Shown piece after piece: positions 1 to 64,000 of a stretch of 64,000 nt of DNA. The notes under the pieces are model-generated. The model had not been told where the DNA came from, made no database searches, and saw nothing but the letters and a program-made list of their open reading frames with translations. The number at the start of each line of letters is the position of its first letter. Positions within the stretch are counted from its first letter, which is position 1. The DNA comes from an uncultured bacterium (GTDB lineage: Bacteria; Myxococcota_A; UBA9042; PHBI01). The stretch is from NCBI GenBank assembly GCA_938040325.1, contig CALHXW010000060.1, forward strand, positions 9,080 through 73,079. The letters are read 5' to 3'. The position numbers and the translations under genes were made by a program.

Positions 1-24
1 ACGACGCCCCGTCAAGATGTCGAG

Positions 25-705
25 ATGACGTACCTCGGAAAGGACACCATGGAACTCCGGTCAGACTTTCGCCAGCGGGCTCACGTGAACCTTGCCGACA
101 TCGAGTGGCAGGACGCCCCGGCGCCGGGCGTCGAACGCAAGATGCTCGACCGCGTTGGCGAGGAGGTGGCCCGCGCAACCTCGGTGGTCCGGTACGCCGC
201 AGGAGCGAGCTTTCCAGCGCATGACCATGCCCAAGGCGAAGAGTTCTTCGTGCTCGACGGCACATTCTGCGACGAGCATGGCACCTACCCGGCCGGCACC
301 TACGTACGCAACCCGCCAGGCTCTCGGCACACGCCCGCGTGTCCCGACGGCGCCACCATCTTTGTGAAGCTTCGCCAGTTCGCGCCCAGCGATCTGCAGC
401 GGGTGTGCGTCGACACGCTCTCAGCGCCCTTTCGCCCAGGCCTGGTCGAGGGGCTCTCGGTGCTGCCGCTGCACGAGCATCGAGGGGTCTCCACCGCCTT
501 GGTGAACTGGGCGCCCGGGACCCGCTTTCAGCCGCATCAGCACTGGGGGGGTGAAGAGATCTTCGTGCTGCGCGGGGTCTTCAGCGACGAGAACGGCGAC
601 TACCCCGCAGGTACCTGGCTGCGCAGCCCGCACCTCTCACGCCACACCCCTTACTCAGAACCGGGCTGTCTCATCTACGTCAAGGTTGGCCACCTCGCCG
701 AGTAG
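25..705 (+). CDS. tandem cupin-domain protein (two ChrR-like cupin_7 halves)
   Basis: Internal duplication (…TYPAGTYVRNPPGSRHTP… / …DYPAGTWLRSPHLSRHTP…) with the His/Glu-rich cupin motifs typical of the ChrR anti-sigma C-terminal cupin. Start could instead be the in-frame Met at 49. Confidence 0.55.
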   Translation: MTYLGKDTMELRSDFRQRAHVNLADIEWQDAPAPGVERKMLDRVGEEVARATSVVRYAAGASFPAHDHAQGEEFFVLDGTFCDEHGTYPAGTYVRNPPGSRHTPACPDGATIFVKLRQFAPSDLQRVCVDTLSAPFRPGLVEGLSVLPLHEHRGVSTALVNWAPGTRFQPHQHWGGEEIFVLRGVFSDENGDYPAGTWLRSPHLSRHTPYSEPGCLIYVKVGHLAE

Positions 706-752
706 AGGGTGGAACGCAGGACGGAAGGACACGGCTGGGTTAGGCTTGGTCC

Positions 753-2378
753 GTGATCGTCGACCGTCCATCCGTGAAGCCCAACGCCCGCTCCGCTCAC
801 GGCAACGCCGAAGCCTCGTGGGTCGCCCGGCTTAGCCACGTCTGCTGTCAGATCGCTGCGACACTGCTGGTTGTGTTGGCAATGCACGGCGAGAGCCACG
901 CCGAAGGCCCGGTCATTCCACCAGGTCAAGAGCAGGTCATCTCGGGCTTACTCGGACCGCTGTACGGCAACGCCCTCAAGGATGGCCACCGCTTCACCGG
1001 CATCTCCATCGACCGCTCGACGATCCGGTTCGTGCTGAGCCGCAACGCCGTGGTCGTCGGCAACGTCGTGGCACGGCCGCGCGAGCCAGGTGACCCGCTG
1101 GCGAGCCAGAGCTTCAGCTTTGAGGTCACAGGCGACAAGGCGAGCCGCGTCTACCTCAACGCTGCGGTTGCCGAGATCCGCGCCCGCGACCCAGGCAATA
1201 TCTACAAGGTCCCCGAGGTCGACGTCGTCACCACGGTCGTGAACACCCGGCGCCTGCCAAACACCCGGCACTGGGCATGGCTCCTCGTGTTGGTGCCGCT
1301 TCTGCTGCCGCGGCGCCGCGCCCTGGGCAAAGAGCGTCCGCGCTTTCGCATCACCCACCTCTTGCCCGTCGCGCTGCAGCTGACCCTGTTCAGCTACTGG
1401 GCGCTCTACTGGCCCGAGCTACGGGTCTTTGCGGTCGACATCGTGCTGCAGCTGCTCTTCGCGCTCGTCTTTGACCTCCTGCTCCAGTGGCGTCGCTACG
1501 GCGAGCTGCGGCCGTCATTCGGGCTGCTACCCATCGTCTTGAGCGCCAACCTGGTCGTCATCTTCGGCGTCGGCGAACGACTCCCGCACTTCGCCATCAT
1601 TGCCATCGCGCTGCTCTCGAAGGAGCTCCTCGTTCGCGACGGGCGCCACATCTTCAACCCTTCCGGCCTAGCCGTCAGCATCATCGGCCTCTGCGAGCTC
1701 GCGTTTGCTGGTTTTCCTTCGGGCGACATCGCGCACGAGTTTGGCGCTCTGCCGAACATGACGGAGCTCGTCCTCATCGTCGCCGTCGTCGTCCAGCTCA
1801 AGGTCCGCGTCGTCTTTATCACCCTCGGCGCGACCGTCACGCTGATGCTCTACACCTACGTCGGCAACAGCTTTCACCCCATGTGGGCGCCGGTGACTCT
1901 CGTCATCGCACTCTTCGCGACCGACCCTGCGACAACCCCGCGCAGCAGCCTCGGCAAGCTGCTCTTCGGCCTCGCGCTCGGACTGCTCATGGGCATCTTT
2001 GGCGACATCCTCACCGCGATGGGCCACTCGGACTTCTACGGCAAGGTCCTGGCCGTGCCCGTCGCCAACGTCTTCACGCCCTGGTTTGAGCGTTGGGGCC
2101 AGCGACTCGAGACCGTCCGTCCGCTCCAGCTGCTGTCCAGCAGGTACAACCGCTGGCACGTGCTCGCGTGGGCCATCTTGGTCGCGGCTCTCTTCCGGCC
2201 CGAGGTCAAGCAGGGCGCGTTCGCAAACAGCCGGGTGTCGCCGGGCGTCATCAATCAACTGCAGTTCAATGCAGACGGCGGCCTCTCGTGTGAGCAGAAC
2301 CCTGTCCACTGCAGGCCGTTCTCGTTCATCGATGAGCTCTCGCTCTGGGACAAGAGCAGCGCGGACGCCACGCGTTGA
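753..2378 (+). CDS. integral membrane protein of unknown function (signal/anchor plus at least 8 predicted TM helices)
   Basis: The long ORF has a signal-like N-terminus (…IAATLLVVLAMHG…) after a GTG start. Multiple long hydrophobic stretches follow (LLVLVPLLLP, LQLLFALVFDLLL, IIAIALL, VLIVAVVVQL, etc.). No family was recognised with confidence. Confidence 0.5.
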   Translation: MIVDRPSVKPNARSAHGNAEASWVARLSHVCCQIAATLLVVLAMHGESHAEGPVIPPGQEQVISGLLGPLYGNALKDGHRFTGISIDRSTIRFVLSRNAVVVGNVVARPREPGDPLASQSFSFEVTGDKASRVYLNAAVAEIRARDPGNIYKVPEVDVVTTVVNTRRLPNTRHWAWLLVLVPLLLPRRRALGKERPRFRITHLLPVALQLTLFSYWALYWPELRVFAVDIVLQLLFALVFDLLLQWRRYGELRPSFGLLPIVLSANLVVIFGVGERLPHFAIIAIALLSKELLVRDGRHIFNPSGLAVSIIGLCELAFAGFPSGDIAHEFGALPNMTELVLIVAVVVQLKVRVVFITLGATVTLMLYTYVGNSFHPMWAPVTLVIALFATDPATTPRSSLGKLLFGLALGLLMGIFGDILTAMGHSDFYGKVLAVPVANVFTPWFERWGQRLETVRPLQLLSSRYNRWHVLAWAILVAALFRPEVKQGAFANSRVSPGVINQLQFNADGGLSCEQNPVHCRPFSFIDELSLWDKSSADATR

Positions 2379-2387
2379 CGTTGCAGC

Positions 2388-4325
2388 GTGCCGTTGTCGG
2401 AGCCCATAGTGAGGCGGATGATGGACGTTTTTGCGACTCGGTCCGAGGTTGAGCAGCCTTCCAGAGCACGGACGCGTTGGCTGCGGACGGTTGCCGCGGC
2501 CCTGAAAGGCGTCCTCGCTGCGTGCGGCGACTCTGCGCCAGGCATGACCGATGACGTGGCGGTGGATGCCGACACCGTGGCCGACACGTTTGCTGACGAC
2601 GCCGACGCGGCTGTCGATACTGCGGTCGCGCCTTTTGATAGCGCGAGCGACACCAGCACTGGGGTCGCGCCGCTGCCGTCCTGCATCGAGCTCGACCCGA
2701 GCGCTGCCGATCCTACCGAGGCGCTCTTCGCGCCAGACTGCGTGATGGACGTACGCATCAGCTTGGGCGTGAGCGACTGGTACGACCTGCGACACGAGAC
2801 GCGGAGCATCACGGACGTTATCGGCATCGATTGCGGTCAGGAGCCACCCGCGGACGTCTTCAACTGGTACCAAGGCGACGTGACCGTTGCGGGCGTCACG
2901 GTCGCTGGTGCGGGGGTTCGCAAGAAGGGCTTTCTTGGCTCGCTCGACAGCGACCGCCCCTCACTGAAGGTCCGCTTCGACAAGTTCATTGAGGGCCAGC
3001 GCCTCTCGGGTATGAAGCGGCTAACGCTCAACAACATGCGTCAGGATCCTGGCGTCGTGAACACCTGCCTGGCCTACGGGGTGATGCGTCGGTTTGGCGT
3101 GGTCACACCGCGCTGCAACTTTGCCCGGGTGTGGGTCAACGGCAACGACCTGGGCATCTATGCCCACGTGGAGAGCGTCAAGAAGCCCTTCATCGCGAGG
3201 CACTTCTCGAGCGACGAGGGCAACCTCTACGAAGCGACGCTGAGTGACTTCCGCGAGGGCTACACCGCCACGTGGGAGAAGAAGACCAACGAGGCGGAAG
3301 CCGACTGGAGCGACATCGAGGCCGTGACGGCGGCGCTGACGGTGTCCGATGACGGCCTGATGCCGACGCTTGAGCCACTCGTCGATCTCGACGCCTTCTA
3401 CACGTTCTGGGCTGCCGAGGTGATCGTTGGCCACTGGGACGGCTACGCGGGCAACATCAACAACACCTATGTCTACGCCGACCCGGCCGACGGTCGGTTT
3501 CAGTTCATCCCGTGGGGAGCCGACGCCGTGTTTGCGCGTCCCCCCGAGATCTTGGGCAACACGGAGCTTCCACCACCGTCGGTGATGGCCCGGGGGCTGC
3601 TCACCCATCGTCTCTACAACCACTTCGAGGGCCGCCCGGCCTACCTCGAGCGGCTGCTCATGCTCCTTGAGACGCACTGGGACACCGACGAGGTGCTCGG
3701 CGAGCTTGACCGAATGGCGGCGCTAGTTGTCGAGCACATCCCGCTCTCTGAGCGCCTCGAGTTCTATGAAGCCATTGAGGAGAAGCGGGCGTGGATCGCT
3801 GCGCGCGAGACGATTCTCTACGACCAAGTGGTCACCGGCGGCGTCGACTGGACCCTTGGCCTTGCCGACAACGGCTGCTGGCAGGACGCAGGAACGATCG
3901 CCGGGACATTCGACACCGTGTGGGGAACGGAAGGACGCGAGTGGCCGGCCGGAGGTCTCGGCTTTGTGGAGCTGACCATCAACGGCGAGCCCGTCACGTT
4001 TTCCAACGTCCAAGCCAACGCGCGCGAGGGCTTTAGTGGTGACACTGAGGGTGAAGCGATCATCGAGGTCAACGGCCTCACCGAAGGCGGCCAGTTCATC
4101 TTCGCAGCATTCATTGGCCCGCTCGAGGCCGTGCAGTCGAGCGGCTCAGCCCCTGTCGACTGGAAGTCCTTTCGTGGCTGGCTTGGCCGCTCCGAAGGAC
4201 TCTATCTCGACTTTGACCTGATCGGCCTGCTGGTCGACGGCTCGCTGACGTTCAACGAAGCCCAGACGTGGCAAGGCCAGGTCGTAGAGGGCAGCTTCGA
4301 GGCGCGCGTGCTGTCGGAGCCGTGA
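2388..4325 (+). CDS. CotH-kinase-family secreted lipoprotein
   Basis: A lipobox (…LKGVLAAC GD) is present. The central block GHWDGYAGNINNTYVYADPADGRFQFIPWGADAVFA matches the conserved CotH kinase core (…WD.Y..N.NNYYLY.D…F.FIPWD.D..F). The true start may be downstream of 2388 (an alternative start was not resolved). Confidence 0.6.
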   Translation: MPLSEPIVRRMMDVFATRSEVEQPSRARTRWLRTVAAALKGVLAACGDSAPGMTDDVAVDADTVADTFADDADAAVDTAVAPFDSASDTSTGVAPLPSCIELDPSAADPTEALFAPDCVMDVRISLGVSDWYDLRHETRSITDVIGIDCGQEPPADVFNWYQGDVTVAGVTVAGAGVRKKGFLGSLDSDRPSLKVRFDKFIEGQRLSGMKRLTLNNMRQDPGVVNTCLAYGVMRRFGVVTPRCNFARVWVNGNDLGIYAHVESVKKPFIARHFSSDEGNLYEATLSDFREGYTATWEKKTNEAEADWSDIEAVTAALTVSDDGLMPTLEPLVDLDAFYTFWAAEVIVGHWDGYAGNINNTYVYADPADGRFQFIPWGADAVFARPPEILGNTELPPPSVMARGLLTHRLYNHFEGRPAYLERLLMLLETHWDTDEVLGELDRMAALVVEHIPLSERLEFYEAIEEKRAWIAARETILYDQVVTGGVDWTLGLADNGCWQDAGTIAGTFDTVWGTEGREWPAGGLGFVELTINGEPVTFSNVQANAREGFSGDTEGEAIIEVNGLTEGGQFIFAAFIGPLEAVQSSGSAPVDWKSFRGWLGRSEGLYLDFDLIGLLVDGSLTFNEAQTWQGQVVEGSFEARVLSEP

Positions 4326-4820
4326 CGTTCCGGCCGCGCGGCGGTCCAAACGGGGGCGCGAATCGAGCTTCAGCGTCGCCGGAACACGCGGACTGAAAGC
4401 GCTGCGACGTGGCCCGCGGGGCTGACGGATCGAGGGGACGCCTGAACGCGGCTGGAGGCTGCCGATCGCGAGCGATGCAAACGTGAACCCATCGAGGCAC
4501 GGAACGCGGTGAGGGGTGCGGCACGTGCAGAAGGTTTCGGGCAGCAATTCCGCCCATGGAGTCGCTTTCCCGGACCCTGATGGTCCGCCCATCGCCACCC
4601 TCATGCCGGCCGACAGGCCTCGGCTGAGTTCGCGCGACCGCGCCCGCCAGTTGCCAGAATGTGAGTCGTGCCCGTTGTCTCCAACCAGCCGAACCTGCTA
4701 GAGTCTCAGCACTCTCGCAAAATTTGGTTGGGGAACTCGGTGCTGCGCGGCTGGTAGGCCTCGCGCAGCGCCTTCGATGGTCCGATGTCCAGCGTCGTCA
4801 AACGGTGCACTGGGGAACAC

Positions 4821-7800
4821 ATGTCATTCCGTCTCAAAACCGCGCTCGCTGGATCGCTCGGGTCCGCGCTTGTTCTCGTGTTTGCGCTGGCTGCAACGCC
4901 AGACGCCCACGCCGCGTGCGATGACCCGCCAACGCTGCTCTTCCAGCTCAAGGACGCACCGACGACGTGGACCTGCGGCACAAGCCAGAGCTTCAAGGTC
5001 AACTACTCGGTGAGTGCTGGCGAGCTCGCACCTGCGCAGATCCGGGTGACCTTGCCAGTCGGCATGTATTACCAGTCTGCATCGGGCAACTTGCCGCAGT
5101 TCAGCAACGGAAGCTGCACCGGCAACTGGACGACCACCGGCCAGGTCTGCACCTTCTCGACGAGCAGCCTTGACGGCTCGGCCGGCGCGGTGGCCGGTCA
5201 GTTTTCAGTCACCGCACGCGCCGACTGCAACTACTTCGACGAGGGGAACACAAACGTGACCATCCCGGGCGTGCTGGACGGCACGTACGAAGGGACAGAG
5301 GGCGAAGCGTGCGATGTCGATCCCGACGTGGCGTCGTCCGATGACACGGTCATCGTCAACAACGTCATCCAAAACACCTACTCGCTCATCACGTACTCTG
5401 GCTTTGAGAGCCGGTGGATCTCGAACGCCGATCCGCAATGCTACGAGATGCCAGATGGCAACACGTACCGAATCGCGGTGGTGCGCAGCTACTTCAACCG
5501 CACGGGAGGTAACGAGAACTGGGGCAATCCGTCGGCGACCTACGAGATGCCGACAATCCCAGGAGCTATCTGGCTCGGCCCGCAGAACAGTTCGACGGTG
5601 AACATCACGGCCCCGACAGGGCTGGATACGGGGGATCCACTGCCCGCATCCGTCACGTTGTCGGTCACCAGGTCCGAAGCCCAGTTCTCCTACCTTCGGT
5701 ACTACTACTTTTACTTCGCAGTGCCATGCGCTGGCGCCCCAGCTGAGACCGGGCTGACCACCAACGTGACGGTGACCGAGGGAGGTGTTGCCAACACCGA
5801 CGCCGTCAACGCCACCTGGAACTCGCCGAACTTCACGAACCCGGGGTGTCCGACAGACGGCAACCGCTACTGCAGCGGCTACTGCGATGACAACCCGACC
5901 GCGTCAGTCGGCACCTCGCACCAAAACGTCGTGTCCCCAAGCACCGTCAGCCTCGCCGCGTTCCACCACTACTCACAGACCCAAACGGGTTCGAGCTACT
6001 CGGACGAGCTCTACCACGTCCAAGTAGTGTCCAGCGAACTCAACGTGAACTACCTCCAGGCGCTTTGGATCGGCAGCAACGCCACCTGTGGCCCGACCTT
6101 TTACCGATGCAACATCCCAGACAAGGTGGACGAGCTGGTGACAAAGGCCGAGTTCCTTGCAAGCTACAAGGACTCCGCCAGCTGCACCGTGTTCTACAGC
6201 ACCTACTACCCGCCGGCGACCGAGACGAACACGCACCTCTTCGCGTACGGCTCCGAGCTCGACTGCGAGGGTACCGAGATCTTTCCAGTCCTGAACGCGT
6301 TCTGGAAGGGACAGTCGTTCCCCGACGGCTTCCAGGGATGGTCCATCAACACCAACCCGTACTCGCGTCTTTGGGTCAACTACAGCTCACCGGGCTGCAG
6401 CCAGGTTGACGATGCCCTCAACTTCAGTAGTGCATACACACGAACCCATTGCCCGGAGAGCACCGAGCTCTCCGGGGAAAACACCCTTCCCAAGACCGTG
6501 CAGGGCCAGAACTCGTTCTACTCGAACACCGGCGGGCTGCCAGCGACGGTCCAGTGTGGTGAGACTAAGGACGTCTGGTTCTACAACAACAACTACTACA
6601 GCTATAACCCGCGCGACGGCATCGTCGTGAACCCGCGTTGGGACCTCGACATCCCGAGCAACGCGAGCCTCTTCGGCTGCGAGTGGATCAACACCAACGG
6701 GACGGGCTGCAGCGCACCCACAGCGCTGAACGTGACAGAGGTCGTCAATGCCGACGGGACCAAGACCCTACGGGTTGAGCCGAAGTCGGAAGACGACGGC
6801 GACTATCACCTCGTCCGGCATGGCGGACTCTGCGGTGCTGCGCCTTGCGACCCGGTGGGCGCAGGCAACATCCGCTGCAAAGCGTTCTTCGACTGCGCCA
6901 ACCAGTACGAAAACAACGAGGCGGTGAACTTCTGCAACGAGGCCGACGCTGACAACCAAGCGTACGCGACGCCCCTGCGCCGGTGCCAGACCACGCGGGT
7001 CGATGTCCCGATTCAGAAGCGTGCGACCATTTCCCCGATCTGCTCGGATGAGGACACCCCGCTGGAGATTCCGGAAGGCACGCCAGGCGCCCGCTTCACC
7101 GCATCCAACAGCGGTGGCGCCGTGCTCAACCAGGTCATCATCGAAAACACCCTGCCACGGGTTGGAGACGGCTCGAACACCGAGATCGACTCGTACTACT
7201 ACGCCCACGTGATCAGTGGCGACCAGACCGGCAGCTGCACGGTCGAGTGCTACATCAACGACTGGGCAGCTTGCCCGACCGACGCCACCGCGTTCGACGT
7301 CACGAAAGTCCGCATGCTGTGCGACGAGCTCAATCCCTACGAGGCACAAACCCTCGATCTCTTCGTTCAGTTCACGGCGGCCGACGGCGGCACGTCGAAC
7401 GGCAAGGATGTGATTGCGACCGCTGTCTTGCTCGACGACAACCTCTTGCCCGCCGAGGTTGAAGCGATCACGCCGACGATCGTTGGCCGGTGCCCCGGCA
7501 TCTTCCAGGTCTGCGTCTTCTTCGACGAGGACGGCGACGGCGTGAAAGACGCCAACGAGACCTTCATGGCCAACTGGCCCTTCACCGTCACCGACCAGCT
7601 GGATGCCGGCAACAACTTCGAGGACATCGTCCCCGCCGGTGGCAACTACGAAGTCACCGTCGCCGCGGGTGACTACGACTTCGCGTACACCAACCCCCTC
7701 AACGAGAACGCCTACACGCTCGACACTTGGGAGATCACAGCCGACGTTCCGACGTCGTTCACCATCACGCCTGGGTTCGACACCAAGATCACCATTCCCG

Positions 7801-10800
7801 CGCGCTGCACCTGCAACGACGGCGAGCCGTGCACGGCCGATGAGTGCAGCTTCCTTGGCACCTGCTCGTTCCCGCCAACCCAGCCGGACAACCCCGATCC
7901 CGACCTCTGCGACGGCATCGACCAGGACTGCGACGGCCAGATCGACGAGGACCACGTCGACCAGAACACGACCTGTGGCACGGGCTCGAGCGAAGCCTGC
8001 ACGGCCTACGGCAACGCCCTGTGCATCAACGGCACGGTCGTCGACACCTGCGAAGAGCCCACCGGCAGCCCCGAGGTGTGCGACGGCGAGGACAACGACT
8101 GCGACGGCCAGATCGACATCTTCGACGCCAGCCTCGTCATCCCGAACTGCGAGAGCCAGCAGGGCGTGTGCAGCGGCTGCAAGAAACCTCGCAGCCTGTG
8201 CGTAGACGGCGACTGGCAAGACTGCACCGGCGCAACCTACGCAGGCTGCGCGTTCCCGCAGCAGTACCTGCCCGGCGATGCCGACTGCAACAACCTCGAC
8301 AACGACTGCGACGGCAGCACCGACGAGGGCTACCAGAGCCAGTCCACGTCGTGCGGCGTCGGCGCCTGTAGCGACACCGGTACCATCAGCTGCATCAACG
8401 GCAACGAGATCGACTCGTGCAACCCAGGCGGCCCGGGCATTGAGCTCTGCGACGGCGAGGACAACGACTGCGACGGCCTGGTCGATGCCCTCGACCCGGA
8501 CCTGGTGTTGCCGTCCTGCGAGGACCAAGACGGCGTCTGCCGCGGTGCAACCAAGCCCCCATCCTTGTGCACGAACGGCTCGTGGCAGAGCTGCACGGAC
8601 GCTGTCTACGAAGACCACAGCAACCTCTACGACAGCAGCAACGGTGGCGACATCTGCGACGGCTACGACAATGACTGTGACGGCGACCTCGACGAGGACT
8701 TCGTCGCGGAGCCAACCAACTGCGGGACGGGCGTCTGTGCCGGCACCGGCATGACGGTCTGCGTGCCCGATGTCTCCTGCGACAGCGACCCGTTCGCACC
8801 TGGCTGCCCCTGCGAGCCCTTTGACCCCGACCAAAACGGCACCGACCAGAACGGCACCGACCAGAACGGCACGTTCGACTTCCCGACGGCGCGTGGAAGC
8901 CAGTTCGGCGGTGAGTTCGGCGAGTGCGACCTGTGCGAGGTGGCGCCCAAGCACCCGCTCTGCGACCCGTGCTTCTTCATCCCGGACAATCCCAACTGCG
9001 GCGATCCGTGCGATATCGACCCTGGCAGTCCTGAGTGTTGCGAGGTGGATCTCGACCACCCAAGCTGCGACCCTTGTGAGCTAGATCCGGGGAGCCTCGA
9101 CTGCTGCGACGAGTTCCCCGACCACCCTGAGTGCGACCCGTGTGCGTTCGACCCCGAGCTCTGCGACCCGTGCTTCTTGACGGACTGCAGCGAGTGCTTC
9201 AACTCGGAGTTCGCCAATGAGGAGTGCTTCCTGTGCTGCGACTTCCCGGCCTTCGCCGGACCGTCGTTGCCGGCGTACAGCGCTCAGATCATCAACACGT
9301 GCGAGGTCGGAGAGCCGGACGGCAATGAGACCTGCGACGGCGAAGACAACGACTGCGATGGCCTGACCGACGCGGAAGATCCGGACCTCGTCATCGAAGA
9401 GTGCGAGGACCAAGACGGTGTCTGCGAGGGCGCCAACCACACCGCCAACCAGTGCATTGGCGGCGAGTGGTCGAGCTGCGGCTTCGCCAACTACATCGTC
9501 AACGACGTCAGCTACACGGGCGCACATCCCGAAGAGGGCGGACTCGACGCATGCGACGGCGTCGACAACGACTGTGACGGAGAGATCGACGAAGACTTCG
9601 AGGGCGAAGAGGTCACCTGCGGCGTGGGTGTGTGTGCTTCGACCGGCACCACGAGCTGCCAGGACGGCGAGATCGTCAACACCTGTGAGCCGGGCGACCC
9701 GTCCGCCGACGAGGTGTGCGACGGCGTCGACAACGACTGCGATGGCTTGGTCGATGGCGAAGACCCCGACCTCGTCCTCGAGGCGTGCGAGCTGCAAGAC
9801 GGTGTCTGCGACGGCAGCCGTCACACCCGTGAGCAGTGCGTCGACGGCGAGTGGAGCGAGTGCGTCTTCAGCAACTACATCACCAACAGCACCGACTACA
9901 ACGCGAACCAGGACCTCTGCGACGCGCTCGACAACGACTGCGACGGCACCGACGACGAGGACCACTCGGACCTCGAGACGAACTGCGGCGTTGGCAGCTG
10001 CGCAGCGACTGGTGTGCTCACCTGCGACGGTGGCGTGCCCACTGACAGCTGCGAGGCTGGCGAGCCTGAGTCCGATGAGGTCTGCGACGGCGAGGACAAC
10101 GACTGCGACGGGCTGACCGACGCGGCCGACCCGGACCTGGTCATCACCCAGTGCGACAACCAGGACGGCGTCTGCGACGGCTCGGTCCACACCCCCAACC
10201 AGTGCGTCAACGGCGAGTGGGCCGACTGCACCACCGTCAACTACCTCTCCAACAACCTCGCCTACGACCCCAACACCGATCTGTGTGACGGGCTCGACAA
10301 CGACTGCGACAGCGAGGACGACGAGGACTTCCCGTCGGTGGCCACAAGCTGCGGCACCGGCGCCTGCGCTGCGATGGGCGAGACGGCATGCGTCGACGGC
10401 GTTGCGGTCGACACGTGCGAGCCCGGAGACCCCGACGCGGAAGAGACGTGCGACGGCAACGACAACGACTGCGATGGGCTGCTCGACGGTGCTGACCCCG
10501 ACCTCGTGCTGGTTGAGTGTGCGCTCCAAGACGGTGTGTGCGAGGGCTCGATGCGCAACGCGACGCTCTGCGTTGGCGGCGAGTGGCAGGACTGCGGGAC
10601 GGTGGAGTACCTGGCCAACGACCTGAGCTACACCAGCGGCGTCGACGTCTGCGACGGCTCCGACAACGACTGCGACGGCGACGTCGACGAGAGCTTTGAG
10701 AGTCAGCCGACAAGCTGCGGCGTGGGCGCGTGCGCGGCCACCGGCGAGACCGTCTGTCAGGACGGCACCGAGATCGACACCTGCGTTGTTGGCGAGTCTT

Positions 10801-13800
10801 CCGGCGAGATCTGCGACGGCATCGACAATGACTGCGACGGCCTCGTCGACGGCGACGACCCGGACCTGCAGCTGGTGGAGTGTGAAGACCAAGACGGCGT
10901 GTGCAACGGCTCGATGAAGGTTGCAGCACTCTGCGTCGGCGGCGAGTGGGAAGCGTGCACCGCCACGCACTACAGCACGCACAGCGGCGACTATGACGCC
11001 AACACCGACCTCTGCGACGGGCTCGACAACGACTGCGACGAGACCAACGACGAGGACTTCGCGGCAGAAGCCACGGAGTGCGGCCAAGGTGCCTGCTTCG
11101 CCGAGGGCATGACCGCCTGCGTGCAGGGCGAGGTCATCGATACCTGCTCGCCAGGCGACGCCAGCTCCGACGAGGTGTGTGACGGCATCGACAACGACTG
11201 TGACGGCCTCGTCGACGCCCAAGACGACGACCTAGCACAGGTCCTCTGCGACGTGCAGGAGGGTGTGTGTGAAGGTGCCGAGCGTCCGACGTCGTTGTGC
11301 GTCAACGGCGAGTGGCAGGAGTGCGGTGCGGCCCAGTACGGCGGCAACTCCTTCGACTACGATCCCACGACCGACATCTGCGACGGCCTCGACAACGACT
11401 GCGACGGCGAGCTCGACGAGAGCTTCGTCGCCAGCGAGACCGACTGTGGCGTCGGTGCCTGCGCGGCCACCGGCGAGACGACCTGCGTTGACGGCGAGCT
11501 CATCGACACGTGCATGGCCGGCGAGCCGAGCGAGCTTGAGACCTGCGACGGCATCGACAACGACTGTGACGGCCTCGTCGACGCTCAGGACGACGACCTG
11601 CTGACACGCATGTGTGAGAACCAGCAGGGCGTCTGCGAGGGCTCGGAGAAGCCAGCCAGCCGCTGCGTCGACGGCGAGTGGGAGGCCTGCGAGGACTTCG
11701 ACTACGCTGGACACTCGACGGACTTCGAGCCTGACGGCGACCTGACCTGTGACGGCATCGACAACGACTGCAGCGGTGAGGCTGACGAGGACGTGCCCGA
11801 CGAGCCGAGCACCTGCGGCGTGGGTGCCTGCGAGGGCACGATGGGTGTGGTCACCTGCCAAGACGGCGAGCTGGTCGACACCTGTGACCCGGTCGCGAGC
11901 GCGGAGGCGGAGAGCTGCGACGCCATCGACAACGACTGCGACGGCGACGTCGATGAGGACTTCGAGACGCTGGGTCAGGGCTGCGATCCCAACCCCGAGG
12001 ACGACAACGTCTGTGAGTCGGGCGTCTACGTCTGTGCTGGCGACGGCTCGGGTGTCGTCTGCGAGCAGACCGAAGACATCGGTGTGGAGCGCTGCGACAA
12101 CATCGACAACGACTGTGACGGCGAGATCGATGAGGGCTGTGACGACGACGGCGACGACACGTGTGACGCCAACATGGTGTGCGTGACGGGCGTGGTCGTG
12201 GACGTCTGCCCCGGTGGCTGCGGTGACTGCAACGACGAGCCTGCCGACAACTACGAGGACGACGGGGCCAATGCCTACCCGGGCAACACCGAGATCTGCG
12301 ACAACGTCGACAACGACTGCGACGGTGAGATCGACGAGGGTTGCGATGATGACGGCGACGGCCACTGCGACGCGGCGATGGTCTGCTCCAGCGAGGTTGA
12401 GGCCATCGCACTGTGCGAGACCGGCTGCGACGACTGCGACGACGACAACGCGGACGTGAACCCCGGAGCGACCGAGACCTGCAACAGCATCGATGACAAC
12501 TGCGTCGACGGCATCGACGAGGGCTTCGGTGTCGGTGAGTCGTGCGTCGCCGGTGAAGGCGAGTGCCAGTCGATCGGCGTGCAAGTCTGCCAGGCCGATG
12601 GCGCGGGCGTGCTCTGCGACGCGGAGCTTGGCGACGAGAACGTCGAGGTTTGCGACGGCCGCGACAACGACTGCGACGGTGAAGTCGACGAAGGCTTCGA
12701 CCTCGGCGAAGCGTGCACGGTGGGTATCGGCGCATGCGAGAGCGAGCCAGGCGCGCTTGTCTGCCTGCCCGACGGCACGGCCGGCTGCGACGCAGCACCA
12801 CTGCTGCCCAAGCCCGAGACCTGCGATGCGATCGACAACGACTGCGACGGCGCCATCGACGAAGACCCAAGCGGCGAGAGCACGGTCTGTCTCGACGTGG
12901 AGACCACGGTGGACTGCCCGGCACCGGTGATCAGCGGCCACGACGTGACCATCACGTTCGCCGACGCGGTGACCGCGCAGACGAATGCCTTCGAGTGCCA
13001 GCTCGATGGCGGCCCGTGGCTGGCCTGCAACGGCGGGGTGGCGACGTACACCGACCTGCCCAACGGCCAGCACTCGTTCCTGGTGCGCGCGATCGGGCCC
13101 AACGGAGAGCCTGACCCCTCACCAGCTCTGTGCATCTGGGCCATCGACGACTCGGTGCCCGACACGGTCATCGACTTCTGCGCGGACAACCCGTCGCAGT
13201 CGAGCGACGCTACCTGTGGCTTCAGCACGCCGAGCGACGATGCAGAGCAGTTCTACTGCGTGCTCGACGCCGACACGACGCCGCCGCTGGCTGAGGACTT
13301 TGAGGCCTGTGACCCGGTCGAGACCTACGAGGGACTCGACGATGGTGAGCACACCCTGTGCGTGTACGTCGTCAACGAGGCCGGCGTCGCCGACCCCAGC
13401 CCAGCGTGTCACACGTGGGTCATCGACACGACGCTACCGGAGACGGCCATCGCGGACTGCCCGCCTGCGGCGACCTCGGCCAGCGACGTGACCGTGACGT
13501 TCTCGGATCCTGACGACAGCAGCGTCGTCAGCTTCGAGTGCCGCATCGACGACGGCGACTGGGCGCCTTGCCCGAGTGGCGAGGTGACCTATGGACCGCT
13601 CGAGGAGGGCGAGCACCGTCTCGAGGTGCGCGCGATCGACGCCAGCGGCAACGCCGACCCGATCCCCGCGTTCTGCGAGTGGGTGGTCGACGACTCCCCG
13701 CCCGACACGTTCATCCCGTTCCATCCGGAAGACCCCTCGCAGGTCGGCGACGCTGACTTCGGCTTCGCCTCCGACGAGAGCCCGGTGACGTACATGTGCG

Positions 13801-15821
13801 TGCTGGACCCGGAGACGCTGCCGCCAGCGCCCGAGGACTTCGCGCCTTGCGACGACACGGCGAGCTACGAGGGTCTCGAAGACGGACTGCACACGATGGT
13901 CGTCTACGCCATCGACGAGGCCGGCAACGCGGACCCGACCCCGGCGACGTACACCTGGGTCATCGACTCGACGGTCCCGGCGACGGAGATCACGAGCGGC
14001 CCGCCGACGCAACAGGGTCCCAACGAGCCTAACGGCTTCACGTTCCACGACCCCAACGACCCAGAAGCGGACTACTTCGAGTGCGCCGTTGACGGCGGTG
14101 AGTGGGTGCCGTGCCCTGACGGTGAGTTCTTCGCCGGCGAGCTGCCCTTGGGCCCTCATGAGCTGCTGGTGCGTACTTGCGACATCGACGGTGAGAAGCA
14201 GTGCGACCCGACCCCAGACATCTACGCCTGGGAGATTGTCGAGAGCCCCTGCCCGCTCGACGACACGGCACCGATGCTGGACTGTGCTGACGATGTGGTG
14301 CTCGAGTGCGCCGGCGGCAGCGCCGAGTTCGCGATCGATGGCATCCTGCCGAGTGCGGTCGACGCCTGTGCACCGGTCGACGTGACCTACACCGAGGTCA
14401 GCGCGACCTTCCCGATCGGGACGACCCCGCTGGTGTTCTCGGCAAGCGACGGCAACAACAACCTCGCAACCTGCGTGACGCGCGTCACCGTGGCGGACAC
14501 CCAGCCGCCCGCGATTGTGTGCCCGGAGGCCATCGAGGTGATCTCGCCCGATGACAGCTGCGGCGCGGCCATCGAGATGCCGGCGCCGCTAGCGTCCGAT
14601 GTCTGCGACGACGATGCCACGCTCTTGGTCTACAACGATGCGCCGCCTGTGTTCGGCGTCGGCGAGACGGTCGTGACGTACACGGTCATCGACGCCGCTA
14701 GCAACGTGACCTCGTGCGAGACACTGGTGACGGTCATCGACGACACGCCGCTGGTGCTCGAGTGCACGCCGACCGTTGAGGTCGTCGCCGACGCTGACGC
14801 ATGCGACTGGACCGGCGTGGTTCAGGCGCTCGCGTCCGACAACTGCGCGGTCGACGCCACGGTCATCGACGAAGAGGCGGAGTACCCGGTCGGCAACCAT
14901 CAGGTCGACTTCACGGCGATGGACGATGCCGGAAACTCCGACGCGTGCACGACGCTGCTGACGGTCATCGACGGCACACCGCCGGCAGTTGAGTGCGGCA
15001 CACTGAGCGGGACGACCGTGCCACAGACCGTCACGGCGACCGCGTCGGACGCATGCGGTGCGGAGCTCCAGCTCTTGGAGCTGTCCTGCACGGTCGTCGA
15101 CGCTGACGGCACGGAGACGGCGCTCGATGAGGCCGCCTGTCCGGTCACGGTCGACGGCGACACGATGACGATCGAAGGGTCGGTCGAAGGCGAGCTGCAC
15201 ATCAGCTACACCGCATCGGCGGTGGACCCGAGCGGCAACGTCGGCGATGCGCCCTGCGACTTTGTCTTTAGCTCCGACATCGATGCTGACGGCATCATCG
15301 ACGGCAGCGACAACTGCCCGATGACGCCGAACGCGGCGCAGGAGGACGGCGACGGCGATGGCGTGGGCGATGCCTGCGACGTGTGTCCAAGCGCCGCGGA
15401 CGCTGACCAGACCGACAGCGACGGTGACGGCACCGGCGACGCTTGCGACACGTGCGTGAACGAGGCCAACACCGAGCAGCGTGACGGCGACGGTGACGGC
15501 ATCGGCGACGTCTGCGACATCTGCCCGGCGGTCGCCGACGCAGACCAGCTCGACACGGACGGCGACGGCGTCGGCGATGCATGCCAGGACGAAGACGACG
15601 ACGGCATGATCGACACGGTCGACAACTGCCCGTTCATCGGCAACCCCGACCAGGGTGACTTCGACGGCGACGGACTGGGCAACGCCTGCGACCCGGTCGA
15701 CGACGGCGTGGTGGCCTTCGGTAGCGGCGGCTGCAGCGGCGGCAGCGCACCGGCTGGCCTGCTGTGGCTCTTGGCGGCAGCGGCGGCCCTCGGCCTGCGC
15801 CGACGGCGGTCCCAAGTCTGA
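4821..15821 (+). CDS. giant secreted mosaic adhesin-like protein (signal peptide; MopE-type CDGxDNDCDG repeat modules; HYR domains; thrombospondin type-3 repeats; MYXO-CTERM)
   Basis: A single ORF of 3666 aa starts at the ATG at 4821 (MSFRLKTALAGSLGSALVLVFALAATPDAHA = Sec signal; GGGGA 5 nt upstream). It has about 26 copies of C-D-G-x-D-N-D-C-D-G-x-x-D-E, then 4 roughly 115-aa beta-sandwich-like repeats and HYR-like repeats. Classic TSP3 repeats follow (D.DGDG.GDACD.CP…NxxQxDxDGDG). The C-terminus is …GCSGGSAPAGLLWLLAAAAALGLRRRR (MYXO-CTERM pattern). Confidence 0.85.
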   Translation: MSFRLKTALAGSLGSALVLVFALAATPDAHAACDDPPTLLFQLKDAPTTWTCGTSQSFKVNYSVSAGELAPAQIRVTLPVGMYYQSASGNLPQFSNGSCTGNWTTTGQVCTFSTSSLDGSAGAVAGQFSVTARADCNYFDEGNTNVTIPGVLDGTYEGTEGEACDVDPDVASSDDTVIVNNVIQNTYSLITYSGFESRWISNADPQCYEMPDGNTYRIAVVRSYFNRTGGNENWGNPSATYEMPTIPGAIWLGPQNSSTVNITAPTGLDTGDPLPASVTLSVTRSEAQFSYLRYYYFYFAVPCAGAPAETGLTTNVTVTEGGVANTDAVNATWNSPNFTNPGCPTDGNRYCSGYCDDNPTASVGTSHQNVVSPSTVSLAAFHHYSQTQTGSSYSDELYHVQVVSSELNVNYLQALWIGSNATCGPTFYRCNIPDKVDELVTKAEFLASYKDSASCTVFYSTYYPPATETNTHLFAYGSELDCEGTEIFPVLNAFWKGQSFPDGFQGWSINTNPYSRLWVNYSSPGCSQVDDALNFSSAYTRTHCPESTELSGENTLPKTVQGQNSFYSNTGGLPATVQCGETKDVWFYNNNYYSYNPRDGIVVNPRWDLDIPSNASLFGCEWINTNGTGCSAPTALNVTEVVNADGTKTLRVEPKSEDDGDYHLVRHGGLCGAAPCDPVGAGNIRCKAFFDCANQYENNEAVNFCNEADADNQAYATPLRRCQTTRVDVPIQKRATISPICSDEDTPLEIPEGTPGARFTASNSGGAVLNQVIIENTLPRVGDGSNTEIDSYYYAHVISGDQTGSCTVECYINDWAACPTDATAFDVTKVRMLCDELNPYEAQTLDLFVQFTAADGGTSNGKDVIATAVLLDDNLLPAEVEAITPTIVGRCPGIFQVCVFFDEDGDGVKDANETFMANWPFTVTDQLDAGNNFEDIVPAGGNYEVTVAAGDYDFAYTNPLNENAYTLDTWEITADVPTSFTITPGFDTKITIPARCTCNDGEPCTADECSFLGTCSFPPTQPDNPDPDLCDGIDQDCDGQIDEDHVDQNTTCGTGSSEACTAYGNALCINGTVVDTCEEPTGSPEVCDGEDNDCDGQIDIFDASLVIPNCESQQGVCSGCKKPRSLCVDGDWQDCTGATYAGCAFPQQYLPGDADCNNLDNDCDGSTDEGYQSQSTSCGVGACSDTGTISCINGNEIDSCNPGGPGIELCDGEDNDCDGLVDALDPDLVLPSCEDQDGVCRGATKPPSLCTNGSWQSCTDAVYEDHSNLYDSSNGGDICDGYDNDCDGDLDEDFVAEPTNCGTGVCAGTGMTVCVPDVSCDSDPFAPGCPCEPFDPDQNGTDQNGTDQNGTFDFPTARGSQFGGEFGECDLCEVAPKHPLCDPCFFIPDNPNCGDPCDIDPGSPECCEVDLDHPSCDPCELDPGSLDCCDEFPDHPECDPCAFDPELCDPCFLTDCSECFNSEFANEECFLCCDFPAFAGPSLPAYSAQIINTCEVGEPDGNETCDGEDNDCDGLTDAEDPDLVIEECEDQDGVCEGANHTANQCIGGEWSSCGFANYIVNDVSYTGAHPEEGGLDACDGVDNDCDGEIDEDFEGEEVTCGVGVCASTGTTSCQDGEIVNTCEPGDPSADEVCDGVDNDCDGLVDGEDPDLVLEACELQDGVCDGSRHTREQCVDGEWSECVFSNYITNSTDYNANQDLCDALDNDCDGTDDEDHSDLETNCGVGSCAATGVLTCDGGVPTDSCEAGEPESDEVCDGEDNDCDGLTDAADPDLVITQCDNQDGVCDGSVHTPNQCVNGEWADCTTVNYLSNNLAYDPNTDLCDGLDNDCDSEDDEDFPSVATSCGTGACAAMGETACVDGVAVDTCEPGDPDAEETCDGNDNDCDGLLDGADPDLVLVECALQDGVCEGSMRNATLCVGGEWQDCGTVEYLANDLSYTSGVDVCDGSDNDCDGDVDESFESQPTSCGVGACAATGETVCQDGTEIDTCVVGESSGEICDGIDNDCDGLVDGDDPDLQLVECEDQDGVCNGSMKVAALCVGGEWEACTATHYSTHSGDYDANTDLCDGLDNDCDETNDEDFAAEATECGQGACFAEGMTACVQGEVIDTCSPGDASSDEVCDGIDNDCDGLVDAQDDDLAQVLCDVQEGVCEGAERPTSLCVNGEWQECGAAQYGGNSFDYDPTTDICDGLDNDCDGELDESFVASETDCGVGACAATGETTCVDGELIDTCMAGEPSELETCDGIDNDCDGLVDAQDDDLLTRMCENQQGVCEGSEKPASRCVDGEWEACEDFDYAGHSTDFEPDGDLTCDGIDNDCSGEADEDVPDEPSTCGVGACEGTMGVVTCQDGELVDTCDPVASAEAESCDAIDNDCDGDVDEDFETLGQGCDPNPEDDNVCESGVYVCAGDGSGVVCEQTEDIGVERCDNIDNDCDGEIDEGCDDDGDDTCDANMVCVTGVVVDVCPGGCGDCNDEPADNYEDDGANAYPGNTEICDNVDNDCDGEIDEGCDDDGDGHCDAAMVCSSEVEAIALCETGCDDCDDDNADVNPGATETCNSIDDNCVDGIDEGFGVGESCVAGEGECQSIGVQVCQADGAGVLCDAELGDENVEVCDGRDNDCDGEVDEGFDLGEACTVGIGACESEPGALVCLPDGTAGCDAAPLLPKPETCDAIDNDCDGAIDEDPSGESTVCLDVETTVDCPAPVISGHDVTITFADAVTAQTNAFECQLDGGPWLACNGGVATYTDLPNGQHSFLVRAIGPNGEPDPSPALCIWAIDDSVPDTVIDFCADNPSQSSDATCGFSTPSDDAEQFYCVLDADTTPPLAEDFEACDPVETYEGLDDGEHTLCVYVVNEAGVADPSPACHTWVIDTTLPETAIADCPPAATSASDVTVTFSDPDDSSVVSFECRIDDGDWAPCPSGEVTYGPLEEGEHRLEVRAIDASGNADPIPAFCEWVVDDSPPDTFIPFHPEDPSQVGDADFGFASDESPVTYMCVLDPETLPPAPEDFAPCDDTASYEGLEDGLHTMVVYAIDEAGNADPTPATYTWVIDSTVPATEITSGPPTQQGPNEPNGFTFHDPNDPEADYFECAVDGGEWVPCPDGEFFAGELPLGPHELLVRTCDIDGEKQCDPTPDIYAWEIVESPCPLDDTAPMLDCADDVVLECAGGSAEFAIDGILPSAVDACAPVDVTYTEVSATFPIGTTPLVFSASDGNNNLATCVTRVTVADTQPPAIVCPEAIEVISPDDSCGAAIEMPAPLASDVCDDDATLLVYNDAPPVFGVGETVVTYTVIDAASNVTSCETLVTVIDDTPLVLECTPTVEVVADADACDWTGVVQALASDNCAVDATVIDEEAEYPVGNHQVDFTAMDDAGNSDACTTLLTVIDGTPPAVECGTLSGTTVPQTVTATASDACGAELQLLELSCTVVDADGTETALDEAACPVTVDGDTMTIEGSVEGELHISYTASAVDPSGNVGDAPCDFVFSSDIDADGIIDGSDNCPMTPNAAQEDGDGDGVGDACDVCPSAADADQTDSDGDGTGDACDTCVNEANTEQRDGDGDGIGDVCDICPAVADADQLDTDGDGVGDACQDEDDDGMIDTVDNCPFIGNPDQGDFDGDGLGNACDPVDDGVVAFGSGGCSGGSAPAGLLWLLAAAAALGLRRRRSQV
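7905..12875 (+). repeat. array of about 13 bipartite modules, each with two CDGxDNDCDG putative metal-binding (MopE-type) motifs and a Cys-rich insert
   Basis: The repeated protein pattern is CDGxDNDCDGxxDE…CGxGxC…CDGxDNDCDGLxDxxDPDLVxxxCExQDGVC…GEWxxC…Y. Copies are diverged at the DNA level. Limits are approximate. Confidence 0.6.
14245..15705 (+). other. HYR (hyalin-repeat) domains (about 14245-15200) followed by thrombospondin type-3 calcium-binding repeats (about 15275-15705) within the giant ORF
   Basis: HYR pattern D..PP.I.CP…SDNC.V…G.H.V.FTA.D.AGN…C...V.V.D appears 4-5 times. TSP3 pattern D.D.DG..D..DNCP...N..Q.D.DGDG.GDACD appears about 4 times. Confidence 0.6.
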
Positions 15822-15845
15822 CGTAGCGTTCCGTCTGGATGCTCT

Positions 15846-15885
15846 GAACCCGCTGACGCAACCGTGTCAGCGGGTTCTTTGTGTT
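15846..15885 (+). terminator. rho-independent terminator after the giant adhesin gene
   Basis: A perfect 12-bp stem GAACCCGCTGAC / GTCAGCGGGTTC with an approximately 8-nt loop is followed by TTTGTGTT. It lies 25 nt after the stop at 15821. Confidence 0.55.
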
Positions 15886-15951
15886 CGAGCACCATCGTTG
15901 CATCCGAGTCGCGTTTGAAGACAATGACCCTCGACGACAATGGAGCAACGC

Positions 15952-16692
15952 ATGAACACGCTACTCTACAGCGAGCTTGTGGCCTTCTATCACCTGCTTG
16001 ACCCACTCGAGGACCACGAGGACGAAGCGGAGGCGTTTGGCGGGGTGCTGAGGCAGGCGGTGCCGGGCGCGACGAGCTTACTCGAGCTTGGCGCCGGAGC
16101 CGGTCACGGCGCTCACTACATCAAGCATGTGTTTGAGCAGACGGTGCTCACCGACCTCTCAGACCCAATGCTTGAGCGCTCGAGGATGCTCAACCCAGAC
16201 TGCGAACACATCCTGGGCGACATGCGCTCCATGCGTTTAGACCGCACGTTCGACTGTGTCCTCGTCCACGATGCGATCGCCTACCTGCTCACTGAAGACG
16301 ACTTGCTGGCTTGCATGCAGACCGCGTTTGCCCACTTACGAGTCGGGGGCGCGGCCCTGCTGGTACCAGACTGCACGCAAGAGAGCTTTCGAGAGTGCCA
16401 CGAGGACCATGACGGCGACGACGGTGAGCGCTCGCTCCGCTGCATCTCCTGGAGCACCGACCCGGACCCTGACGACTCCACCCACATCACCGACTTTGCG
16501 TTCTTGCTACGCGAAGCTGGCGAGATCCGGGCCGTCCATGACCGCCACCACTACGGCCTCTTCGCCGTCGACACGTGGAGACGCCTTGCCGAGCGTGCAG
16601 GCTTTGAGGTCGAGACCGTCACACGGCCCCTGACCGAGGACGAGGCAGACTCCGCGTACACCGACATCATGTTTCTGTGCCGCAAGCCATAA
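15952..16692 (+). CDS. class I SAM-dependent methyltransferase
   Basis: Motif I (LLELGAGAGHGAHYI) and post-I acidic residues (VLTDLSD) are present, in a Rossmann-type MTase layout. Start is at the ATG at 15952 (MNTLLY) or the upstream ATG at 15940. Confidence 0.6.
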   Translation: MNTLLYSELVAFYHLLDPLEDHEDEAEAFGGVLRQAVPGATSLLELGAGAGHGAHYIKHVFEQTVLTDLSDPMLERSRMLNPDCEHILGDMRSMRLDRTFDCVLVHDAIAYLLTEDDLLACMQTAFAHLRVGGAALLVPDCTQESFRECHEDHDGDDGERSLRCISWSTDPDPDDSTHITDFAFLLREAGEIRAVHDRHHYGLFAVDTWRRLAERAGFEVETVTRPLTEDEADSAYTDIMFLCRKP

Positions 16693-16825
16693 CGCCAGTG
16701 TTGGATCGGGTTGCACAGGCCCATGACGCTGAACCGAGGCGCGCGGCCGCCGGACTGGATCGGTCAATTCAAGCCCGCGTGACACGCGCGCGAGCGGTAC
16801 CGCCGACGCGGTCAGCCCGCAGCGC

Positions 16826-18349
16826 TCACCGCCAAGTCGGGGGCTTCGGCGCGCCCCAGAGCACGAGACTCCGGTCGGTGCAGGCCTTCGCGAAGGCGTC
16901 GTCGTGGCTGATGAGCAATAGTGCACCTGGGTAGGCACCGAGCGCCATCTCGAGCCGCTCGATCGAGGGCAGATCGAGGTGGTTGGTAGGCTCATCGAGC
17001 GCGAGCAGCCAGACCTGCCGGCTCAGGCCGAGCGCGAGGGCGAGCTTACGCGCCTCACCCGGGCTGGGTGCGTCGGTTCGCAGTAGGACCTCCGGTGCAA
17101 CACCGAGGTCGGCGAGGATGGACAGAACCCTCCCACGCGCGGCCGCGTCGAGCGCCGCTAGCTCCGCCATGAGCCTGTCAATGGCGGCGTCGCTGAGCAC
17201 CTGCGGCACGACCATGAGCTTGTCGGATGGAAGTGTGGCGGCGTTTAGCATCGCACGCATCAGCGTCGTCTTGCCGGCACCGTTGTCACCGGCGAGCCGC
17301 AGGTGTTCGCCACGGCGAAGCGTCAGCTGCACCTCGGTCGCCACGCAGGTGTCGCCCGTGCAGAGACGCTCGGCCACATACCGAAGGAGCACCGGCTTCG
17401 GTGCCGGCTCATAGTCCACAAAGAGCGCCCCGCCGAGCGCCTTTGCCGGCAACGCTGCGTGGGCGCTCGACAGCTCCCGCCGGGCACTATCGACGCGCTG
17501 CCGGACTGCGCTGACCCGTCGAGCAACGCTCGCTTCGGCCTTGAGCACCCGCTGTTGTCGATTGGCGGTTGTTGCCTCTCGATCACCCGCGTTCTTCATG
17601 CGCTTGTGGGCTCTTCGGTTCGCGGTCGTCGCGGCGAGCCGGTCGCGCTGCTCGATGAGCTGCCGCTGCTGTTTGCGTTGGCGTCGCTTGGCTTCCGCGT
17701 AGCGTGTGCGGTCGTGGGCGTCGGTGCGGTCCCAAGCGGCTTTAGCCAGGTCGTAGGGCGCTGGAGTGAGCTGGGCCGCGCCATGGGCGACGCGCAGCGT
17801 GGACGTGCAGACACCGTTGAGCAGCGCGCGGTCGTGAGAGACCAGCAGTCCAAGGCCCCGGTATGCGCGCAGCGCTCCCAAGAGACGCTCGGACTCGTTG
17901 CCGTCAAGGTGGTTGGTCGGCTCGTCGAGCAAGAGGATCTCGGGCTCGCGATAGAGCGCGGCGGCCAGCTGCCAGCGCTTTCGCTCCCCAGGCGAGAGCG
18001 TTTGCCAACGCGCCACGTCGTCGTCGCCGAGCGCGAGACGTCCGCGCAGCCGGCAGGCAGCCGGCGACCAGCTGAGGGAGAGCTCCTTCACGGCCGACGT
18101 GCAAGCGCTCGCGCGCTGCGGACAGAGCTCAACGGCGACATCACCCGAGCGCATCACGGTGCCGGCGGTGGGTCGCAGGTTCCCAGCGACCAGCCGCAAC
18201 AGCGTGGTCTTCCCGTGGCCATTGGGACCAACGATGCCGGTCCAGCCCGTGTGCAGATGGAGGTTCAAGCCGCGGAAGAGCGGGCGGCTCGGCTCATAGT
18301 GGAACGCCACGCCAACAAGGCGCAGCACGAGGTGTGATCGTGGAGACAT
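16826..18349 (-). CDS. ABC-F family ATPase (two tandem ABC domains, no TMD)
   Basis: Two Walker A motifs (GPNGHGKTT; GDNGAGKTT) are present. Two signature/Walker B segments are present (LSPGERKRWQLAAAL…LLLDEPTNHLD; …LLALDEPTNHLD) with an inter-domain linker. The most likely start is the ATG at 18349 (MSPRS…); the ORF track extends it to 18517. Confidence 0.8.
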   Translation of the reverse strand: MSPRSHLVLRLVGVAFHYEPSRPLFRGLNLHLHTGWTGIVGPNGHGKTTLLRLVAGNLRPTAGTVMRSGDVAVELCPQRASACTSAVKELSLSWSPAACRLRGRLALGDDDVARWQTLSPGERKRWQLAAALYREPEILLLDEPTNHLDGNESERLLGALRAYRGLGLLVSHDRALLNGVCTSTLRVAHGAAQLTPAPYDLAKAAWDRTDAHDRTRYAEAKRRQRKQQRQLIEQRDRLAATTANRRAHKRMKNAGDREATTANRQQRVLKAEASVARRVSAVRQRVDSARRELSSAHAALPAKALGGALFVDYEPAPKPVLLRYVAERLCTGDTCVATEVQLTLRRGEHLRLAGDNGAGKTTLMRAMLNAATLPSDKLMVVPQVLSDAAIDRLMAELAALDAAARGRVLSILADLGVAPEVLLRTDAPSPGEARKLALALGLSRQVWLLALDEPTNHLDLPSIERLEMALGAYPGALLLISHDDAFAKACTDRSLVLWGAPKPPTWR

Positions 18350-18979
18350 GGTGCAACCGTGAAGAACCAGGAACTCAGTCCACGCGATGGGCCCGCCATT
18401 CGGGTCACGCGTGGTGCAGGAAGGCTTCAGCAGTTGCGGTTGATCATCGTCTCGTCTCGATTCGTCGTGTGGCCGGCCTATAGGCGCGTGCGCTCGCGCC
18501 GTCAACGTCCCGGTCACTCGGCGCTTGTTAGGACCGCGCCCCCCAACACGCGACAGGCCCAGCCACGAACTTGGCGGTCGGCGTGGACGACTTCCTCGCT
18601 CGGCCGATCTCGATGCAAGGCGTTAACGCGACGTTCCAGACGTGGCCTCATGGTGGGTCGCACCTCGAAACGGGCACCAACTCACGGACTCAGGGTATCG
18701 TGGCGCTGACAGCTAAGTTTTGCAGGACCGCCAGACCCCACCATGCGCCAGGACCGACCGCGAAACCCCCGCAATGTCGGACGGTTAAAGCGATGGGGTC
18801 GGTTGACCCCGTCCTGGGGTATCTGGACCTCGCATCACGCGTGCAAAGCGTGCGACGCGCGACGCCTCGGACCCACTGGAGCCTGCCAAGAGCTGCTTCG
18901 ACCGGTGTTGGCAGGCTTCTTGCGACGGGGTCCGATGTCGAGCGCAGCTGGGCGCAACGACGGACACAAGGACATAAGC

Positions 18980-19468
18980 ATGAGTTACGCAAGCCTAGGA
19001 CGCAGCCAACAAGAGGTCGCCCATGGCACAGAGAGCAAGGCACATGCGGACGGCGAGCGCAGCCGAACCCGAGCGATAACCCAGGGCCTTGAGGGACACG
19101 CAGCTCAGTCCGAAGCGCTCAAGCCGAAGGCCGAGGTGGACATCCACCGCTCGCTGCGGACCAAAGACCGGCTCGAAGCCATCGCTGCTGAGCTGGCGGC
19201 ACAGGTGGACATGCCGTCCCGGCAGTCGGAAGACCTTGTCGTCGACTGCACCAACGCACGCATCGCCGCCGCTGGACTGCTGGCGACCTATCCTGCGGCC
19301 GACCTGTCGCAAGGGGACCGCGACTACCTCCGCATGGGACTCCAAGCTGTGGTTGGCGAGATCGAGGTGGCGATCCGAGCGATCACCAACAACGGCGACC
19401 GAGACCAAGCGCAGCTTCAGATTGACAAGCTGCGCATGTCTGCTGCACACCTCCACCTCAACCGCTAA
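18980..19468 (+). CDS. hypothetical protein (probably co-transcribed with the downstream vWA-like gene)
   Basis: The coding-like 3' portion of ORF 18743-19468 begins at the in-frame ATG at 18980. The upstream part is Arg-rich and looks non-coding. A 12-nt gap separates it from the next gene, which has an AAGGA Shine-Dalgarno-like motif. Confidence 0.4.
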   Translation: MSYASLGRSQQEVAHGTESKAHADGERSRTRAITQGLEGHAAQSEALKPKAEVDIHRSLRTKDRLEAIAAELAAQVDMPSRQSEDLVVDCTNARIAAAGLLATYPAADLSQGDRDYLRMGLQAVVGEIEVAIRAITNNGDRDQAQLQIDKLRMSAAHLHLNR

Positions 19469-19480
19469 GGAAGCCACACC

Positions 19481-20569
19481 ATGAGCCACGACACACTCTA
19501 TCGCCGCGCGTTGCGCGCGGCGCGACGCGCTGTAGTTTACGCCCTCAGCCTCTGCGCCATCATCGTGACGTTTGGCGCACCTCAGGCTGCGGCGACGCCG
19601 CCCACCGTTTTCGTCGATGCCGTCGACGTCACGACCTTCCCAGCGACCGGCACGCTAGAGCTGCTGGTGGACCTAGCTGATGACAGCGTCCGCGAGGCCG
19701 TGGTTGCCGCCCCAGACCGGGTCGAGCTTGTCGTCGACGGTGCCGTGATTGGCCATGCGATTGCCTCTAACGAGACCCGCAACACGTCTCCGGTCACCGT
19801 CGTGGCTGGCTTCACCCACAACATCAGCTACATGAGGCTCTTGGACCGAGCAGCGGTCGACGGGGGTCCCGTTGACCTCGAACAGCCACAGCGCCTCGGC
19901 CTCAGCCGGGTATTGAGCGCGGTGGCTTCGGGTTTTGCGCTTGGGTGGCGACTCTATGACTTGCGCGTCGAGCGAATCGCTGGCGGCTGGGTCGATGGAC
20001 CTCGCGGGCTCGCCAAGCGCTACACGCGAGGCCGGTTTCGCCTCGACAGGCCCACAGCCGACGAGCCGCAGTTTGGCTACGGAGTCGCCAGGCTGATGGA
20101 GGAGTTCAAGCTCTGGGATGCGGCGTTGCCGGCGCGACGCGTCGTTGTGATGCTGACCGATGGCTCCGACATCCTCGACCGCGATCCACCTCCGCGTCCG
20201 ACCAGCTTCTATGCAAACGCCCGGACAGCAGCCAACGCGCTCGGCGTTCGCTTGATGTTCGTCGGCCTCGCTGTAGACGAGAACTCGCGCCTCGACCGCG
20301 TCAGGGACTATGCACAGATGACCGGCGGCAGCTACCGCGAGGTCACGCTCGCACAGCTCGCTACAGACCCCGACGCCGTCTCCGACGCCCTCGTCGCGAC
20401 GAGCGACCGCCTCCACCGCGAGACCCGGCTGACGTTCAAGGTCGACAAGCGCTACCGCGGCTCCCGCGGACTGCCGGTCGGCGTCTCGATCCGCATCACC
20501 CACAACGGACGCGTCACCGAGGGGCGACACATCAAGCCGGTCGTGCTCCCCGAGCGCGCCAGCCACTGA
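19481..20569 (+). CDS. secreted protein with vWA-like (MIDAS-type …VVVMLTDGSD…) region
   Basis: A signal peptide is present (…VVYALSLCAIIVTFGAPQAAA). A 'MLTDGSD' block and hydrophobic beta-strands are reminiscent of von Willebrand A domains. Confidence 0.55.
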   Translation: MSHDTLYRRALRAARRAVVYALSLCAIIVTFGAPQAAATPPTVFVDAVDVTTFPATGTLELLVDLADDSVREAVVAAPDRVELVVDGAVIGHAIASNETRNTSPVTVVAGFTHNISYMRLLDRAAVDGGPVDLEQPQRLGLSRVLSAVASGFALGWRLYDLRVERIAGGWVDGPRGLAKRYTRGRFRLDRPTADEPQFGYGVARLMEEFKLWDAALPARRVVVMLTDGSDILDRDPPPRPTSFYANARTAANALGVRLMFVGLAVDENSRLDRVRDYAQMTGGSYREVTLAQLATDPDAVSDALVATSDRLHRETRLTFKVDKRYRGSRGLPVGVSIRITHNGRVTEGRHIKPVVLPERASH

Positions 20570-20602
20570 GAGCCGACGCGCACGCCGAGACCAACTCTCG
20601 CG

Positions 20603-23521
20603 CTACTGGAGCAGGTTGTTGATGGCGCCAAACGCCTGCGACTGCGAGCCGCTTGTGTGGACGATCGTGCCCGTCTCATCGAGCACAATATGCTCATCTT
20701 TGGTGCCGGTGCCGGTGTGGCCGGGGAACACGCCGTTTGCGTCAAAGAGCACAGGCATCGTCAGCCCGAAGTTGTCGCGGACAGCCGCGCAATAAGCCGC
20801 ATCGGGTAGGCTCCCGAAGTTTCCGGTGTTGGTGATCACAAGGTACATCTCGAAGCTGGGGTCGAGCGCTAGGAAGTCTGCATAATCATCGGACGCCGAA
20901 CTGGCGTGCCCTTGGCAAGACGGTCACCACCCGGCGTACGAGAACATATACGACGCCTTCTTCTGACAGAGCTCATGGATGGTGTAGGGCGTTCCGTCGC
21001 AGTCGGTCAGCGTCAGGTCTGCCAAGCGGTCGCCCACGCCGGTCCCGTAAGGCGCCGCGGGCGGACAGACCATCGGAGGCGGTCCGCAGGTGCCAGCAGC
21101 CATGTCGCAGACGTCTCCACCAGCACACACCCCACACGTCGAGCCGCAGCCGTCGGGACCGCAGTCCTTGCCGGCGCAGTCGGGCACGCACTCGCACTGA
21201 CCCGCACCACTGCAGCTCTCGTTGACTGCACAGCTCCCGCAGCTCCCGCCGCAGCCGTCGCCGCCACAGTCTTTGCCAGCACAGTCAGGCACGCAGGCGC
21301 ACTGCCCGCTGCCATCACACGTCTCGCCAGCGCCACAGCCTGGCCCGCAGCTCCCCCCACAGCTGTCGGGCCCGCAGCTCTTGCCGGCACAATCAGCGAC
21401 ACACTCACACTGGCCGCCTGCGCCACAGGCCGAGCCAGCGGCACACGCGCCGCACGTGCCACCACAGCCGTCGCTTCCACACATCTTGCCCACACAGTCG
21501 GGGACACAGGCACACTGACCGCCACCATCACAGGCCTCGCCAGCAGCGCACATGCCGCAGCTTCCGCCGCAGCCATCGCCGCCGCAGTCCTTGCCTGCGC
21601 ACGCGGCCACACACTCACACTGACCCGCGCCGCTGCAGACGTCCTGCGGCCCACTGCAGCCAGGCGGACAGCTCCCGCCGCAGCCGTCGCCGCCGCAGAC
21701 CTTGCCGGCACAGTCAGCAACGCACTCGCACTGACCGGCGCCGCTGCAGACCTCTTGGGCACCCGAGCAGCCAGGCCCGCACGTCCCACCGCAGCCATCG
21801 CCGCCGCAGACCTTGCCGGCACAGTCGGCCACGCACTCGCACTGGCCTCCAGTGCTGCAGACCTCTTGAGCCCCGCTGCAGCCAGGACCGCAGCTCCCGC
21901 CGCAACCATTGCTCCCGCAGACCTTGCCGACACAGTCCGCCACGCACTCGCACACGCCAGCGGCGCTGCAGACTTCCTGCGTACCGCTGCAGCCTGCGCC
22001 GCAGGTCCCTCCACAGCCGTCGCTGCCACAGACCTTGCCGGCACAGTCGGGTGCGCAGACGCAGCTCCCGGTGTCGCATGCGGTCCCTGGCTGACACGAC
22101 CCGCAGCTCCCGCCGCAGCCGTCGTCACCACACGCCTTGCCGACGCAGTCGGGAGCACACTCGCAGACGCCAGCGCCACTGCATACCTCGCCCGCTGGAC
22201 ACGTCGGTCCGCACGTCCCGCCGCAGCCGTCCGGCCCGCAGCTCTTGCCGCTGCAGTCGGGCGTGCACGTCGAGACACAGGCCCCAGCGCTCGTGCAGAC
22301 CATCCCAGCGCTGCAGCCCGCGCCGCAGGTTCCGCCACAACCATCGTCACCGCAGACCTTACCGACACAGTCCGGCACGCACTCGCACACGCCCGCAACG
22401 CTGCACTGGTCTCCAGCGGCGCAGGTCCCGCAGCTCCCGCCGCAACCATCCGTCCCGCACGCCTTGCCGTCGCAGCTTGCGCAGCACGGGACGTTGCACA
22501 TGCCGGTCGCGTCGCACAGGCTCGGGTCATCACCGAAGCAGCCGGTACAGCCGCCACAGCTTCCGCCGCAGCCGTCGTCACCACAGAGCTTGCCGGCGCA
22601 GTCCGGAGCGCACGCACAGCTCCCGCCGGTACAGGTGTCAGGCGCCGTGCAGCTGCCGCACACCCCGCCACATCCATCGTCGCCGCAGACCTTGCCAGCG
22701 CAGTCCGGCACACAAGCGCACGCCCCGCCCACGCACTGCTCACCGCCCTCGCAGCTTCCGCAGGTACCGCCACAACCGTCGTCTCCGCAGGTCGCCGTCA
22801 GGCAGTCCGGAGCACACGCACAGCTCCCGGCATCGCAGACGCTCCCGCTCGAGCACGTGCCGCAAACCCCGCCGCAGCCGTCCGGCCCACACGCTTTCCC
22901 GTCACAGTCCGGCACGCACGCGCAGGCTCCGCCAACGCACACGTCCCCACCCGCGCAGCTGCCACAGCTCCCGCCGCAGCCATCATCGCCGCACGAGGCG
23001 ACGCTACAATCGGGCGCGCACGTGCACGCTCCGTCACTGCAGCCAAAGCCCGCACCACAAGCGCCGCAGCTCCCGCCGCAGCCGTCGTCACCGCAGTCGT
23101 TGCCAAGGCAGTCCGGACAGCAGACCGACTCGCAGGCACCGCCGACGCAGAGTCCTGGGTCAGGACCAAAGCACCCGTCGCACTCCCCGCAGAGCCCGCC
23201 ACACCCATCATCACCGCAGGTCTTGCCCTCGCAGTCTGGCACACACACGGGCGGCGTTGTATCGGCGCTTGTGTCCGCGGTCGCGTCTTCGACGGTATCG
23301 TCGAGCACATCGACCGGCTCGACAGCCGTGTCCACAAGCTCCGCCGTCGTGTCAGCAACCGCCGTGTCCACCGGCTCCGCCGTATCGACAGCAACATCGC
23401 CCGAGCCGGTATCCAGCACGGTATCAACGCTACCGGCGGTGTCTTCAGCGGAATCGGTCGGCGCCTCGTCTCCGCAAGCCGCCGTCGCAATCATCACCGC
23501 AATCAGCACGAGTTTTCTCAT
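20603..23521 (-). CDS. lipoprotein with about 25 tandem 8-Cys repeat modules and a C-terminal TlpA/redoxin-like domain interrupted by an in-frame TGA at the first position of the CxxC motif (candidate selenocysteine, UxxC)
   Basis: The N-terminus is MRKLVLIAVMIATAAC-GD (lipobox), followed by an acidic D/T/A-rich linker. The repeat is C.C.PDC.GK.CG.DGCGG.CG.C..G..C..G.C, about 25 copies. Reading 20924-23521 then gives …DLTLTDCDGTPYTIHELCQKKASYMFSYAGW-TGA-PSCQGHASS… It continues in the same frame through ORF 20603-20848 (…MYLVITNTGNF…PVLFDANG…IVLDETGTIVH…). Together this reconstitutes a complete thioredoxin-fold redoxin domain. Confidence 0.55.
20891..20926 (-). other. in-frame UGA (20924-20926) plus downstream mRNA hairpin (about 20891-20911): candidate bacterial SECIS
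   Basis: On the mRNA the sequence reads UGA-CCGUCUUGCCAA-GGGCACGCC-AGUUC-GGCGUCC. A 5-6 bp GC stem with an A-U pair, a C-C mismatch and a G-C pair below carries an apical loop containing G-U. It begins 12 nt after the UGA, the spacing expected for bacterial SECIS elements. Confidence 0.35.
21060..23250 (-). repeat. about 25 tandem copies of a roughly 93-96-nt unit encoding an 8-cysteine module (C.C.PDC.GK.CG.DGCGG.CG.C..G..C..G.C)
   Basis: The repeat is visible in the protein, and as long P/Q/S-rich shadow ORFs on the opposite strand (20906-23590, 22051-23820). Limits are approximate. Confidence 0.8.
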
Positions 23522-23603
23522 ACCGTGAGACTACCTCGAACGAACGGTGGGAGCGAGCGCCTTCTGGCTCAGCGGCCCAAAGCCGCATGACCGATGTAAG
23601 CGC

Positions 23604-23800
23604 ACGCCTACCCATACCCATACCCCTACGCATACGCATACGCATACGCATACGCCTACCCATACGCCTACGCATACGCATACGCCTACGCGTACCCACC
23701 ACCCGTACCCATACCCATACGCCTACGCCAACGCCCACCCCTACGCCTACCCATACCCCTACCCATACGCATACCCGGCCCCCCTACCCCCAACCCCTAC
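23604..23800. repeat. degenerate hexanucleotide microsatellite (CATACG / CCTACG / CATACC)n, about 30 units
   Basis: The run reads …cctacccatacccatacccctacgcatacgcatacgcatacgcatacgcctacccatacgcctacgcatacgc… The spurious + ORF 23547-23903 translating as PTHTHTPTHT…PYPYAYPY is produced by this repeat. It is intergenic, upstream of the minus-strand lipoprotein start at 23521. Confidence 0.8.
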
Positions 23801-23879
23801 CCAGCAACCGCCGGAGCTGAGCCTGTTACCCATGTCCCCGGTTCGAAAACCGCGTAAGCGTAGGGCCCGGCGAAACGCG

Positions 23880-23914
23880 AAACGCCCCGCTCAAGGGACT
23901 TGAGCGGGGCGTTT
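23880..23914 (-). terminator. strong hairpin (candidate terminator) downstream of the coiled-coil lipoprotein gene
   Basis: The sequence is aaacgccccgctcaag-gga-cttgagcggggcgttt, a perfect 16-bp inverted repeat. It lies about 25 nt after the stop at 23940. Only a weak U-tract follows on the minus strand (UUUCGCGUUUCG). Confidence 0.5.
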
Positions 23915-23939
23915 GCGACTCGGATGAGTCAATGGGGAC

Positions 23940-24773
23940 TCAGGAACCTTCGATGAGGGTGTCCTTCGACGACTCGAGGTCTTTTTGGGCGTCGAGAAGC
24001 TCCTTCTCGGCGTCGAGAAGCTCTGCCTCTTTTTCGGCGAGCTGCTCCTTGAACTCCAGGAGACGCTCGGTCACGGCGGGACCACTCTTGCCGCTCATGG
24101 CTGTGACGGTCTCATACTTCAGTAGCTCGTACTTTGCGCGAGCAGCCCAGACCTTGGCGTCATTGACGGCCTTCTGCGCCTCACTCGTCTCGGCCTTGGC
24201 TTCCTCGACATCGGTCGAGAGCGCCTTGTTGTCGCGCTGGCTACGTAGGCCCTTGAGGTCGGCCTTCGCCTGCTCGATGATCGGGTTCATCTGCGCCTTG
24301 GCTGCGGCAATCTCGCTCTCGCCGAGCTCTTTGGCTGCCTTGATGGCGGCGTCGCGCTTGGCTTCGACCGGAGCCAGCGCGCCACCGGCAATCTTGGCTG
24401 CGTTCGACTCTTGCTGGAAGGTTGCCTTCGCTGCCTCGATCGCGGCATCGCGCTTGTTCTTGGCGAGGTCGATGGACTTCTCGAGCTGGTCTTCGGCCTT
24501 TTCGACCTTGTCTTCGGCCTTGTCGACCATGCTGTCGGCTTTGTCGCCGACCTTCTCGGCCGCATCGACGTCTTTCTCGGCGGCCTTGAGCGAGCTGCGC
24601 GACGAGCTCAGGTCTGCCTTGGCGGCAGCGATTGCAGCGCGGGCTGCTTCGAGCTTGGCCGCATCTTCGCCAGTGGCTGCAGCGACGTCTTTATCGGGCA
24701 CGGTATGCGACAACCCGCCGCCGCATGCGATGGTCAAGTAGCCGAAAACACAAGCAAGTAAGATGTTCTTCAC
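23940..24773 (-). CDS. coiled-coil Ala/Lys/Glu-rich lipoprotein
   Basis: A lipobox is present (…FGYLTIAC-GGG). The rest is low-complexity heptad-like sequence (AAKADL…, EAKRDAAIKAAKELGESE…). Confidence 0.65.
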   Translation of the reverse strand: MKNILLACVFGYLTIACGGGLSHTVPDKDVAAATGEDAAKLEAARAAIAAAKADLSSSRSSLKAAEKDVDAAEKVGDKADSMVDKAEDKVEKAEDQLEKSIDLAKNKRDAAIEAAKATFQQESNAAKIAGGALAPVEAKRDAAIKAAKELGESEIAAAKAQMNPIIEQAKADLKGLRSQRDNKALSTDVEEAKAETSEAQKAVNDAKVWAARAKYELLKYETVTAMSGKSGPAVTERLLEFKEQLAEKEAELLDAEKELLDAQKDLESSKDTLIEGS

Positions 24774-25029
24774 GGTCTCCCCCTGTCCGGGTGGTCGAAA
24801 TCGGCGGCAATTTACAGGTTCGGTCCCTTCCTTACCACCCCAATGGTTTCAATCTGCGGCACATTGTCGTCAGACCGACCCCGCTGCCGACTGCCTGAAC
24901 TGCGATACGCGGTCCGTTTGAGCCGCCGCCACACGGGCGTGCTACGAGCTTCTGCGTTCCTCGGGGCTGAATTTGCCCGCCAGTCCTGCACCGACGAATC
25001 AACCTGACCACGAGCCGTCATCGCTGCAC

Positions 25030-25497
25030 TTACTCAGCTGTCGCAGAAGGCCAGCGCCACGTGTCGCGCTGCTCGTCATGTGCCGGAAAGAGGCTGACGG
25101 CGGTCACCGCGTCCTCGCTCAGCCAAAAGAGCATCGACAGCGCATCCACGTCGCAGGATCGCGCGTCGAGCGCTGGGAACTCCTCGAACGCCACCACAAA
25201 GGGCGTCGGGCAGGTCTCGCCGAGCGCAATGAGCGCGTCAGAAGTCATCCCGACAACGCCCGTTCCGTGCAGCTGAAAACAGCTATCGAGCACGGTCAGG
25301 GACGTCAGGCGGCCTCCGTCGTCGCTTGAGAAGCCGCACTCCAGCTGGGGACTCGCGAACTCCAACACCACGTCACCAGCCTCGTCGGTGCTGCGCGTGG
25401 AAGGCTCTCCCAACAGCGAGACGACGTGGGGCTCAAGCATCCCGAAACGGATGTCGTCGAAGCCGACCAAGGGATTGAGTTCAATGGCGTTGCTCAT
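25030..25497 (-). CDS. hypothetical protein
   Basis: The ORF is 155 aa with a coding-like acidic composition. No family was recognised. Confidence 0.45.
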   Translation of the reverse strand: MSNAIELNPLVGFDDIRFGMLEPHVVSLLGEPSTRSTDEAGDVVLEFASPQLECGFSSDDGGRLTSLTVLDSCFQLHGTGVVGMTSDALIALGETCPTPFVVAFEEFPALDARSCDVDALSMLFWLSEDAVTAVSLFPAHDEQRDTWRWPSATAE

Positions 25498-25562
25498 AGG
25501 GTGCCTCCGGAGACGGAGTGTGGCGAGCGGTGCGCCGGGTCGTCAACTGCCCTGGCGTTGTC

Positions 25563-26441
25563 TTACCGTCGAGCGACGATGCGCCGCTGCAGCCGCCGTT
25601 GTGTGACCTGCCAGCGCTCCAACATCCCCTGCCATCCGCGCAGCGTCTCGTCGAGCAAGTCGCGTCGGTAACGAATGCTCTCGAAGCGAGCCGGCGGTCC
25701 ACCTGCGAAGAACGCCGCTGGCGGGACCCGGTCTAAGCTGTGTGGCACGAACGCGCGCGCCTCGGTGACGGCCGCGATCGCCTGCTCGAGCCAGCGGACT
25801 TGGGCGTCGCGCTGGCCGGCGCGGCCGCTGGCGATGATGCGACGAACGTAGGTGTCGGCAAGGTCACGCCACTGCCGGGCGTCGATCAGTGGGCTCGTGG
25901 TCCCAGGCGGCCCGAAGCCGCCGCCGAGCCAAGGCGTCTGGGGAAGCGCGAAGGTCAACATCACTGGCGGTGGGCTGTCGGCTGCGTCCGCAGGGACCAC
26001 CTGGTACGTCACGATGCAGCGCCCACCGCGAACGCCGACGGTCCGGTGCTGAGTATCAAACCCGTGCACGTCGAGGTAAGCCTCGGTCTCCGCAAGCCCT
26101 CGGCTCGGCAGTGTGCGCAGGGCGACCACCTCGCCGCTGTGCTCGTCACAGTGCCGCAGCCACAGCTTGAGCGCCGCCACGTCGAGCGCGGCAAGGAAGC
26201 GCTCGGTCGACGACTTCCCCTGACCGGTATGAGACGCCAACGGGACCGTGCTGGCGTCGGCGTCGGCGTCGGCGCCAGCATGAACGACTCGCCCTACGCG
26301 ACACGTGCCGCCAAGGTCCAGTCGAACGAAAGTGCCTGAGCGACAGACGGTGTAGAGGCTGTCGGGGTCGAGCGCAAACGCCGTACGTCCCACGCCACGA
26401 AGCACACGACAGAGTGCCTCCGCCGAACTCATATCAATCAC
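25563..26441 (-). CDS. hypothetical protein
   Basis: The ORF is 292 aa and lies in the same orientation 65 nt upstream of 25030-25497, so the two are probably an operon. No family was recognised. Confidence 0.45.
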   Translation of the reverse strand: MIDMSSAEALCRVLRGVGRTAFALDPDSLYTVCRSGTFVRLDLGGTCRVGRVVHAGADADADASTVPLASHTGQGKSSTERFLAALDVAALKLWLRHCDEHSGEVVALRTLPSRGLAETEAYLDVHGFDTQHRTVGVRGGRCIVTYQVVPADAADSPPPVMLTFALPQTPWLGGGFGPPGTTSPLIDARQWRDLADTYVRRIIASGRAGQRDAQVRWLEQAIAAVTEARAFVPHSLDRVPPAAFFAGGPPARFESIRYRRDLLDETLRGWQGMLERWQVTQRRLQRRIVARR

Positions 26442-26706
26442 ACATCACCGTACTCGCAGCAGTCCCCATGCTCGTCGCCTCAGCGGGAGCACCTCAATCA
26501 ACGTGGACGAACCGATCGCCGGGTGCAAGGCAGCTCTGGAGCCCGTTCCGATTGGTGCGGAGCTGCTCGCACAACTATTTTTCGACCCTCTCGACCGCCG
26601 GTCAGAAGGCGAGACTCCGTGACGTCGAGGACCTTCCAGCAGCGCGGATGACACTTGCTTGCACGTCGCGATGAGCGGTATCGCATCGGTCCACCAAGGA
26701 ACCGCC

Positions 26707-27300
26707 ATGGCACTGCCCCCCGAAATCGAAGCCCGCGCGTCCACTGGTTGCGAGCTCTGCGGCGCAGCTGGCCCACTGGCCGGTCACGATGTGGGCGCAG
26801 CCGGCGCCCCTAGCGACGACGCAACGAGCCGCATGATCGCTGTCTGCGGAGCCTGCGGACCACAGCTACCCTCAGACGCCACGCTGACGCCAACGAGCTT
26901 GTTTGGCCTCCAGGAGAGCATCTGGAGCGACGTTGCCGCGGTTCAGGTCGCAAGCTTCCGTCTGCTCAAGCGCCTCTCCCAGGAGTCGTGGGCCCGTGAC
27001 TTGCTCGACCAGTGCTACCTCGACCCGTCGGTCGCCGCCTGGGCAGCGGCGGGCGAAGGCGAAGGCGACGCCGGTCCTGACGACGCGCTCGTCTTTGTCG
27101 ACAGCAACGGCACGGTCCTCAGCGCGGGCGACACCGTGACGCTCATCAAAGACCTCAACGTCAAGGGCGCCAACTTCACCGCCAAGCGCGGCACGACGGT
27201 CAAAAACATCCGGCTCACCGACGACCCCGAGCACATCGAAGGTCGCGTGAACAAGGTCAGTATCTACCTCAAGACGTGTTTCCTAAAGAAGCTCTCATGA
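26707..27300 (+). CDS. PhnA-domain protein (YjdC/PhnA family)
   Basis: The C-terminus GDTVTLIKDLNVKGANFTAKRGTTVKNIRLTDDPEHIEGRVNKVSIYLKTCFLKK matches the PhnA C-terminal domain. An N-terminal Cys pair (CELCG…CGAC) resembles the PhnA zinc ribbon. Start is the ATG at 26707 (MALPPE…). Confidence 0.6.
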   Translation: MALPPEIEARASTGCELCGAAGPLAGHDVGAAGAPSDDATSRMIAVCGACGPQLPSDATLTPTSLFGLQESIWSDVAAVQVASFRLLKRLSQESWARDLLDQCYLDPSVAAWAAAGEGEGDAGPDDALVFVDSNGTVLSAGDTVTLIKDLNVKGANFTAKRGTTVKNIRLTDDPEHIEGRVNKVSIYLKTCFLKKLS

Positions 27301-27413
27301 TGGCCGCCGCCGCCGGCTCGCCCTGAGTCTCACGTGCGGATTTGGCGATCCCCACGAAACCATCCAGCTGGTATGTTGGGGGCGGTAGGCTGCCTACTCG
27401 CCCGAGAGGAAAC

Positions 27414-29957
27414 ATGAACTCGCCCGCTACCTGCAACAGACACGTTCGCTCCCTGGCGATAGCGGTGGCTGTCACTGGAATGCTCGCCGGCTGCGAAGTG
27501 CCCGATGAGCCAGGCCCGTGCGACGGCCTCGACGAGGGCGCCGCCTGTGATGACGGCGATCCGTGCACCGACGGGGCGACCTGTTCGGCCGGCGTCTGTG
27601 GTGACGCGGTCCCGATCGACGGCTCAGGCTGCCTGCCGGTCGATGACTGCGCCTCGGCAAGCTGCGGCAACGGGACCTGCGTCGACGGCGACAATAGCTT
27701 CAGCTGCCTCTGCGACGAGGGCTGGACCGGCGACGACTGCGCTGTCGACATCGACGATTGCGCGGACGACCCGTGCGGCTTCGGGCAGTGCAGCGACCAA
27801 GTCGGCGGCTACCTTTGCGCCTGCGACCCAGGCTATGCGGGTGACGACTGCACCATCGACGTCGACGAGTGCGCCGACTCACCATGCGAAAACGGGAGCT
27901 GCGAGGACGACGTGGGGAGCTACGTCTGCACCTGCGATGCTGGCTGGATGGGCGACGACTGCGACGTGGCGGTCGATGGGTGCGCCGGCATCTCATGTGT
28001 CAACGGCACCTGCGTCACCAGCGCTGGCGCCGGCACGTGTGAGTGCGACCAGGGCTGGATGGGCGATGACTGCGGCACCGACATCGACGAGTGCGACGAT
28101 GATCCTGCTGTGTGCGACGTCAACGCGGTCTGCGCCAACACTGCTGGCGGGTTCTTGTGCGACTGCCTGCCGGGCTTCGAGGGGGACGGACAGAGCTGCG
28201 AGGACGTCGACGACTGCGCGGAGAGCCCGTGTGCCAACGGGACCTGCATCGACGCGGTCGACGGGTACACATGCGAGTGCGACGCGGGCTGGACGGGCAG
28301 CAACTGTGATGTCGACGTCGACGAGTGCACGCCCGACCCGTGCGCCTTTGGCCAGTGCAACAACCTCGCGGGCAGCTACCAGTGCACCTGCGACCCAGGC
28401 TGGGAGGGCATCAACTGTGATGTGGACATCGACGAGTGTGGCGCCGATCCGTGTGTGAACGGCGTGTGCGGCGACGCCCAGGGCGCCTACGTCTGCACCT
28501 GTGACCCAGGCTGGTCGGGCGTCGACTGTGACATCAACGTGGACGACTGCGTGGCCGCGGCGTGCGGAAACGGTGTCTGCGTGGATGGCGTCGACGGCTA
28601 CACCTGCAGCTGCAACCCTGGCTGGCAGGGTGCCGCGTGCGACGGCAACATCGACGACTGCGTTGGCAGTAGCTGCCTCAACGGCACGTGCGTCGACGGG
28701 ATCGAGAGCTACAGCTGCAGCTGTGATGCAGGCTGGACCGGCGACACATGCGCGACCAACGCCGACGACTGCGCGGCCAGTCCGTGCGCCAATGGCACAT
28801 GTCTCGACGGGGTCGGCAACTACACCTGCACCTGCGACGCGGGCTGGACCGGCGACAACTGCGATGTGGACATCGACGAGTGCGCCGCTGCGCCGTGTGC
28901 AAACGGAACCTGCATGGACGGCGTCGATAGCTACACCTGTGACTGTCAGCCGGGCTGGACGGGCGATGACTGCGACATCGACGTCGACGACTGCGCGTCT
29001 GCCCCTTGCCAAAACGGCGGGCAGTGCGTCGACCAAGTCAACGCCTACACCTGCATCTGCCCAGACGGCTGGATTGGCGACGACTGCGAGATCGACCGCA
29101 ACGAGTGCGGCCCTGCCCCGTGTGCCGCCGGCTTGTGCATCGACGGGATCAACAGCTACACGTGCGAGTGCCTCGATGGTTGGACCGGCACCGACTGCGA
29201 TGTGGACATCGACGAGTGCGCCAGCGGGACCGCCGGCTGCGACCCGGTCGCGTCGTGCATCAACACCGATGGAAGCTTCACCTGCGTCTGCCCGGCGGGC
29301 TATCACCCAACCCTCGACGGGTGCGTGCGGATCACGGCGTTCGTCTCGGGTCAGTCTTACTCGACGACCGAGCTCGGCGGTGTCGGAGGCGCAGACATGC
29401 GCTGTCAGCAAGAGGCTGCAGCAGCGGACCTCGTTGAGCCGACGAAGTGGCACGCCCTGCTCAGCAACTCTCGACGCTCAGCGCGACAACGGCACCTCAT
29501 CATGTTCCCGCTTGTGATGCCGGACGGAGGCGTGGTCTCACAGACGGAGGCCGGGCTGTGGGACGGCGACATCGACACCGACTTCGACACCAAGCCCAAT
29601 GGACAGGCGGTGTTTGACGGCGTCTGGACGGGCACGCGCGCCGACGGCTCGCGTGTCGTGATGCAGGGCGCCCAGCTGACGCACTGCGAGGACTGGACCG
29701 CGACGTCGGGGGCCACCAACTTGGGGCGCACGTTCGAGTCGAGCTACAAGTGGGCGGACCTCTACCAAGGGTCGACCCCGAGCAATGCCTGCACCAACAG
29801 CAGCCGAATCTACTGCGTTGCAGGCACCCTCTGTCCTGTTGGCGAGGGCGCTGTCGACGGCGCGTGCCAGCCGATTGCAGGGTATTGCGAGAGCACCGGC
29901 GACTGCACGAACGGGGAAGTCTGCGGCGCCAACCACCGCTGCGAGGTGCCGATCTGA
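27414..29957 (+). CDS. lipoprotein with about 16 (mostly calcium-binding) EGF-like domains and a C-terminal endostatin-like domain
   Basis: Start is the ATG at 27414 (GAGAGGA Shine-Dalgarno; …VAVTGMLAGC-EV lipobox). Repeats D[IV]D[ED]C…PC.NG.C.D…Y.C.C..GW.G..C occur about 16 times. The C-terminal 200 aa (…LGGVGGADMRCQQEAAAADL…WHALLSNS…VWTGTRADGSR…HCEDWTATSGATNLGRTFE…RIYCVA) align with human endostatin motifs (GADFQCFQQARAVGL…FRAFLSS…VWHGSDPNGRR…YCETWRTEAPSATGQASSL…IVLC). Confidence 0.8.
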   Translation: MNSPATCNRHVRSLAIAVAVTGMLAGCEVPDEPGPCDGLDEGAACDDGDPCTDGATCSAGVCGDAVPIDGSGCLPVDDCASASCGNGTCVDGDNSFSCLCDEGWTGDDCAVDIDDCADDPCGFGQCSDQVGGYLCACDPGYAGDDCTIDVDECADSPCENGSCEDDVGSYVCTCDAGWMGDDCDVAVDGCAGISCVNGTCVTSAGAGTCECDQGWMGDDCGTDIDECDDDPAVCDVNAVCANTAGGFLCDCLPGFEGDGQSCEDVDDCAESPCANGTCIDAVDGYTCECDAGWTGSNCDVDVDECTPDPCAFGQCNNLAGSYQCTCDPGWEGINCDVDIDECGADPCVNGVCGDAQGAYVCTCDPGWSGVDCDINVDDCVAAACGNGVCVDGVDGYTCSCNPGWQGAACDGNIDDCVGSSCLNGTCVDGIESYSCSCDAGWTGDTCATNADDCAASPCANGTCLDGVGNYTCTCDAGWTGDNCDVDIDECAAAPCANGTCMDGVDSYTCDCQPGWTGDDCDIDVDDCASAPCQNGGQCVDQVNAYTCICPDGWIGDDCEIDRNECGPAPCAAGLCIDGINSYTCECLDGWTGTDCDVDIDECASGTAGCDPVASCINTDGSFTCVCPAGYHPTLDGCVRITAFVSGQSYSTTELGGVGGADMRCQQEAAAADLVEPTKWHALLSNSRRSARQRHLIMFPLVMPDGGVVSQTEAGLWDGDIDTDFDTKPNGQAVFDGVWTGTRADGSRVVMQGAQLTHCEDWTATSGATNLGRTFESSYKWADLYQGSTPSNACTNSSRIYCVAGTLCPVGEGAVDGACQPIAGYCESTGDCTNGEVCGANHRCEVPI

Positions 29958-29976
29958 GGCGCGCGCGCGGTCGGGC

Positions 29977-31326
29977 TTAGAGACGTCGCAGCAACATGTG
30001 ACTGACGCGGCTTCGCCCTTTGGAGTCGCGGACGGTGTGAACGCGCTCGCACGCGAACTCGCGCTGCTCGAACCAGGCGCAGAGCGTCTTGACGTCGTAG
30101 CGACGGCTGTAGAGCATCGTGCAGACGCGGGTGCCTTCCTCGATGAGGAGGTCGTGGCAGAAGTTGTAAGACCCAGGCACTCGGGCAGCATCGTCGTCGT
30201 GCCGCACCCAGACGCGCATGTCGACGGAGCTCGGGCGGCGCCCCATCGCGGCTTCCCAACGGCGAAACGGCCCCTGCAACAGCAGACGCCGGTTCGCTTC
30301 CGCTGAGGTCTCGGCGCGCTGGCGGTTGGTCATGGAGTAGAGCGGGTCGCTGGTGATGGGGTCCATCATGGTCGCGACCTCCACCCACACGAGATCGCCA
30401 GGACGCGCCATGCGCCAGAGGCGCTCGCGGACAAAGCTGTCTTCGTCGCGCAGGTTTCCGAAGATGTTGCCGAGCAGGAGAATGAGCCGCAGGCCCCGGT
30501 CGCCGCTCGGGCGTGCCGTGCGCAGCTGCGACAGGAACGCGAGCGGTCCTTCCTCGAAGTCCGCGCAGGTCGGCGTCACAAGACCGCCGCCGCCGCCGAT
30601 CTCGCCGGCTGAGCTGCCGATCGCAGAGCGCCCGGCACTGCCTGCTCGTAGCAGGAGCGGAATCGACACGTCGACGGGCACAAAGGTCAGCCAGTCCAGC
30701 TGAGGCGTGGCGTCGAGCATCGCCCGGAGCACGGCGACTTCCTTGGCGCCATCGCCAACACCGAGCCCGACGAGGTCGAGTCCGCGTGCCCGTCCGCCGC
30801 GCGTTCCGTGACGCAGGGCAGCCGCGATCGGGCCCTTGGTGCCGCCGCGACCTGTGGCGGGGTCGAGCCAGGCACGTGCAGCCGCCAGTGTGCCGCGGAG
30901 CCAGGCACTCTGGTCGTAGCCACTTTGGATGAGGCTTAGCCAGGCGAGAGCGCCTTGGGGCTCGTAGTAGAGGAAGCGGTGGCCGGCATAGTCGAAGGTA
31001 ATGCGGTCACGAAACTGCCGCAGCAGCTCGTCGGGCCCGGCGCCCTCTTCAATGACGAGGGGGTGGAGCTTGGCGCCGCCGCTGCGCGACGCGAACTCGG
31101 CCCGGCGCTGAAGGCCGTCGATCTGGGCGTTGAGGTTGAGCTTGATGGCCTCGAGCGTCTGAGTCTTAAAGCTCGACACCGAGCCGCTGCGCCAGTTCGC
31201 CACATTGACCGGTACCACGTCGGCGAGCTGCGCCACCGCCTTGTCAGAGTCCATGCCGAGCGCTTCGGCAAGGGACAAGAAGAGCTGAACTACCTGACTC
31301 TGTGGGCCACTGGATCGTTTCGCCAT
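29977..31326 (-). CDS. EgtD-like (Methyltransf_33 family) SAM-dependent methyltransferase with N-terminal extension
   Basis: DLVGLGVGDGAKEVAVLRAML…FVPVDVS…RLILLLGNIFGNL…RPGDLVWVEV parallel EgtD TLVELGSGTSEKTRMLL…FVPFDVD…RLFVFLGSTIGNL…RPGDSLLLGT. Start is the ATG at 31326 (MAKRSS…); the ORF track extends it to 31458. Confidence 0.65.
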   Translation of the reverse strand: MAKRSSGPQSQVVQLFLSLAEALGMDSDKAVAQLADVVPVNVANWRSGSVSSFKTQTLEAIKLNLNAQIDGLQRRAEFASRSGGAKLHPLVIEEGAGPDELLRQFRDRITFDYAGHRFLYYEPQGALAWLSLIQSGYDQSAWLRGTLAAARAWLDPATGRGGTKGPIAAALRHGTRGGRARGLDLVGLGVGDGAKEVAVLRAMLDATPQLDWLTFVPVDVSIPLLLRAGSAGRSAIGSSAGEIGGGGGLVTPTCADFEEGPLAFLSQLRTARPSGDRGLRLILLLGNIFGNLRDEDSFVRERLWRMARPGDLVWVEVATMMDPITSDPLYSMTNRQRAETSAEANRRLLLQGPFRRWEAAMGRRPSSVDMRVWVRHDDDAARVPGSYNFCHDLLIEEGTRVCTMLYSRRYDVKTLCAWFEQREFACERVHTVRDSKGRSRVSHMLLRRL

Positions 31327-31508
31327 ATCCAAACCTATGACGGACGCGGCGGAAATCCTACGCCACATCCGGCTTTTTTTTGCACACGACACTTTCTTTG
31401 TCGGCCGGTGGGGATTTTTCGAGCGACGGCCGGTTTTTGCGACCTTGAGTGTGGACACGACGTGGGAGCTTTGGTCGGTCAGTCCGCCAAGATTCGCCGA
31501 GGAACTTC

Positions 31509-32153
31509 ATGACCGTCCGCCCCTTTGCTCCGCTCGTGTCCCCTGTCGCCAGAGTCGCGTGCGCCGCGGTGTTCGCCTCGCTCGTTGCTGCGAGCTGTGC
31601 CGATCCGCTCGACGCAGACGCGCCGCTGATGGAAGGCGAGGAGCCGAACGTTCCGGTCGTCGTGATCGGCGAGGGCGACGAACCAGTGGATGGCTCGGCG
31701 GACTCGGCAGTCTCCTATACGTTCGAGGTGGACCTGCGGGTTGCAGAGCAGCTCTATGTGATCGGCAGGTCACACTATGACGGCGCAGTTGAGGTCATCG
31801 TGCCGAGCGGCGAGGTCGAAGCGTTTGACGCGTGGTCGACCGACCGTGGCGTGGAAGTGACGGGACCAAATGCGAACTTCATTGCCGTCATGCAAGGCGA
31901 CAACGTCGACGCGATCGAGCAGGCGCTGGAGCTCACGATGACCAACGCCGGACCGGTCTGCGCCGCGTGTGGCTTTGACTGCCGCGTGCTCGCCCCCAAT
32001 GAAGTCGGCTGCCAGCCCATGTGTGACCAGTGCGATGCCCAAGCCGTGCTCGGCAACACGACGTCGATCGATGCGCCCGTGGACCCCTACGGACCGCATG
32101 CCCACGACGACGACCCCTACGGCGACTGCAACCCGCGCTTTGACTGCGACTAA
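31509..32153 (+). CDS. hypothetical lipoprotein, Cys-rich C-terminus
   Basis: The N-terminus is MTVRPFAPLVSPVARVACAAVFASLVAAS-C-AD. The C-terminus contains CAACGFDC…CQPMCDQCD…CNPRFDCD. Confidence 0.5.
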   Translation: MTVRPFAPLVSPVARVACAAVFASLVAASCADPLDADAPLMEGEEPNVPVVVIGEGDEPVDGSADSAVSYTFEVDLRVAEQLYVIGRSHYDGAVEVIVPSGEVEAFDAWSTDRGVEVTGPNANFIAVMQGDNVDAIEQALELTMTNAGPVCAACGFDCRVLAPNEVGCQPMCDQCDAQAVLGNTTSIDAPVDPYGPHAHDDDPYGDCNPRFDCD

Positions 32154-32389
32154 TCGACCCGTCGACCGTGGCGCGGCGCACCACGTCACAAGAGGACAGC
32201 GCGCAGACCATCCGTGCCGCGCAGCGGATTGACGGTCAGTGAATCGACGCCGACCACTAACTATACACCCCCGCGGAACGCCACAACCGATGAATCCCGG
32301 CGCCTTAGGCTGGATTCCGGACTTGGCATGGCCGTTGCTTAGCTCTCCTTCGTCCGCAGCGAACGCGGCCAACGAAAGGGAGAGCACCC

Positions 32390-34129
32390 ATGAGAACACG
32401 ACTTTGGATAGTGGCTGTGGCCGCGCTGGCTATGATGGCCTGTGGCGATGACGACTCGGGCAACGGCGGCGACAGCGGCAACGACTGGAACACGGCGGAC
32501 GCTACCAGCAGCTCGGATGCGGGTGGTACCTCCGACACCCAGCCGCCGCCCAGCGACACCAGCAGCGGCGGCGGCTGGGACACGGCCAGCGCGGACACCG
32601 CTGCAAGCTCTGATGCCGCCAGCTCTGACACCGCGGGCCCCGATCCCGGCACCCCGCCGCCCAACACCCAGGTGAACCTTGGTGGCGCCCAAGACTTCGG
32701 GTTCTTCCGCGCGGTTGTTGAGTCCGGCCAGGTGCCTAACCCCGAGGACATGGACGCCGGCGGCTTCTTCGCTGAGCACCACACCCCGCTGCCCGACCCT
32801 GTTTGTGGCGAAAAGATCTGCCTCCAGGCGATGCTCGGGCAGATGGGCAACCTCATGACGGGCGCCAACTGCACGCTCATTCAGGTGGGCCTGAACTCGA
32901 CCACCGTCGTTGACCCCAACGACCGCCCGCCGCTCAACCTTGTCGTCGTCGTGGATCTGTCCGGCTCGATGAACAACGGCAACAAGATCGACTTCGTCCG
33001 CGACGGGCTTCACAAGCTCGTCAACGAGCTCTCAGACGTAGACCATCTATCGATTGTCACCTATGCGACGACGGTCGACGTTCCCTTCGATATGCAGGCC
33101 GTCAAGAACAACCGCAACGAGCTCCACGACCTGGTCAGCAGCTTGAGCACGGGCGGCTCGACCAACCTCCACGATGGCCTCGAAGAGGGCTTTCAGGTCG
33201 CCATGGACGCCTACGACTCGGGTCGTCAGAACCGCGTCATCTTGCTCTCGGACGGCGTCCCGACGGTCGGCATTACCAACACCGACGAGATCCTTGAGAT
33301 GTCGGCTGGCTACAACTCTGACGGCATCGGCCTGACCACCGTTGGGCTCGGCACGGACTTCAGCGTCGACGTCATGCGCGGCCTGGCTGAGCAAGCCGAT
33401 GGCAACTTCTACTTCCTTGAGAACAGCGCCGCGGTCGACGAGGTCTTCACCGAAGAGCTCGCCTACTTCACCGTGCCCGTCGCGTTCGACGTCCGCTTGG
33501 ACGTCCACGCCGGCAATCACTACACCTTTGGCGCCGCCCACGGCTCGCACCTGTTCAAGACCAACGAGGAGGGCGGCACGCTGAGCGTCCCGAGCGTGTT
33601 CTTGGCCCATCGCCTTGCCCACGACGACGTCACCGACGGTGACGGTCGACGCGGCGGCGGCTCGGCGCTGCTCCTTGAGCTCATGCCGATGGCCGATGAC
33701 GGTAGCAACCTCACGGTCGGCCATGTCGCGACCGTCAGCCTCGAGTTCCGCGAGCCTGGCAGCAACGAGATCGTCACCGAAGAGATCACCATCGACTACC
33801 CGCGCGCGCCGTGGGAGACGCTCGTCACTGGCTTCTTCGACAACGCCATCGTCACGAAGAGCTTCGTGATGCTCAACATCTACGCATCGCTTGAGGAGGC
33901 CTGTCGCCTGCACCACGACGGCCAACCGCTCGAGGCGATGAACCTGCTGCTGCGCGTCATCGCGGCCGCATCCGACTACGAAGACGACGCCAACGACGGC
34001 GAGGGTGACATCGACATCCAGCTCGACATTGAGCTGATGGAGGACCTGGTCGGCGTCATCGAAGACGTGTCCGGAATCAACGAAGAGCCCGAGCCGATCA
34101 TCCCGGAAGATCCGTGGCCTAACGACTAG
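32390..34129 (+). CDS. vWA-domain lipoprotein with acidic Ser/Thr/Asp-rich linker
   Basis: A lipobox is present (LAMMAC-GDDD). The MIDAS motif LNLVVVVDLSGSMNNGNK is followed by …ILLSDGVPT…, a classic von Willebrand A fold signature. Confidence 0.7.
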   Translation: MRTRLWIVAVAALAMMACGDDDSGNGGDSGNDWNTADATSSSDAGGTSDTQPPPSDTSSGGGWDTASADTAASSDAASSDTAGPDPGTPPPNTQVNLGGAQDFGFFRAVVESGQVPNPEDMDAGGFFAEHHTPLPDPVCGEKICLQAMLGQMGNLMTGANCTLIQVGLNSTTVVDPNDRPPLNLVVVVDLSGSMNNGNKIDFVRDGLHKLVNELSDVDHLSIVTYATTVDVPFDMQAVKNNRNELHDLVSSLSTGGSTNLHDGLEEGFQVAMDAYDSGRQNRVILLSDGVPTVGITNTDEILEMSAGYNSDGIGLTTVGLGTDFSVDVMRGLAEQADGNFYFLENSAAVDEVFTEELAYFTVPVAFDVRLDVHAGNHYTFGAAHGSHLFKTNEEGGTLSVPSVFLAHRLAHDDVTDGDGRRGGGSALLLELMPMADDGSNLTVGHVATVSLEFREPGSNEIVTEEITIDYPRAPWETLVTGFFDNAIVTKSFVMLNIYASLEEACRLHHDGQPLEAMNLLLRVIAAASDYEDDANDGEGDIDIQLDIELMEDLVGVIEDVSGINEEPEPIIPEDPWPND

Positions 34130-34170
34130 ACCGGACTGGACTAGACTGGACTGGACTGGAACTGACTGGA
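34127..34170. repeat. (GGACT)n pentanucleotide microsatellite, about 8 units
   Basis: The run ggactggactagactggactggactggaactgactggagc lies directly after the stop of the vWA lipoprotein gene. Confidence 0.6.
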
Positions 34171-34483
34171 GCAGCGAACGCGTGGGGGCCGCCTGGATCG
34201 ACGTGGAATCGGGCCGTTGCTCGAGGAGCGAGGACCGAGCCTATCGGGATCAGCGACCGACGCTCGCGACGCTGAGCACCGCGCTCAATTCCGCGTCGAT
34301 CCAGGTGGCGTGACGAGCGGCTCCAGCTCAGCACAAACACCAACACCCTAAGGCGTCAGTACCCCAACAGGGCGCCGTTGCCGTCTCCTCGGGCAGTCAC
34401 CCGAGCGAGGCGGCTCCCTTTCTCTTGCCCCGTCCGTCACGCCGCCGCGCCTGAGAGACCGCCCCAGCGGCTCCTTTCGTGGT

Positions 34484-35491
34484 TCACTCAGCCGGCGTTG
34501 CCGCGCCGTCGGACGAGAGCAGCCGAAACGACGTGATGAAGCTCGTGGTCACGGCCTCGCGCGCTTTGTTGCCGTTCGGGTGGATGCCACCGATCGACAG
34601 CAGCGTCTTCGGTGGCCGCAACACGAAGAGCATCTCGCCGCTGACGGGGCCGAGCTTTTCCCCAAACTGCGGCGAGTGGGTGAACTTGATGCGGTGGGCG
34701 TGCAGCTTGCCGATCATCGACGGGCGGCTACTCAGCGTCTTTCCGGTGCCAACGATCGCCTTGGCGCCATCGAGCAGGGCCGCCTTGATGTCGACGCTGC
34801 CACGGGCTTCTTTGTCCAGCTCCGCCACGTCGACGGCGAGGATACCGGGCACGCCAGGCTTTGACAGGATGATGCGCTCGGACGGGAGGGGTCCGGTCTT
34901 CGCCTTGCTGCGCCTTGGCTCACCTGGCGCGCCGATCGAGAAGCCGAGGTCGCTGAAGGTGTGGCGCTTCCAGCCTTTGTTGAGTCCGGAGTCCGACGCG
35001 CGCTGCTTCGGTGTCGTGACGGCGGCGACGTTCTTGCCCTTCTTGGCGGGCAGCGTGCGGGCGATATCCGTCGGAAATGGAAACGACGTCTTGAGCTTGT
35101 GGCCGCTTGCCGCAAGTCGATACGTGGCGGCGACCTTGCCGCGAAACCCGTTGTCCAAGGTTGGACACGCTGACGCCCACTCGGGTGAGACCACGAACGT
35201 GTGGTCGTCGCCCGAGCGCTCGAACTGGTCGACGCTCAGCGCGATCTGACATACCGACGCGTCTTTGCCGCCGGTGAGCCCAGAGCCGACCGCCAAGATG
35301 TCGAGCGTCAACGTGCCGGGCGCTTCGAGTGAGGCGAACGTCGCGTCATGAACCGTCCCTCGGAAGCCAGAGCCCTCGAGGCTCAGGGAAAAGCCGTTGG
35401 GGGGCCCTGCTGAGTTGCAGGCCGGCCACGTCAGTGCCAGGGCGGCGACGGCGGCCCCAAACAACGAATGAGCATGAGGCAAGCGGGTCAT
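34484..35491 (-). CDS. hypothetical lipoprotein
   Basis: The signal/lipobox …AAVAALALTWPAC-NS is present. No recognised family. Confidence 0.5.
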   Translation of the reverse strand: MTRLPHAHSLFGAAVAALALTWPACNSAGPPNGFSLSLEGSGFRGTVHDATFASLEAPGTLTLDILAVGSGLTGGKDASVCQIALSVDQFERSGDDHTFVVSPEWASACPTLDNGFRGKVAATYRLAASGHKLKTSFPFPTDIARTLPAKKGKNVAAVTTPKQRASDSGLNKGWKRHTFSDLGFSIGAPGEPRRSKAKTGPLPSERIILSKPGVPGILAVDVAELDKEARGSVDIKAALLDGAKAIVGTGKTLSSRPSMIGKLHAHRIKFTHSPQFGEKLGPVSGEMLFVLRPPKTLLSIGGIHPNGNKAREAVTTSFITSFRLLSSDGAATPAE

Positions 35492-35685
35492 CGTGGCTCC
35501 ATGAGTCTGTAGACGTTGAGCTCCAACCTACGCGGATTCGCGTCGTTCTGAACACCCCAAAGGCCCCTCGAACGAACAACGACGCATTGTCTCGGCGAGC
35601 CTGATGCTCGCTGCGAATGGACCTGCGGGGGAAAAAAAGAGGCGCTCAAGAAGTTCTTGAGCGCCTCGTGACAACCGGACGGTGA

Positions 35686-35967
35686 CTACGGTGAGTCGGC
35701 CTCGATCTCCTTGAGCAACGCCTCGGCCTTAGCCTTGGCGTTGTCCTTTGTGATCTCCTTGTTGGCCGCCTCCACGAGCGCCTTCTTTTCTTCGGCCGTG
35801 ACCTCAACGCTCGGTGCCGCAGCGCCAGCGTTGGCAGCGCCAGTGGTGGCAGCCGCGCCGGCGGCTGCGGCCGGAGCTTTCTTGTCGTCTTTCTTGTCGC
35901 AGCCGCTGACCGAGAGGCTCAGTGCAGCACCGACCACAACAGCCGCTTGTAGGGTTCGCTTGATCAC
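35686..35967 (-). CDS. small Ala-rich lipoprotein
   Basis: A lipobox is present (…LSLSVSGC-DKKDDKK). It is 93 aa and overlaps the upstream gene by 4 nt (ATGA). Confidence 0.45.
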   Translation of the reverse strand: MIKRTLQAAVVVGAALSLSVSGCDKKDDKKAPAAAAGAAATTGAANAGAAAPSVEVTAEEKKALVEAANKEITKDNAKAKAEALLKEIEADSP

Positions 35968-36818
35968 TTCAGGTCTCCATTCTTTTCAATGCGTGCAAGT
36001 GCCGCCTTGTGGCGTGCTGTCTCTTTCGTTCGAAGGTCGGCGATCTTGGCGCTCATGTCTGCGACCGATCCGCCGCGCGCCAACGCCTCCAGGCGCTCGA
36101 TCTTGGCGATTCGCTGCGCGTGCTTTCGGTTCTCGCGCGCGAGGCGCTTCGCCGAGCCGGTCAGCGCAGCGGCGCGCGTTGCACCCTTGACCGCCTTCGC
36201 CTTGGCCCGAGTGTCGACGCGCTCGGCCTTGAGTGCCTTGCCCTTGCCCTTGAGCGCTCGCCCTTCGGCCTTGAGCCCGCGTGCATCCACCTTGAGCGCA
36301 CGACCCTCGGCCGTCAGCGCCTTGCCCTTGGCCTTGAGGCCTTTGCCCTCGACGCGCAGCGCACGCCCTTCCGCACGCATTGCCTTGCCGTCCGCACCAA
36401 GCGCGCGCCCCTCGGCGCGCATTGCCTTGCCTTTTGCCTTGAGCGCCTTGCCCTCAGCCTTGAGCGCCTTGCCCTCAGCCTTGAGTCCCTTGCCCTGAGC
36501 GCGAAGCTCCTTGGCTTCCGCGCGGTGCGCCTTCGCTTGGCCGCGGAGCTCCTTGCCGTCAGCTCGCTGCGCCTTGCGGTCAGCTCGGATCTCCTTGCGG
36601 ACTTCCTTCATGGCCTTCCGCTGGGCGCGCCCCGCCTTGCCGTGCTGGGGTCCCAAGCTCTTGCCCTTGTTGAGCATGTGCTTGGCCTTCTTGTGGCCGG
36701 TCTTCAGCGCGCCGTTGACCTCCGCCCCCGCGGGGGTTGGGGACTCAGCGAAGGCTGTCGGGGCACACAGGCCCACGACGCTCAGCGCCAACAACGTCGA
36801 TTTAACAGTTCGAAACAT
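35964..36818 (-). CDS. secreted, highly basic protein with about 14 tandem heptad repeats (K/R)AEG(K/R)AL
   Basis: A signal peptide is present (MFRTVKSTLLALSVVGLCAPTAFA). The run …AKELRAQGKGLKAEGKALKAEGKALKAKGKAMRAEGRALGADGKAMRAEGRAL… follows. It is encoded by 21-nt tandem DNA repeats at about 36180-36500. Confidence 0.6.
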   Translation of the reverse strand: MFRTVKSTLLALSVVGLCAPTAFAESPTPAGAEVNGALKTGHKKAKHMLNKGKSLGPQHGKAGRAQRKAMKEVRKEIRADRKAQRADGKELRGQAKAHRAEAKELRAQGKGLKAEGKALKAEGKALKAKGKAMRAEGRALGADGKAMRAEGRALRVEGKGLKAKGKALTAEGRALKVDARGLKAEGRALKGKGKALKAERVDTRAKAKAVKGATRAAALTGSAKRLARENRKHAQRIAKIERLEALARGGSVADMSAKIADLRTKETARHKAALARIEKNGDLK

Positions 36819-37118
36819 GATCTCTCCGAGGTGAATGTCTCTTTGGACCGTATCGTATTCGTATTCTGTTCAAAGGGGAACGGCGAAGACTCGTGACAAG
36901 CAACGGCTTAACGTAACGACACACGGAGCGTCTCTGGACCCGCTCCAGCCGCTTGCCGAGCCTGTCGCCTCTGGCAGGTGACTCGTCACCCAAGCTGCCG
37001 CTTGTGCCATGAGCCCGCGCGATCGGTCCGCCGGTTGCTGATCTAGCGCGTATACTGAGCCCCGCATCGGACTAAGACGCTAGGGCCAGGGTAGGCCAAC
37101 GACCACTCGACTCGAGCG

Positions 37119-38441
37119 TCAGTCGCCCGGTAGCGCTTGCCGCAGCCGCCGCCGCAAGGTCGTTCGGTCGACCGCGAGCACGATTGCGGCTTGGGTGAGG
37201 TTGCCGTTGCAGCTGGCCACGACCTTCTGAAGGTACCAGTCGCTGGCCTGTCGGAGCGTGGCCGAGTTGGCGGTGATGGCGGGCAGTGTGTGCGCAGCTG
37301 CTTTCGTTGCCTGCGACAAGCGCGGCTCCAGCCCCAGCATGTGCGAGCGTAGTGCATTTCGGAGCTCACGCACGTTGCCGCGCCAAGCATGTCGCTGAAC
37401 CTCGGCCGACCGGAGCCAGCGCTCCGCATCGTCAACCAGGCGCTCGTTCGGATCGTCTCCCACGTACGCACGCACCATCGACAGCCCGATGTCGACGATG
37501 TCCGTGGGACGCTCGCGCAGCGGTGGCACGTACAGCTCGACCCCTGCGAGGCGCTCGTAGAGGTCGCGACGGAACTCATTGCGCTCGACCATCGCGTCGA
37601 CGTCACGGTGGGTCGCGGCCACATAGCGAACGTCCACGCGCACCGACACGTCCGCGCCGACGGGGAGCAGCTCGTTGGTCTCCATGACCCGCAGCAGCTT
37701 CACCTGAGTGATCAGCGGCAGGTCACCGATCTCATCGAGAAAGATCGTGCCGCCATCGGCCGCACGCAGATGCCCGTCCCGACTGCGTGACGCGCCTGTG
37801 AATGCGCCTTTGACGTGGCCAAAGAGCTCGGCGGCGACCAGTGACGGCGACACGGCCGCTGCATTCAGCTGAGCCGACGGCGCGGGTGCATCCTCGTGAG
37901 CTCCGACCGTACCGGCGAGGATCGCCTGCGCCACAAGCTCCTTGCCTGTCCCAGTCTCCCCCAACACCAGCACATCGTGGTCACGGATGAGCGACTTCAA
38001 CTTCACCGCATCGAAGAGGTCGTGGCCAAAGCAGGTACGCCACGTCGTGAGCCGCACCGCGTCCATCTCCGACGAACCACCCACCATCGCGTTGAGGGCG
38101 TCGAACGCGCGCACCGCTGCGCCGACAACGGGCCCCCAACGCTGCCTAAACCCGCCGAGTCGCTCGTCGAGCCGCCGCGACACCCAGGCGTCAGGAATGA
38201 GCGCGTCTCGCTCTGGTCCGCTGCGGGATGCCCGACCGTGACAGGCGCCTACCAGCATGCGCTCAAGCGCCTCGAGGCTACCGTTCCTCATCAACGAGCG
38301 CGCGGCACGCTCGACCGTGTGGTCGTCATGCACCCACCGAGGTGGCCGCTCGACGCCATAAGGAGCTCCCAACCACTGCTCGGTGTCTGCGAGGAGCGCT
38401 CTCGTCTTCGGGGCAATACTCATGCCGGCAAGGTGGCGCAA
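37119..38441 (-). CDS. sigma-54-dependent transcriptional activator (bEBP; N-terminal unknown sensory domain, AAA+ sigma-54 interaction domain, C-terminal Fis-type HTH)
   Basis: Walker A ([16 protein letters not shown]), the GAFTGA motif and [14 protein letters not shown] are present, with a C-terminal HTH (…[20 protein letters not shown]). There is no receiver domain. Confidence 0.85.
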
Positions 38442-38544
38442 ATTGACCCATTCGCCCAGGCATAAGACCTCGCCATTCGCGCGCCATCGGCGACCTCAGC
38501 CCGTAGACACCCTCAATGACTAGGCTTTTCCCTCCGCCGGAACT

Positions 38545-38560
38545 TGGCACCCTTCTCGCT
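38545..38560 (+). promoter_or_regulatory. candidate sigma-54 (-24/-12) promoter for the nfeD-SPFH operon
   Basis: The site TGGCAC-ccttc-TCGCT has GG and GC at the canonical 10-nt spacing, with TCGC instead of consensus TTGC. It lies about 40 nt upstream of the nfeD start and is divergent from the bEBP gene. Confidence 0.35.
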
Positions 38561-38597
38561 AACTGAGCGGGCGTTCCCGGCAACTAGGAGGTTCGCC

Positions 38598-39074
38598 ATG
38601 ACAGATATCACGAGCATTCTCAGCCCGACGACATGGGTGATCGTCGGCGCGGCACTGCTCATCTTGGAGATGCTGATCCCGACGTTCATTGTCGGCTCCT
38701 TCGGCGTCAGCGCGTTCTTCGCTGCAGGTGCAGCCGCACTCGGCTGGTCACCAGCCGTTCAGATCATCCTCTTCGGTGTCCTCGGACTGCTCTTGGTCCT
38801 TCCTGCCCGCCGCTACTTGCTGGCTCGAGGTCCAAAGCTCGCAGACGCGAGTGAAGCCCTCATCGGGACACGTGGCGTGTGTGTCGTTCCGGTCTCCTCT
38901 GCGGCAGGCGGAAAAGTCCGCGTCCAGGGTGCGACATGGAACGCCACTTCCGCTGCCGAAGAAATTGCCACCGACACCGCGATCACCGTGCTCGCCGTCG
39001 ACGGCATCTACTTAACGGTCGCAGCCGCGACCACCACGAACATGACACCAACCACAACTCAAAAGGAGTCTTAG
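38598..39074 (+). CDS. NfeD-family membrane protein
   Basis: An N-terminal TM hairpin (…VIVGAALLILEMLIPTFIVGSFGVSAFFAAGAAALGW…ILFGVLGLLLVL) is followed by a C-terminal OB/beta domain (…GTRGVCVVPVSSAAGGKVRVQGATWNATS…ITVLAVDGIYLTV). The start has an AGGAGG Shine-Dalgarno 7 nt upstream. The gene is immediately followed by an SPFH gene, the classic nfeD-SPFH pairing. Confidence 0.7.
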   Translation: MTDITSILSPTTWVIVGAALLILEMLIPTFIVGSFGVSAFFAAGAAALGWSPAVQIILFGVLGLLLVLPARRYLLARGPKLADASEALIGTRGVCVVPVSSAAGGKVRVQGATWNATSAAEEIATDTAITVLAVDGIYLTVAAATTTNMTPTTTQKES

Positions 39075-39076
39075 TC

Positions 39077-40015
39077 ATGGCTACAGGAACCATCATCGCC
39101 ATCGCCATCACCTCGATATTCGTCGTCTTCGTGCTCATGGGGATACGCATCGTGCCCCAAGCACAAGTCATGATGGTCGAGCGCCTCGGACGCTTCCACC
39201 GTCGGGCCGACAGCGGCTTCAACTTCATCATTCCCTTGGTTGACCAGGTGCGACGGTTCCAGACCGATGCAGGCATGAAGCGCGCCATCGACTTGCGCGA
39301 GCAGGTCATGGACTTCGAGCCACAGCCCGTCATCACGCGTGACAACGTGACGATGCGCGTCGACAGCGTCATCTACTACCGAGTGATGGACCCCCAGCGA
39401 GCGCTCTACGAGGTCGAGAGCCTTCCAAATGCGATTCGGCAGCTCGCGGTCACGAGCATGCGGAACGTGATGGGTGAGCTCGACTTGGACCAGACGCTGA
39501 CGTCTCGCGAGACCGTCAACGCCAGGCTCCAGGCCGTGTTGGACGAGGCGACCGACCTCTGGGGCGTCAAGGTCACGCGCGTTGAGCTGAAGAACATCAG
39601 CCCGCCGCAAGAGATCGAGGACGCCATGGCCAAGCAGATGAAAGCAGAGCGCGAGCGACGTGCCGTCGTGACCGAGGCCGAGGGCGAGAAGAGCTCTCAG
39701 ATTCTCAAGGCTCAGGGTCAGCGTGACGCTGCCATCGCGGTCGCCGAGGGCTACAAAGCGTCGCGCATCCTGGAGGCTCAGGGTCAGGCGGAGGCACTGG
39801 TCGAGATGAAGCGCGCGGAGGCCGAGGGCAAGCGCCTGACGTTCCAAGCCGTTCACGACGCCAACACCGACGATCGGGTCATCGCCATCGAGTACCTGCA
39901 GACGCTCAGAGAGCTGTCCCACGGCGCCGCCAACAAGATCTTTTTGCCCTTCGAGGCCACCGGAGTCTTGGGCGCGGTCGCCGGTATCGCCGATGTCGCG
40001 AAGCCGAAAACCTAG
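39077..40015 (+). CDS. SPFH/band-7 (stomatin-like) protein
   Basis: The start is the ATG at 39077 (AAAAGGAG 8 nt upstream). An N-terminal TM segment (IIAIAITSIFVVFVLMGI) is followed by a prohibitin-homology domain (…VPQAQVMMVERLGRFHR…GFNFIIPLVD…) and a C-terminal coiled coil. Confidence 0.85.
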   Translation: MATGTIIAIAITSIFVVFVLMGIRIVPQAQVMMVERLGRFHRRADSGFNFIIPLVDQVRRFQTDAGMKRAIDLREQVMDFEPQPVITRDNVTMRVDSVIYYRVMDPQRALYEVESLPNAIRQLAVTSMRNVMGELDLDQTLTSRETVNARLQAVLDEATDLWGVKVTRVELKNISPPQEIEDAMAKQMKAERERRAVVTEAEGEKSSQILKAQGQRDAAIAVAEGYKASRILEAQGQAEALVEMKRAEAEGKRLTFQAVHDANTDDRVIAIEYLQTLRELSHGAANKIFLPFEATGVLGAVAGIADVAKPKT

Positions 40016-40048
40016 CACTAGCGGAATGCCCGCACAGCGCTGAGAGCT

Positions 40049-40071
40049 TGCCGGGGCACAACGTGTCCCGG
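40049..40071 (+). other. GC-rich hairpin (10-bp stem with one G-U, 3-5 nt loop) downstream of the SPFH gene
   Basis: The sequence is GCCGGGGCAC-AAC-GTGTCCCGGC. No U-tract follows, so it is a possible rho-dependent or structural terminator, or a protein-binding dyad. Confidence 0.3.
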
Positions 40072-40556
40072 CAGCTTGCGATGGGCCTCGTCGCGTCGGT
40101 GCCTTATCTCCGACATGAGCAGTCTTCAACGTGGGCGCCCGGTTCCGTGCACGCCGCGCGACACGTCTTCTCTGCGCCTCGAGCTGGCAGGTCAGAGTCG
40201 ACCACGAGACGCGAATGCCGCTCGCTTCTGGGGCAAAGCACGGAGACCCGACGTTGCTACAGGTCAGCCTCGACGCCGAACGTCCCGTCGCGAACGCAGA
40301 CGCACAGCCACGGTCGCGAACGTCATCAAAAGCAAGTGCTTACGATCGATCTTTTTGCCGCTGGCGTGGGCAAGCAGCACGAGCGACACCCTTTCATGCG
40401 TCTTACAACGGCCATTCGATGCGTGGTCTCGTCGACCCAGCCGTTGACTGCTTCGTCGCCCTATTCCGGATTGCCAAAGACGGCTCCTGAGCCGTTTTGC
40501 GGACTTCGCGTGATGTGCTACCACCGAGGCCGTCTCAACCAGCACGAGGGAATACC

Positions 40557-43500
40557 ATGGCCTGCATCCGTCACGCCTCACGGCGCGCCTATTGGCTCAG
40601 CACCAGCTTGCTTGCTCTTGGACTGATCGCGACCACCGCGAGCTCAGCGCTCGCCGAAGAGCCCATCACGCTGCGCAGCTCATGGACGCTCAACGGCAAC
40701 TTCACGATCATCACCAACGAGAACAACGCCGATGAGGACGTCGACACCGACGTGACGACCGACGACTCCACCTCGGCAACGCTGGTTGTGCCGGCGACGT
40801 CGACCGTCGTCGCCGCTCGCCTGCACTGGGTCTGTCGGGGTGAAGACGCCATGGGCTTCGGTGCCGCCGACCAGGTGAAGCTCGAGACCCCCGACACCGC
40901 AGGCTACGTGCTTGTGACCAGCGAGAGCGACACCGCATGGGGCTCAGGCGCGGTCCTTCAGCGCGCCTTTCAAGCCGATGTGACAGCCCACGTCCAGTCA
41001 GCCGGTGACGTCACCGTTGCTGACCTTCGCTGCAACGGCGTCGATAACCTCGTCAACTACTGGGCGCTCACGGTGGTCTACGAGGACGCTCTTGAGCCAC
41101 TGCGCAACGTCTCGCTCTTCGACGGTTTCTCATTCTTTTCGTCATCGACGCAGACCTTTGAGCTGACCAACGTGGTCACGCCGCCGTCAACCACTGTGCC
41201 CAGCCGCTTTGGCATCGTGTCGACGTCGGGCCACAACAACCAGGTCGGCAGTGAGACAGTCCTGCTCGAGTGCCCATCTTGCGGCGCGAGCGGCATCGAT
41301 CTGGTTGCGGCGGCTGGCGACATGGCCAACCCCACCGGCAACATCTTCAACAACAACATCCGTGCCTTTGGTGGCGTCCCGCCGAGCAACCCAGCCGATC
41401 CGTCGCTACGCGGCAACGCAACGGTTGGCTACGACATGGACCTCTTCGAAGTCGCTGCCAGCACCCTGCCGGCCGACGAGAGTGAGTTCGACGTGTCGTA
41501 CTCGTCGGGCACCGACAACATCATCATGCACATCTTTGCCGTCAGCGTCGGCGTCAGGCGTCCGGTGCTTGAGGTATCCAAGCTCGCCACCCCAAGCCAA
41601 AGCCCGGCACTCACGGGCGACACCGTCAGCTACGAGATGACCGTCGCCAACAGCACCGACACCCCGGCCGACGCGGTCGTGCTGACGGACACGTTGCCGA
41701 CCGGCATGAGCTGGGACGGCGCGAGCATCGAGGTCTGGAACGCAGCCGACAGCGCGTACCGAGCGGTCACCGCGGCGTCCGGCGACGACGACTGCGAGAT
41801 CTCGGGCACGACCCTCACGTGTTGGCTCGGCCAGGGCGCAGACGGCGCTGCTGCCACCGGCGGGATCCTCGAAGCAGCCGACGGAACGCTGCGGGTTCGC
41901 GCAGTGGCCGTGATCGATGCCGTCGGCAACCCCGTCTGCAATCACGCCTCGGCCTCGTATACGTTTGTGGCTGGCGTCGAGACCCTGACCTTCACCGATG
42001 TCTCCGACGACCCGACCACCCCCACCGGCTTTGACTGCAGCGCCACAGCCGTCTGCGGCGACGGCCTCTTGGACGTGGCCGAGAGCTGCGACGACGCCAA
42101 CAGTACCGACGGCGACGGCTGCTCGGCAAGCTGCGAGCTGGACTCGCTCTTCGCATGTGCGACCACCGGGAGCTCACGCTCCACCGACACGGTCTTCGTC
42201 GCCCACACGTCACTCAGCGGCAACACATCGAAAGAGTCCAAGCTCTTCAGCGTCGCCCAGTCCACCAACGTCATCACGCCGCTCGGCGAGTTCAAGCGCG
42301 GCACGACCGACGTGCTTGTCGACGGACTCGCCGTCAACGTCGGGGGCGACCTCTTCGGCTTCGCCTACAACGTGACCACGGGGATGTCGCAGCTTGTGCG
42401 CATCAACCAAGCCAACGCCACGGTTGTCGACATTGGCAGCCCGCTGCCCTTCCTGGTCAACGGCGCAGGCTTCAACGCGCAAAACCAGCTCTGGGTCTCT
42501 GCGGTCCCGTCCGCCCACGGCGACGTCAACGCGATCACCAGCCAACCGCACAGCATTGCCCAGGTCGACGCTGCCACCGGCGCAGTGCTGAGCGGTCCGA
42601 CGCCGCTGGTCCTCAACGGCACGGCGTTCAGCTCGTCCCCCCGCGGACTCGACATCGCCTTCGACGCCGTCGGCGGCCTGATCATCGGCAACAACACGCT
42701 CATCTACCGGGTCGACAACATCGCCATCCCCGAGATGGTGCTGCTCGACACCATCAGCGGCCAGACGTTCTCCGGTATCAGCCTCGGCCCCGACAGCTGC
42801 CAGGGCAACGGCATCGACCACCAGTCGGCCGACAACTGGCTCGGCTGGAGTCTCGCAGGTGGACCGCTGACCAGCGATGGCGCCTTTGCGGCGGAAAACG
42901 CTGGCTCTGGCGACGCCGCTCGCGCGCCGATCTTCTGCGGAGGTGCCTGCCTCGACCACGACGGCGACGGTGTGCTCGACGCCAACGATCTCGACGACGA
43001 CAACGACGGCATCCTCGACACCGACGAGCTCGGCGCCGACCACTCGGGCGACAGCGACAACGACGGCATCGCCGACTACCGTGACGCCAGCATCGTGAGC
43101 TGCCCCGACGGCAACAGCGACGGTGTCTGCGACAGCCTTCCGGTCGATATTGACTTCGACGGCGACGGCGTGCCGAACCACTTCGACAGCGACAGCGACA
43201 ACGACGGCATCCCCGACCTCATCGAAGCGGGCGGCGTGGATGCCGACAGCGACGAGCTGGTCGACGGCTTCGTTGACGTCAACAACGACGGCTACCACGA
43301 CCCGCTTGTGATGACGCCACTCGAGGTGCCCGACACCGACGGGATGGATCTTGCGGACTTCCTCGACCTCGACGCCGACGGCGACGGCGTCAACGACATC
43401 GTCGAGGCCGGGGGCACCGACAGCGACGGCGACGGCGTGGTCGACATGTTCAATGACGTCGACGGCGACGGCTACCACGAGCCACTGCAGACCGCGCCAT

Positions 43501-46500
43501 GGCCTGTCCCCGACAGCGACGGTGACAGCGATCCCGACTTCCGCGACCTCTGTGGTGACGCCCGCGTGACGACCGGCGAGGCTTGCGATGACGGCAACAT
43601 GAGCACCGGCGACGGCTGTGACGATGCCTGCATGGTCGAGGCGGGATGGGTCTGCGGCGGCGGCTCCGACACGATGCCCTCGGTCTGTGACCCGGTCTGC
43701 GTTGACACGGCGGCGGGCACCGGCACCGATGCTGGCTGCAGCGCTGACCTGCCGATCTGCGACACGAGCGGCATGGTCCATGTCTGCGTCGAGCCCACCG
43801 ACGGCAACTGCCTGCCGAACGGCGACTTCGAAAACCTTGAGCCCGTCTGTGCCCAAGCTCTGCAGAGCACAGGCAACTGGGGCGTCGACTACGCCCACAT
43901 CGCGTCCGATGGCCTGGTGCGCAACGGCAACTACTCGCTGCACTTCGTCGGCACCGGCGTTGGCCAAAACCTCAACTCCGACGGCACATGCACCGGCACG
44001 CAGAGTGTCGGCGGTACGGGCTCCGACATCTACGCGGCGATCGACGCCCCACCCGGCCAGTGCCTGAAGATGACCGCCTACTTCAACCGTGCTGCGGGCA
44101 CGACCGACAGCGACTTCAGCTGCGGCCTGCGTGCGACGGACGGCATGGCGCCGCTGACCACCATCAGCACCTTCGGGACCGTCGTTGGCGGCGAGATCAA
44201 CACCATCACCAGCGACGCCGACCCGGACACCTGGGAGACCTGCAACGCCGAGCTCATCGTGCCCGTCGACGGCAGCCTCGTGCTGGCCTACGTCGCCGCA
44301 CTCGAGAACGTCAACGACGACGCAACCAACGAGTTCGGCGGTCACTACGCCGACGACATCCTGGTCGTCAAAGCCCCCATCAGCGAGTGCGACCACTGCA
44401 ACGACGGCGTGCAGGACGCCGACGAGACAGGCGTCGACTGCGGCGGCAGCTGCGACCCGTGTGTTGACGGCGAGGGCTGCGCCATCGACGCCGACTGCGA
44501 GACCGGCCTCTGCACCGATGGCATCTGCGGCCCCGGCCCAGAGGTATGCGACGACGGCATCGACAACGACGGCGACAGCGACGTGGACTGTGCCGACGTC
44601 GAGGACTGCGCGCTCCACATCAGCTGCCAGGGGGTCAACCCGTCGGCCCAGTGCTCGCCGGCTGGCGGCGTCACCGGCGACCTTGTCGGCGTCCAGGTCG
44701 CTCACGGTCTGACATCGGATGCTCCCGACTCGGACATCCTCACGTTCGCCATTCCACCGGGCGCGACCACAGCGCTCGTGTACGGCTTCGGCGGCACACC
44801 AACCGGAGACGGCGTCATCGATGACGAGGACGTCCACACGTCGTTTGCCACCGTCGACCTCGTCAACGGCACCTACGGCGGCTACTTCTCGGCCACCATC
44901 CGGACCGATGCCGCGAGCACCTCGGCCTACACCTGGGTCGATGAGGCACTCGGCACGCCGAGCATCACGGCGGCAAGCGCGCAAGGTGACACCTCCACCT
45001 TCGACGGACTGACCGTCGACCGCCCCGATGCGATGACCCTGACGGTCCGCGAGGTCAGCGCGATGCAGGACGCCGTCTACCTCGTCGAGTTCTACGACGG
45101 CACCAGCGAGAGCCTCAACCTGACGACGACGCGCTCAACCCGCATCGAGATTGGCGACAACTACGAGAGCTTCGCCATCCCGGCTGGCACCGACTGGATC
45201 ACGATCGATGCCTACAACGTCGACGACTGGCGCGGGCCAAGCTCCGCGGGCGTCAGCTTCCACGAGCCCATCGGCGCCGGCCGCTTTGTCATCGACGTGG
45301 CCAACGCCACTGCCACGGGCTTCGCCGGCCAAAACTACGGCTCTGGCGATGCCTATACCTGCAAGTATGGCTTCACGGGCTACGACGTCTCCCAGCCGAC
45401 GACCGCGACGGATGGCGGCGTCCTGGCCTCAGCAGCGATCATCGACGGCGACACGTCGCTGACCGGGACCGCAGGCTGCCCATCACCGAGCCTGTGGCTC
45501 GACGGCAACGTGCTGCACTACCGAAAGGCGCCCGCCGCGTGGGCGATCGACGCACGCCAGAGTGTCATCGTCGACTTCTGGACCAAGACGGGGGCGCCGA
45601 CGGCGGCCAAGGCCATCGGCTCATCGACGGCCTACAACACGAGCACCGGCGTGTTCGAACCAGGGCTCATTTCGCGCCCCATGACCCTGGCGGTCCCTGG
45701 CGGCACCGACTTCTCCCAGGTCCGTTGGTCCATCAACACGCCGATCAACCAGCCCGACAAGGAGCTCAACGAGAACTTCGGCTTCGGCGCAAACCTCGTC
45801 GACTTCAACAAGGGCGAGGTCAGCTGGCGCGGCGTCTACAACAACGGCGCGGTGATGGCGGCGCAGGTCCTCATGCTGGGCACCGTGCCCTTCGGCGTTG
45901 CTGCCGTGCCGGACCCGAGCGGCTGGCCGGACCGGTTCCCGAGCCACACCGTCACCACGTTCGACCCGGTCGCCTCCGAGCTGACGTTCACCTTCAACTC
46001 GCAGCCCTATGAGCAGACGGTCATGCACATGCAGCACTTCGCGCGTGGCCTCGACTTCAGCATCGGGGGCGGCAACGTCGCGACGACACCGACGGCGACC
46101 TGCGAGATGGGCATCACGACCATCGCGCTCAACATCTGCAACACGGGCGCCTCACGCTTCAACGCCCAGCTCCCCGTGACGCTCTACGACGCCGACCCGA
46201 CGGCCGGCGCGGCCAACGTCGTCAGCACGCAGCTCGTCCAGCTCGATGTGGACGGTGGCTTCTGTGCCTCGCCGACGGTGACGCTCAGCGCAGCCGAGTC
46301 AGGGCTCGCCGACAACCTCTACATCGTGGTTCACGACAACGGGAGCGTCGCAGCGACGGGCACGCCCTTTGCGCTCTCCGCGCTGGCGATGCAGCCGACG
46401 GCCACCAACATCAACGAGTGTGACTTCTCCGACAACCTCTACGGCGCGCTCCAGGACCCGTGCGCCCCGACCTGCCGCGACACGGCGGTGGGTGCCGCCG

Positions 46501-49298
46501 CTGACCAAGGCTGCGCGGAGCCCACGAGCGAGTGCGACACGGCCGCGGAGACGTGCGTTGTCTGCGAGGACGACGCGGCGACGGGCGCGGTCGACGGCGG
46601 CTGCAGCGCGGACCTGCCTACGTGCGTGGGCGATGGGTCGTCGGCGACCTGCGTCGAGTGCGAAGTCGACGCTGAGTGTGGCGCCGGCGACGTGTGCGCG
46701 CCCGACAACACCTGCGTGCCCTGCCACGACGACGCGGCAGCTGGCAGTATCGACGACGGCTGCGACATGGCGGCGCCGGCCTGCCTCGGTACCGGCGACA
46801 GCGCGACGTGCGTCGAGTGCGTGGCCGATGCCGACTGCGGTGGTGACGCAGTCTGCGCGCCCGACAACACCTGCGTGCCTTGCCACGACGACGCGGCCGC
46901 TGGCGGCATCGACGATGGCTGCGACGATGCGTTGCCGGCCTGCATCGGCGCAGGAACAAGTGCGACGTGCGTGGCGTGTGCTGCCGACGCCGACTGCGAG
47001 ACCGGCGAGGTCTGTGACCCGAGCAACGCGTGCGTGCCGTGCCATGACAGCGCGATGACCGGTGGCGTCGACAACGGCTGCAGCGATGACACCCCTGCCT
47101 GCGTTGGCACGGCCGCCAACGCCACGTGCGTGGAGTGCGAGGCTGACAGCGAGTGCGACGCCGGCGAGGTCTGTGCCCCTGACAACGTCTGCGTGACCTG
47201 CCACGACGACATGGCGGCCGGCGAGATCGACGACGGCTGCAGCGCTGGGATGCCGGCATGCCTGGTCGACACGAGCGTCATGCCCGCGGCCAGCAGCTGC
47301 GTGGAGTGCATCGCCGACGCGGACTGTGGCGGCGACCTGGTGTGTGATCCGGCAAACAACGCCTGTGTTCCTTGCCATGACAGCAGCAGCGCTGGGGTCG
47401 ACAGTGGCTGTAGTGCGGCGGCTCCAACCTGTGTTGGCAGTGGCGCGTCTGCTACCTGCGAGGCTTGCGACAGCGACGATGACTGCGCGACGGGCGAGGT
47501 CTGCGATCCAAGCAACGCTTGCGTTGGCTGCTTCGACGACGCGGCGCCTGGCGCGGTCGACAGTGGCTGCGCCATGGGTGCGCCCGCCTGCGTCAGCGAT
47601 GGGGGCAGCGCCACCTGCGAGGAGTGCGACGTCGATGCCGCATGCGGCGCCGGCGAGGTCTGCGACGAGAGCAACAGCTGTGTCGCCTGCGAGGACACCG
47701 AGGGCCCAGGCGCGGTCGACAGCGGGTGCAGCGAGGAGACGCCGGCGTGCATCGGCGGTGGCGACGACGCGGTGTGCGTGGAGTGCGCCGCCGACGGCGA
47801 CTGCGAGGAAGGCACGGTCTGTGGGCCCGAGGCGATCTGCGTGGTCTGCCATGACGACGCCGACGCAGGCGCGACCGACCATGGCTGCAGCGACGAGACG
47901 CCAGCGTGCGTCGAGGTCGACGGTGGCGGCGTGACGTGCGTCGAGTGCGAGACGGACGCGGAGTGCCCCGGCACCAATGTCTGTAGCGCAGCGGGCACCT
48001 GTGTGGGCTGCCTGGACACCGACGAAGACACGGTCTGCGACAGCGACGACCCCGACGACGACAACGACGGTGTCGACGATGCTGAGGACGCCGACCCGCT
48101 CGACCCCAACGTCTGCCGCGACGAGGACGCCGACAGCTGCGATGACTGCAGCGTCACCGGCGACGATGGATCGGGTGGCGACCCGGGCAACGACGGCGAG
48201 GACCTCGACGGCGACGGCATCTGTGACGCGTCCGACGACGATGACGACGGCGACGGCGTGGCCAACGACGACGACGACGACCCGAGCGACCCCAACGTCT
48301 GCCGCGACCAGGACGCTGACACCTGCGATGACTGCAGCGTGACGGGCGACGACGGCTCGGGCGGTGACGTGGCCAACGACGGCGATGACCTCGATGGCGA
48401 CGGCATCTGCGACGCGGGCGACGACGACGATGATGGCGACGGTGTGGCCGACGTCGACGACACGGACCCGGCCGACCCCAGCGTGTGCCTCGACACCGAT
48501 GGCGACGGCTGCGACGACTGCAGCGTCAGCGGAGCCGACGGCTCGGGCGGCGACCCAGGCAACGACGGCGCCGACAACGACGGCGACGGTGCCTGCGATG
48601 TGGGCGATCCCGACGACGACAACGACGGCATCCTCGATGACGACGAGCCGAGTGGCGACCTCGACGGCGACGGCCTCGACAACGCCTTCGACATCGACAG
48701 TGATGGCGACGGCATCGTCGACAACGTCGAGGCCCAGCCGGCCGGCTCGTTCACGCCTCCAGCGGGTGCCGATGATGACGGCGACGGCCTCGACGACGCG
48801 TACGACACGGACTCGGGCGGCAGTGCCCTCACGCCGGTCAACAGCGACGACGACGACGACCCGGACTTCTTGGACACCGACGCCGACAACGACATGGTGC
48901 CGGACGCAACCGAGGGCCACGACGCGAACATGGACGGCCAGGCCGACACCACGCCGCTGGGCCAGGACGACAACGACAACGGCCTCGACGACGCGTTCGA
49001 TCCCGGCGCATCCGGCATCGAGGCGCCGACTCAAGACACCGACGCCGACGGCACCCCCGACTGGCGCGACGCCGATGACGACAACGACGACATCCCGACC
49101 GCCGACGAGCTGGAGGACGGCAACGGCAACGGCGTGCTCGACTACCTTGAGGAAGGCGGCACCCAGGTCATCGACGACGACTTCGTCGCCAAGGGTGGCG
49201 CCTGTGCGTCGGCCGCTGGTGGACCGCTGCCGTGGATGCTGGTGGCGCTCCTGACGGCCGGCTGGCTGTGGCGGCGACGGCAGACGACGGCCGGCTGA
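40557..49298 (+). CDS. giant secreted repeat protein (DUF11-like N-terminal region, Myxococcus Cys-rich repeats, TSP3-like Asp repeats, 15 tandem 8-Cys roughly 45-aa repeats, 3 tandem roughly 95-aa Asp-rich repeats, MYXO-CTERM-like tail)
   Basis: The start is the ATG at 40557 (MACIRHASRRAYWLSTSLLALGLIATTASSALA signal). CGDGLLDVAESCDDANSTDGDGCSASC and CGDARVTTGEACDDGNMSTGDGCDDAC match the Myxococcus cysteine-rich repeat pattern. The C-terminus is …GGACASAAGGPLPWMLVALLTAGWLWRRRQ. Confidence 0.85.
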   Translation: MACIRHASRRAYWLSTSLLALGLIATTASSALAEEPITLRSSWTLNGNFTIITNENNADEDVDTDVTTDDSTSATLVVPATSTVVAARLHWVCRGEDAMGFGAADQVKLETPDTAGYVLVTSESDTAWGSGAVLQRAFQADVTAHVQSAGDVTVADLRCNGVDNLVNYWALTVVYEDALEPLRNVSLFDGFSFFSSSTQTFELTNVVTPPSTTVPSRFGIVSTSGHNNQVGSETVLLECPSCGASGIDLVAAAGDMANPTGNIFNNNIRAFGGVPPSNPADPSLRGNATVGYDMDLFEVAASTLPADESEFDVSYSSGTDNIIMHIFAVSVGVRRPVLEVSKLATPSQSPALTGDTVSYEMTVANSTDTPADAVVLTDTLPTGMSWDGASIEVWNAADSAYRAVTAASGDDDCEISGTTLTCWLGQGADGAAATGGILEAADGTLRVRAVAVIDAVGNPVCNHASASYTFVAGVETLTFTDVSDDPTTPTGFDCSATAVCGDGLLDVAESCDDANSTDGDGCSASCELDSLFACATTGSSRSTDTVFVAHTSLSGNTSKESKLFSVAQSTNVITPLGEFKRGTTDVLVDGLAVNVGGDLFGFAYNVTTGMSQLVRINQANATVVDIGSPLPFLVNGAGFNAQNQLWVSAVPSAHGDVNAITSQPHSIAQVDAATGAVLSGPTPLVLNGTAFSSSPRGLDIAFDAVGGLIIGNNTLIYRVDNIAIPEMVLLDTISGQTFSGISLGPDSCQGNGIDHQSADNWLGWSLAGGPLTSDGAFAAENAGSGDAARAPIFCGGACLDHDGDGVLDANDLDDDNDGILDTDELGADHSGDSDNDGIADYRDASIVSCPDGNSDGVCDSLPVDIDFDGDGVPNHFDSDSDNDGIPDLIEAGGVDADSDELVDGFVDVNNDGYHDPLVMTPLEVPDTDGMDLADFLDLDADGDGVNDIVEAGGTDSDGDGVVDMFNDVDGDGYHEPLQTAPWPVPDSDGDSDPDFRDLCGDARVTTGEACDDGNMSTGDGCDDACMVEAGWVCGGGSDTMPSVCDPVCVDTAAGTGTDAGCSADLPICDTSGMVHVCVEPTDGNCLPNGDFENLEPVCAQALQSTGNWGVDYAHIASDGLVRNGNYSLHFVGTGVGQNLNSDGTCTGTQSVGGTGSDIYAAIDAPPGQCLKMTAYFNRAAGTTDSDFSCGLRATDGMAPLTTISTFGTVVGGEINTITSDADPDTWETCNAELIVPVDGSLVLAYVAALENVNDDATNEFGGHYADDILVVKAPISECDHCNDGVQDADETGVDCGGSCDPCVDGEGCAIDADCETGLCTDGICGPGPEVCDDGIDNDGDSDVDCADVEDCALHISCQGVNPSAQCSPAGGVTGDLVGVQVAHGLTSDAPDSDILTFAIPPGATTALVYGFGGTPTGDGVIDDEDVHTSFATVDLVNGTYGGYFSATIRTDAASTSAYTWVDEALGTPSITAASAQGDTSTFDGLTVDRPDAMTLTVREVSAMQDAVYLVEFYDGTSESLNLTTTRSTRIEIGDNYESFAIPAGTDWITIDAYNVDDWRGPSSAGVSFHEPIGAGRFVIDVANATATGFAGQNYGSGDAYTCKYGFTGYDVSQPTTATDGGVLASAAIIDGDTSLTGTAGCPSPSLWLDGNVLHYRKAPAAWAIDARQSVIVDFWTKTGAPTAAKAIGSSTAYNTSTGVFEPGLISRPMTLAVPGGTDFSQVRWSINTPINQPDKELNENFGFGANLVDFNKGEVSWRGVYNNGAVMAAQVLMLGTVPFGVAAVPDPSGWPDRFPSHTVTTFDPVASELTFTFNSQPYEQTVMHMQHFARGLDFSIGGGNVATTPTATCEMGITTIALNICNTGASRFNAQLPVTLYDADPTAGAANVVSTQLVQLDVDGGFCASPTVTLSAAESGLADNLYIVVHDNGSVAATGTPFALSALAMQPTATNINECDFSDNLYGALQDPCAPTCRDTAVGAAADQGCAEPTSECDTAAETCVVCEDDAATGAVDGGCSADLPTCVGDGSSATCVECEVDAECGAGDVCAPDNTCVPCHDDAAAGSIDDGCDMAAPACLGTGDSATCVECVADADCGGDAVCAPDNTCVPCHDDAAAGGIDDGCDDALPACIGAGTSATCVACAADADCETGEVCDPSNACVPCHDSAMTGGVDNGCSDDTPACVGTAANATCVECEADSECDAGEVCAPDNVCVTCHDDMAAGEIDDGCSAGMPACLVDTSVMPAASSCVECIADADCGGDLVCDPANNACVPCHDSSSAGVDSGCSAAAPTCVGSGASATCEACDSDDDCATGEVCDPSNACVGCFDDAAPGAVDSGCAMGAPACVSDGGSATCEECDVDAACGAGEVCDESNSCVACEDTEGPGAVDSGCSEETPACIGGGDDAVCVECAADGDCEEGTVCGPEAICVVCHDDADAGATDHGCSDETPACVEVDGGGVTCVECETDAECPGTNVCSAAGTCVGCLDTDEDTVCDSDDPDDDNDGVDDAEDADPLDPNVCRDEDADSCDDCSVTGDDGSGGDPGNDGEDLDGDGICDASDDDDDGDGVANDDDDDPSDPNVCRDQDADTCDDCSVTGDDGSGGDVANDGDDLDGDGICDAGDDDDDGDGVADVDDTDPADPSVCLDTDGDGCDDCSVSGADGSGGDPGNDGADNDGDGACDVGDPDDDNDGILDDDEPSGDLDGDGLDNAFDIDSDGDGIVDNVEAQPAGSFTPPAGADDDGDGLDDAYDTDSGGSALTPVNSDDDDDPDFLDTDADNDMVPDATEGHDANMDGQADTTPLGQDDNDNGLDDAFDPGASGIEAPTQDTDADGTPDWRDADDDNDDIPTADELEDGNGNGVLDYLEEGGTQVIDDDFVAKGGACASAAGGPLPWMLVALLTAGWLWRRRQTTAG
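46440..48010 (+). repeat. 15 tandem roughly 135-nt repeats encoding C..C.DDAA.G.IDDGCS...P.C.G.G.SATCVEC..D.DC..G.VC.P.N.CV
   Basis: The repeat is read directly from the translated ORF. DNA copies are diverged. Limits are approximate. Confidence 0.7.
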
Positions 49299-49348
49299 GA
49301 CCTGGCCATGCTAGCGCGGCGGCTCGCTGAAGCTTGGACCTGGCGGCT

Positions 49349-49365
49349 TGTTAGGGATGAGCACG
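49349..49365. repeat. 17-bp direct repeat ATGAGCACGAGCTTGCC (copy 1), partner at 50745-50761
   Basis: The 17 nt are identical, and 4 of 6 flanking bases (TTAGGG vs TAAGGT) also match. Copy 2 is the natural 3' end (GKLVLIP*) of the oxidoreductase gene. Copy 1 is a non-coding remnant in the gap between convergent genes. Confidence 0.4.
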
Positions 49366-49388
49366 AGCTTGCCGGCGCTCAGTCGGCG

Positions 49389-50576
49389 CTATTGCGTGCG
49401 GAGGGGCGCCACCCATGGCCCGGCAGCGACATCGCGCCATGCCAAGGCCTGGCCGGCACTCCACGTCTGGGTATCATCGCCGCCGTGGACGACGACAACC
49501 TCGGGCTCGGCGTCGCCGATGAGGGCCGCTATGCGAACCAGCGGTTCAAACGCGCTGCCTCGAAACGTCGCACCGGACTTCGCATCGGCGACGATCACGC
49601 GCATGCCGTCTTCGACGACAATATCGGCCTCAAGACCTCGGGGTTGCCGGAAGTGGTACGTGGACTCGGGCTCGCCGCGATGCAGACGCGCTTTGAGGAT
49701 CTCGGATACCACCCAGCTCTCGAAGATCGGCCCACGCAAGGGATGATGTCGAAGCTGGTCTGCCGTGCGAATGCCGAGCAGTGAGCAGGTCAGCCCCGTA
49801 TCGAGCATGTGCAGTTTCGGACGCTTCACTAGACGCTTTCGCACATTGCGGTGCCAAGCCGGGACGACGGTGCACAAATAGGACGTCTCGAGGACCGACA
49901 ACCAAGCCTTCGCAGTTGGCTGGGTAATGCCGGCATCAGAAGCAAGGCTGTTGAGGTTCAGCTCGGTCGCAGTACGGCCTGCGACCAGCCGCATGAAGGT
50001 CGTGAACGTCCGCAGGTTGCCGATGTTGAGGAGCTGCCTGACGTCGCGTTGGATATAGGTGGTCGTATAGTCGAGCAGCCAGCTGGCCGCAGGGAGCTCC
50101 CGGTCATAGATCCGTGGATACGCTCCGGTGACGAGCAGCGACATGAGCTCGTCGGTCGTCGGCGAGCCGAAGCGCGCTAGCTCGTCGAGCGAGGGCGGCA
50201 GTAGAGTGCGAACCGCCGTTCTGCCCGCCAGGGACTGAGAGATTGACGCAGATAGCGCGAAGCTTTGAGAGCCAGTCAGGATGAAGCGCCCCGGTTGGGG
50301 TCGTTCGTCGACGTCCACCTGCAGGTAGGAGAGGAGCTCCGGAACGCGCTGAACTTCGTCGATGATCGCCCCTTCGCGATACTCAGCCAGAAAGCCGCGT
50401 GGGTCATCGCTCGCATAGTCCCGCAAGTCGCCTGCTTCGAGCGACACATAGGGATGGTCAGGAAACACCGCTCGGCAGACCGTGGTCTTGCCCGACTGCC
50501 GAGGCCCCGTCACCGTCACAATGGGATAGTGGGTCGACGCCTGCTGGAGCAGGCTGGACAGGTTTCGGTCAATCAT
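49389..50576 (-). CDS. AAA-family ATPase with DUF4143-type C-terminal domain
   Basis: Walker A (VTGPRQSGKTT) and Walker B-like (IIDEVQRVPEL) motifs are present. The C-terminal region is typical of the AAA_14/DUF4143 family. Start is the ATG at 50576 (MIDRN…). GC content is visibly lower than the neighbours, with an AT-rich upstream region at 50585-50650. Confidence 0.8.
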   Translation of the reverse strand: MIDRNLSSLLQQASTHYPIVTVTGPRQSGKTTVCRAVFPDHPYVSLEAGDLRDYASDDPRGFLAEYREGAIIDEVQRVPELLSYLQVDVDERPQPGRFILTGSQSFALSASISQSLAGRTAVRTLLPPSLDELARFGSPTTDELMSLLVTGAYPRIYDRELPAASWLLDYTTTYIQRDVRQLLNIGNLRTFTTFMRLVAGRTATELNLNSLASDAGITQPTAKAWLSVLETSYLCTVVPAWHRNVRKRLVKRPKLHMLDTGLTCSLLGIRTADQLRHHPLRGPIFESWVVSEILKARLHRGEPESTYHFRQPRGLEADIVVEDGMRVIVADAKSGATFRGSAFEPLVRIAALIGDAEPEVVVVHGGDDTQTWSAGQALAWRDVAAGPWVAPLRTQ

Positions 50577-50737
50577 GTCGTGATGATACGAGAGCCTGCA
50601 CAAATTGAAAATCCAATTTTGAATTTGCACATTCGGGCCGATCTTCAATGGCATTGAAAATCTGCCCGCATCGGTGTGATGCGATCGTCATGCCACCTGT
50701 CCAAGCAAGCTCGTTGGAGCTCGGACCGCAGAGCTTC

Positions 50738-51820
50738 CTAAGGTATGAGCACGAGCTTGCCCACGGTCTTGCCGGACTCGATGTCCGCGTGGGCCCGCCC
50801 GACGTCGCTGAGCTTGTAGGTCGTCACCGGCGGGGCCTCGAGGTCGCCATTGCGCAACCAGCGCCCGATGTCGTCGAATGCCAGTGAGACAAAGTCGTCG
50901 CGATCGAAGAGGTAGCTGAGGTTGAACGCCATGACGCTCTTGGATGCGTTGGTGAGGTTTAAGGGGTTGTAGCGCGGTGTGCGAACGTAGTCGTAGGCGA
51001 GCTTCGGCCAGTTCGGGCGGCCGCCCTTCTTTGCCATCATCGTGTGGAAGCCGTAGACCACGAGCTTTCCGGCGGGTCGGAGGTGTTCGTAGCTCTGGGC
51101 CAGCGTGGCGACCCCGTTCGCGTCCAGCACGACGTCGTAGCCCTTGGGCGCGAGTCGCTTTGCTTCGCCCCACAGGTCTTGGGTGGACTTGTCGATGACG
51201 GCGTCCGCTCCATGCTTGCGGACCGTCTCCACCTTGTGGCTGCCACCCACGACCCCGACGACGTGGCAGCCCCCGAGCTTGGCCATCTGGACGAGGCTGC
51301 CGCCGACCCCACCGGCGGCGGAGTGCACCAAGACCTTGTAGCCGGGCCGTGGGTGCGCAAGCTCGTGGAGCGCGAACCAAGCGGTCATGAAGACCGCGGG
51401 AACCCCGGCCATCTGCTCGAACGATAGCTGCTCGGGCTTGGCGAAGACGTGCTTGCGACGCACGGTGAGATGGCCCGCGTAGCCACCGAACCGCGTCACG
51501 GCAAAGACCTCATCGCCCACCTGCAGATCGTCGACGCCTTCGCCGAGGCTGGCGACGAGGCCCGACACCTCGAAGCCAGGTGTGATGGGCCAACCTACGT
51601 ACTCTTTGGCCGACGAGTAGAGCCCTTGCCGCACCAGGGTGTCGGCGAAGTTCACGCCGGTCGCCTTGACCTCGATGAGCACCTCGCCAGCGGCTGGCTT
51701 GGGCATGGGCACGGTGCACATCGTCAGCTGGTTGTAGCTTCCCGCCTTAGGGATGACCACGCGCTGCGTCGTCGCGGGGATGGCTGCGTGACTGGGCGAA
51801 GCGTGAGCTGTGTCGGTCAT
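50738..51820 (-). CDS. MDR-superfamily zinc-independent quinone oxidoreductase / VAT-1-like NADPH-dependent reductase
   Basis: The GroES-like N-domain with …GVNFADTLVRQGLY… is followed by a Rossmann motif (VLVHSAAGGVGGSLVQMAKL). It overlaps tetR by 4 nt. Confidence 0.8.
   Translation of the reverse strand: MTDTAHASPSHAAIPATTQRVVIPKAGSYNQLTMCTVPMPKPAAGEVLIEVKATGVNFADTLVRQGLYSSAKEYVGWPITPGFEVSGLVASLGEGVDDLQVGDEVFAVTRFGGYAGHLTVRRKHVFAKPEQLSFEQMAGVPAVFMTAWFALHELAHPRPGYKVLVHSAAGGVGGSLVQMAKLGGCHVVGVVGGSHKVETVRKHGADAVIDKSTQDLWGEAKRLAPKGYDVVLDANGVATLAQSYEHLRPAGKLVVYGFHTMMAKKGGRPNWPKLAYDYVRTPRYNPLNLTNASKSVMAFNLSYLFDRDDFVSLAFDDIGRWLRNGDLEAPPVTTYKLSDVGRAHADIESGKTVGKLVLIP
50745..50761. repeat. 17-bp direct repeat ATGAGCACGAGCTTGCC (copy 2)
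   Basis: See partner at 49349-49365. Confidence 0.4.
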
Positions 51821-52470
51821 GGAGAGTCCTCTTGGTCGCCGCGTACGCGGTAGTGATCGAGCAGCATCGCCACCGACTCGTCGACGGCCTTGGTCAGCAT
51901 CACGTCGGGTAGCGTCTCACAGAGCCCGGCGAGGACCGGCCAGAACGCGGCGCCTTTTGCCAGGGCCCAGAACTGATGGGCGGCGACCTGGGGATACGGA
52001 ACGTGAAGGCGCCCGTCGGTGTGGGCGGCCCGCAGCCAGATCTGGAGGCCGTCCTCGCGGGTCACGAGGTCCGTGAGCGCGGTGACGCCGAGCTCGGGAC
52101 GCCGTGCCACGTCGGAGATCACGGCACGGACGAGGCCGATGAAGTCGGGCTTGAGCTCGCGGCCAAGCTTCTGGCGAGCGAAGGCCTTGAGCTGGTCGGC
52201 CAGCGGCTGGTCCGGGTCGTACGCCAAGGTGATGTCGCACTCGGTGCTGTCGACCAGGTCTTGAACGACGGCCGTGAAGAGCTCGTCTTTGCTCGGAAAG
52301 TGATTGTAGACCGTGCGCTTGGAGACCTCGGCCCGGCTGGCGACGGCGTCCATGGACGTGCGGTCGAACCCGCTCTCGCGAAAGCTCTCGCGGGCGGCCT
52401 GCAAGATCGCTGTGCGCTTGCGCTCAGAGCGCGTGCCCTTCGGAGCGGACTCGGTCGTGGATGTCGTCAA
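51817..52470 (-). CDS. TetR-family transcriptional regulator
   Basis: The N-terminal HTH RTAILQAARESFRESGFDRTSMDAVASRAEVSKRTVYNHFPSKDELF matches the TetR_N signature. The start is an alternative (TTG/GTG-type) codon at 52470. Confidence 0.8.
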   Translation of the reverse strand: MTTSTTESAPKGTRSERKRTAILQAARESFRESGFDRTSMDAVASRAEVSKRTVYNHFPSKDELFTAVVQDLVDSTECDITLAYDPDQPLADQLKAFARQKLGRELKPDFIGLVRAVISDVARRPELGVTALTDLVTREDGLQIWLRAAHTDGRLHVPYPQVAAHQFWALAKGAAFWPVLAGLCETLPDVMLTKAVDESVAMLLDHYRVRGDQEDSP

Positions 52471-52518
52471 GAGCGTTTGGTCCCGTTTCTACGGCGTCTC
52501 TCGCGCGCTCCGCGAAGA

Positions 52519-52602
52519 AACTACACCGTGCAGTTTACTTTTCCATTGACCTGCCGCTGCGGGTCGCTACGTTGAGCGAACTACACCGTGCAGTTTACTT
52601 TT
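52519..52602. promoter_or_regulatory. two identical 24-bp direct repeats (AACTACACCGTGCAGTTTACTTTT), 60 bp apart, each with an imperfect palindrome (ACTaCAC-CGTG-cAGT), in the tetR/SDR divergent intergenic region
   Basis: The copies are at about 52519-52542 and 52579-52602. The second ends 11 nt before the SDR start codon, and the first lies about 50 nt upstream of tetR. This is the classic layout for TetR operators. Confidence 0.45.
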
Positions 52603-52613
52603 GGAGAATAGGC

Positions 52614-53492
52614 ATGAATGAGCTCAAGGGCAAGGTCGCGTTGGTCACAGGCGCAAACGGCGGAATCGGACTGGAGACGGCCATCGGGCTCGCGAAGCGA
52701 GGCGCCACCGTCGTGCTCGCGGTCCGAAACCCGGATAAAGGCCTGGCCGCGCAGAAGACCGTCATCGAGCGCACGGGCAGCAAGCGCATTGAGCTGCTCA
52801 CGCTCGACCTGGCATCACTGACCTCCGTGCGCACAGCAGCTGCTGAGTTCCTTGAGCGCCACGACCGTCTCGACCTGCTCATCAACAACGCCGGCGTGAT
52901 GCTCTCGAGCCACCAGCTGACCGACGACGGCTTCGAGGCCACGTTCGGCGTCAACCATCTCGGCCATTTCCTGCTGACCAACCTCCTGCTCGACCGCCTC
53001 ATCGCGACAGGCTCGGCTCGTATCATCAACGTGTCGTCGGCGGGCCACGCACTAACCCGCGGCCTCAAGTTCGACGACCTGCTCTACACGCGCCGCCGCT
53101 ACAACGGCGTCGTCGCCTACTGCGAGAGCAAGCTCGCCAACGTGCTGTTCACGACCGAGCTCGCCCGTCGCTTGAGCCACACCGACGTCGTCACCCACAG
53201 CCTGCACCCCGGCGTCGTACGCACCCGCCTCGCCCGCGACGGCGATGGTGGCTGGCTCGGCAACACCTTGAGCGCCATCGGCGGCCCCTTCCTCATCAGC
53301 CCCGAGCGCGGCGCCGCGACAACCCTCCACGTCGCCACCAGCGACAAGGCGGGCAAGACCACCGGCAAGTACTGGTCCAAGAGCCGCATCAAGCGCGCCC
53401 GGCTGCCAAAGAGTGAAGCCAAGGACGCCGCACGCCTGTGGGAGGTCAGCGCAGAGCTGGTGGGGCTCGAAGCGACGGCGAAGGCGGCGTAG
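52614..53492 (+). CDS. short-chain dehydrogenase/reductase (SDR) family oxidoreductase
   Basis: A GGAG Shine-Dalgarno is present. TGANGGIGLETA (the TGxxxGxG cofactor motif), NNAG and a YxxxK-containing catalytic segment are present. Confidence 0.8.
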   Translation: MNELKGKVALVTGANGGIGLETAIGLAKRGATVVLAVRNPDKGLAAQKTVIERTGSKRIELLTLDLASLTSVRTAAAEFLERHDRLDLLINNAGVMLSSHQLTDDGFEATFGVNHLGHFLLTNLLLDRLIATGSARIINVSSAGHALTRGLKFDDLLYTRRRYNGVVAYCESKLANVLFTTELARRLSHTDVVTHSLHPGVVRTRLARDGDGGWLGNTLSAIGGPFLISPERGAATTLHVATSDKAGKTTGKYWSKSRIKRARLPKSEAKDAARLWEVSAELVGLEATAKAA

Positions 53493-53499
53493 GACACTC

Positions 53500-53790
53500 C
53501 TAGAAGTGACGTGGTGGGTCCATCTGGTCGTGTACCACGCGGACAATGCCGACGATCTCATCTGTGAAGACGTAGAAGGCAACGTGCCGCCCAATGTGGA
53601 TCGAGAAGTAGCCGGGTTTGATTTTCTTGCGGCTCCTGCCACGGTCGGGCTGGGGCCCGAGCAGCTGGATGGCTTGGTGAAGCTGCCGAAGGTACCGGTC
53701 CGCTTGCTCCTCGCCCCATGTTTCGAACGTGTAAAGCCAGATACCTTCCAAATCAGCAGCAGCCCGTGGCCTTATGACGATCTTACGCAC
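53500..53790 (-). CDS. parE: ParE/RelE-family toxin
   Basis: The 97-aa core MRKIVIRPRAAADLEGIWLYTFETWGEEQADRYLRQLHQAIQLLGPQPDRGR…VFTDEIVGIVRVVHDQMD fits ParE. The probable GTG start at 53790 overlaps the parD stop by 8 nt; the ORF track extends it to 54075. Confidence 0.6.
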   Translation of the reverse strand: MRKIVIRPRAAADLEGIWLYTFETWGEEQADRYLRQLHQAIQLLGPQPDRGRSRKKIKPGYFSIHIGRHVAFYVFTDEIVGIVRVVHDQMDPPRHF

Positions 53791-54034
53791 CCAGTGCAGC
53801 CTTCTGACGGGCTGATGAGATGATCTCCTCGATGTCGAACGGACGGTACGGGCCGCTGCCTTCGCCTTCCTCCAGCGCTGCCCGGAGCGCATCCACGTGT
53901 TGTTGCTGCTGCTCCATTGAACGCAGTGCATCACGGACGACTTCGCTCCTGTTGCTGTAGCGGCCTGACTCGACCTGCGCCGCGATGAAGCTCTCGAAGT
54001 GGTCGCCGAGGCTGATGCTGGTGTTCTTACCCAT
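53783..54034 (-). CDS. parD: ParD-family antitoxin (RHH/CopG)
   Basis: MGKNTSISLGDHFESFIAAQVESGRYSNRSEVVRDALRSMEQ closely matches the ParD consensus (MAKNTSITLGEHFDGFI…SGRY.SASEVIR.ALRLLE). Confidence 0.7.
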   Translation of the reverse strand: MGKNTSISLGDHFESFIAAQVESGRYSNRSEVVRDALRSMEQQQQHVDALRAALEEGEGSGPYRPFDIEEIISSARQKAALGA

Positions 54035-54171
54035 GCTGTTCTCCCGGGTGTTGCTCTCTCCGAACAGGTTACCAATATCTGGTAACCCTCACAATAGACG
54101 ATAACCTACAGGGACTTCGAGGCCCCGCGCCGGGCCGGCGCTAGCGCAGCACCTACGCTGGCGCTGCGCAG

Positions 54172-54401
54172 AGTGGCTAAGCACTTGTGAACGCTGGGAA
54201 ATTAGGCAGGTGTCTTGGATTAGGCTGCGGGCGCTGCGTGTAGTGGCTAAGCGTTTGTGAATGCTGGGAAATTAGGTGGGTGTCTTGGATTGGGCTCAGG
54301 AAATTTGGTGGGTGTCTTGGATTGGGCTCCGGCGCGGAGTGGCTAAGCGTTTGTGAATGCTGGGAAATTAGGTGGGTGTCTTGGATTGGGCTTCTTCACA
54401 A
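54172..54401. repeat. three tandem-ish copies (plus one half copy) of a roughly 55-70-bp repeat: …GCGCTGCG..AGTGGCTAAGCGTTTGTGAATGCTGGGAAATTAGGTGGGTGTCTTGGATTGGGCT
   Basis: Copies are at about 54172-54226, 54242-54296, a partial copy at 54298-54328, and 54347-54401, with 2-3 mismatches among them. GC content is low locally. A fourth copy in inverted orientation lies at the window end (see 63945-63975). Confidence 0.75.
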
Positions 54402-54895
54402 GAACTACCTTTTCGACCTGGGCTATCTAGTTCGAGAGCTTGCGCTTCAGGAGCGCGACGGGGCGTCCGACCTCAAGCGATAGCTTTCCTGGGCGGACAG
54501 CTGGTGGCGTATCACGCCGTGTTTCGCTTATGCAGATTCAAGCCGACGCGTTCGGCATCCCGCTGTGTGACTTACGACTTGATGGGCTCGATCCTGTGGT
54601 TGAGCGGGTGTGAGAAAGGACACAGTGACAACCCCTGAAGACGTTGAGCTAAGCTCGCCCGATATTGATGAGCTGGCTCCCCCGACCCGAGGCGTTGTTC
54701 CGGCAAGAGTTAGGCCTTCTCCACCGCTGAAGACGAATCTTGTTCGAAGCCGAAACTCATGGTTCCTATCGGACCATGAGCGAGCGAGTAGCCCCGAGAT
54801 CGATACCATCGCGAGAGTAGCCCGCCCTTGGCTTGCGCGCTGTCACGACCGGCTTTGACTGGCTCCGCCCTTCCCTCCCTTCAGATGAGCCCGCT

Positions 54896-56527
54896 ATGAC
54901 CCACCCCACCGAACCGAAGTCGCGCGGCTTCCTCAACTGGATCGAGCGGGTCGGAAACCGCCTGCCCGACCCGGTCTTCCTCTTTCTCTACCTCATCTTG
55001 GGGTTGGTTGGCGTCTCCGTGCTCTGCGCCGCTCTTGGCGTGTCCGCAGAACACCCGACGAAGCTCGCCGCCGACGGCACGCCGCTTGTGCTTGACGCTC
55101 AGAGCCTGCTCTCAGCCGAGAACATCCGCAGGCTCTGGACGGAGATGCCGCAGACGTTCACCCACTTCCACCCGCTCGGCTACGTCTTGGTCGTGATGCT
55201 CGGCGCCGGTGTCGCCGAACGCAGCGGGCTCTTCGCCACCGCCATGCGGGCCGCTGTCCGCAAGGCCCCTGTCGCGCTGCTGACACCGGCCGTGGCGCTC
55301 GTCGCCATGCTCTCCAACCACGCCGCCGACGCCGCCTACGTGGTGTTGATTCCCCTCGCGGGCGTGCTCTACCACAGCGCCGGTCGCCACCCGCTGGCCG
55401 GCATCGCCGCCGCCTTTGCCGGCGTGTCCGGAGGCTTCTCGGCCAACTTTGCCCCCGGCCAGCTCGACGCACTGCTCTTCGGAATCACCGAGGCCGCCGC
55501 CGAGACGGTCAACCCCGCCTACGACGCCAACATCGCAGGCAACTGGTACTTCATCGCCGCGCTGTCCGTCATCTTCTTGCCCATCATCTGGTACGTCACC
55601 GACCGCATCATCGAGCCACGCTTGGGGCCCTGGAGCAGCGACGACGCGCCAGCTCTCGGGGCCACCGATGGCGACCGCCGCGACGCGCAGCCCGGCGATA
55701 GCGAGATGGGGGACCTGACGGCGGCGCAACGAAAGGGACTGGTTGCTGCCGGGATCGCGGCTCTTGTCGTCGCAGGCCTCTGGGTCCTGATGACCATCGG
55801 CCCCGGCACGCCACTCATCGACGAGTCTCTCTGCACCGACGAAAACCTGGCCGCCGGCAAGTGCTCGGCTCAGGCTCGACTCACGCCCTTTTACCGATCG
55901 CTGGTCGCCGCGTTCCTGATTCTCTTCGCCGCCTGCGGTTGGGCCTACGGAAAGGCTTCAGGCTCGATCAAGAACCACCGCGACCTCGTCGAGATGATGA
56001 CCGGCGGCATGAAAGAGATGGGCTACTACCTCGTCCTAGCGTTCGTGGCCGCCCACTTCGTCGCGATGTTCAACTGGTCGAACCTCGGCCTCATCAGCGC
56101 CGTACACGGCGCCGACGCCATCCAGCAGTCCGGCCTCCCGCTGCCGCTTCTCATCGGCCTGATCGTTGTGTTCTCGGCGACCATCAACATCTTCGTCGGC
56201 TCAGCCAGTGCCAAGTGGGCGCTGCTGGCCCCCGTGATGGTGCCGATGCTCATGCTCCTGGGCATCAGCCCCGAGGGCGCGACCGCCGCGTACCGCGTAG
56301 GCGACAGCGCCACCAACATCATCACGCCACTGATGGTCTACTTCCCGCTCATCCTCATCTTCTGCCAGCGCTGGAAGCCAGACTTCGGTCTCGGCAGCCT
56401 GACCGCGATGATGGTGCCCTACTCCATCTTCCTCATGGTCGGCGGGCTCACCCTGACCATCTTGTGGGTCTACATGGGGCTTGAGCTAGGCCCAGGCGCG
56501 CCCATCAGCTACACGCCGAGCCCGTAG
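54896..56527 (+). CDS. AbgT-family transporter (p-aminobenzoyl-glutamate/MtrF-type)
   Basis: Start is the ATG at 54896 (MTHPTEPKSRGFLNWIERVGNRLPDPVFLF, the characteristic AbgT N-terminus). There are 12 or more hydrophobic segments. Confidence 0.8.
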   Translation: MTHPTEPKSRGFLNWIERVGNRLPDPVFLFLYLILGLVGVSVLCAALGVSAEHPTKLAADGTPLVLDAQSLLSAENIRRLWTEMPQTFTHFHPLGYVLVVMLGAGVAERSGLFATAMRAAVRKAPVALLTPAVALVAMLSNHAADAAYVVLIPLAGVLYHSAGRHPLAGIAAAFAGVSGGFSANFAPGQLDALLFGITEAAAETVNPAYDANIAGNWYFIAALSVIFLPIIWYVTDRIIEPRLGPWSSDDAPALGATDGDRRDAQPGDSEMGDLTAAQRKGLVAAGIAALVVAGLWVLMTIGPGTPLIDESLCTDENLAAGKCSAQARLTPFYRSLVAAFLILFAACGWAYGKASGSIKNHRDLVEMMTGGMKEMGYYLVLAFVAAHFVAMFNWSNLGLISAVHGADAIQQSGLPLPLLIGLIVVFSATINIFVGSASAKWALLAPVMVPMLMLLGISPEGATAAYRVGDSATNIITPLMVYFPLILIFCQRWKPDFGLGSLTAMMVPYSIFLMVGGLTLTILWVYMGLELGPGAPISYTPSP

Positions 56528-56645
56528 CCAGCGCTGTGTGGCCCGTCTGCGAGCGAGTAAGCGGGCAGCCTCGCGTCGTTCGTTCTAGTGGATGCACGCC
56601 GTGAGGTGCTTGACCGTCCAAAGTCCGAGCCGATAGCGTCGCGCG

Positions 56646-57308
56646 GTGTCTACAGACTCAACACTACCGTGGGAGGACGTCGGTCCCAAGCATGCGCGCA
56701 AGCACAAGCGCGCCGGCATGGTTGTCGACCTCCATCGATGCGTCGGGTGTCACTCGTGTTCGCTGGCGTGCAAGACCGAACACAGCGTGCCGCTCGGTAA
56801 CTTTAGGACCCGGGTGCACTACCTTCAGGCGCCCCAAGAGCAACAGATGCAGTTCGTGCCTCTGCTGTGCATGCACTGTCGCGACGCGCCGTGCATCGAT
56901 GTCTGCCCGACATCCGCGCTCGGTAAGCTCGAGGACGGCAGCGTCGTCATCAACGACGAGCGCTGCAACGGCACCAAGTCGTGCATCCCGGCCTGCCCGT
57001 ACGGCGCCATCACCATCCGGCGCGACACCGGACGCGCCGACAAGTGCGACTTTTGCCAGCACCGAACGCGCGTTGGCTTAGAGCCTGCCTGTGTCGAGGC
57101 CTGCCCGACCGAAGCGCTTCGCTTCGGTGACCTCGACGACGCGTCCGATCCGGTCTTCGCCTACGCGGCCGCCAAAGGGGCCACAGCGTACAAGGCCGAC
57201 GCCAACACCCGCCCCAGCGTGCTCTACGTCGGACACGACCGGCAGATGGAGCAGCGGGCTGCGAGCGTGCAGCGAACGGCTGACGAAGACGGAATCATCT
57301 ACGAATGA
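56646..57308 (+). CDS. 4Fe-4S ferredoxin-type electron-transfer subunit of a molybdopterin oxidoreductase (PsrB/TtrB/DmsB-like)
   Basis: Four Cys clusters are present (CVGCHSCSLAC; CMHCRDAPCIDVC; CNGTKSCIPAC; CDFCQHR…CVEAC). The start is GTG at 56646 or the ATG at 56718 (MVVDLHRCVGC). Confidence 0.8.
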   Translation: MSTDSTLPWEDVGPKHARKHKRAGMVVDLHRCVGCHSCSLACKTEHSVPLGNFRTRVHYLQAPQEQQMQFVPLLCMHCRDAPCIDVCPTSALGKLEDGSVVINDERCNGTKSCIPACPYGAITIRRDTGRADKCDFCQHRTRVGLEPACVEACPTEALRFGDLDDASDPVFAYAAAKGATAYKADANTRPSVLYVGHDRQMEQRAASVQRTADEDGIIYE

Positions 57309-58060
57309 GTCCATTCGGTTGGTGGATCGCGGTCTATTTTGGACTCGCGACGGTCGCTGCCGGCTCGGCCGGTGCTGCTTGCGTGCTGGCCGCCTCGCGA
57401 CGTCCGGACCACGCGCGGGCGAAGGTCGCGCTGGTCCTGGCGATCGTCGCTATCGGCTGCGGTGCCCTCGCGCTCATCGCCGATCTCGAGCGGCCTGAAG
57501 ACTTCTGGCTCGTGTTCAGCCACTACAACCCATCGTCGTGGATCGCACGCGGGAGCCGCATCGTTGCGGCGTTCGGACTGCTCGCGGGCGCGCTCTGGCT
57601 CACGCTGTGGGCAGGCGCCCAGAGGCGCTGGCTACTCGGCGTCGGGGTCGGTCTCGCGCTGCTGGCGGTGCTGCTGGCTGTCTACCCTGCGTTTGTCCTC
57701 GCCCAAGAGGTCGGGCGGCCGCTGTGGCAGAGCGCCTTGCTGCCGCCGCTCTTTGTCGCCGGAGCCGTGCACGTAGCGACCGTCGTCGCTGGCGTTCGCG
57801 GCCGCGCCGAGCTCGCTGCAGCAGCGATCGAGCTCGCGCTGTTCGTCGCCTACGCGCTCCAGATTGGACTCGGAAACCTCGTGCCGACGACCACCGCGCT
57901 GGTGCTCCTTGTGGTGGCGTTTGTCGGCCTCTGGCTGGTTCCGACCGTGGTTTCCCTGGGCCGGTCCAAGAGCGGCTGGTTGCCGATCGTCTCGGTCGTG
58001 ATCGGCGCCATGGCAGCCCGCGCCACCATCTTGTACGCAGGCCAGGTAGCATCGCTATGA
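57305..58060 (+). CDS. NrfD/PsrC-type integral membrane anchor subunit (short, about 8 TM)
   Basis: The protein is entirely hydrophobic (251 aa). It is translationally coupled (ATGA overlaps) to both neighbours in an FeS/anchor/catalytic operon. Confidence 0.65.
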   Translation: MSPFGWWIAVYFGLATVAAGSAGAACVLAASRRPDHARAKVALVLAIVAIGCGALALIADLERPEDFWLVFSHYNPSSWIARGSRIVAAFGLLAGALWLTLWAGAQRRWLLGVGVGLALLAVLLAVYPAFVLAQEVGRPLWQSALLPPLFVAGAVHVATVVAGVRGRAELAAAAIELALFVAYALQIGLGNLVPTTTALVLLVVAFVGLWLVPTVVSLGRSKSGWLPIVSVVIGAMAARATILYAGQVASL

Positions 58061-60720
58061 AACGACGAGACCTCTTCAAGCTCGCGGGCGCGGCGGCCGC
58101 AACCATCTCGGCCGGCGTGCTGGTCGCGCCTCTGTTCCGCTCCACCAAGCGCGGTCCGGCCGCGGACTTCGACCCCGGACCCCAGACCTGGCCCATCGAC
58201 TACGAGAAGGCGCGCGCGACGCCGACCGTCTGCTTCGGCTGCACCACCCACTGCGGCGTGATCGGCTGGGTCCAGGATGGCCGCGTCCGCCGCATCGCTG
58301 GCAATCCCCTCGACCCCAACGCCGAGGGACGCTTCTGCTCCAAGGCGCAGGGCATGATCTCCTACACCTACTACCCAGAGCGGCTCCTGTACCCGCTCAA
58401 GCGCGTCGGCAAGCGTGGCGAGCACAAGTGGAAGCGGATCTCCTGGGACGACGCGCTCGACGAGATCGGCGCCAAGCTCAAGGCCCTGCGAGACGCGGGC
58501 ACCCCCGAGCAGTTCGTCTTTCACTATGGCCGCGACAAGACCAAGGGCTTCACCAAGCGCTTCACCAACGCCTTTGGCACCCCTCACCGCCTCAACCGCC
58601 GCTCCATCTGCAGCTCCAACCGACGTGTGCCGCTGATGAGCGCCTACGGCCGCGAGTTCGAGTGGGGCACCCAGGACTTCGAGAACACCAAGCTCATCCT
58701 GAACTGGGGCTGCAACCCCATGGAGGCGTTTCAGGGCGGCCACTACATGATGCCGCGCATTCAGAAGGCGCGCGTGGACGGCGGGGCGCGCCTGGTCACG
58801 TTCGAGGTCCGGCCCTCGGCCACAGCCTCGGTGTCCGACGAGTACTTCCCCATCAAGCCTGGCACCGACGGCTGCGTGGCCTTCGCCATGGCGCAGGTGA
58901 TCACTCAGGAGAAGCTCTACAACGAGAGCTTCTGGAACCGCTGGGCGAACGCTGACCTCGCCGAGATGACCGCGCACCTCGCCCAGTACACGCCGGAGTG
59001 GGCCGAGCAGCAGAGCGGCGTGCCGGCCGCAGACATCGTCCGGCTCGCCCGCGACTTCGCGGCGGCGGCGCCCGCGTGCACGACGCTCTCGGGTCGAGGC
59101 TCCGCCAAGCACTACAACGGCGAGCAGAGCGACCGCGCCATCCGGATGCTCGACGTCCTGGTCGGCAACGTCGGCAAGCCTGGCGGCTACTGCCTGTCGA
59201 GCCTGCGCGGCTGGGCGGGACGCTACGGACAGGAGGGACTGCCGAAGCTGTCGATGCCGGCGCCAAAGCCGAAGGGGCCCAAGCCATGGAAGCCCGGAAC
59301 GCGTGAGTTCGCGCTGCTGCCCAAGGACGTGCAGGAGCGAGTCGCGGCGTTCCCAGACGACTGGCAGAACCGCTACTTCGGCGAGCTCGCGACGCCCAGC
59401 GAGTACCCGCTCAGCTGGCACTGGTACCAGATGCGGGTTGGCCAGCTGGTGTACCCCTACATCAAGGAGGGCCGGCAGAAGGTCGGCGTCTACATGTCGT
59501 ACACCCTCGGCGCGGCCTACGGGTATCCCGAGGCGAATGTTGCGCGCGAGGTGCTGCTCGACGAGGAGCTGATCCCGTTTCACGTCGCCTTCGACATTGG
59601 CTATGGCGAGCAGACCGCGCTCGCCGACATCATCCTCCCTGACGCGACCAGCCTCGAGCGCTGGGACGCTCACGGCACCAACAGCTACGGGCTGGTTCCC
59701 TATGTCGGGCTGCGTCAGCCGCTGGTGAAGCCGCTTGGCGAAGCCCGTGAGATCCAGCTGGTGCTGCGCGACCTGGCGCGCCGAATCGGCGATGACATGG
59801 CGGCCCACTTCGACTTCGAGGAGGTCGAGGACTTCTACCGCGAGTGGCACAAGAACCTCCCGATCTCATGGGACGAGTTCAAGCGCCGCGGCATCTGGTA
59901 CGACACCGACCGCGCGAAAGACTACGAGCTCTACGAGCGCCCCGTCCCAAAGACTGAGCTCGCCGACGCCACGACCGACGAGACGACTGGCATCGTCTAC
60001 ACGGAAAAGCGCGGCAAGAAGGTGGCGATCGGGATCATGCAGGACGGCAAAGCCGTTCGCGGATTTCCCACGCCGTCGCGCAAGATTCAGATCCACGACG
60101 ACATCTTCCAGGTGGCCGCTAAGGCCGTCGGAATCGACCCCGCCGAGCCGCTGGCCAGCTCGATCCCGGTCTGGTTCCCGGTGCCGGCCCACGCTGAGAT
60201 GGCTGACGACCAGCTCTTCTACACGACCTTCAAGTGGAATGTGCACACCCAGGGGCGCAGCGGTCACCTCAAGTTTCAAGCCGAGATCGTGCACGACAAC
60301 CCCATCTGGATTCACCCAGACACAGCTGCCAAACAAGGCCTCAGCGACGGCGACCGCGTCGAGCTGACGGTCTACCGCCCCAAAGGCCACACCTACCGCG
60401 CGGGCGAAGCCGAGCCCGTTGGTAGCTTTGTCCAGCGCATCAAGTTCATCCACGGCATGCAGCGGGGCGTCGTCTGTACCGCGCACCATGTCGGCCACTG
60501 GGAGCACGGCAAGGTCGGCGCCGACACGCCCTCGCGCGTTGACGCCGGCGTCGACCCGGCGCTGGCCGATCCGGACATCGACAACAACGTCTGGTGGGCC
60601 AAGTCACGCGGCGGCGTCGGCTCGGGCGTGCACACCAACGATGCGATGCCGATCGATCCCGCGCCGCTCATCGGCGGGCAAAACTGGTACGACAACCTAT
60701 GTCGAATCCGCAAAGTCTGA
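58057..60720 (+). CDS. Tat-exported molybdopterin oxidoreductase catalytic subunit (DMSO-reductase family; Psr/Phs/Ttr-like)
   Basis: Start is the ATG at 58057 (MKRRDLFKLAGAAAATISAGVLVAP, a twin-arginine signal). The N-terminal 4Fe-4S motif C-FG-C-TTH-C…C (CX2CX3C…C) is followed by molybdopterin-binding folds. Confidence 0.85.
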   Translation: MKRRDLFKLAGAAAATISAGVLVAPLFRSTKRGPAADFDPGPQTWPIDYEKARATPTVCFGCTTHCGVIGWVQDGRVRRIAGNPLDPNAEGRFCSKAQGMISYTYYPERLLYPLKRVGKRGEHKWKRISWDDALDEIGAKLKALRDAGTPEQFVFHYGRDKTKGFTKRFTNAFGTPHRLNRRSICSSNRRVPLMSAYGREFEWGTQDFENTKLILNWGCNPMEAFQGGHYMMPRIQKARVDGGARLVTFEVRPSATASVSDEYFPIKPGTDGCVAFAMAQVITQEKLYNESFWNRWANADLAEMTAHLAQYTPEWAEQQSGVPAADIVRLARDFAAAAPACTTLSGRGSAKHYNGEQSDRAIRMLDVLVGNVGKPGGYCLSSLRGWAGRYGQEGLPKLSMPAPKPKGPKPWKPGTREFALLPKDVQERVAAFPDDWQNRYFGELATPSEYPLSWHWYQMRVGQLVYPYIKEGRQKVGVYMSYTLGAAYGYPEANVAREVLLDEELIPFHVAFDIGYGEQTALADIILPDATSLERWDAHGTNSYGLVPYVGLRQPLVKPLGEAREIQLVLRDLARRIGDDMAAHFDFEEVEDFYREWHKNLPISWDEFKRRGIWYDTDRAKDYELYERPVPKTELADATTDETTGIVYTEKRGKKVAIGIMQDGKAVRGFPTPSRKIQIHDDIFQVAAKAVGIDPAEPLASSIPVWFPVPAHAEMADDQLFYTTFKWNVHTQGRSGHLKFQAEIVHDNPIWIHPDTAAKQGLSDGDRVELTVYRPKGHTYRAGEAEPVGSFVQRIKFIHGMQRGVVCTAHHVGHWEHGKVGADTPSRVDAGVDPALADPDIDNNVWWAKSRGGVGSGVHTNDAMPIDPAPLIGGQNWYDNLCRIRKV

Positions 60721-61286
60721 ACCAGGTCCGCGCGGTCGCCCTCGAGGTGGCGGCGCGCCTCGTCGTCAGAGAGCTCGACCACGCCGTCGTCGAGTCGCTG
60801 CGCGCGCCCGCGCTGCGCGACGCGCTCTCGGCTTACGACAGCGATTGTGCGGCCTATCTAGACGCGCTCGATGCAGGCGGCGCCGACGCCCTCGAGCAGG
60901 CAGCCACCGAGTTCTGTAGCCTCTTTGTGCTCGGCAAGAACACGTCGCCGCACGCATCGGCTTGGCTCGGCTCCGATCCGGCCGAGACCGGCGCGGCCAT
61001 CACCCGGTCGGTCGCCGGGTGGATGGACCAGCTGGGCGTCGAAGTGGCACCTGGCGACTGGGGCAACATCCCTCGGGACCACTTGGCGGTGCTCTGTGGC
61101 CTGGTCGCCATCGCACTGCATGCGCCCCACCCCGCCGGCGAGAGGCTAGCACGCACCATCGCCGTCGAAGCCCTGGGATGGGTCCCTGCGTTTGCCGAAG
61201 CCGTCGAGCACGCGACGACCAATCCACTCTACCGCGCGGCCGCTCGCCTCGCGGAGCACGCGCTGGCCGACCTGGACGCGGCTTAG
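60699..61286 (+). CDS. TorD/DmsD-family redox-enzyme maturation chaperone
   Basis: The all-helical 195-aa protein has …EFCSLFVLG…PHASAWLG…DHLAVLCGLVAIAL… typical of TorD-like chaperones. It overlaps the end of the catalytic subunit gene by 22 nt. Confidence 0.65.
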   Translation: MSNPQSLNQVRAVALEVAARLVVRELDHAVVESLRAPALRDALSAYDSDCAAYLDALDAGGADALEQAATEFCSLFVLGKNTSPHASAWLGSDPAETGAAITRSVAGWMDQLGVEVAPGDWGNIPRDHLAVLCGLVAIALHAPHPAGERLARTIAVEALGWVPAFAEAVEHATTNPLYRAAARLAEHALADLDAA

Positions 61287-61357
61287 GGCTGGCCCGAAGT
61301 AGGCTTCGGGCGACCAACCCTTCGCCACCGCCACGCGATCCGAGCTTCAGCAGCTTC

Positions 61358-62143
61358 CTAAGGGGCGAGTGCGTCGACCTCGCGCTGGAGCGCGTCCAAC
61401 CGCCGCTCCAGGTTGCGCAGTGCGTTCCAGCGGGCGTCCGCTTCGCGGTCGAGCAGGTCGAGGTCTGCGGTGTAGTGCGTGACGGTGACGCGATAGCCAT
61501 CGGCGTCGCCCGCCACTCGAGCTTGGGCGTACGGGTACGCATCGACGTGGTGCATCGTGAAGCCGCAGAGCTGGCCGAGCTCGACGGCGTGCTTGGCCAG
61601 CGTTGGCTCAAGCCAATCCAGCCGACTGGCGTTGTCGTCGGCATAGCCCGCGAGTGACGCGCCCTCGTGAGTGGTCACAACCGTGCAGTTGGCGTTTGGG
61701 CTGGCGAAGAGCTCATCGATGACTGGGGCGTCGTGGCGAGCACGGAGGTAGGTCCGTGCTCCGTCGAACTCAGACAACGCCTCGGCGCCGGTCACAGTCC
61801 AACTCTGGGCGACCGAGCGGAGCTGGCCATCAAACATCGTCACGCAGAAACGCGGACTCGTCCCGTCCGGTTGGCAATAGATCGACGACAGCCCGGCCAA
61901 CCCGATCTTGAGCTCAAGGTCTGGATAGATGTCCTTGAGCTCGTCAAGGTCTGCGCGCCAGTCAACCGCTTCAAGAAGGTCGAAACTGCGCGTTGTGGTC
62001 TTTTGGTCTAACGACTCTTCGTTCGCGTCTGCCGTCTGCTCAGCGGTCATTGCCTCGACCATCTGCGGCCCCGGCTCAGACGGGTGGCACCCGGTGGTCA
62101 CTACGAGCGCTGCGATCAAGGCCATGGTGTGTCGTTTTCTCAT
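61358..62143 (-). CDS. hypothetical lipoprotein
   Basis: MRKRHTMALIAALVVTTGC-HP carries a lipobox. The ORF track extends the ORF to 62188. Confidence 0.5.
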   Translation of the reverse strand: MRKRHTMALIAALVVTTGCHPSEPGPQMVEAMTAEQTADANEESLDQKTTTRSFDLLEAVDWRADLDELKDIYPDLELKIGLAGLSSIYCQPDGTSPRFCVTMFDGQLRSVAQSWTVTGAEALSEFDGARTYLRARHDAPVIDELFASPNANCTVVTTHEGASLAGYADDNASRLDWLEPTLAKHAVELGQLCGFTMHHVDAYPYAQARVAGDADGYRVTVTHYTADLDLLDREADARWNALRNLERRLDALQREVDALAP

Positions 62144-62466
62144 CGTATGCTCCTGCATGTCAGGGTCCGTTCGAGAGATACGACGCATGAGAAGTGAGTT
62201 TGACGCCTTTCACAGATCTTACATCCGCGACAAATGGACCCCGGCAGACGAGAGCAACCCACGACAAAGCTGCCGCCCTCGCTCGCGAAACTCGCCCGCC
62301 GCCATGACGCCAGATGACACGTGCGCTCGTGACGAGCGATACAACGACGACCGAGACCGATGCCGATGCGCCACGGTCGACTGGCGTCAACCGCGGTCTT
62401 GGGATACTTGAGACAGACGGGCTCACGAGGCTCCGCATGTGCCGGTCAAGACAGACGGGAAGATCA

Positions 62467-62832
62467 ATGGTTTCGAAGAACACGCGCATCGCTCTCTCAG
62501 TCGGGATGCTGGCGATCCTCTCCACGACGGGTTGCGCGGCAAAAGAGGCGTGGCAGAAAATCGAATACACGGCGCTGAACCCGGCCCCAAGGCAAATGGT
62601 CGAACGGACCATCGCTGAGGTTCAGATGTTCGCAACGAAGCCACCTTCGTACCCCTACATCGAGGTAGGTCGGCTAACGTTGAAGCGTGGCTCTGAGTAC
62701 TGGTTGCGCAAAGCGGCTGCGGAACGTGGCTGCGAGGGTCTCATTACCTATGTTGCCGATGGCGCAATATGCATCATGTTCCAGCAAGAGCCGCTGCCGA
62801 CACCGGTTGCGCCCCCTATGACGCGCATCTAA
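62467..62832 (+). CDS. small hypothetical lipoprotein
   Basis: MVSKNTRIALSVGMLAILSTTGC-AA carries a lipobox. It is the downstream part of ORF 62314-62832. Confidence 0.5.
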   Translation: MVSKNTRIALSVGMLAILSTTGCAAKEAWQKIEYTALNPAPRQMVERTIAEVQMFATKPPSYPYIEVGRLTLKRGSEYWLRKAAAERGCEGLITYVADGAICIMFQQEPLPTPVAPPMTRI

Positions 62833-62968
62833 CCGGAACACTGCGAGACGGCGATTGACCTAAATTCAACTCAATCGGTACTGTGATGGCGAATGTCCTA
62901 AACCGCGAGGACGCAGCCGCGGCGTCAGTTCGCGCAAGCGAGCACAACCGTGTCATGAGGGCGAAAGA

Positions 62969-63895
62969 GTGAGCCGAACAGCACCCAGCCAGCTCCTTGC
63001 GCTTGCAGCTGGCAGCGTCCTAGCTGCGGTGATTGTGTTCGGCTCGCGAACGGCTGTCCTTGCCTGCTCGATATCAGGAACGTCGTTCGGCCCATCCCTG
63101 CCCCCGAGCGACGGGCTCACTCTTGGCTCTCGCCCCGTCTTCCTCGCGTTGGGTGCGTCGTCACCAAGGTTGATGGTGGTCGGTTCCTATGACCCGATTG
63201 CGCTAAGTCCGATCGATGGGTTCAACGATGTCGAGGCGGCGCACTCCGGTGGCAGTCTGACAGGATGGACACCCTCCGGGCAGCTTGCTCCGGGTGAGTA
63301 CCACCTACTCGGAGCGTTCGGGGACGTTGGCCCTGGGCGAACGTTCTTTGTGGACCCTGAGGTCATCGAGCCACCTCCACAACTTGAGGACGCCAACTTC
63401 CGTGTCGTCATCGACGACCCAGATGAAGACGAGAGCCTGAGCTGTTCGGGGTTCGGGAGTACCTGTGACGACATCGACTTCAGCTCGCTGACAATCGATT
63501 TCAACGCACCTGACAGCGTGGCTGGCGCGCTTATACGACTTGAGTTTCCGGGGAAAGCTCGAAGCACGACGAGGTTCGGTGGCGGCATCTTGGACTCAGC
63601 CACCGCGACAAGTAGCGGGACGTTTCAAAGAACCCATCTGTTCCGCAACGACAGCAGCCTGCCGGCGTCGTTCAAGACGTCGAGAGTGTGCGTGACTCTA
63701 TCCCCCGTCAGCAACAGCGGTGCGATCGGCACCCCAGTCGACTTAGGGTGTGCGAGGGCCGATGACGACGATCCGCGGGTGGTCGACACACGGGCTTGTG
63801 GTGCGTCGCCAAAGAGCTCAGACATCGTCTGGGTCGTGCTATCGGTTGCCATCCTTTGGGTTCGCCGGAGCACGGCGTACTCCCGCGCCTGTTAG
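62969..63895 (+). CDS. secreted hypothetical protein with MYXO-CTERM-like C-terminus
   Basis: A signal-like N-terminus is present. The C-terminus is …ACGASPKSSDIVWVVLSVAILWVRRS (Cys/Gly, hydrophobic stretch, basic residues). Confidence 0.6.
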   Translation: MSRTAPSQLLALAAGSVLAAVIVFGSRTAVLACSISGTSFGPSLPPSDGLTLGSRPVFLALGASSPRLMVVGSYDPIALSPIDGFNDVEAAHSGGSLTGWTPSGQLAPGEYHLLGAFGDVGPGRTFFVDPEVIEPPPQLEDANFRVVIDDPDEDESLSCSGFGSTCDDIDFSSLTIDFNAPDSVAGALIRLEFPGKARSTTRFGGGILDSATATSSGTFQRTHLFRNDSSLPASFKTSRVCVTLSPVSNSGAIGTPVDLGCARADDDDPRVVDTRACGASPKSSDIVWVVLSVAILWVRRSTAYSRAC

Positions 63896-63944
63896 CGCAG
63901 CAGTAGGTGCCAGACCCGAGCCTAGTCCGAAAACAAGCGCTCTT

Positions 63945-63975
63945 TCCCGCCCAATCCAAGACACCCACCTAATTT
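63945..63975. repeat. inverted copy of the 54172-54401 repeat core (GCCCAATCCAAGACACCCACCTAATTTCC = reverse complement of GGAAATTAGGTGGGTGTCTTGGATTGGGC)
   Basis: The 29-nt match is exact. The window ends before the rest of the element can be seen. Confidence 0.6.
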
Positions 63976-64000
63976 CCTAGCACGCGTGCAACCGCTCGGG

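Follow-up and report, generated by a model that had tools for sequence, protein, structure and literature searches.

Myxobacteria decorate their surface mainly with MYXO-CTERM proteins, which serve social behaviour and predation, and a role is known for few of them, such as TraA, MepA and MtsC. In Myxococcus xanthus, the receptor for outer-membrane exchange is TraA (MXAN_6895), which consists of a signal peptide, an N-terminal binding domain, a Cys-rich "rigid stalk" and a MYXO-CTERM tail (PMC3325183). [quoted passage not shown] MtsC (NF047638) is a MYXO-CTERM protein of cell-cell cohesion with TSP3 repeats. Further systems bear on single parts of the protein described here. The C-rich domain of teneurin-4 (PDB 7PLP), of which teneurin has one copy, holds three Ca2+ via D840, D843, N844, D845, D847, D851, D854 and D856 (PMC9058538), and a likeness between MopE and teneurin was previously noted (PMC3278476). 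MopE/CorA of methanotrophs are surface-associated or secreted, and also possess a structural Ca2+ site.

The window, i.e., the whole 64-kb stretch of DNA that was analysed, contains an 11-kb gene from an uncultured host that, like M. xanthus, belongs to the Myxococcota. Its product falls into a class already known, that of the lipid-anchored surface proteins of myxobacteria, in which it is unusually large but not a new kind of system, and is probably a giant, C-terminally lipid-anchored, TraA-like adhesin, whose stalk would be stiffened by Ca2+ and disulfides and whose N-terminal binding head would point outward. The signal peptide, N-terminal domain, Cys-rich tandem-repeat stalk and MYXO-CTERM tail are shared with TraA. 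Unlike TraA, the protein revealed neither PA14 nor TIGR04201 repeats in Pfam/NCBIfam scans of the whole sequence and its pieces, its far longer stalk combines MopE/teneurin-type Ca2+ units with Ig-like, HYR and TSP3 domains, and no traB-like gene adjoins its own. As in MtsC, TSP3 repeats directly precede the MYXO-CTERM signal, but the NF047638 score (132.2 bits, over the TSP3 region only) is far under the equivalog cutoff of 350, and the rest of the 3666-aa protein has no match to this model of 428 positions. The literature on MtsC and on HYR/TSP3 proteins in myxobacteria yielded no paper on this family.

An intact gene for a 3666-residue modular protein

On the + strand, an open frame spans 4785 to 15821 with its sole stop at the end. 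The ATG at 4821, with GGGGAA upstream, gives exactly 3666 aa, identical to the protein record P0001 from one 73,940-bp NCBI/ENA contig; a second in-frame ATG candidate lies at 4785. Together with a Sec signal peptide, which was read directly from the sequence and to which the N-termini of relatives are equivalent, this bears out the initial annotation, in which one secreted protein of this length had been proposed; the check for a pseudogene uncovered no interruption. The encoded protein is extremely acidic (net charge ~ -686) and contains 264 Cys. A terminator-like hairpin begins 25 nt past the stop (1 found vs 0.1 expected in shuffles), and a sigma-70 promoter scan upstream of the gene returned no site. 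The features are collected in Table 1.

Table 1. Features of the candidate adhesin gene and its product, in window positions
Feature	Residues	Position	Strand	Evidence
Coding sequence, 3666 codons + stop		4821..15821	+	ORF list and translation; identical protein P0001
Sec-type signal peptide, MSFRLKTALAGSLGSALVLVFALAATPDAHA, cleavage before A	1-30	4821..4910	+	basic n-region, hydrophobic core, AHA-A cleavage motif
Head, all-beta	31-1015	4911..7865	+	AF2 model, Foldseek, family search
Distal stalk part 1: one A-type MopE unit, two 122-aa B+A modules	1016-1327	7866..8801	+	motif map, module HMM, PF11617 (4 stretches)
Insert of 172 aa, Cys/Pro/Asp-rich	1328-1499	8802..9317	+	(TDQNG)x3, five xxCDPC motifs
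Distal stalk part 2: seven tandem 122-aa B+A modules	1500-2360	9318..11900	+	alignment A3, hmmsearch
Six divergent single MopE-type units, start of conserved anchor-proximal cassette	2361-2699	11901..12917	+	PF11617, 82.7 bits, 6 stretches
Five Ig-like repeats of 83-96 aa, alternating a/b subtypes	2700-3151	12918..14273	+	alignment A1, Pfam/NCBIfam
Three canonical HYR domains	3152-3388	14274..14984	+	PF02494, alignment A2
Degenerate fourth HYR/Ig-like domain	3389-3485	14985..15275	+	weak alignment to HYRs
Thrombospondin type-3 repeats, seven Asp-rich loops	3486-3630	15276..15710	+	PF02412, regex, tandem repeat
MYXO-CTERM sorting signal	3631-3666	15711..15818	+	TIGR03901 on tail
Intrinsic-terminator-like hairpin, then TTTGTGTT		15846..15887	+	14-bp stem, 9 G-C pairs

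The source is a MAG contig and long repeats are prone to mis-assembly, which could favour reading the gene as a relic without function or as the product of a faulty assembly. Such an origin is extremely improbable, given an 11-kb frame with one stop, stalk modules only 61-69% identical between copies at the DNA level, the absence of any exact repeat reaching 40 nt within the gene, structural Cys and Asp positions that are all kept across units, and a protein that is collinear with its relative P0003. The gene is intact and is not an assembly artefact.

Stalk units and their putative metal

Assignment of the repeated motif to the MopE-type family is upheld by PF11617 (Cu-binding_MopE), which scores 196.8 bits over the whole protein against a cutoff of 27, and whose segment scans delimit 4 + 8 + 11 stretches, 23 in total. 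A regular expression for CxxxDxDC finds 25 motifs, each unit having six conserved Cys. These 25 units, of which about 26 had been counted initially, comprise a leading half unit, nine 122-aa B+A modules (2 + 7, parted by the 172-aa insert) and six divergent singles; the arrangement into about 13 bipartite modules hence gives way to nine full modules and seven single units. Each module contains 12 Cys and two CDGxDNDCDG calcium-ligand motifs, 37 columns are invariant in alignment A3, and the module HMM gives 161-177 bits for each of the seven tandem copies. No family match was found for the insert, inside which a 15-nt tandem repeat occurs three times (8827-8872).

The module has a confidently predicted fold without a solved structural neighbour: the AF2 model of two modules reached a pLDDT of 91.9, on an alignment made of the repeats themselves that may inflate this confidence, and Foldseek against the PDB retrieved nothing at E<=0.001. 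A PDB sequence search with one 261-aa piece of the stalk was likewise empty. The sole PDB sequence match of the module profile at E<=10 was the teneurin-4 C-rich domain, a weak one (E = 0.11) that covers ~35 of the 122 positions, and 7PLP was not retrieved by Foldseek. The units here share with that domain the CxDxxDNDxDGLVDxxDPD motif and six Cys; conserved equivalents of 7/8 acidic ligands (D840-D856) and of N844 are present in B-type units, whereas E835 has no clear equivalent there. The single copy of teneurin contrasts with 25 concatenated units in the candidate adhesin.

The metal of the initially proposed metal-binding motifs should be read as calcium. Of the 25 units, 23-25 keep positions D1, D4, N5, D6, D8 and D12. 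Among the nine B-type units, eight have a complete D15/D17 pair for the third site, and unit 2 has Ser at position 17. With the teneurin-4 Ca2+ ligands retained and a copper site lacking, Ca2+ is the metal that the stalk most probably binds, and the TSP3 repeats of the protein point to calcium as well. In total the protein is predicted to offer some 60-70 sites for Ca2+. That the protein could be a MopE-like copper-scavenging surface protein is suggested by the strong match to the Pfam family Cu-binding_MopE, a short motif in common with MopE/CorA, and by one relative named "MopE-related protein" by NCBI. This is nonetheless very unlikely. In MopE*/CorA, beta-sheet proteins with another fold, copper is bound by two His and a kynurenine that derives from Trp (PMC3423442, PMC3912023), and neither this site nor this fold has a counterpart in the candidate adhesin. 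The seven tandem modules (861 aa) contain only 8 His and 7 Trp, none at motif positions, teneurin-4 remains the one PDB chain matched by the module profile, and the conserved residues are Asp/Asn oxygen ligands, which are typical of Ca2+. The widespread "MopE putative metal-binding motif" of Myxococcota may thus be readable as a calcium site of teneurin/TSP3 type instead of a copper site, and if this is true, it would alter the interpretation of hundreds of annotated "MopE-related" proteins.

Anchor-proximal domains and predicted display at the outer membrane

Between the stalk units and the tail, the initial description of four beta-sandwich-like repeats of about 115 aa was replaced by the five shorter Ig-like repeats in alignment A1 (15 invariant columns), which are of the Big_13 / Y_Y_Y / OmpL47-barrel type (Big_13, 37.4 bits; Y_Y_Y, 35.8 bits; NF047446, 54.3 bits at a cutoff of 40). 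The HYR family is supported by PF02494 (72.6 bits vs cutoff 21.7, three stretches), but not the count of four to five, as the fourth domain has 18% identity to the three canonical ones and fails as a separate HYR stretch. Canonical calcium-binding TSP3 repeats were correctly recognized: PF02412 reaches 78.8 bits (cutoff 25, four stretches), the loop expression DxDxDGxGDxCD matches at aa 3509, 3532 and 3555, and a 69-nt tandem repeat of 3.5 copies lies within this region (15345-15584). Self-BLASTP of the C-terminal region reported no repeats at E<=1e-3, whereas manual alignment did find them.

The DxDxDGxGDxCDxCP...NxxQxD loops and HYR domains resemble those of thrombospondin/COMP and hyalin, but the C-terminal lectin-like domain, EGF and coiled coil of thrombospondin are absent, and, unlike in animals, the repeats adjoin a bacterial lipid anchor. 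The "metazoan ECM grammar" of the initial annotation is kept as a resemblance only; no metazoan origin is implied, because bacteria, too, commonly have HYR, TSP3 and Ig-like modules in their surface proteins.

The sorting tail at the extreme C-terminus is tripartite, with GSGGC-SGGSAPAG containing the invariant Cys, the hydrophobic segment LLWLLAAAAALGL without charge, and the Arg cluster RRRRSQV*. TIGR03901, a model that needs review according to its curators, reaches 22.2 bits when the final 45 aa are scanned and 20.9 with the final 67 aa, both above its cutoff of 20, and falls below it, to 19.0, with the final 197 aa; the score is marginal and the model is absent from the listing of the whole-protein scan. 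It is the best-scoring CTERM/sorting-signal model in each tail scan, and the tails of relatives reach 21.5-28.7 bits; the proposed MYXO-CTERM ending has the support of the HMM when the tail is scanned by itself. A second giant MYXO-CTERM protein is encoded within the window (40497-49298, tail 26.6 bits), with no significant homology to the candidate adhesin. Three further secreted proteins encoded in the window have repeats of Cys-rich or EGF type. Among the scanned ORFs, which were part of those in the 64-kb window, there was neither a myxosortase nor a T2SS gene.

With steps borrowed from the experimentally studied MYXO-CTERM route, the candidate adhesin would be exported by Sec via its N-terminal signal peptide and retained in the inner membrane by the C-terminal helix, the Cys of GSGGC would be lipidated, the helix and Arg tail would be removed by myxosortase (MrtX), and the folded lipid-anchored protein would be moved by the T2SS to the outer face of the outer membrane. 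The fibre would then run from the membrane outward through a TSP3 calcium "wire", three to four HYR and five Ig-like domains, and 25 small six-Cys units, each with a CDGxDNDCDG Ca2+-binding loop and including the nine bipartite modules, to the 985-aa head, which would bind the ligand, be it a kin cell, prey or a substrate. Calcium and disulfides could make this a stiff spacer of very roughly 100 nm, the reach of which would be set by the number of bipartite modules. The sorting route, the rigidity and the adhesive role are what we infer from this architecture, which is that of a very large but otherwise ordinary repeat adhesin and gives no pointer to a new mechanism.

The head family and candidate roles

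The initial domain list left out the 985-aa N-terminal region, in which an all-beta head without family match was found. Its AF2 model has a pLDDT of 71.6 and a pTM of 0.63 and contains about 7-8 beta-sandwich domains, and no Pfam, NCBIfam or PDB sequence match was obtained for the head. The AF2 input alignments for the head and the stalk modules were shallow (17 and 15 rows). Its C-terminal part resembles DUF11 (aa ~745-860) and SdrD-B (aa ~865-1000), followed by a CxCxDxxxCxxDxC junction, and SdrD_B was matched in 6 of the 17 proteins of the head family alignment. The Foldseek neighbours were SdrD, UafA, integrin legs and pilins, at TM-scores of only 0.1-0.2, so that the modelled head is a generic beta-sandwich string and no specific adhesin fold. 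SdrD and UafA (PDB 4JDZ, 3IRP), MSCRAMM proteins of Gram-positive bacteria, are the best of these neighbours and likewise place beta-sandwich strings, including the Ca2+-binding SdrD_B domain, distally on a repeat stalk, but their sequence identity to the head is 10-13% and their anchor is of the LPXTG/sortase type instead of MYXO-CTERM. The head has no recognisable binding site, whether of a lectin, a protease or another kind. N-glycosylation sequons were considered and rejected, as 17 NxS/T against 12.5 +/- 3.1 expected is not significant and D/E-x-N-x-S/T occurs only once. The head is the likeliest functional end of the protein.

HMMER against 1.8 billion representatives recovered 18 relatives of the head at E<1e-10, all aligned at their N-termini, and a scan of the genome collection with the head recovered none; the head appears to define a small family confined to Myxococcota. 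A single MAG encodes at least two paralogues that share this head, P0003 and P0010. In comparison with the collinear P0003, the anchor-proximal cassette retains 45-60% identity (52% for the six divergent single units) and the head 26%, the middle of the head (aa ~150-600) being its least conserved stretch. The "mosaic" character claimed initially gains support, since relatives bear the same C-terminal cassette behind different N-termini; in P0046, P0049, P0054, P0059 and P0060, this cassette and a MYXO-CTERM-like tail follow unrelated N-terminal regions. The comparison of module copy number among relatives that had been suggested showed variation from 1 to 9 (9, >=5, 3, 3, 1 and 1 bipartite modules in six family proteins). 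The gene is an extreme and cleanly modular example of its class: its head evolves fast, its stalk varies in length, and its conserved anchor cassette recurs behind other heads.

The role of such a fibre can be read in several ways besides that of a lipid-anchored adhesin. A doubtful alternative is a matrix component that is released once it has been sorted, a calcium-binding scaffold that would cross-link polymers or sequester Ca2+ in an extracellular matrix or biofilm. Its extreme acidity and the number of predicted Ca2+ sites would suit such a function, and the three other secreted repeat proteins of the window suggest a rich extracellular proteome. However, the sorting tail is conserved in relatives, which argues for anchoring, and a conserved proximal cassette with a fast-evolving distal head fits a displayed receptor and is not expected of filler. 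An S-layer-like coat, raised in the initial annotation, is highly unlikely: the protein is large, acidic, secreted and C-terminally tagged, and archaeal S-layer glycoproteins have an analogous C-terminal lipid anchor, but beads-on-a-string repeats offer no lattice-forming domain, the gene stands alone, and a small family of variable length with several members per genome is hard to reconcile with one abundant coat protein.

The same divergence of the head, about twice as fast as that of the cassette, could also point to a TraA-like homotypic kin-recognition receptor, whose variable head would bind identical heads on neighbouring cells and govern social interactions. The TraA-like layout, the head paralogues P0003 and P0010 in one MAG and the weakly conserved middle of the head are consistent with it; the lack of PA14, TIGR04201 repeats and an adjacent gene for a TraB-like OmpA partner, and the possibility that low conservation reflects weak constraint only, make it quite improbable. 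More broadly, though still unlikely, the head might represent an undescribed, Myxococcota-specific family of paralogous receptors, with at least two per genome, that serves as a fast-evolving determinant of kin or prey specificity on a calcium-rigid stalk, the length of which would be tuned by gain and loss of 122-aa modules. If true, this would constitute a second recognition system, independent of TraA, with a built-in "molecular ruler". We favour the lipid-anchored, TraA-like adhesin as the probable reading.

The loci of P0003, P0010 and P0007 have no neighbours in common with the window, and the CotH kinase gene upstream of the candidate adhesin is not conserved there. As a taxonomic marker, a molybdopterin oxidoreductase of the window is misleading, with its best matches in MAGs of Verrucomicrobiales and Planctomycetota. 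The neighbouring ABC-F protein gives consistent matches in Myxococcota, and all its named relatives, like those of the head family, belong to Myxococcota, Myxococcales or Deltaproteobacteria, in line with a host from Myxococcota.

Anatomy of the giant gene

The protein is a real feature, unusually large for its class, and falls within a wide, previously known class of surface proteins that carry a MYXO-CTERM tail and combine MopE-motif, HYR, Ig-like and TSP3 modules; relatives carry NCBI names such as 'MopE-related protein' and 'HYR domain-containing protein'. Membership of the family of TraA, the outer-membrane-exchange receptor of M. xanthus, was ruled out (no PA14, no TIGR04201 repeat), as was an MtsC equivalog (132 bits vs 350).

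The open frame at 4785-15821 (+) holds one stop, at its end, and the ATG at 4821, with an upstream GGGGAA Shine-Dalgarno-like element, opens a 3666-aa protein, exactly the length and location proposed in the initial annotation, with no interruption indicative of a pseudogene. The identical 3666-aa protein (P0001) is on record on one 73,940-bp NCBI/ENA contig. A G+C-rich 14-bp hairpin followed by a T-run lies 25 nt past the stop, indicating that the gene terminates its own transcript. A Sec-type signal peptide could be read from the sequence (MSFRLKTALAGSLGSALVLVFALAATPDAHA, cut before A), and the protein is rich in Asp (13.6%), Glu (7.1%) and Cys (7.2%, 264 Cys) with only 2% Lys+Arg, giving a net charge of about -686.

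Across the whole protein, the Pfam model Cu-binding_MopE scored 196.8 bits (cutoff 27) and HYR also matched; when scanned in pieces, HYR reached 72.6 bits over three stretches and TSP_3 78.8 bits over four, supporting both assignments, and Big_13, Y_Y_Y and OmpL47-type barrel models matched the region between the MopE and HYR/TSP3 parts. Overlapping segments gave 4 + 8 + 11 MopE stretches, and a regular expression found 25 motifs, which form nine full modules plus seven singles, where 13 modules with 26 motifs had been counted initially. Similarly, the four 115-aa repeats became five of ~90 aa each, and the HYR domains were confirmed in kind, their number being revised from 4-5 to three plus one. 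The claimed MYXO-CTERM signal (TIGR03901) was the top C-terminal sorting model for each C-terminal piece scored, passing on the 45-aa tail (22.2 bits) but marginal on long pieces (19.0 and 20.9 bits vs cutoff 20). The tail comprises GSGGC, a hydrophobic segment without charge and terminal RRRR, the complete descriptive set for the sorting signal (PMC11980579, Haft preprint).

Features of the giant protein and other features of the window; residues convert by nt = 4821 + 3 x (aa - 1), and identity is to the relative P0003
Feature	Residues (aa)	Window (strand)	Identity	Remarks
Signal peptide	1-30			Sec type
Head	31-1015		26%	without family match
One A-type unit + two B+A modules	1016-1327			distal stalk, part 1
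Insert	1328-1499	8802-9317 (+)		172 aa, Cys/Pro/Asp-rich, (TDQNG)x3, five xxCDPC
(TDQNG)x3 of insert		8827-8872		perfect 15-nt tandem repeat
Seven tandem B+A modules	1500-2360			distal stalk, part 2
Six divergent single units	2361-2699		52%	conserved cassette begins here
Five Ig-like repeats	2700-3151		50%	83-96 aa apiece, subtypes alternate
Three HYR + one degenerate	3152-3485		45%	
Seven TSP3 loops	3486-3630		51-60%	
MYXO-CTERM sorting tail	3631-3666			
CotH-family kinase		2388-4325 (+)		134 bits
Cys-rich repeat protein		20924-23521 (-)		865 aa
Ala/Arg-rich ORF		20906-23590 (+)		shadow of Cys-rich repeat protein
EGF-repeat protein		27342-29957 (+)		871 aa, secreted
tRNA-Ser(CGA)		32468-32550 (-)		sole tRNA of window
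Mechanical ORF		32390-34129 (+)		
Second giant secreted protein		40497-49298 (+)		2933 aa
Molybdopterin oxidoreductase		58057-60717 (+)		TAT signal

Stalk modules and predicted calcium ligands

The B+A module spans 122 aa, with a B unit of ~67 aa (CDGxDNDCDGLVDxxDPDL...QxGVCxG...GxW...C...Y) and an A unit of ~55 aa (CDGxDNDCDGxxDExF...CGxGxC...G...C), six conserved Cys in each and 37 invariant columns across the nine copies. The copies share 48-60% protein and 61-69% DNA identity, and no exact repeat of at least 40 nt occurs in the gene, indicating that the array is old and contradicting an assembly artefact. Two tandem modules were predicted at pLDDT 91.9, a value calling for caution since the underlying alignment was the repeats themselves, and Foldseek, which is weak on small disulfide-rich domains, returned no PDB neighbour of this model at E<=0.001. 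The insert, with its 24 Cys, interrupts the array and matches no family; the collinear P0003 is without the module array that holds it.

Among PDB sequences, the sole match of the module profile was the teneurin-4 C-rich domain (7PLP), a weak one (E = 0.11), in which CGDSKDNDGDGLVDCMDPDC was paired with CDGxDNDCDGLVDxxDPDL. This domain, whose six Cys form three disulfides, binds three Ca2+ via D840, D843, N844, D845, D847, D851, D854 and D856 in two TSP3-like sites and one LDL-receptor-A-like site (PMC9058538), and the likeness between MopE and teneurin motifs was noted as early as 2011 (PMC3278476). The teneurin ligand positions are Asp/Asn in 23-25 of the 25 units, with the last ligand pair intact in eight of nine B-type units, so that each unit may hold about 2-3 Ca2+; together with the TSP3 loops, the predicted load of one molecule could be roughly 60-70 Ca2+. 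The copper site of the MopE family, in contrast, consists of two His and a kynurenine on a beta-sheet fold unrelated to the present units; those proteins have their structural Ca2+ site elsewhere (PMC3423442, PMC3912023). Since the stalk contains few His and Trp, with none at motif positions, and its conserved residues are Asp/Asn typical of Ca2+ sites, identity as a MopE-type copper protein was rejected and a role as copper scavenger is contradicted.

Head family, relatives and probable surface display

The head, absent from the initial annotation, matched no Pfam or NCBIfam family and no PDB sequence. When 1.84 billion representative proteins were searched exhaustively with HMMER, 37 matched (18 at E<1e-10); in full-length relatives the match covers ~950 aa at the relative's own N-terminus, and those named are exclusively MAG proteins from Myxococcota, Myxococcales or 'Deltaproteobacteria', one annotated as 'MopE-related protein'. 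AF2 modelling from 17 family members gave an all-beta structure (pLDDT 71.6, pTM 0.63), with good confidence at aa 40-180 and 520-1000 and weaker confidence at 180-520, and its Foldseek neighbours are beta-sandwich strings (SdrD and UafA adhesins, BcpA pilin, integrin alpha legs, macroglobulin domains) at E-values of ~1e-10 and TM-scores of just 0.1-0.2. SdrD_B matched six of the 17 members, DUF11 one and the Dicty_CTDC Cys motif six, the last lying at the head-stalk junction in the window protein; no domain of enzyme-like or lectin type could be recognised in the head.

The window protein is collinear with P0003 (2392 aa, bin label Myxococcota_PHBI01), whose presence with the database protein P0010 in the same MAG indicates that genomes contain paralogues of this head family. 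Module copy number varies among relatives, from nine in the window protein to one in P0003, with at least five (partial protein), three, three and one in the others. The cassette of Ig-like repeats, HYR, TSP3 and MYXO-CTERM-like tail recurs behind unrelated N-termini in five database proteins (P0046, P0049, P0054, P0059, P0060; 42-45% identity, 80-89% coverage), whose tails pass TIGR03901 or the older TIGR03382. The layout of the family is modular: an anchor cassette that can be reused, a spacer whose length varies, and a distal head that diverges fast. No conserved gene neighbours were found among the loci examined. The novel elements are a head family without prior characterisation, the delimitation of the 122-aa module together with the range of its copy number, and an explicit argument for calcium from the ligand positions.

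The best-supported model for display is the TraA/MYXO-CTERM route demonstrated in M. xanthus (PMC11980579), by which Sec would export the protein, the C-terminal helix would keep it in the inner membrane, the invariant Cys would be lipidated, myxosortase MrtX would cleave, and the T2SS would move the protein to the cell surface. It would then be attached to the outer membrane through its C-terminus, with the head at the tip of a stalk stiffened by Ca2+ and disulfides, a layout following the logic proposed for TraA, in which an N-terminal binding domain is presented on a rigid stalk (PMC3325183). Beyond the sequence features, this mechanism is what we infer; rival explanations are that the protein could be shed as a matrix or calcium scaffold, form an S-layer, or act as a TraA-like receptor for homotypic recognition.

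The head-family member P0009 (2118 aa, Logan assembly) ends in an OmpA peptidoglycan-binding domain without MYXO-CTERM, an alternative anchoring for the same head that is reminiscent of the TraA/TraB and MXAN_5598 arrangements (PMC11980579). The ~90-aa Ig-like repeat of the cassette shares 37-40% identity with P0048, P0058 and P0067 (Archangium AgmC), which carry the annotation AgmC, for adventurous gliding motility, and is common to many non-myxobacterial 'large repetitive proteins'.

Host lineage and neighbouring genes

Among its closest named relatives, the neighbouring ABC-F ATPase has only Myxococcota (Polyangiaceae, Kofleriaceae, Minicystis, Corallococcus), and its best non-self identity of just 54-55% suggests a poorly sampled lineage. 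The molybdopterin oxidoreductase has its closest genome matches (63-74% identity) in Verrucomicrobiales, Limisphaerales and Planctomycetota MAGs, not Myxococcota, and is either horizontally acquired or a poor taxonomic marker. Directly 5' of the giant gene lies the CotH-family kinase, with a lipoprotein-like N-terminus (GVLAAC). CotH kinases act on secreted or spore-coat proteins, and a link to the giant protein is conceivable; the adjacency is not kept at the three relatives' loci examined.

The second giant protein, not homologous to the first, has a clear MYXO-CTERM tail (26.6 bits), DUF11 and DUF4215 matches, about 12 Cys-rich repeats of ~45 aa each (CV.C..D..C..G..C) and long, TSP3-like Asp-rich stretches. 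The EGF-repeat protein, without a C-terminal sorting tail, contains about 15 EGF/calcium-binding EGF repeats (hEGF 230, EGF_CA 165, Teneurin EGF 181 bits), a striking eukaryote-like array in a bacterial genome. The Cys-rich repeat protein, with a lipoprotein-type signal (IATAAC) and ~20 tandem repeats of ~33 aa (C.CVPDC.GK.CG.DGCGGSCG.C), has no Pfam match; its shadow ORF is longer, and the strong GC skew of this region is attributed to this arrangement. The tRNA gene and the 5' end of the mechanical ORF overlap, so the true start of that ORF, if it is a gene, must be further downstream.

Follow-up and report, generated by a model that had tools for sequence, protein, structure and literature searches.

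What kind of protein is encoded by a gene that specifies a lipoprotein with a long array of Cys-rich repeats, and whose apparent stop codon falls within a redox motif? The gene lies on the minus strand of the window (the whole 64-kb stretch of DNA analysed here). A sequence-only reading had described its product as a lipoprotein with tandem 8-Cys modules, either disulfide-knotted or metal-binding. That reading overlooked a C-terminal redoxin domain with a probable selenocysteine (Sec), which changes what the protein is. The full-length product is probably an exported lipoprotein of 972 aa that combines a lipid anchor, an acidic flexible tether, a 20-module disulfide rod and a C-terminal Sec-containing thiol-disulfide oxidoreductase.

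Gene structure and domain architecture

The gene spans positions 20603-23521 and starts at 23521. Conventional gene calling yields a protein of 865 aa whose last residue is Trp865, since the open reading frame is ended at 20924 by an in-frame TGA located within a UxxC redox motif. The same frame runs on beyond this codon to a TAG, and readthrough adds 106 aa that complete a Redoxin/AhpC-TSA domain. The features of the resulting protein, which contains 170 Cys residues in total, are listed in Table 1.

Table 1. Positions of the features of the 972-aa protein and its gene
Feature	Residues (aa)	Positions in the window	Strand	Basis or remark
Signal peptide with lipobox, MRKLVLIAVMIATAAC	1-16	23474-23521	-	Basic n-region, hydrophobic h-region, A-A-C lipobox
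Acidic low-complexity tether rich in D, T, A and V	17-92 (76 aa)	23246-23473	-	Composition D16 T14 A12 V12 E6 P5
20 tandem 8-Cys units	93-813	21083-23245	-	Unit alignment; putative disulfide-bonded rod or stalk
Short Pro-rich interdomain linker, PPPMVCPPAAPYGTG, including conserved Cys819	814-828	21038-21082	-	Motif conserved in homologues
Predicted thioredoxin-fold Redoxin/AhpC-TSA domain, active site W-U866-P-S-C869	829-972	20606-21037	-	Pfam; Cys homologues; standard gene calling breaks the domain at the TGA
In-frame UGA, probably read as Sec	866	20924-20926	-	Aligns with Cys of homologues; TGA kept in relatives
SECIS-like hairpin GG(c)ACGCC-AGUUC-GGCGUCC		20891-20910	-	Begins 13 nt past the UGA; dG, z-score and bSECIS fit
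TAG, true stop of the 972-aa protein		20603-20605	-	Reading frame

The lipoprotein assignment and the acidic linker made out earlier both hold. Cys16 of the lipobox is predicted to carry the lipid and to become the first residue after signal cleavage, and comparable lipoprotein signals (such as LLAGC, VAGC and IVAC) are present in family members. The tether contains an internal 36-nt repeat at the DNA level, and homologues possess similar acidic linkers after the lipobox. A C-P-P/x-x-G-P-x-G motif preceding the redoxin domain is conserved in homologues both with and without Cys repeats. The named homologues of a neighbouring ABC-F gene belong to Myxococcota, with identities of at most 55%.

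Probable selenocysteine at the in-frame UGA codon

The redoxin domain is continuous across the UGA codon, and U866 of the W-U-P-S-C motif aligns with the first Cys of YAGWCP[PS]C in four homologues (P0121, L004, L005 and L006). P0121, a Cys form, aligns at 47% identity, and at approximately 45% across the part after the TGA. In six metagenomic relatives (L001, L089, L098, L036, L047 and L018), TGA occupies the same codon and is followed by approximately 109 in-frame codons that are conserved at the protein level. Two of them, L089 and L098, also carry the same Cys repeats, and neither shares conserved synteny with the window; in L001, a 618-nt contig with 0.76x coverage, the sequence upstream of the redoxin domain is unrelated. 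The Sec position corresponds to Cys in homologues, and the UGA, the frame and the downstream hairpin are conserved in independent metagenomic relatives.

The hairpin downstream of the UGA consists of 7 bp with one bulge and a 5-nt loop with G at its second position, 21 nt separating the UGA from the loop. Its predicted folding energy is -10.6 kcal/mol (z = -2.2), which in a 76-nt context is not exceptional (z = -0.36). Published criteria for bacterial SECIS (bSECIS) elements specify an apical loop of 3-9 nt, G within the first two loop positions and a distance of 16-37 nt from UGA to loop (PMC13188914), and the hairpin falls within these constraints. [quoted passage not shown] When the six post-UGA segments were folded jointly by RNAalifold, two hairpin types lay out of register, and the resulting pair counts are not meaningful. 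No Rfam family matched the post-UGA region.

The codon might instead be a genuine stop or a disabling mutation. In that case the product would be a repeat protein of 865 aa whose redoxin part is a non-functional stub, and the downstream frame would be a decaying remnant. Standard gene calling gives this outcome, and for the homologue P0122 the database entry also stops at ...YAGW. Moreover, neither selA, selB and selD nor tRNA-Sec was found within the 64-kb window, where ARAGORN detected only a tRNA-Ser and Pfam scans of neighbouring genes revealed no such machinery, so that the ability of the organism to insert Sec is one that we infer. Nevertheless, termination at this codon is extremely improbable: seven independent sequences have TGA at exactly the codon of the catalytic Cys, and in all seven the downstream frame remains open and conserved over approximately 106-110 codons and a hairpin occupies the SECIS position, a degree of conservation that would not be expected of a pseudogene. 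In favour of Sec, too, is that TGA works elsewhere as an ordinary stop: it terminates the upstream gene, and the L089 and L098 genes truly end with it.

Redoxin-family UxxC selenoproteins are a recognised class (PMC13188914). The protein shares with them the Pfam families, the UxxC motif, the Cys/Sec pairing with homologues and a SECIS-type hairpin immediately after the UGA. Those listed are, by description, single-domain proteins; here, the domain terminates a lipoprotein of 972 aa and is preceded by 20 Cys-rich units.

Redoxin domain and its tethers

With Sec written as Cys, residues 829-957 match two Pfam families above their gathering scores: Redoxin (PF08534; E=2.1e-7; 31.3 bits for the full protein and 36.3 for the domain alone, cut-off 26.6) and AhpC-TSA (PF00578; E=8.5e-7; 29.4 and 34.7 bits, respectively, cut-off 26). 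NCBIfam gave weak matches to ResA, StoA and DsbE. In a sequence search of the PDB, the best match was Etrx1 of S. pneumoniae (4HQS, E=6e-4), followed by ResA, MPT53 and DsbF. The protein thus resembles the TlpA/ResA/CcmG(DsbE)/Etrx class in its predicted Redoxin/AhpC-TSA fold, its W-C/U-x-x-C motif and its extracytoplasmic lipoprotein anchoring.

Etrx1 is a lipoprotein exposed outside the membrane (PMC3914529). It differs from the present protein in several respects. Here, Sec probably replaces the nucleophilic Cys, and approximately 800 residues of tether and stalk, rather than a short linker, separate the anchor from the catalytic domain. Two additional conserved Cys pairs are present in and before the redoxin domain, sequence identity is low, and no ccdA/dsbD or msrAB partner gene lies nearby.

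The redoxin domain occurs behind three kinds of tether: a short linker in the Cys-type homologues L004-L006, which are small lipoproteins; a Gly/Thr-rich low-complexity segment of approximately 190 aa in L047; and Cys repeats in the window, L089 and L098. Because the same domain sits behind three different tethers, the tether is interchangeable. A structural model of the homologue P0121 built from a 3-row alignment was poor (pLDDT 44) and was discarded.

Anatomy of the Cys-rich array

The repeats reported by the sequence-only reading are real and lie where it placed them, and its module consensus is essentially correct, although its dimensions require revision. The array comprises 20 units instead of about 25; each unit measures 34-42 aa (mostly 34-37) instead of about 31; and the DNA period is 102-126 nt, with TRF periods of 105 and 111, instead of 93-96 nt. 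Rather than some 200 Cys residues, the array holds 164 in 724 aa (22.7%). Alignment of the 20 units (A1) gives the consensus CVPDCxGKxCGxDGCGGSCGxCxxGxxCxxxGxC, or, in a looser form, CxPDCxGKxCGxDGCGGxCGxCxxGxxCxxxGxC. The 8 invariant Cys of each unit are spaced as C-x3-C-x4-C-x4-C-x3-C-x2/3-C-x5-9-C-x4-6-C. Four units contain 9 Cys and form two adjacent pairs (units 1/2 and 7/8). The array lacks His and Arg, contains only 3 aromatic residues and is strongly acidic (D67 and E20 versus K17).

The earlier view of an old, diverged array is also borne out. Nucleotide identity between units averages 65% in pairwise comparison (range 56-83%), and divergence is by far the greatest at the third codon position (for example, 0.88/0.85/0.29 at the three positions between units 3 and 5). 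A younger sub-block is seen only in units 12-15, which share 76-83% nucleotide identity.

A widespread repeat family

The 8-Cys unit, so far uncatalogued, is widespread among surface proteins of Myxococcota. Used as a profile, the 20 units matched 6,463 protein cluster representatives (E<=1e-3; clusters counted at 50% identity), mostly metagenomic proteins of Myxococcota, and more than 3,000 matches in a whole-protein search were MAG proteins assigned to Myxococcota or 'Deltaproteobacteria'. From alignment A1 and a second one (A2), a 'CGxDGCGG' 8-Cys family was defined by a tandem unit of approximately 35 aa with the motif CxPxCxGKxCGxDGCGGxCGxC in exported Myxococcota proteins; all 20 units of the present array fit this pattern. 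In family members, which carry from a few to 46 copies, the array is positioned between the lipoprotein signal and many unrelated enzyme domains. PAD_porph/agmatine deiminase domains occur in approximately 22 of the top 120 matches, and LTD, PPC, FGE-sulfatase, Lcl_C, CAP, peptidase and VWA domains are attached as well, while about half of these 120 have no recognisable enzyme domain.

The unit has no match in Pfam, NCBIfam or the PDB, and a literature search with the repeat motif strings returned nothing relevant. PDB sequence matches to trypsin-3 (E=0.02) were rejected as compositional. The earlier distinction of the unit from other Cys-rich repeats is upheld by profile searches. EGF-family HMMs did not match the array even at E<=10, and HMMs for the Myxococcus cysteine-rich repeat (TIGR02232 / PF13948) and the MopE motif (PF11617) also found nothing in it. 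Both EGF and MopE models score strongly on true members in the window: an EGF protein at 27342-29957 (E=5e-70) and, for the 'putative metal-binding' PF11617 motif, a neighbouring ORF of 3,678 aa.

Tandem EGF-like and laminin-type EGF arrays are likewise extended chains of small modules without a hydrophobic core, with several disulfides, beta-hairpins and 1-residue junctions, but EGF has a six-Cys signature with different spacing. The Myxococcus cysteine-rich repeat (TIGR02232 / DUF4215) and the MopE motif CDGxDNDCDG also form Cys-rich tandem repeats in exported giant Myxococcota proteins; their motifs and spacing differ. CysRRep (Cx6-9Cx5-7Cx8-11Cx7-8CC), described as a marker of horizontal transfer in eukaryotes and with some Myxococcota matches (bioRxiv 10.64898/2026.06.07.730663), is also a Cys-rich repeat located ahead of enzyme domains in secreted proteins. 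Its identity with the present unit was rejected on the published spacing, which shows six Cys, much wider intervals and a terminal CC.

Disulfide-bonded stalk or metal-binding array

The distribution of Cys in the family follows the pattern of structural bonds. Across 2,609 units drawn from 228 proteins, no Cys column is conserved in fewer than 99.2%, and 96.7% of 1,869 family units contain exactly 8 Cys; units with odd counts tend to adjoin one another. All 11 units that lack at least two canonical Cys retain exactly 6, and the first and fourth Cys were lost together 5 times in 4 proteins. AlphaFold2 folds three units with a pLDDT of 95.5 (pTM 0.66) into beta-hairpins only.

Metallothioneins, with which the array shares a similar Cys fraction (~23%) and C-x-C and C-x-x-C motifs, are typically small cytosolic proteins that bind metal through reduced thiolate clusters and form no disulfides. 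On this model, the 164 thiols would remain in the reduced state in the envelope and hold Cu, Zn or Cd in such clusters. The module has no hydrophobic core, every unit contains a conserved Asp, and the giant PF11617 protein encoded in the window indicates that the organism may have extracellular metal chemistry. Yet the present protein is modular, has a mass of approximately 100 kDa and is exported and lipid-anchored, which places it in an oxidising compartment. A fixed fold is predicted without ligand, no metallothionein or other metal-binding HMM matches the protein, and the same module recurs, spliced in as a linker, in thousands of extracellular enzymes that are unrelated. A metallothionein-like role is thus very unlikely. 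Because the Cys count is even, Cys are lost in pairs, His is lacking and the predicted fold is confident, a disulfide spacer is preferred over metal binding, and the array looks like a rigid disulfide-bonded stalk. Of the two possibilities raised earlier, the disulfide-knotted one is consequently favoured, while nothing beyond Cys density speaks for metal binding. Some metal role may persist in that the near-invariant Asp of CGxDGCGG could bind Ca2+ or another ion.

In a Foldseek search of the PDB with the repeat model, no neighbour was significant, the only ones being weak matches to EGF/LDLR-type modules (E=0.29 at best). As no characterised neighbour emerged, the role of structural spacer is deduced from the architecture: the 164 Cys would form approximately 82 disulfides in a passive rod which, if rods of tandem EGF-like modules are a guide, may measure tens of nanometres.

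It is also conceivable that the repeats constitute the functional part of the protein, as an adhesin, a fibre binding matrix or prey, or a polyvalent ligand-binding surface like LDL-receptor/EGF arrays, and that the enzyme is secondary. The weak Foldseek neighbours are in fact ligand-binding arrays (LDLR/LRP2 and EGF types), the array is acidic, and in many members of the family no enzyme domain can be recognised. This view is nevertheless unlikely, since only the Cys, Gly, one Pro, one Lys and one Asp of the unit are conserved and the remaining positions vary freely, copy number ranges widely, and orthologous redoxins use a Gly-rich or short tether instead.

Proposed function of the tethered selenoenzyme

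In the preferred reading, in which the array is a passive spacer for the enzyme, the lipid anchor would attach the exported protein, the acidic tether would provide flexibility, and the 720-aa rod would hold the catalytic domain away from the membrane. Sec, inserted at the UGA with the aid of the hairpin, would act as the nucleophile of W-U-P-S-C. By way of a selenenylsulfide intermediate, the domain may reduce or isomerise disulfides, or possibly peroxides, of substrates in the envelope or outside the cell, in a manner resembling anchored extracytoplasmic thioredoxins of the ResA/TlpA/CcmG/Etrx class. Pfam scans of the neighbouring genes detected neither an adjacent electron donor (CcdA/DsbD) nor a gene for a substrate such as Msr, and from the inner membrane it would be difficult to re-reduce an enzyme held at the far end of a long, rigid stalk.

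A stalk that is itself redox-active has also been considered, in which the array disulfides would form a thiol-disulfide relay or buffer that the attached Sec isomerase either services or uses. The domain could act in cis as a foldase, making and mending the 82 disulfides of its own protein, or the rod could be a conduit of reducing equivalents to the distal active site. Fusion of a disulfide-rich array to a Sec redoxin recurs in three divergent sequences (window, L089 and L098), and it is otherwise not obvious what would supply electrons to a redoxin at the far end of a long stalk. However, the array occurs thousands of times without a redoxin, the redoxin also occurs without the array, and the Cys are invariant and strictly paired, as for structural bonds; an active role of the stalk is accordingly exceedingly unlikely. 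That the fusion is functional, with a Sec oxidoreductase placed tens of nanometres from the cell on a rod of some 82 disulfides that joins in its chemistry as a relay or reservoir, or is self-repairing through the cis isomerase, is a very doubtful proposition; either arrangement, if true, would amount to a previously undescribed kind of extracellular device for redox chemistry over a long range. In a weaker form, the proposition is that the 8-Cys unit represents a new fold, rich in disulfides and without a solved relative.

Implications

On the preferred reading of an enzyme on a passive spacer, the gene provides a concrete example of a selenoprotein truncated by standard pipelines, whose true product gains a catalytic domain. 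Its functional interpretation shifts from a Cys-rich lipoprotein of unknown function to a tethered extracytoplasmic selenoenzyme. The occurrence of one redoxin on a short, Gly-rich or Cys-rod tether across lineages offers a natural experiment on the reach needed by an envelope oxidoreductase, and the distal position of the active site raises the question of how recycling works. The repeat unit would furnish protein engineering with a new, minimal, disulfide-stapled rod. Once it is catalogued, with its at least 6,400 clusters, thousands of giant surface proteins of Myxococcota would gain an annotation for their 'empty' middle.

Eight-cysteine repeat array

The interval 21060-23250 lies inside a single minus-strand ORF that runs from 23521 to 20924 and encodes 865 aa up to its first TGA. 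The sequence-only reading had described an old, diverged array of about 25 tandem eight-cysteine units, with about 200 Cys in total, in a lipoprotein with an acidic linker. The repeat is genuine, the lipobox and acidic segment precede it (table), and the consensus obtained by aligning the units, CVPDCxGKxCGxDGCGGSCGxCxxGxxCxxxGxC with eight invariant Cys, is the motif originally proposed; the counts, however, were too high and the end of the gene was overlooked. Twenty units are present, 16 with 8 Cys and four with 9, giving 164 Cys in the 724 aa of the array (22.7%). The unit is also longer than the 31 aa and 93-96 nt first estimated: it spans 34-42 aa or 102-126 nt, and TRF gives periods of 105 and 111 nt. 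Gly accounts for 26% of the array, which holds only three aromatic residues, and a composition count found neither His nor Arg in it. Its age is borne out by a mean pairwise nucleotide identity of 65% between units and by divergence far greater at third codon positions than at first and second positions, with units 12-15 (76-83% nucleotide identity) forming the sole younger block.

The repeat is a very large, uncatalogued family. An HMM search against Pfam, proposed earlier as a check, returned no model for the unit even at E<=10, nor did any NCBIfam model match, while the EGF-repeat protein (E=5e-70) and the MopE-motif protein (E=5e-59) of the same window scored as positive controls; a PDB sequence search with the repeat gave nothing meaningful. 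The whole protein matches at least 3,000 proteins, and a profile built from the 20 window units retrieves, out of 1.84 billion cluster representatives, 6,463 proteins at E<=1e-3 and 2,670 at E<=1e-10, with at most 46 matched stretches in one protein. Among the whole-protein matches listed, the organisms are Myxococcota, Deltaproteobacteria or Myxococcales MAGs where the source gives a name. Typical members begin, like the window protein, with a lipoprotein signal followed by an acidic linker. Partner domains among the matches listed are diverse, including PAD_porph/agmatine deiminase, lamin-tail, PPC, FGE-sulfatase, Lcl_C, CAP, several peptidases, Cu2-monooxygenase and VWA, and about half of the proteins (best 120 of the matches listed) lack any Pfam domain.

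Disulfide module or metal binder

The array had been interpreted as either disulfide-knotted or metallothionein-like. Across 2,609 units from 228 family proteins, none of the eight Cys columns falls below 99.2% Cys, and exactly 8 Cys occur in 96.7% of 1,869 contiguous family units. Among the latter, units with an odd count are rare and tend to adjoin, in nine pairs and one stretch of four; the four 9-Cys units of the window protein likewise form two neighbouring pairs, 1/2 and 7/8. Every unit missing at least two canonical Cys retains exactly six, and in four proteins the first and fourth positions, C1 and C4, have disappeared together, on five occasions in all. Disulfide partners would be expected to show this parity and pairwise loss and thiolate clusters would not, which supports the disulfide interpretation and leaves the metallothionein one unsupported. 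Structure prediction of two to three units had also been suggested, and AlphaFold2, run on units 17-19 with an alignment of triple units (91 rows), produced a model (pLDDT 95.5, pTM 0.66) whose secondary structure consists of short beta-hairpins only. Searching the PDB with this model in Foldseek gave no significant match; the top-ranked ones (E=0.29-0.9) are EGF/LDLR-type modules. The disulfide connectivity and rod length of the array are inferred.

In-frame TGA and predicted selenocysteine

The TGA at 20926-20924 (minus strand) directly follows ...SYAGW, and the frame goes on as W-TGA-P-S-C-Q-G-H for 106 more codons, ending at a TAG at 20603-20605 (minus strand). When selenocysteine (Sec) is entered as Cys, the Pfam models Redoxin and AhpC-TSA both cover aa 829-957, across the TGA and above their gathering scores. 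W-U-P-S-C, containing the predicted Sec U866, reads as the CxxC motif of the thioredoxin fold in which U takes the place of the first Cys. UxxC selenoproteins of the Redoxin-family and Prx-like types are a recognised class (PMC13188914). Cys stands at the TGA position in the homologue P0121 (YAGWCPPC, 47% identical) and in three small lipoproteins with YAGWCP[PS]C, namely L004 (Nannocystaceae MAG), L005 (Myxococcales MAG) and L006.

A metagenome scan with the pattern Y-A-G-W-TGA-P-x-C yielded 106 stretches, five of which are true homologues by phmmer; with L001, a further metagenome relative, they make six independent sequences in which the TGA is retained together with a conserved open frame and a hairpin just 3' of the codon. 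In five of the six the open frame reaches a stop after about 109 codons, and L001 leaves its contig after 41. Two relatives, L089 and L098, have TGA as the normal stop at their genuine gene ends, and so does the upstream gene in the window, which argues for local recoding rather than a variant genetic code. No Sec machinery genes were found within the 64-kb window.

Bacterial SECIS elements are modelled with a loop of 3-9 nt, a G within the first two loop positions and a distance of 16-37 nt from the UGA (PMC13188914), and each hairpin, in the window and in the six relatives, has these properties. Those of L001, L089 and L098 are variants of the window hairpin with A/GGUUC loops, and L036, L047 and L018 share another, GGCCUUC-GGU-GAAGGUC. 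Folded singly, every hairpin gives z = -1.9 to -2.6.

Another sequence, L029 (Ga0307384_10145297; match at 125, minus strand), reads YAGW-TGA-PHC followed by 209 in-frame Cys-rich codons, with an apparent signal peptide upstream. By phmmer it has no homology to the redoxin domain of the window protein, and it may be another Sec-containing thioredoxin-like protein.

A PDB sequence search with the catalytic domain ranks S. pneumoniae Etrx1 first among solved structures (4HQS, E=6e-4), ahead of ResA, MPT53 and DsbF. Etrx1 is a lipoprotein of the thioredoxin family, exposed at the surface, and transfers electrons from CcdA to MsrAB2 (PMC3914529); the window protein likewise has a lipoprotein signal and a predicted thioredoxin-type domain.

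Genomic neighbourhood

The gene appears monocistronic: the upstream lipoprotein gene is followed by a terminator-like hairpin and the downstream neighbour is convergent. Pfam scans of neighbouring genes found no redox partner genes nearby. Imperfect hexamer repeats totalling about 200 nt (23604-23802; GGTAKG/GCGTAT, G-rich on the minus strand; TRF periods 6, 12 and 18; about 28-32 copies) fill the intergenic gap from that hairpin (23876-23913) to the start of the Cys-repeat gene. They may represent a promoter-region or G-quadruplex-type element, or else a contingency repeat. GC content in the window is 60-70%, and many giant exported Cys-rich proteins are encoded. The PF11617 motif of the 3,678-aa ORF is the CDGxDNDCDG motif named in the sequence-only reading. 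The ABC-F protein of the window has no relative above 55% identity, its named matches being Myxococcota, which suggests that the DNA comes from a Myxococcota-like MAG of deep-branching position. At its gathering threshold Rfam calls no tRNA anywhere in the window. The catalytic subunit of the molybdopterin oxidoreductase cluster shows no obvious in-frame TGA.

Features of the window protein and its surroundings
Feature	Coordinates	Strand	Evidence or remark
Signal peptide with A-A-C lipobox	N-terminal start of ORF at 23521	-	Translation MRKLVLIAVMIATAAC
Acidic D/T/A/V-rich segment, 76 aa	Between signal peptide and repeats	-	Translation, composition
20 tandem units, aa 93-813	21083-23245	-	Delimited by anchoring on CGxDGCGG core
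Hairpin GG(c)ACGCC-AGUUC-GGCGUCC	20891-20910	-	Just 3' of TGA; folding
ChrR-type cupin anti-sigma domain protein	25-705	+	E=1e-68
CotH kinase-like protein	2388-4325	+	E=9e-39
3,678-aa ORF, PF11617 'Cu-binding_MopE' putative metal-binding motif and HYR domain	4785-15821	+	PF11617 E=5e-59
871-aa protein, at least 14 eukaryote-type EGF-like and calcium-binding EGF domains	27342-29957	+	hEGF E=5e-70, EGF_CA E=4e-49
tRNA-Ser(CGA)	32468-32550	-	ARAGORN; overlaps start of VWA-domain ORF 32390-34129
2,933-aa ORF, giant, essentially unannotated	40497-49298	+	Marginal DUF11 match only
4Fe-4S dicluster protein, NrfD-like membrane subunit and molybdopterin oxidoreductase	56646-60720	+	Polysulfide/tetrathionate/formate-dehydrogenase-like complex

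Architecture and implications

The repeat and the redoxin are independent modules. Three types of tether precede the redoxin: the same 8-Cys repeats immediately upstream of the Sec-redoxin in L089 and L098, a Gly/Thr/Ser-rich linker of about 190 aa behind a lipoprotein signal in L047, and only a short linker in L004-L006. The repeat, in turn, accompanies dozens of other domains, and no redoxin stands beside it in the best 230 family proteins; judged from these arrangements, it appears to behave as an interchangeable spacer. The Sec-redoxins of L047, L018 and L036 each have a low-complexity GTGG-repeat tether of about 190 aa behind the lipobox and no Cys repeats.

Besides the array Cys, four others, C819, C841, C852 and C911, are conserved in the redoxin family and are probably joined in two structural disulfides, so that every Cys of the mature protein would be pairable. 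The lipid anchor and a disulfide-stapled rod would hold the putative selenoenzyme in the envelope or at the surface, and it is as such a predicted lipid-anchored selenoenzyme that we read the window protein. The combination is new, a conserved fusion in which an undescribed disulfide-rich repeat family serves as stalk for a known UxxC selenoprotein domain type.

Follow-up and report, generated by a model that had tools for sequence, protein, structure and literature searches.

DUF1554 (PF07588) is the domain that makes up the Len proteins, endostatin-like lipoproteins of Leptospira that have been known since 2007 (PMC2063517, PMC2387172). An endostatin-like fold was predicted for LenA-F (PMC2063517, PMC2387172), which were linked both to DUF1554 and to PDB 1koe (PMC2387172), and in Leptospira these lipoproteins attach to laminin, fibronectin and factor H of the host (PMC2063517). 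The Len proteins are short, with one or two such domains, and are reported to be absent from non-pathogenic Leptospira. In animals, endostatin (PF06482; PDB 1koe, 1bnl, 1dy0-2) is the C-terminal domain of the NC1 region in two collagens, XVIII and XV, where it lies C-terminal to the triple helix, a trimerisation domain and a protease-sensitive hinge. Long arrays of calcium-binding EGF (cbEGF) domains are found in Notch, Crumbs and fibropellin, and in fibrillin and LTBP, where cEGF-type units are interspersed with TB/8-Cys domains. EGF units are paired with C-type-lectin-like domains in the animal selectins and in lectican G3, and C-type-lectin-like heads are borne by the bacterial proteins intimin and invasin. 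Here we analyse a gene from an uncultured bacterium of the Myxococcota_A, located in a stretch of 64,000 nucleotides (the window), whose product joins an endostatin-fold domain to an EGF array behind a predicted lipid anchor.

The open reading frame, at 27414..29957 on the positive strand, encodes 847 aa, and the ATG at 27414 and the stop codon ending at 29957 agree exactly with the boundaries given by a first-pass annotation of the window. That annotation had also called the product a lipoprotein. Taking as the hallmark of a lipoprotein a signal peptide that ends in the lipobox [LVI][ASTVI][GAS]C, we found R9 and R12 in the n-region followed by a hydrophobic core and then AVTGMLAG-C27; with its lipobox LAGC, the product is a predicted bacterial lipoprotein, as had been claimed. 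The Cys residues of the N-terminal 6-Cys module are not spaced as in an EGF domain, and a Pfam scan returned no family covering residues 36-73. At the other end of the protein is a small Cys-knot tail that has no Pfam match and whose first loop, CPxGxxxxxGxC, is common to the nearest bacterial relatives, P0004 and P0009. The mature protein is extremely acidic (pI about 4) and disulfide-rich (up to 53 possible disulfides). The coordinates of these features are collected in Table 1.

Table 1 Features of the gene and its product, in window coordinates.
Feature	Position	Strand	Basis or detail
Shine-Dalgarno-like GAGAGGA, purine-rich	27404..27410	+	3-4 nt upstream of the ATG; direct sequence reading
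Predicted signal peptide with lipobox, MNSPATCNRHVRSLAIAVAVTGMLAG followed by C (L-A-G-C, Cys27)	27414..27494	+	Sequence reading
N-terminal 6-Cys module, residues 36-73	27519..27632	+	Cys 36, 45, 51, 57, 62, 73
Fifteen EGF domains in tandem, residues 75-637	27636..29324	+	Pfam and per-module Cys table
Predicted endostatin-fold domain, DUF1554/Len family, residues 639-805	29328..29828	+	Cys at 664, 758, 793, 801
C-terminal 6-Cys tail, residues 807-847	29832..29954	+	Sequence; separate 41 aa

A six-frame search with EGF and endostatin-like profiles gave matches solely in the positive-strand frame of the gene itself, and revealed no second copy of either module elsewhere in the window. Overlapping open reading frames in other frames and on the other strand (e.g. 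27993..29453 on the minus strand) were taken to be high-GC shadows of the real gene. We found no sigma-70-like promoter between 26400 and 30200, nor any promoter or terminator of note. The upstream gene encodes PhnA/YjdM and the downstream, convergent gene a Methyltransf_33-like protein, a context that gives no functional clue. One neighbour encodes a 3678-aa protein full of MopE-type motifs, and a sigma-54 activator is present in the window; both features, like the Myxococcota relative described below, hint at a member of Myxococcota, so that the term myxobacterial used in the first-pass annotation is plausible.

When the whole protein was scanned against Pfam, only EGF-type families passed the cut-off, namely hEGF (E=2.7e-70, 231 bits, 15 stretches), EGF (E=7e-67, 15 stretches) and EGF_CA (E=1.9e-49, 166 bits, 12 stretches). 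Assignment by Cys register likewise gave 15 modules. We judged these against the calcium-binding EGF families (PF07645 EGF_CA and PF12661 hEGF), which are defined by the six-Cys register, the motif D/N-x-D/N-E/Q-C and the Asx/aromatic consensus. An N-terminal calcium-site motif (D/N-x-D/N-E/D-C) is present in 13 of the 15 modules in our per-module table, and the C3-C4 consensus C-x-D/N-x4-F/Y-x-C-x-C in 14, so that the array conforms to the calcium-binding EGF consensus and is predicted to bind calcium; EGF1 and EGF4, which do not have the full calcium motif, could serve as hinges in the rod. The long calcium-type array reported by the first-pass annotation is therefore real, but its estimate of about 16 cbEGF domains has to be lowered to 15, the supposed 16th being a non-EGF 6-Cys module. 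The term fibrillin-like is not apt either, because the Pfam scan turned up no TB/8-Cys domain and 13 of the 15 units share their hEGF spacing (C5-x8-C6) with Notch, Crumbs and fibropellin. What the array does share with those of fibrillin and LTBP is a long run of calcium-binding EGFs, for which a rod is expected, together with the longer, cEGF-type C5-C6 spacing of EGF5 and EGF15. It is more closely akin to the arrays of Notch, Crumbs and fibropellin, which have the same tandem 37-residue units, D-x-D/N-E-C calcium sites, C5-C6 spacing and C3-C4 consensus, but, unlike those proteins, the product studied here is bacterial and predicted to be lipid-anchored, and is devoid of transmembrane or signalling parts. 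Within the array the EGF units are 37-74% identical to one another, and at 28493-29018 the DNA repeats in tandem with a period of 111 bp (4.7 copies).

Profile comparisons and a modelled structure indicate that the C-terminal domain is a true but distant homologue of endostatin, with a similarity far beyond chance. A single-sequence phmmer search of PDB sequences with this domain found nothing, and its score against Pfam Endostatin (PF06482) is 17.5-18.4 bits, under the cut-off of 29.4, results that would favour convergence or chance as the source of the resemblance, with the domain being some other bacterial fold that happens to contain Cys. However, a profile built from 44 sequences matches endostatins over nearly their full length (E=7e-18 to 1.6e-13), hhalign pairs the domain with human endostatin at 98.2% probability, and 32 of the 44 aligned relatives match the Pfam Endostatin model themselves (best 1.9e-10). 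The four Cys residues of the domain, C664, C758, C793 and C801, coincide in position, in both hhalign and HMMER alignments, with endostatin C33, C135, C165 and C173, the expected disulfides being C664-C801 and C758-C793, and exactly four Cys are present in 207 of 266 bacterial domains. These results refute convergence or chance as an explanation, the probability of which we consider negligible. Foldseek placed endostatins in all of the top five ranks for the model of the domain (E=9e-9 to 4e-7, TM 0.64-0.69), and the predicted fold is that of endostatin. The motif-by-motif pairing with endostatin proposed in the first-pass annotation, and the retention of the Cys positions, held for every pair listed, each being aligned identically by hhalign and HMMER; the shared core motifs are GAD.xC.Q.A, (F/W)xA(F/L)LS, VW(H/T)G(S/T), C(E)xW and (I/L)(V/Y)(L)C(I/V). 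The extent assigned to the domain, the last roughly 200 aa, was slightly generous because the final 41 aa form the separate tail, leaving about 165 aa.

Homology to endostatin does not make the protein an endostatin in the functional sense. The alignment produced by hhalign begins at about residue 18 of endostatin, and the domain itself starts with RITAFVSGQSY, in which there is no His. Since the alignment starts after that point, the domain lacks the N-terminal His residues that ligate zinc in endostatin structures. The basic character of the presumed heparin-binding sites is not conserved either, because the domain is acidic (pI 5.05, compared with 9.3 for endostatin; 13 K+R, 18 D+E). The collagen, trimerisation and hinge segments of the animal proteins are also missing here: a Pfam scan found none of them before the domain, and the preceding 640 residues are accounted for by the signal peptide, the Cys-rich module and the 15 EGFs.

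On profile evidence, the C-terminal domain belongs instead to the large and already named bacterial family DUF1554/Len. Taken alone, it passes the DUF1554 cut-off of 27.5 bits both as a 209-aa piece (28.1 bits) and as a 172-aa piece (30.6 bits), a marginal match to the Leptospira-derived model, confined to its N-terminal third (positions 5-44 of 136); DUF1554 does not appear among the Pfam results for the full-length, 847-aa sequence. The same model is matched by 40 of the 44 aligned relatives. A word-indexed homologue search with the domain returned nothing, and with the profile it returned six proteins only, four of which have a precomputed PF07588 assignment; the relatives surfaced in an exhaustive phmmer search, which detected 1977 representative clusters (50% identity) at E<=1e-3, of which 175 reached E<=1e-10. 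Multi-copy proteins occur in the family, whose median pI is 4.7. P0004 and P0009, both short bacterial lipoproteins, have the same C-terminal tail and are 40-43% identical to the domain. The statement that the fold is characteristic of metazoan basement-membrane collagens is thus contradicted by its abundance in bacteria. The other outcome that had been envisaged, a widespread bacterial-only fold with convergent motifs, is correct as to the fold being widespread in bacteria but not as to convergence, the domains being homologous. Compared with LenA-F, likewise bacterial lipoproteins with the same type of domain, the protein has in addition the 15-EGF stalk and two Cys-rich modules, and it comes from a high-GC, probably free-living bacterium.

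The first-pass annotation had suggested that the gene might be a product of lateral transfer, which we assessed as recent acquisition of a metazoan extracellular matrix (ECM) gene, whole or as endostatin-like and EGF parts, mimicking the matrix of a host or prey. The best full-length database matches of the protein are indeed metazoan EGF proteins (fibropellin, Notch, Crumbs and Jagged, at 40-48% identity), and the weak match to Pfam Endostatin also points in this direction. However, EGF arrays of similar identity (43-52%) are present in clearly bacterial contigs, and the units of the array are as similar to one another, at about 40-50%, as they are to metazoan units, so that identity of this order is a sign of the EGF consensus and not of recent common descent. 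The endostatin-fold domain is only 18-26% identical to endostatins, far below its identity to the two bacterial lipoproteins, and in our tree it nests inside the bacterial radiation, while 44 of 50 bootstrap replicates set endostatins apart as a clade of their own. The composition of the gene is also native, both in GC and in GC3 (0.84, compared with 0.79-0.86 in neighbouring genes), and the absence of every collagen-derived segment argues in the same direction. These results largely refute a recent animal donor for the endostatin-fold part, and for the gene we regard such a transfer as very improbable. The bacterial hEGF modules, for their part, may have an ancient eukaryote-to-bacterium origin.

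The combination of EGF array and endostatin-fold domain was not found elsewhere in our scans of genome and metagenome contigs or in homologue searches. The scan of genome-representative contigs yielded a sole relative, a non-orthologous protein from a Myxococcota MAG with TSP3-like repeats and cbEGFs, and that of metagenome contigs yielded single-EGF matches only. As the DUF1554/Len family, which includes the end domain, is large and was named before, it is only the combination of a lipid anchor, 15 EGFs and an endostatin-fold head that is unusual, the modules themselves being known. The selectins, lectican G3, intimin and invasin provide an analogy and not a case of shared membership, as the structural similarity is marginal and both the domain order and the families differ.

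We propose that the gene encodes an exported, lipid-anchored EGF-stalk protein with a DUF1554/Len endostatin-fold head, likely a surface adhesin or matrix organiser, a reading to which we assign a probability of roughly 65%. The protein would be exported by Sec and then lipidated at Cys27. Calcium at the EGF-EGF junctions would stiffen the array into a rod, by analogy with fibrillin or Notch roughly 40 nm long at about 2.5-3 nm per cbEGF, and the rod would hold the endostatin-fold domain off the membrane as a ligand-binding head. The rod model is borrowed from eukaryotic cbEGF pairs. Most likely the head itself binds proteins or glycans and has a targeting role, because elsewhere in bacteria the module adjoins secreted proteases (astacin with FN3, trypsin with dockerin) and RCC1 and DUF4215 domains, and because the Leptospira version binds laminin, fibronectin and factor H. 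Ligand data for the family are limited to these leptospiral members.

A narrower possibility is that the protein organises matrix and does not act as an adhesin for foreign surfaces, its head binding the cell's own, possibly sulfated, exopolysaccharide (EPS) and thereby tethering EPS to the envelope. Such a role would echo the binding of heparan sulfate by endostatin, and P0009 (40% identity, same tail) lies, in two contigs, inside an exopolysaccharide cluster that encodes a Glycos_transf_4 enzyme, two to three sulfotransferases, a Wzx-type flippase and a Wzz/GNVR kinase. This context is absent, however, at three other relatives examined and at the gene described here, and we rejected it as a recurrent trait of the family; moreover, the acidity of the domain and of the family speaks against a polyanion being bound by simple electrostatics. 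We therefore consider this narrower role unlikely, and keep to the broader reading given above. The sulfotransferase-rich cluster around P0009 does hint that a polysaccharide ligand of the head could be sulfated.

Overall, the novelty of the protein lies in how known modules are combined, not in the type of system. In routine Pfam annotation of the whole protein, this architecture would go down simply as an EGF protein. With about 2000 clusters at 50% identity, the endostatin fold emerges as an extracellular module that is common in bacteria, and not as an animal invention. More speculatively, this lineage might build, out of the parts also used by animals, an ECM-like, calcium-stiffened EGF rod with an endostatin-fold head that perhaps binds a matrix or prey-surface polysaccharide (possibly sulfated), and the endostatin of animal collagens XV and XVIII might be an offshoot of the far larger and more varied bacterial family that arose by ancient bacterium-to-metazoan transfer, not the reverse; we see only a slim chance that this whole picture is right. 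If a ligand is found, it could inform both the action of the Len adhesins in Leptospira and the source of the animal endostatin domain.

The reading frame opens at an ATG (27414) preceded by GAGAGGA, and the first-pass annotation had placed both of its ends exactly; an alternative upstream start, TTG 27342, would merely put 24 extra residues ahead of a signal peptide that is already canonical. A predicted lipobox, LAGC, closes the N-terminal stretch MNSPATCNRHVRSLAIAVAVTGMLAG-C and agrees with the lipoprotein assignment made previously.

Features of the window, with the segments of the EGF/endostatin-fold protein (window coordinates unless given as residues)
Feature	Position	Strand	Remarks
CotH kinase-family protein	2388-4325	+	PF08757, E=8.9e-39
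Giant ORF, 3678 aa	4785-15821	+	MopE-type 'putative metal-binding motif' repeats, PF11617, whole-protein E=4.7e-59
PhnA/YjdM-domain gene	26659-27300	+	upstream of EGF gene, same strand
EGF/endostatin-fold gene	27414-29957	+	847 aa, 108 Cys
Signal peptide			1 Cys
Lipobox	residue 27		1 Cys (Cys27)
N-terminal module	residues 36-73		6 Cys, without EGF spacing
15 EGF modules	residues 75-637		90 Cys
DNA repeat	28493-29018		111-bp period, 4.7 copies
C-terminal domain	residues 639-805		4 Cys: 664, 758, 793, 801
Tail			41 residues, 6 Cys
Methyltransf_33-like gene	29977-31458		downstream, convergent
234-aa ORF	31449-32153	+	several Cys near C-terminus, no Pfam match
VWA (von Willebrand factor A-domain) protein	32390-34129	+	2.4 kb downstream of EGF gene
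2933-aa ORF	40497-49298	+	no Pfam family at E<=1e-5
Sigma-54 activator			within window

Pfam models for hEGF (2.7e-70, 15 stretches), EGF (7e-67, 15 stretches) and EGF_CA (1.9e-49, 12 stretches), the last being the family initially proposed, all match the array. The motif D/N-x-D/N-E/D-C occurs in 13/15 units, C-x-D/N-x4-F/Y-x-C-x-C in 14/15, and the C5-x8-C6 spacing of hEGF (Notch type) in 13/15, with EGF5 and EGF15 having longer, cEGF-type spacing. The Cys register, calcium motif and C5-C6 spacing thus indicate 15 EGFs, about 13 of them Ca-binding by motif, so that the long array described at first pass stands with its count of about 16 cbEGFs lowered, and is Notch-like rather than fibrillin-like. 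The DNA repeat has its 111-bp period because an EGF unit is 37 residues long; the gene's own units share 37-74% pairwise identity. Among full-length matches, metazoan proteins rank highest (fibropellin, Notch, Crumbs and Jagged; 40-48% identity), and similar arrays are also found on clearly bacterial contigs, where they adjoin GH77 and 5'-3' exonuclease genes (L003), adjoin a TAT-signal molybdopterin oxidoreductase and histidine kinases (L005), or occur with thrombospondin-type-3-like repeats (L001). The very large L001 protein (5500-8200 of Myxococcota MAG contig JBMYRH010000033.1) consists of Asp-rich thrombospondin type-3-like repeats (DxDxDGxxDxxDxC), then ten Ca-binding EGFs, then Ig-like repeated segments, a further set of animal-ECM-like modules in Myxococcota. 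Separately, a JGI metagenome contig (L004, Ga0493796_05921464, 2974-18058) carries at least six successive same-strand genes, all with EGF matches, including a product of >3800 aa with Filamin hints; this contig may be of bacterial or viral origin, or represent a eukaryotic gene in fragments.

Searched alone, the last 209 aa exceed the Pfam cut-off for DUF1554 (PF07588; 28.1 bits against 27.5) and fall below that for Endostatin (PF06482; 17.5 bits against 29.4), the family first suggested. A single-sequence search of PDB sequences with this segment gave no match, and hmmscan of the whole 847-aa protein reports neither family even at E<=1; routine annotation would therefore overlook the domain. 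When 1.84 billion cluster representatives were searched exhaustively with phmmer, 1977 relatives emerged at E<=1e-3 (175 at E<=1e-10, 6 at E<=1e-30), some with up to 7-8 domain copies. A profile built from the window domain and 43 of these related domains matched, nearly full length, the endostatins of mouse and human collagen XVIII and mouse collagen XV (E=6.9e-18 to 1.6e-13), and no significant match beyond them. Alignment to human endostatin with hhalign (98.2% probability, 18% identity) reproduced every motif pair noted at first pass, and C664, C758, C793 and C801 align with endostatin C33, C135, C165 and C173, in keeping with the conserved Cys positions claimed. The sequence-level observation was correct. 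Of the 44 domains in the alignment, 40 are hit by DUF1554 and 32 by the Endostatin model as well (best 1.9e-10), so the bacterial family bridges both Pfam entries.

The fold had been taken as metazoan-specific and the gene as a possible lateral transfer; the size of the DUF1554 family lends no support to the former, and the following argues against the latter. Closest to the window domain are two short lipoproteins of metagenomic bacteria, P0004 (43% identity) and P0009 (40%), which share with the window protein a Cys loop after the domain. In a neighbour-joining tree the window domain clusters with these two, and the three endostatins form a separate long-branched clade (44/50 bootstrap replicates). 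Over trimmed columns the window domain is 42% identical to the closest bacterial domain and 21-26% to endostatins (means: bacterial-bacterial 32%, bacterial-metazoan 24%), and the gene's composition is native (GC 0.668 and GC3 0.84, with neighbouring genes' GC3 at 0.79-0.86 and window GC at 65%). Tree placement, identities and composition together make recent acquisition from an animal very unlikely. Judged from its sequence, the domain lacks endostatin's functional hallmarks: the N-terminal segment bearing the zinc ligands has no counterpart in it, and its pI is acidic at 5.05 (endostatin 9.30; family median 4.7). Bacterial endostatin-like lipoproteins are already a known kind, since the Len lipoproteins of Leptospira carry DUF1554: LenA-F were named from PHYRE models resembling endostatin (Stevenson et al. 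2007; PMC2063517), bind laminin, fibronectin and factor H (PMC2063517), and have been tied explicitly to DUF1554 and PDB 1koe (PMC2387172).

The combination with EGFs seems to be uncommon: no EGF occurs in the 150 best of 1977 endostatin-fold representatives, PF07588 and PF06482 are absent from the 120 best EGF-array matches, and genome and metagenome scans found no orthologue. Partners of the module elsewhere (astacin + FN3, trypsin + dockerin, RCC1 repeats, DUF4215 repeats) are those usual for an extracellular module that moves between proteins and serves in binding or targeting, and it ends <=15 residues from the C-terminus in 101/266 near-full-length occurrences. The window protein is a new domain architecture inside a known, very large bacterial family. 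No operon logic is apparent from the neighbours, and no promoter-like site was found at the locus. The MopE-type protein also contains a HYR domain (PF02494), otherwise chiefly an animal ECM module. Taken with the HYR and EGF/endostatin-fold genes, the VWA gene adds to a local accumulation of ECM-type modules. The MopE-type protein, the sigma-54 activator, the 65% GC and the match in a Myxococcota MAG are consistent with an origin in Myxococcota.

The protein carries a predicted export and lipidation signal, most of its EGFs have the Ca-site consensus, and its head is a DUF1554 domain of endostatin fold. As in the cbEGF pairs of fibrillin or Notch, Ca2+ would stiffen the array, here into a rod of ~40 nm that holds the head away from the membrane. 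The Len proteins and partner domains suggest that the head would bind a protein or glycan ligand, which would make the protein an adhesin or an organiser of matrix. A single hint of a polysaccharide ligand comes from P0009 (6001-6969 on L010; 5632-6600 on L011), whose gene lies within an EPS cluster encoding a priming glycosyltransferase (Glycos_transf_4), 2-3 sulfotransferases, a Polysacc_synt flippase and a Wzz/GNVR kinase, which may link the fold to sulfated polysaccharide. This context, however, does not recur in three other relatives examined, and the acidic surface disfavours polyanion binding of a simple kind. Because the domain clears the DUF1554 threshold when scanned by itself while the whole-protein scan is silent, EGF-rich proteins may conceal similar C-terminal domains in routine annotation.
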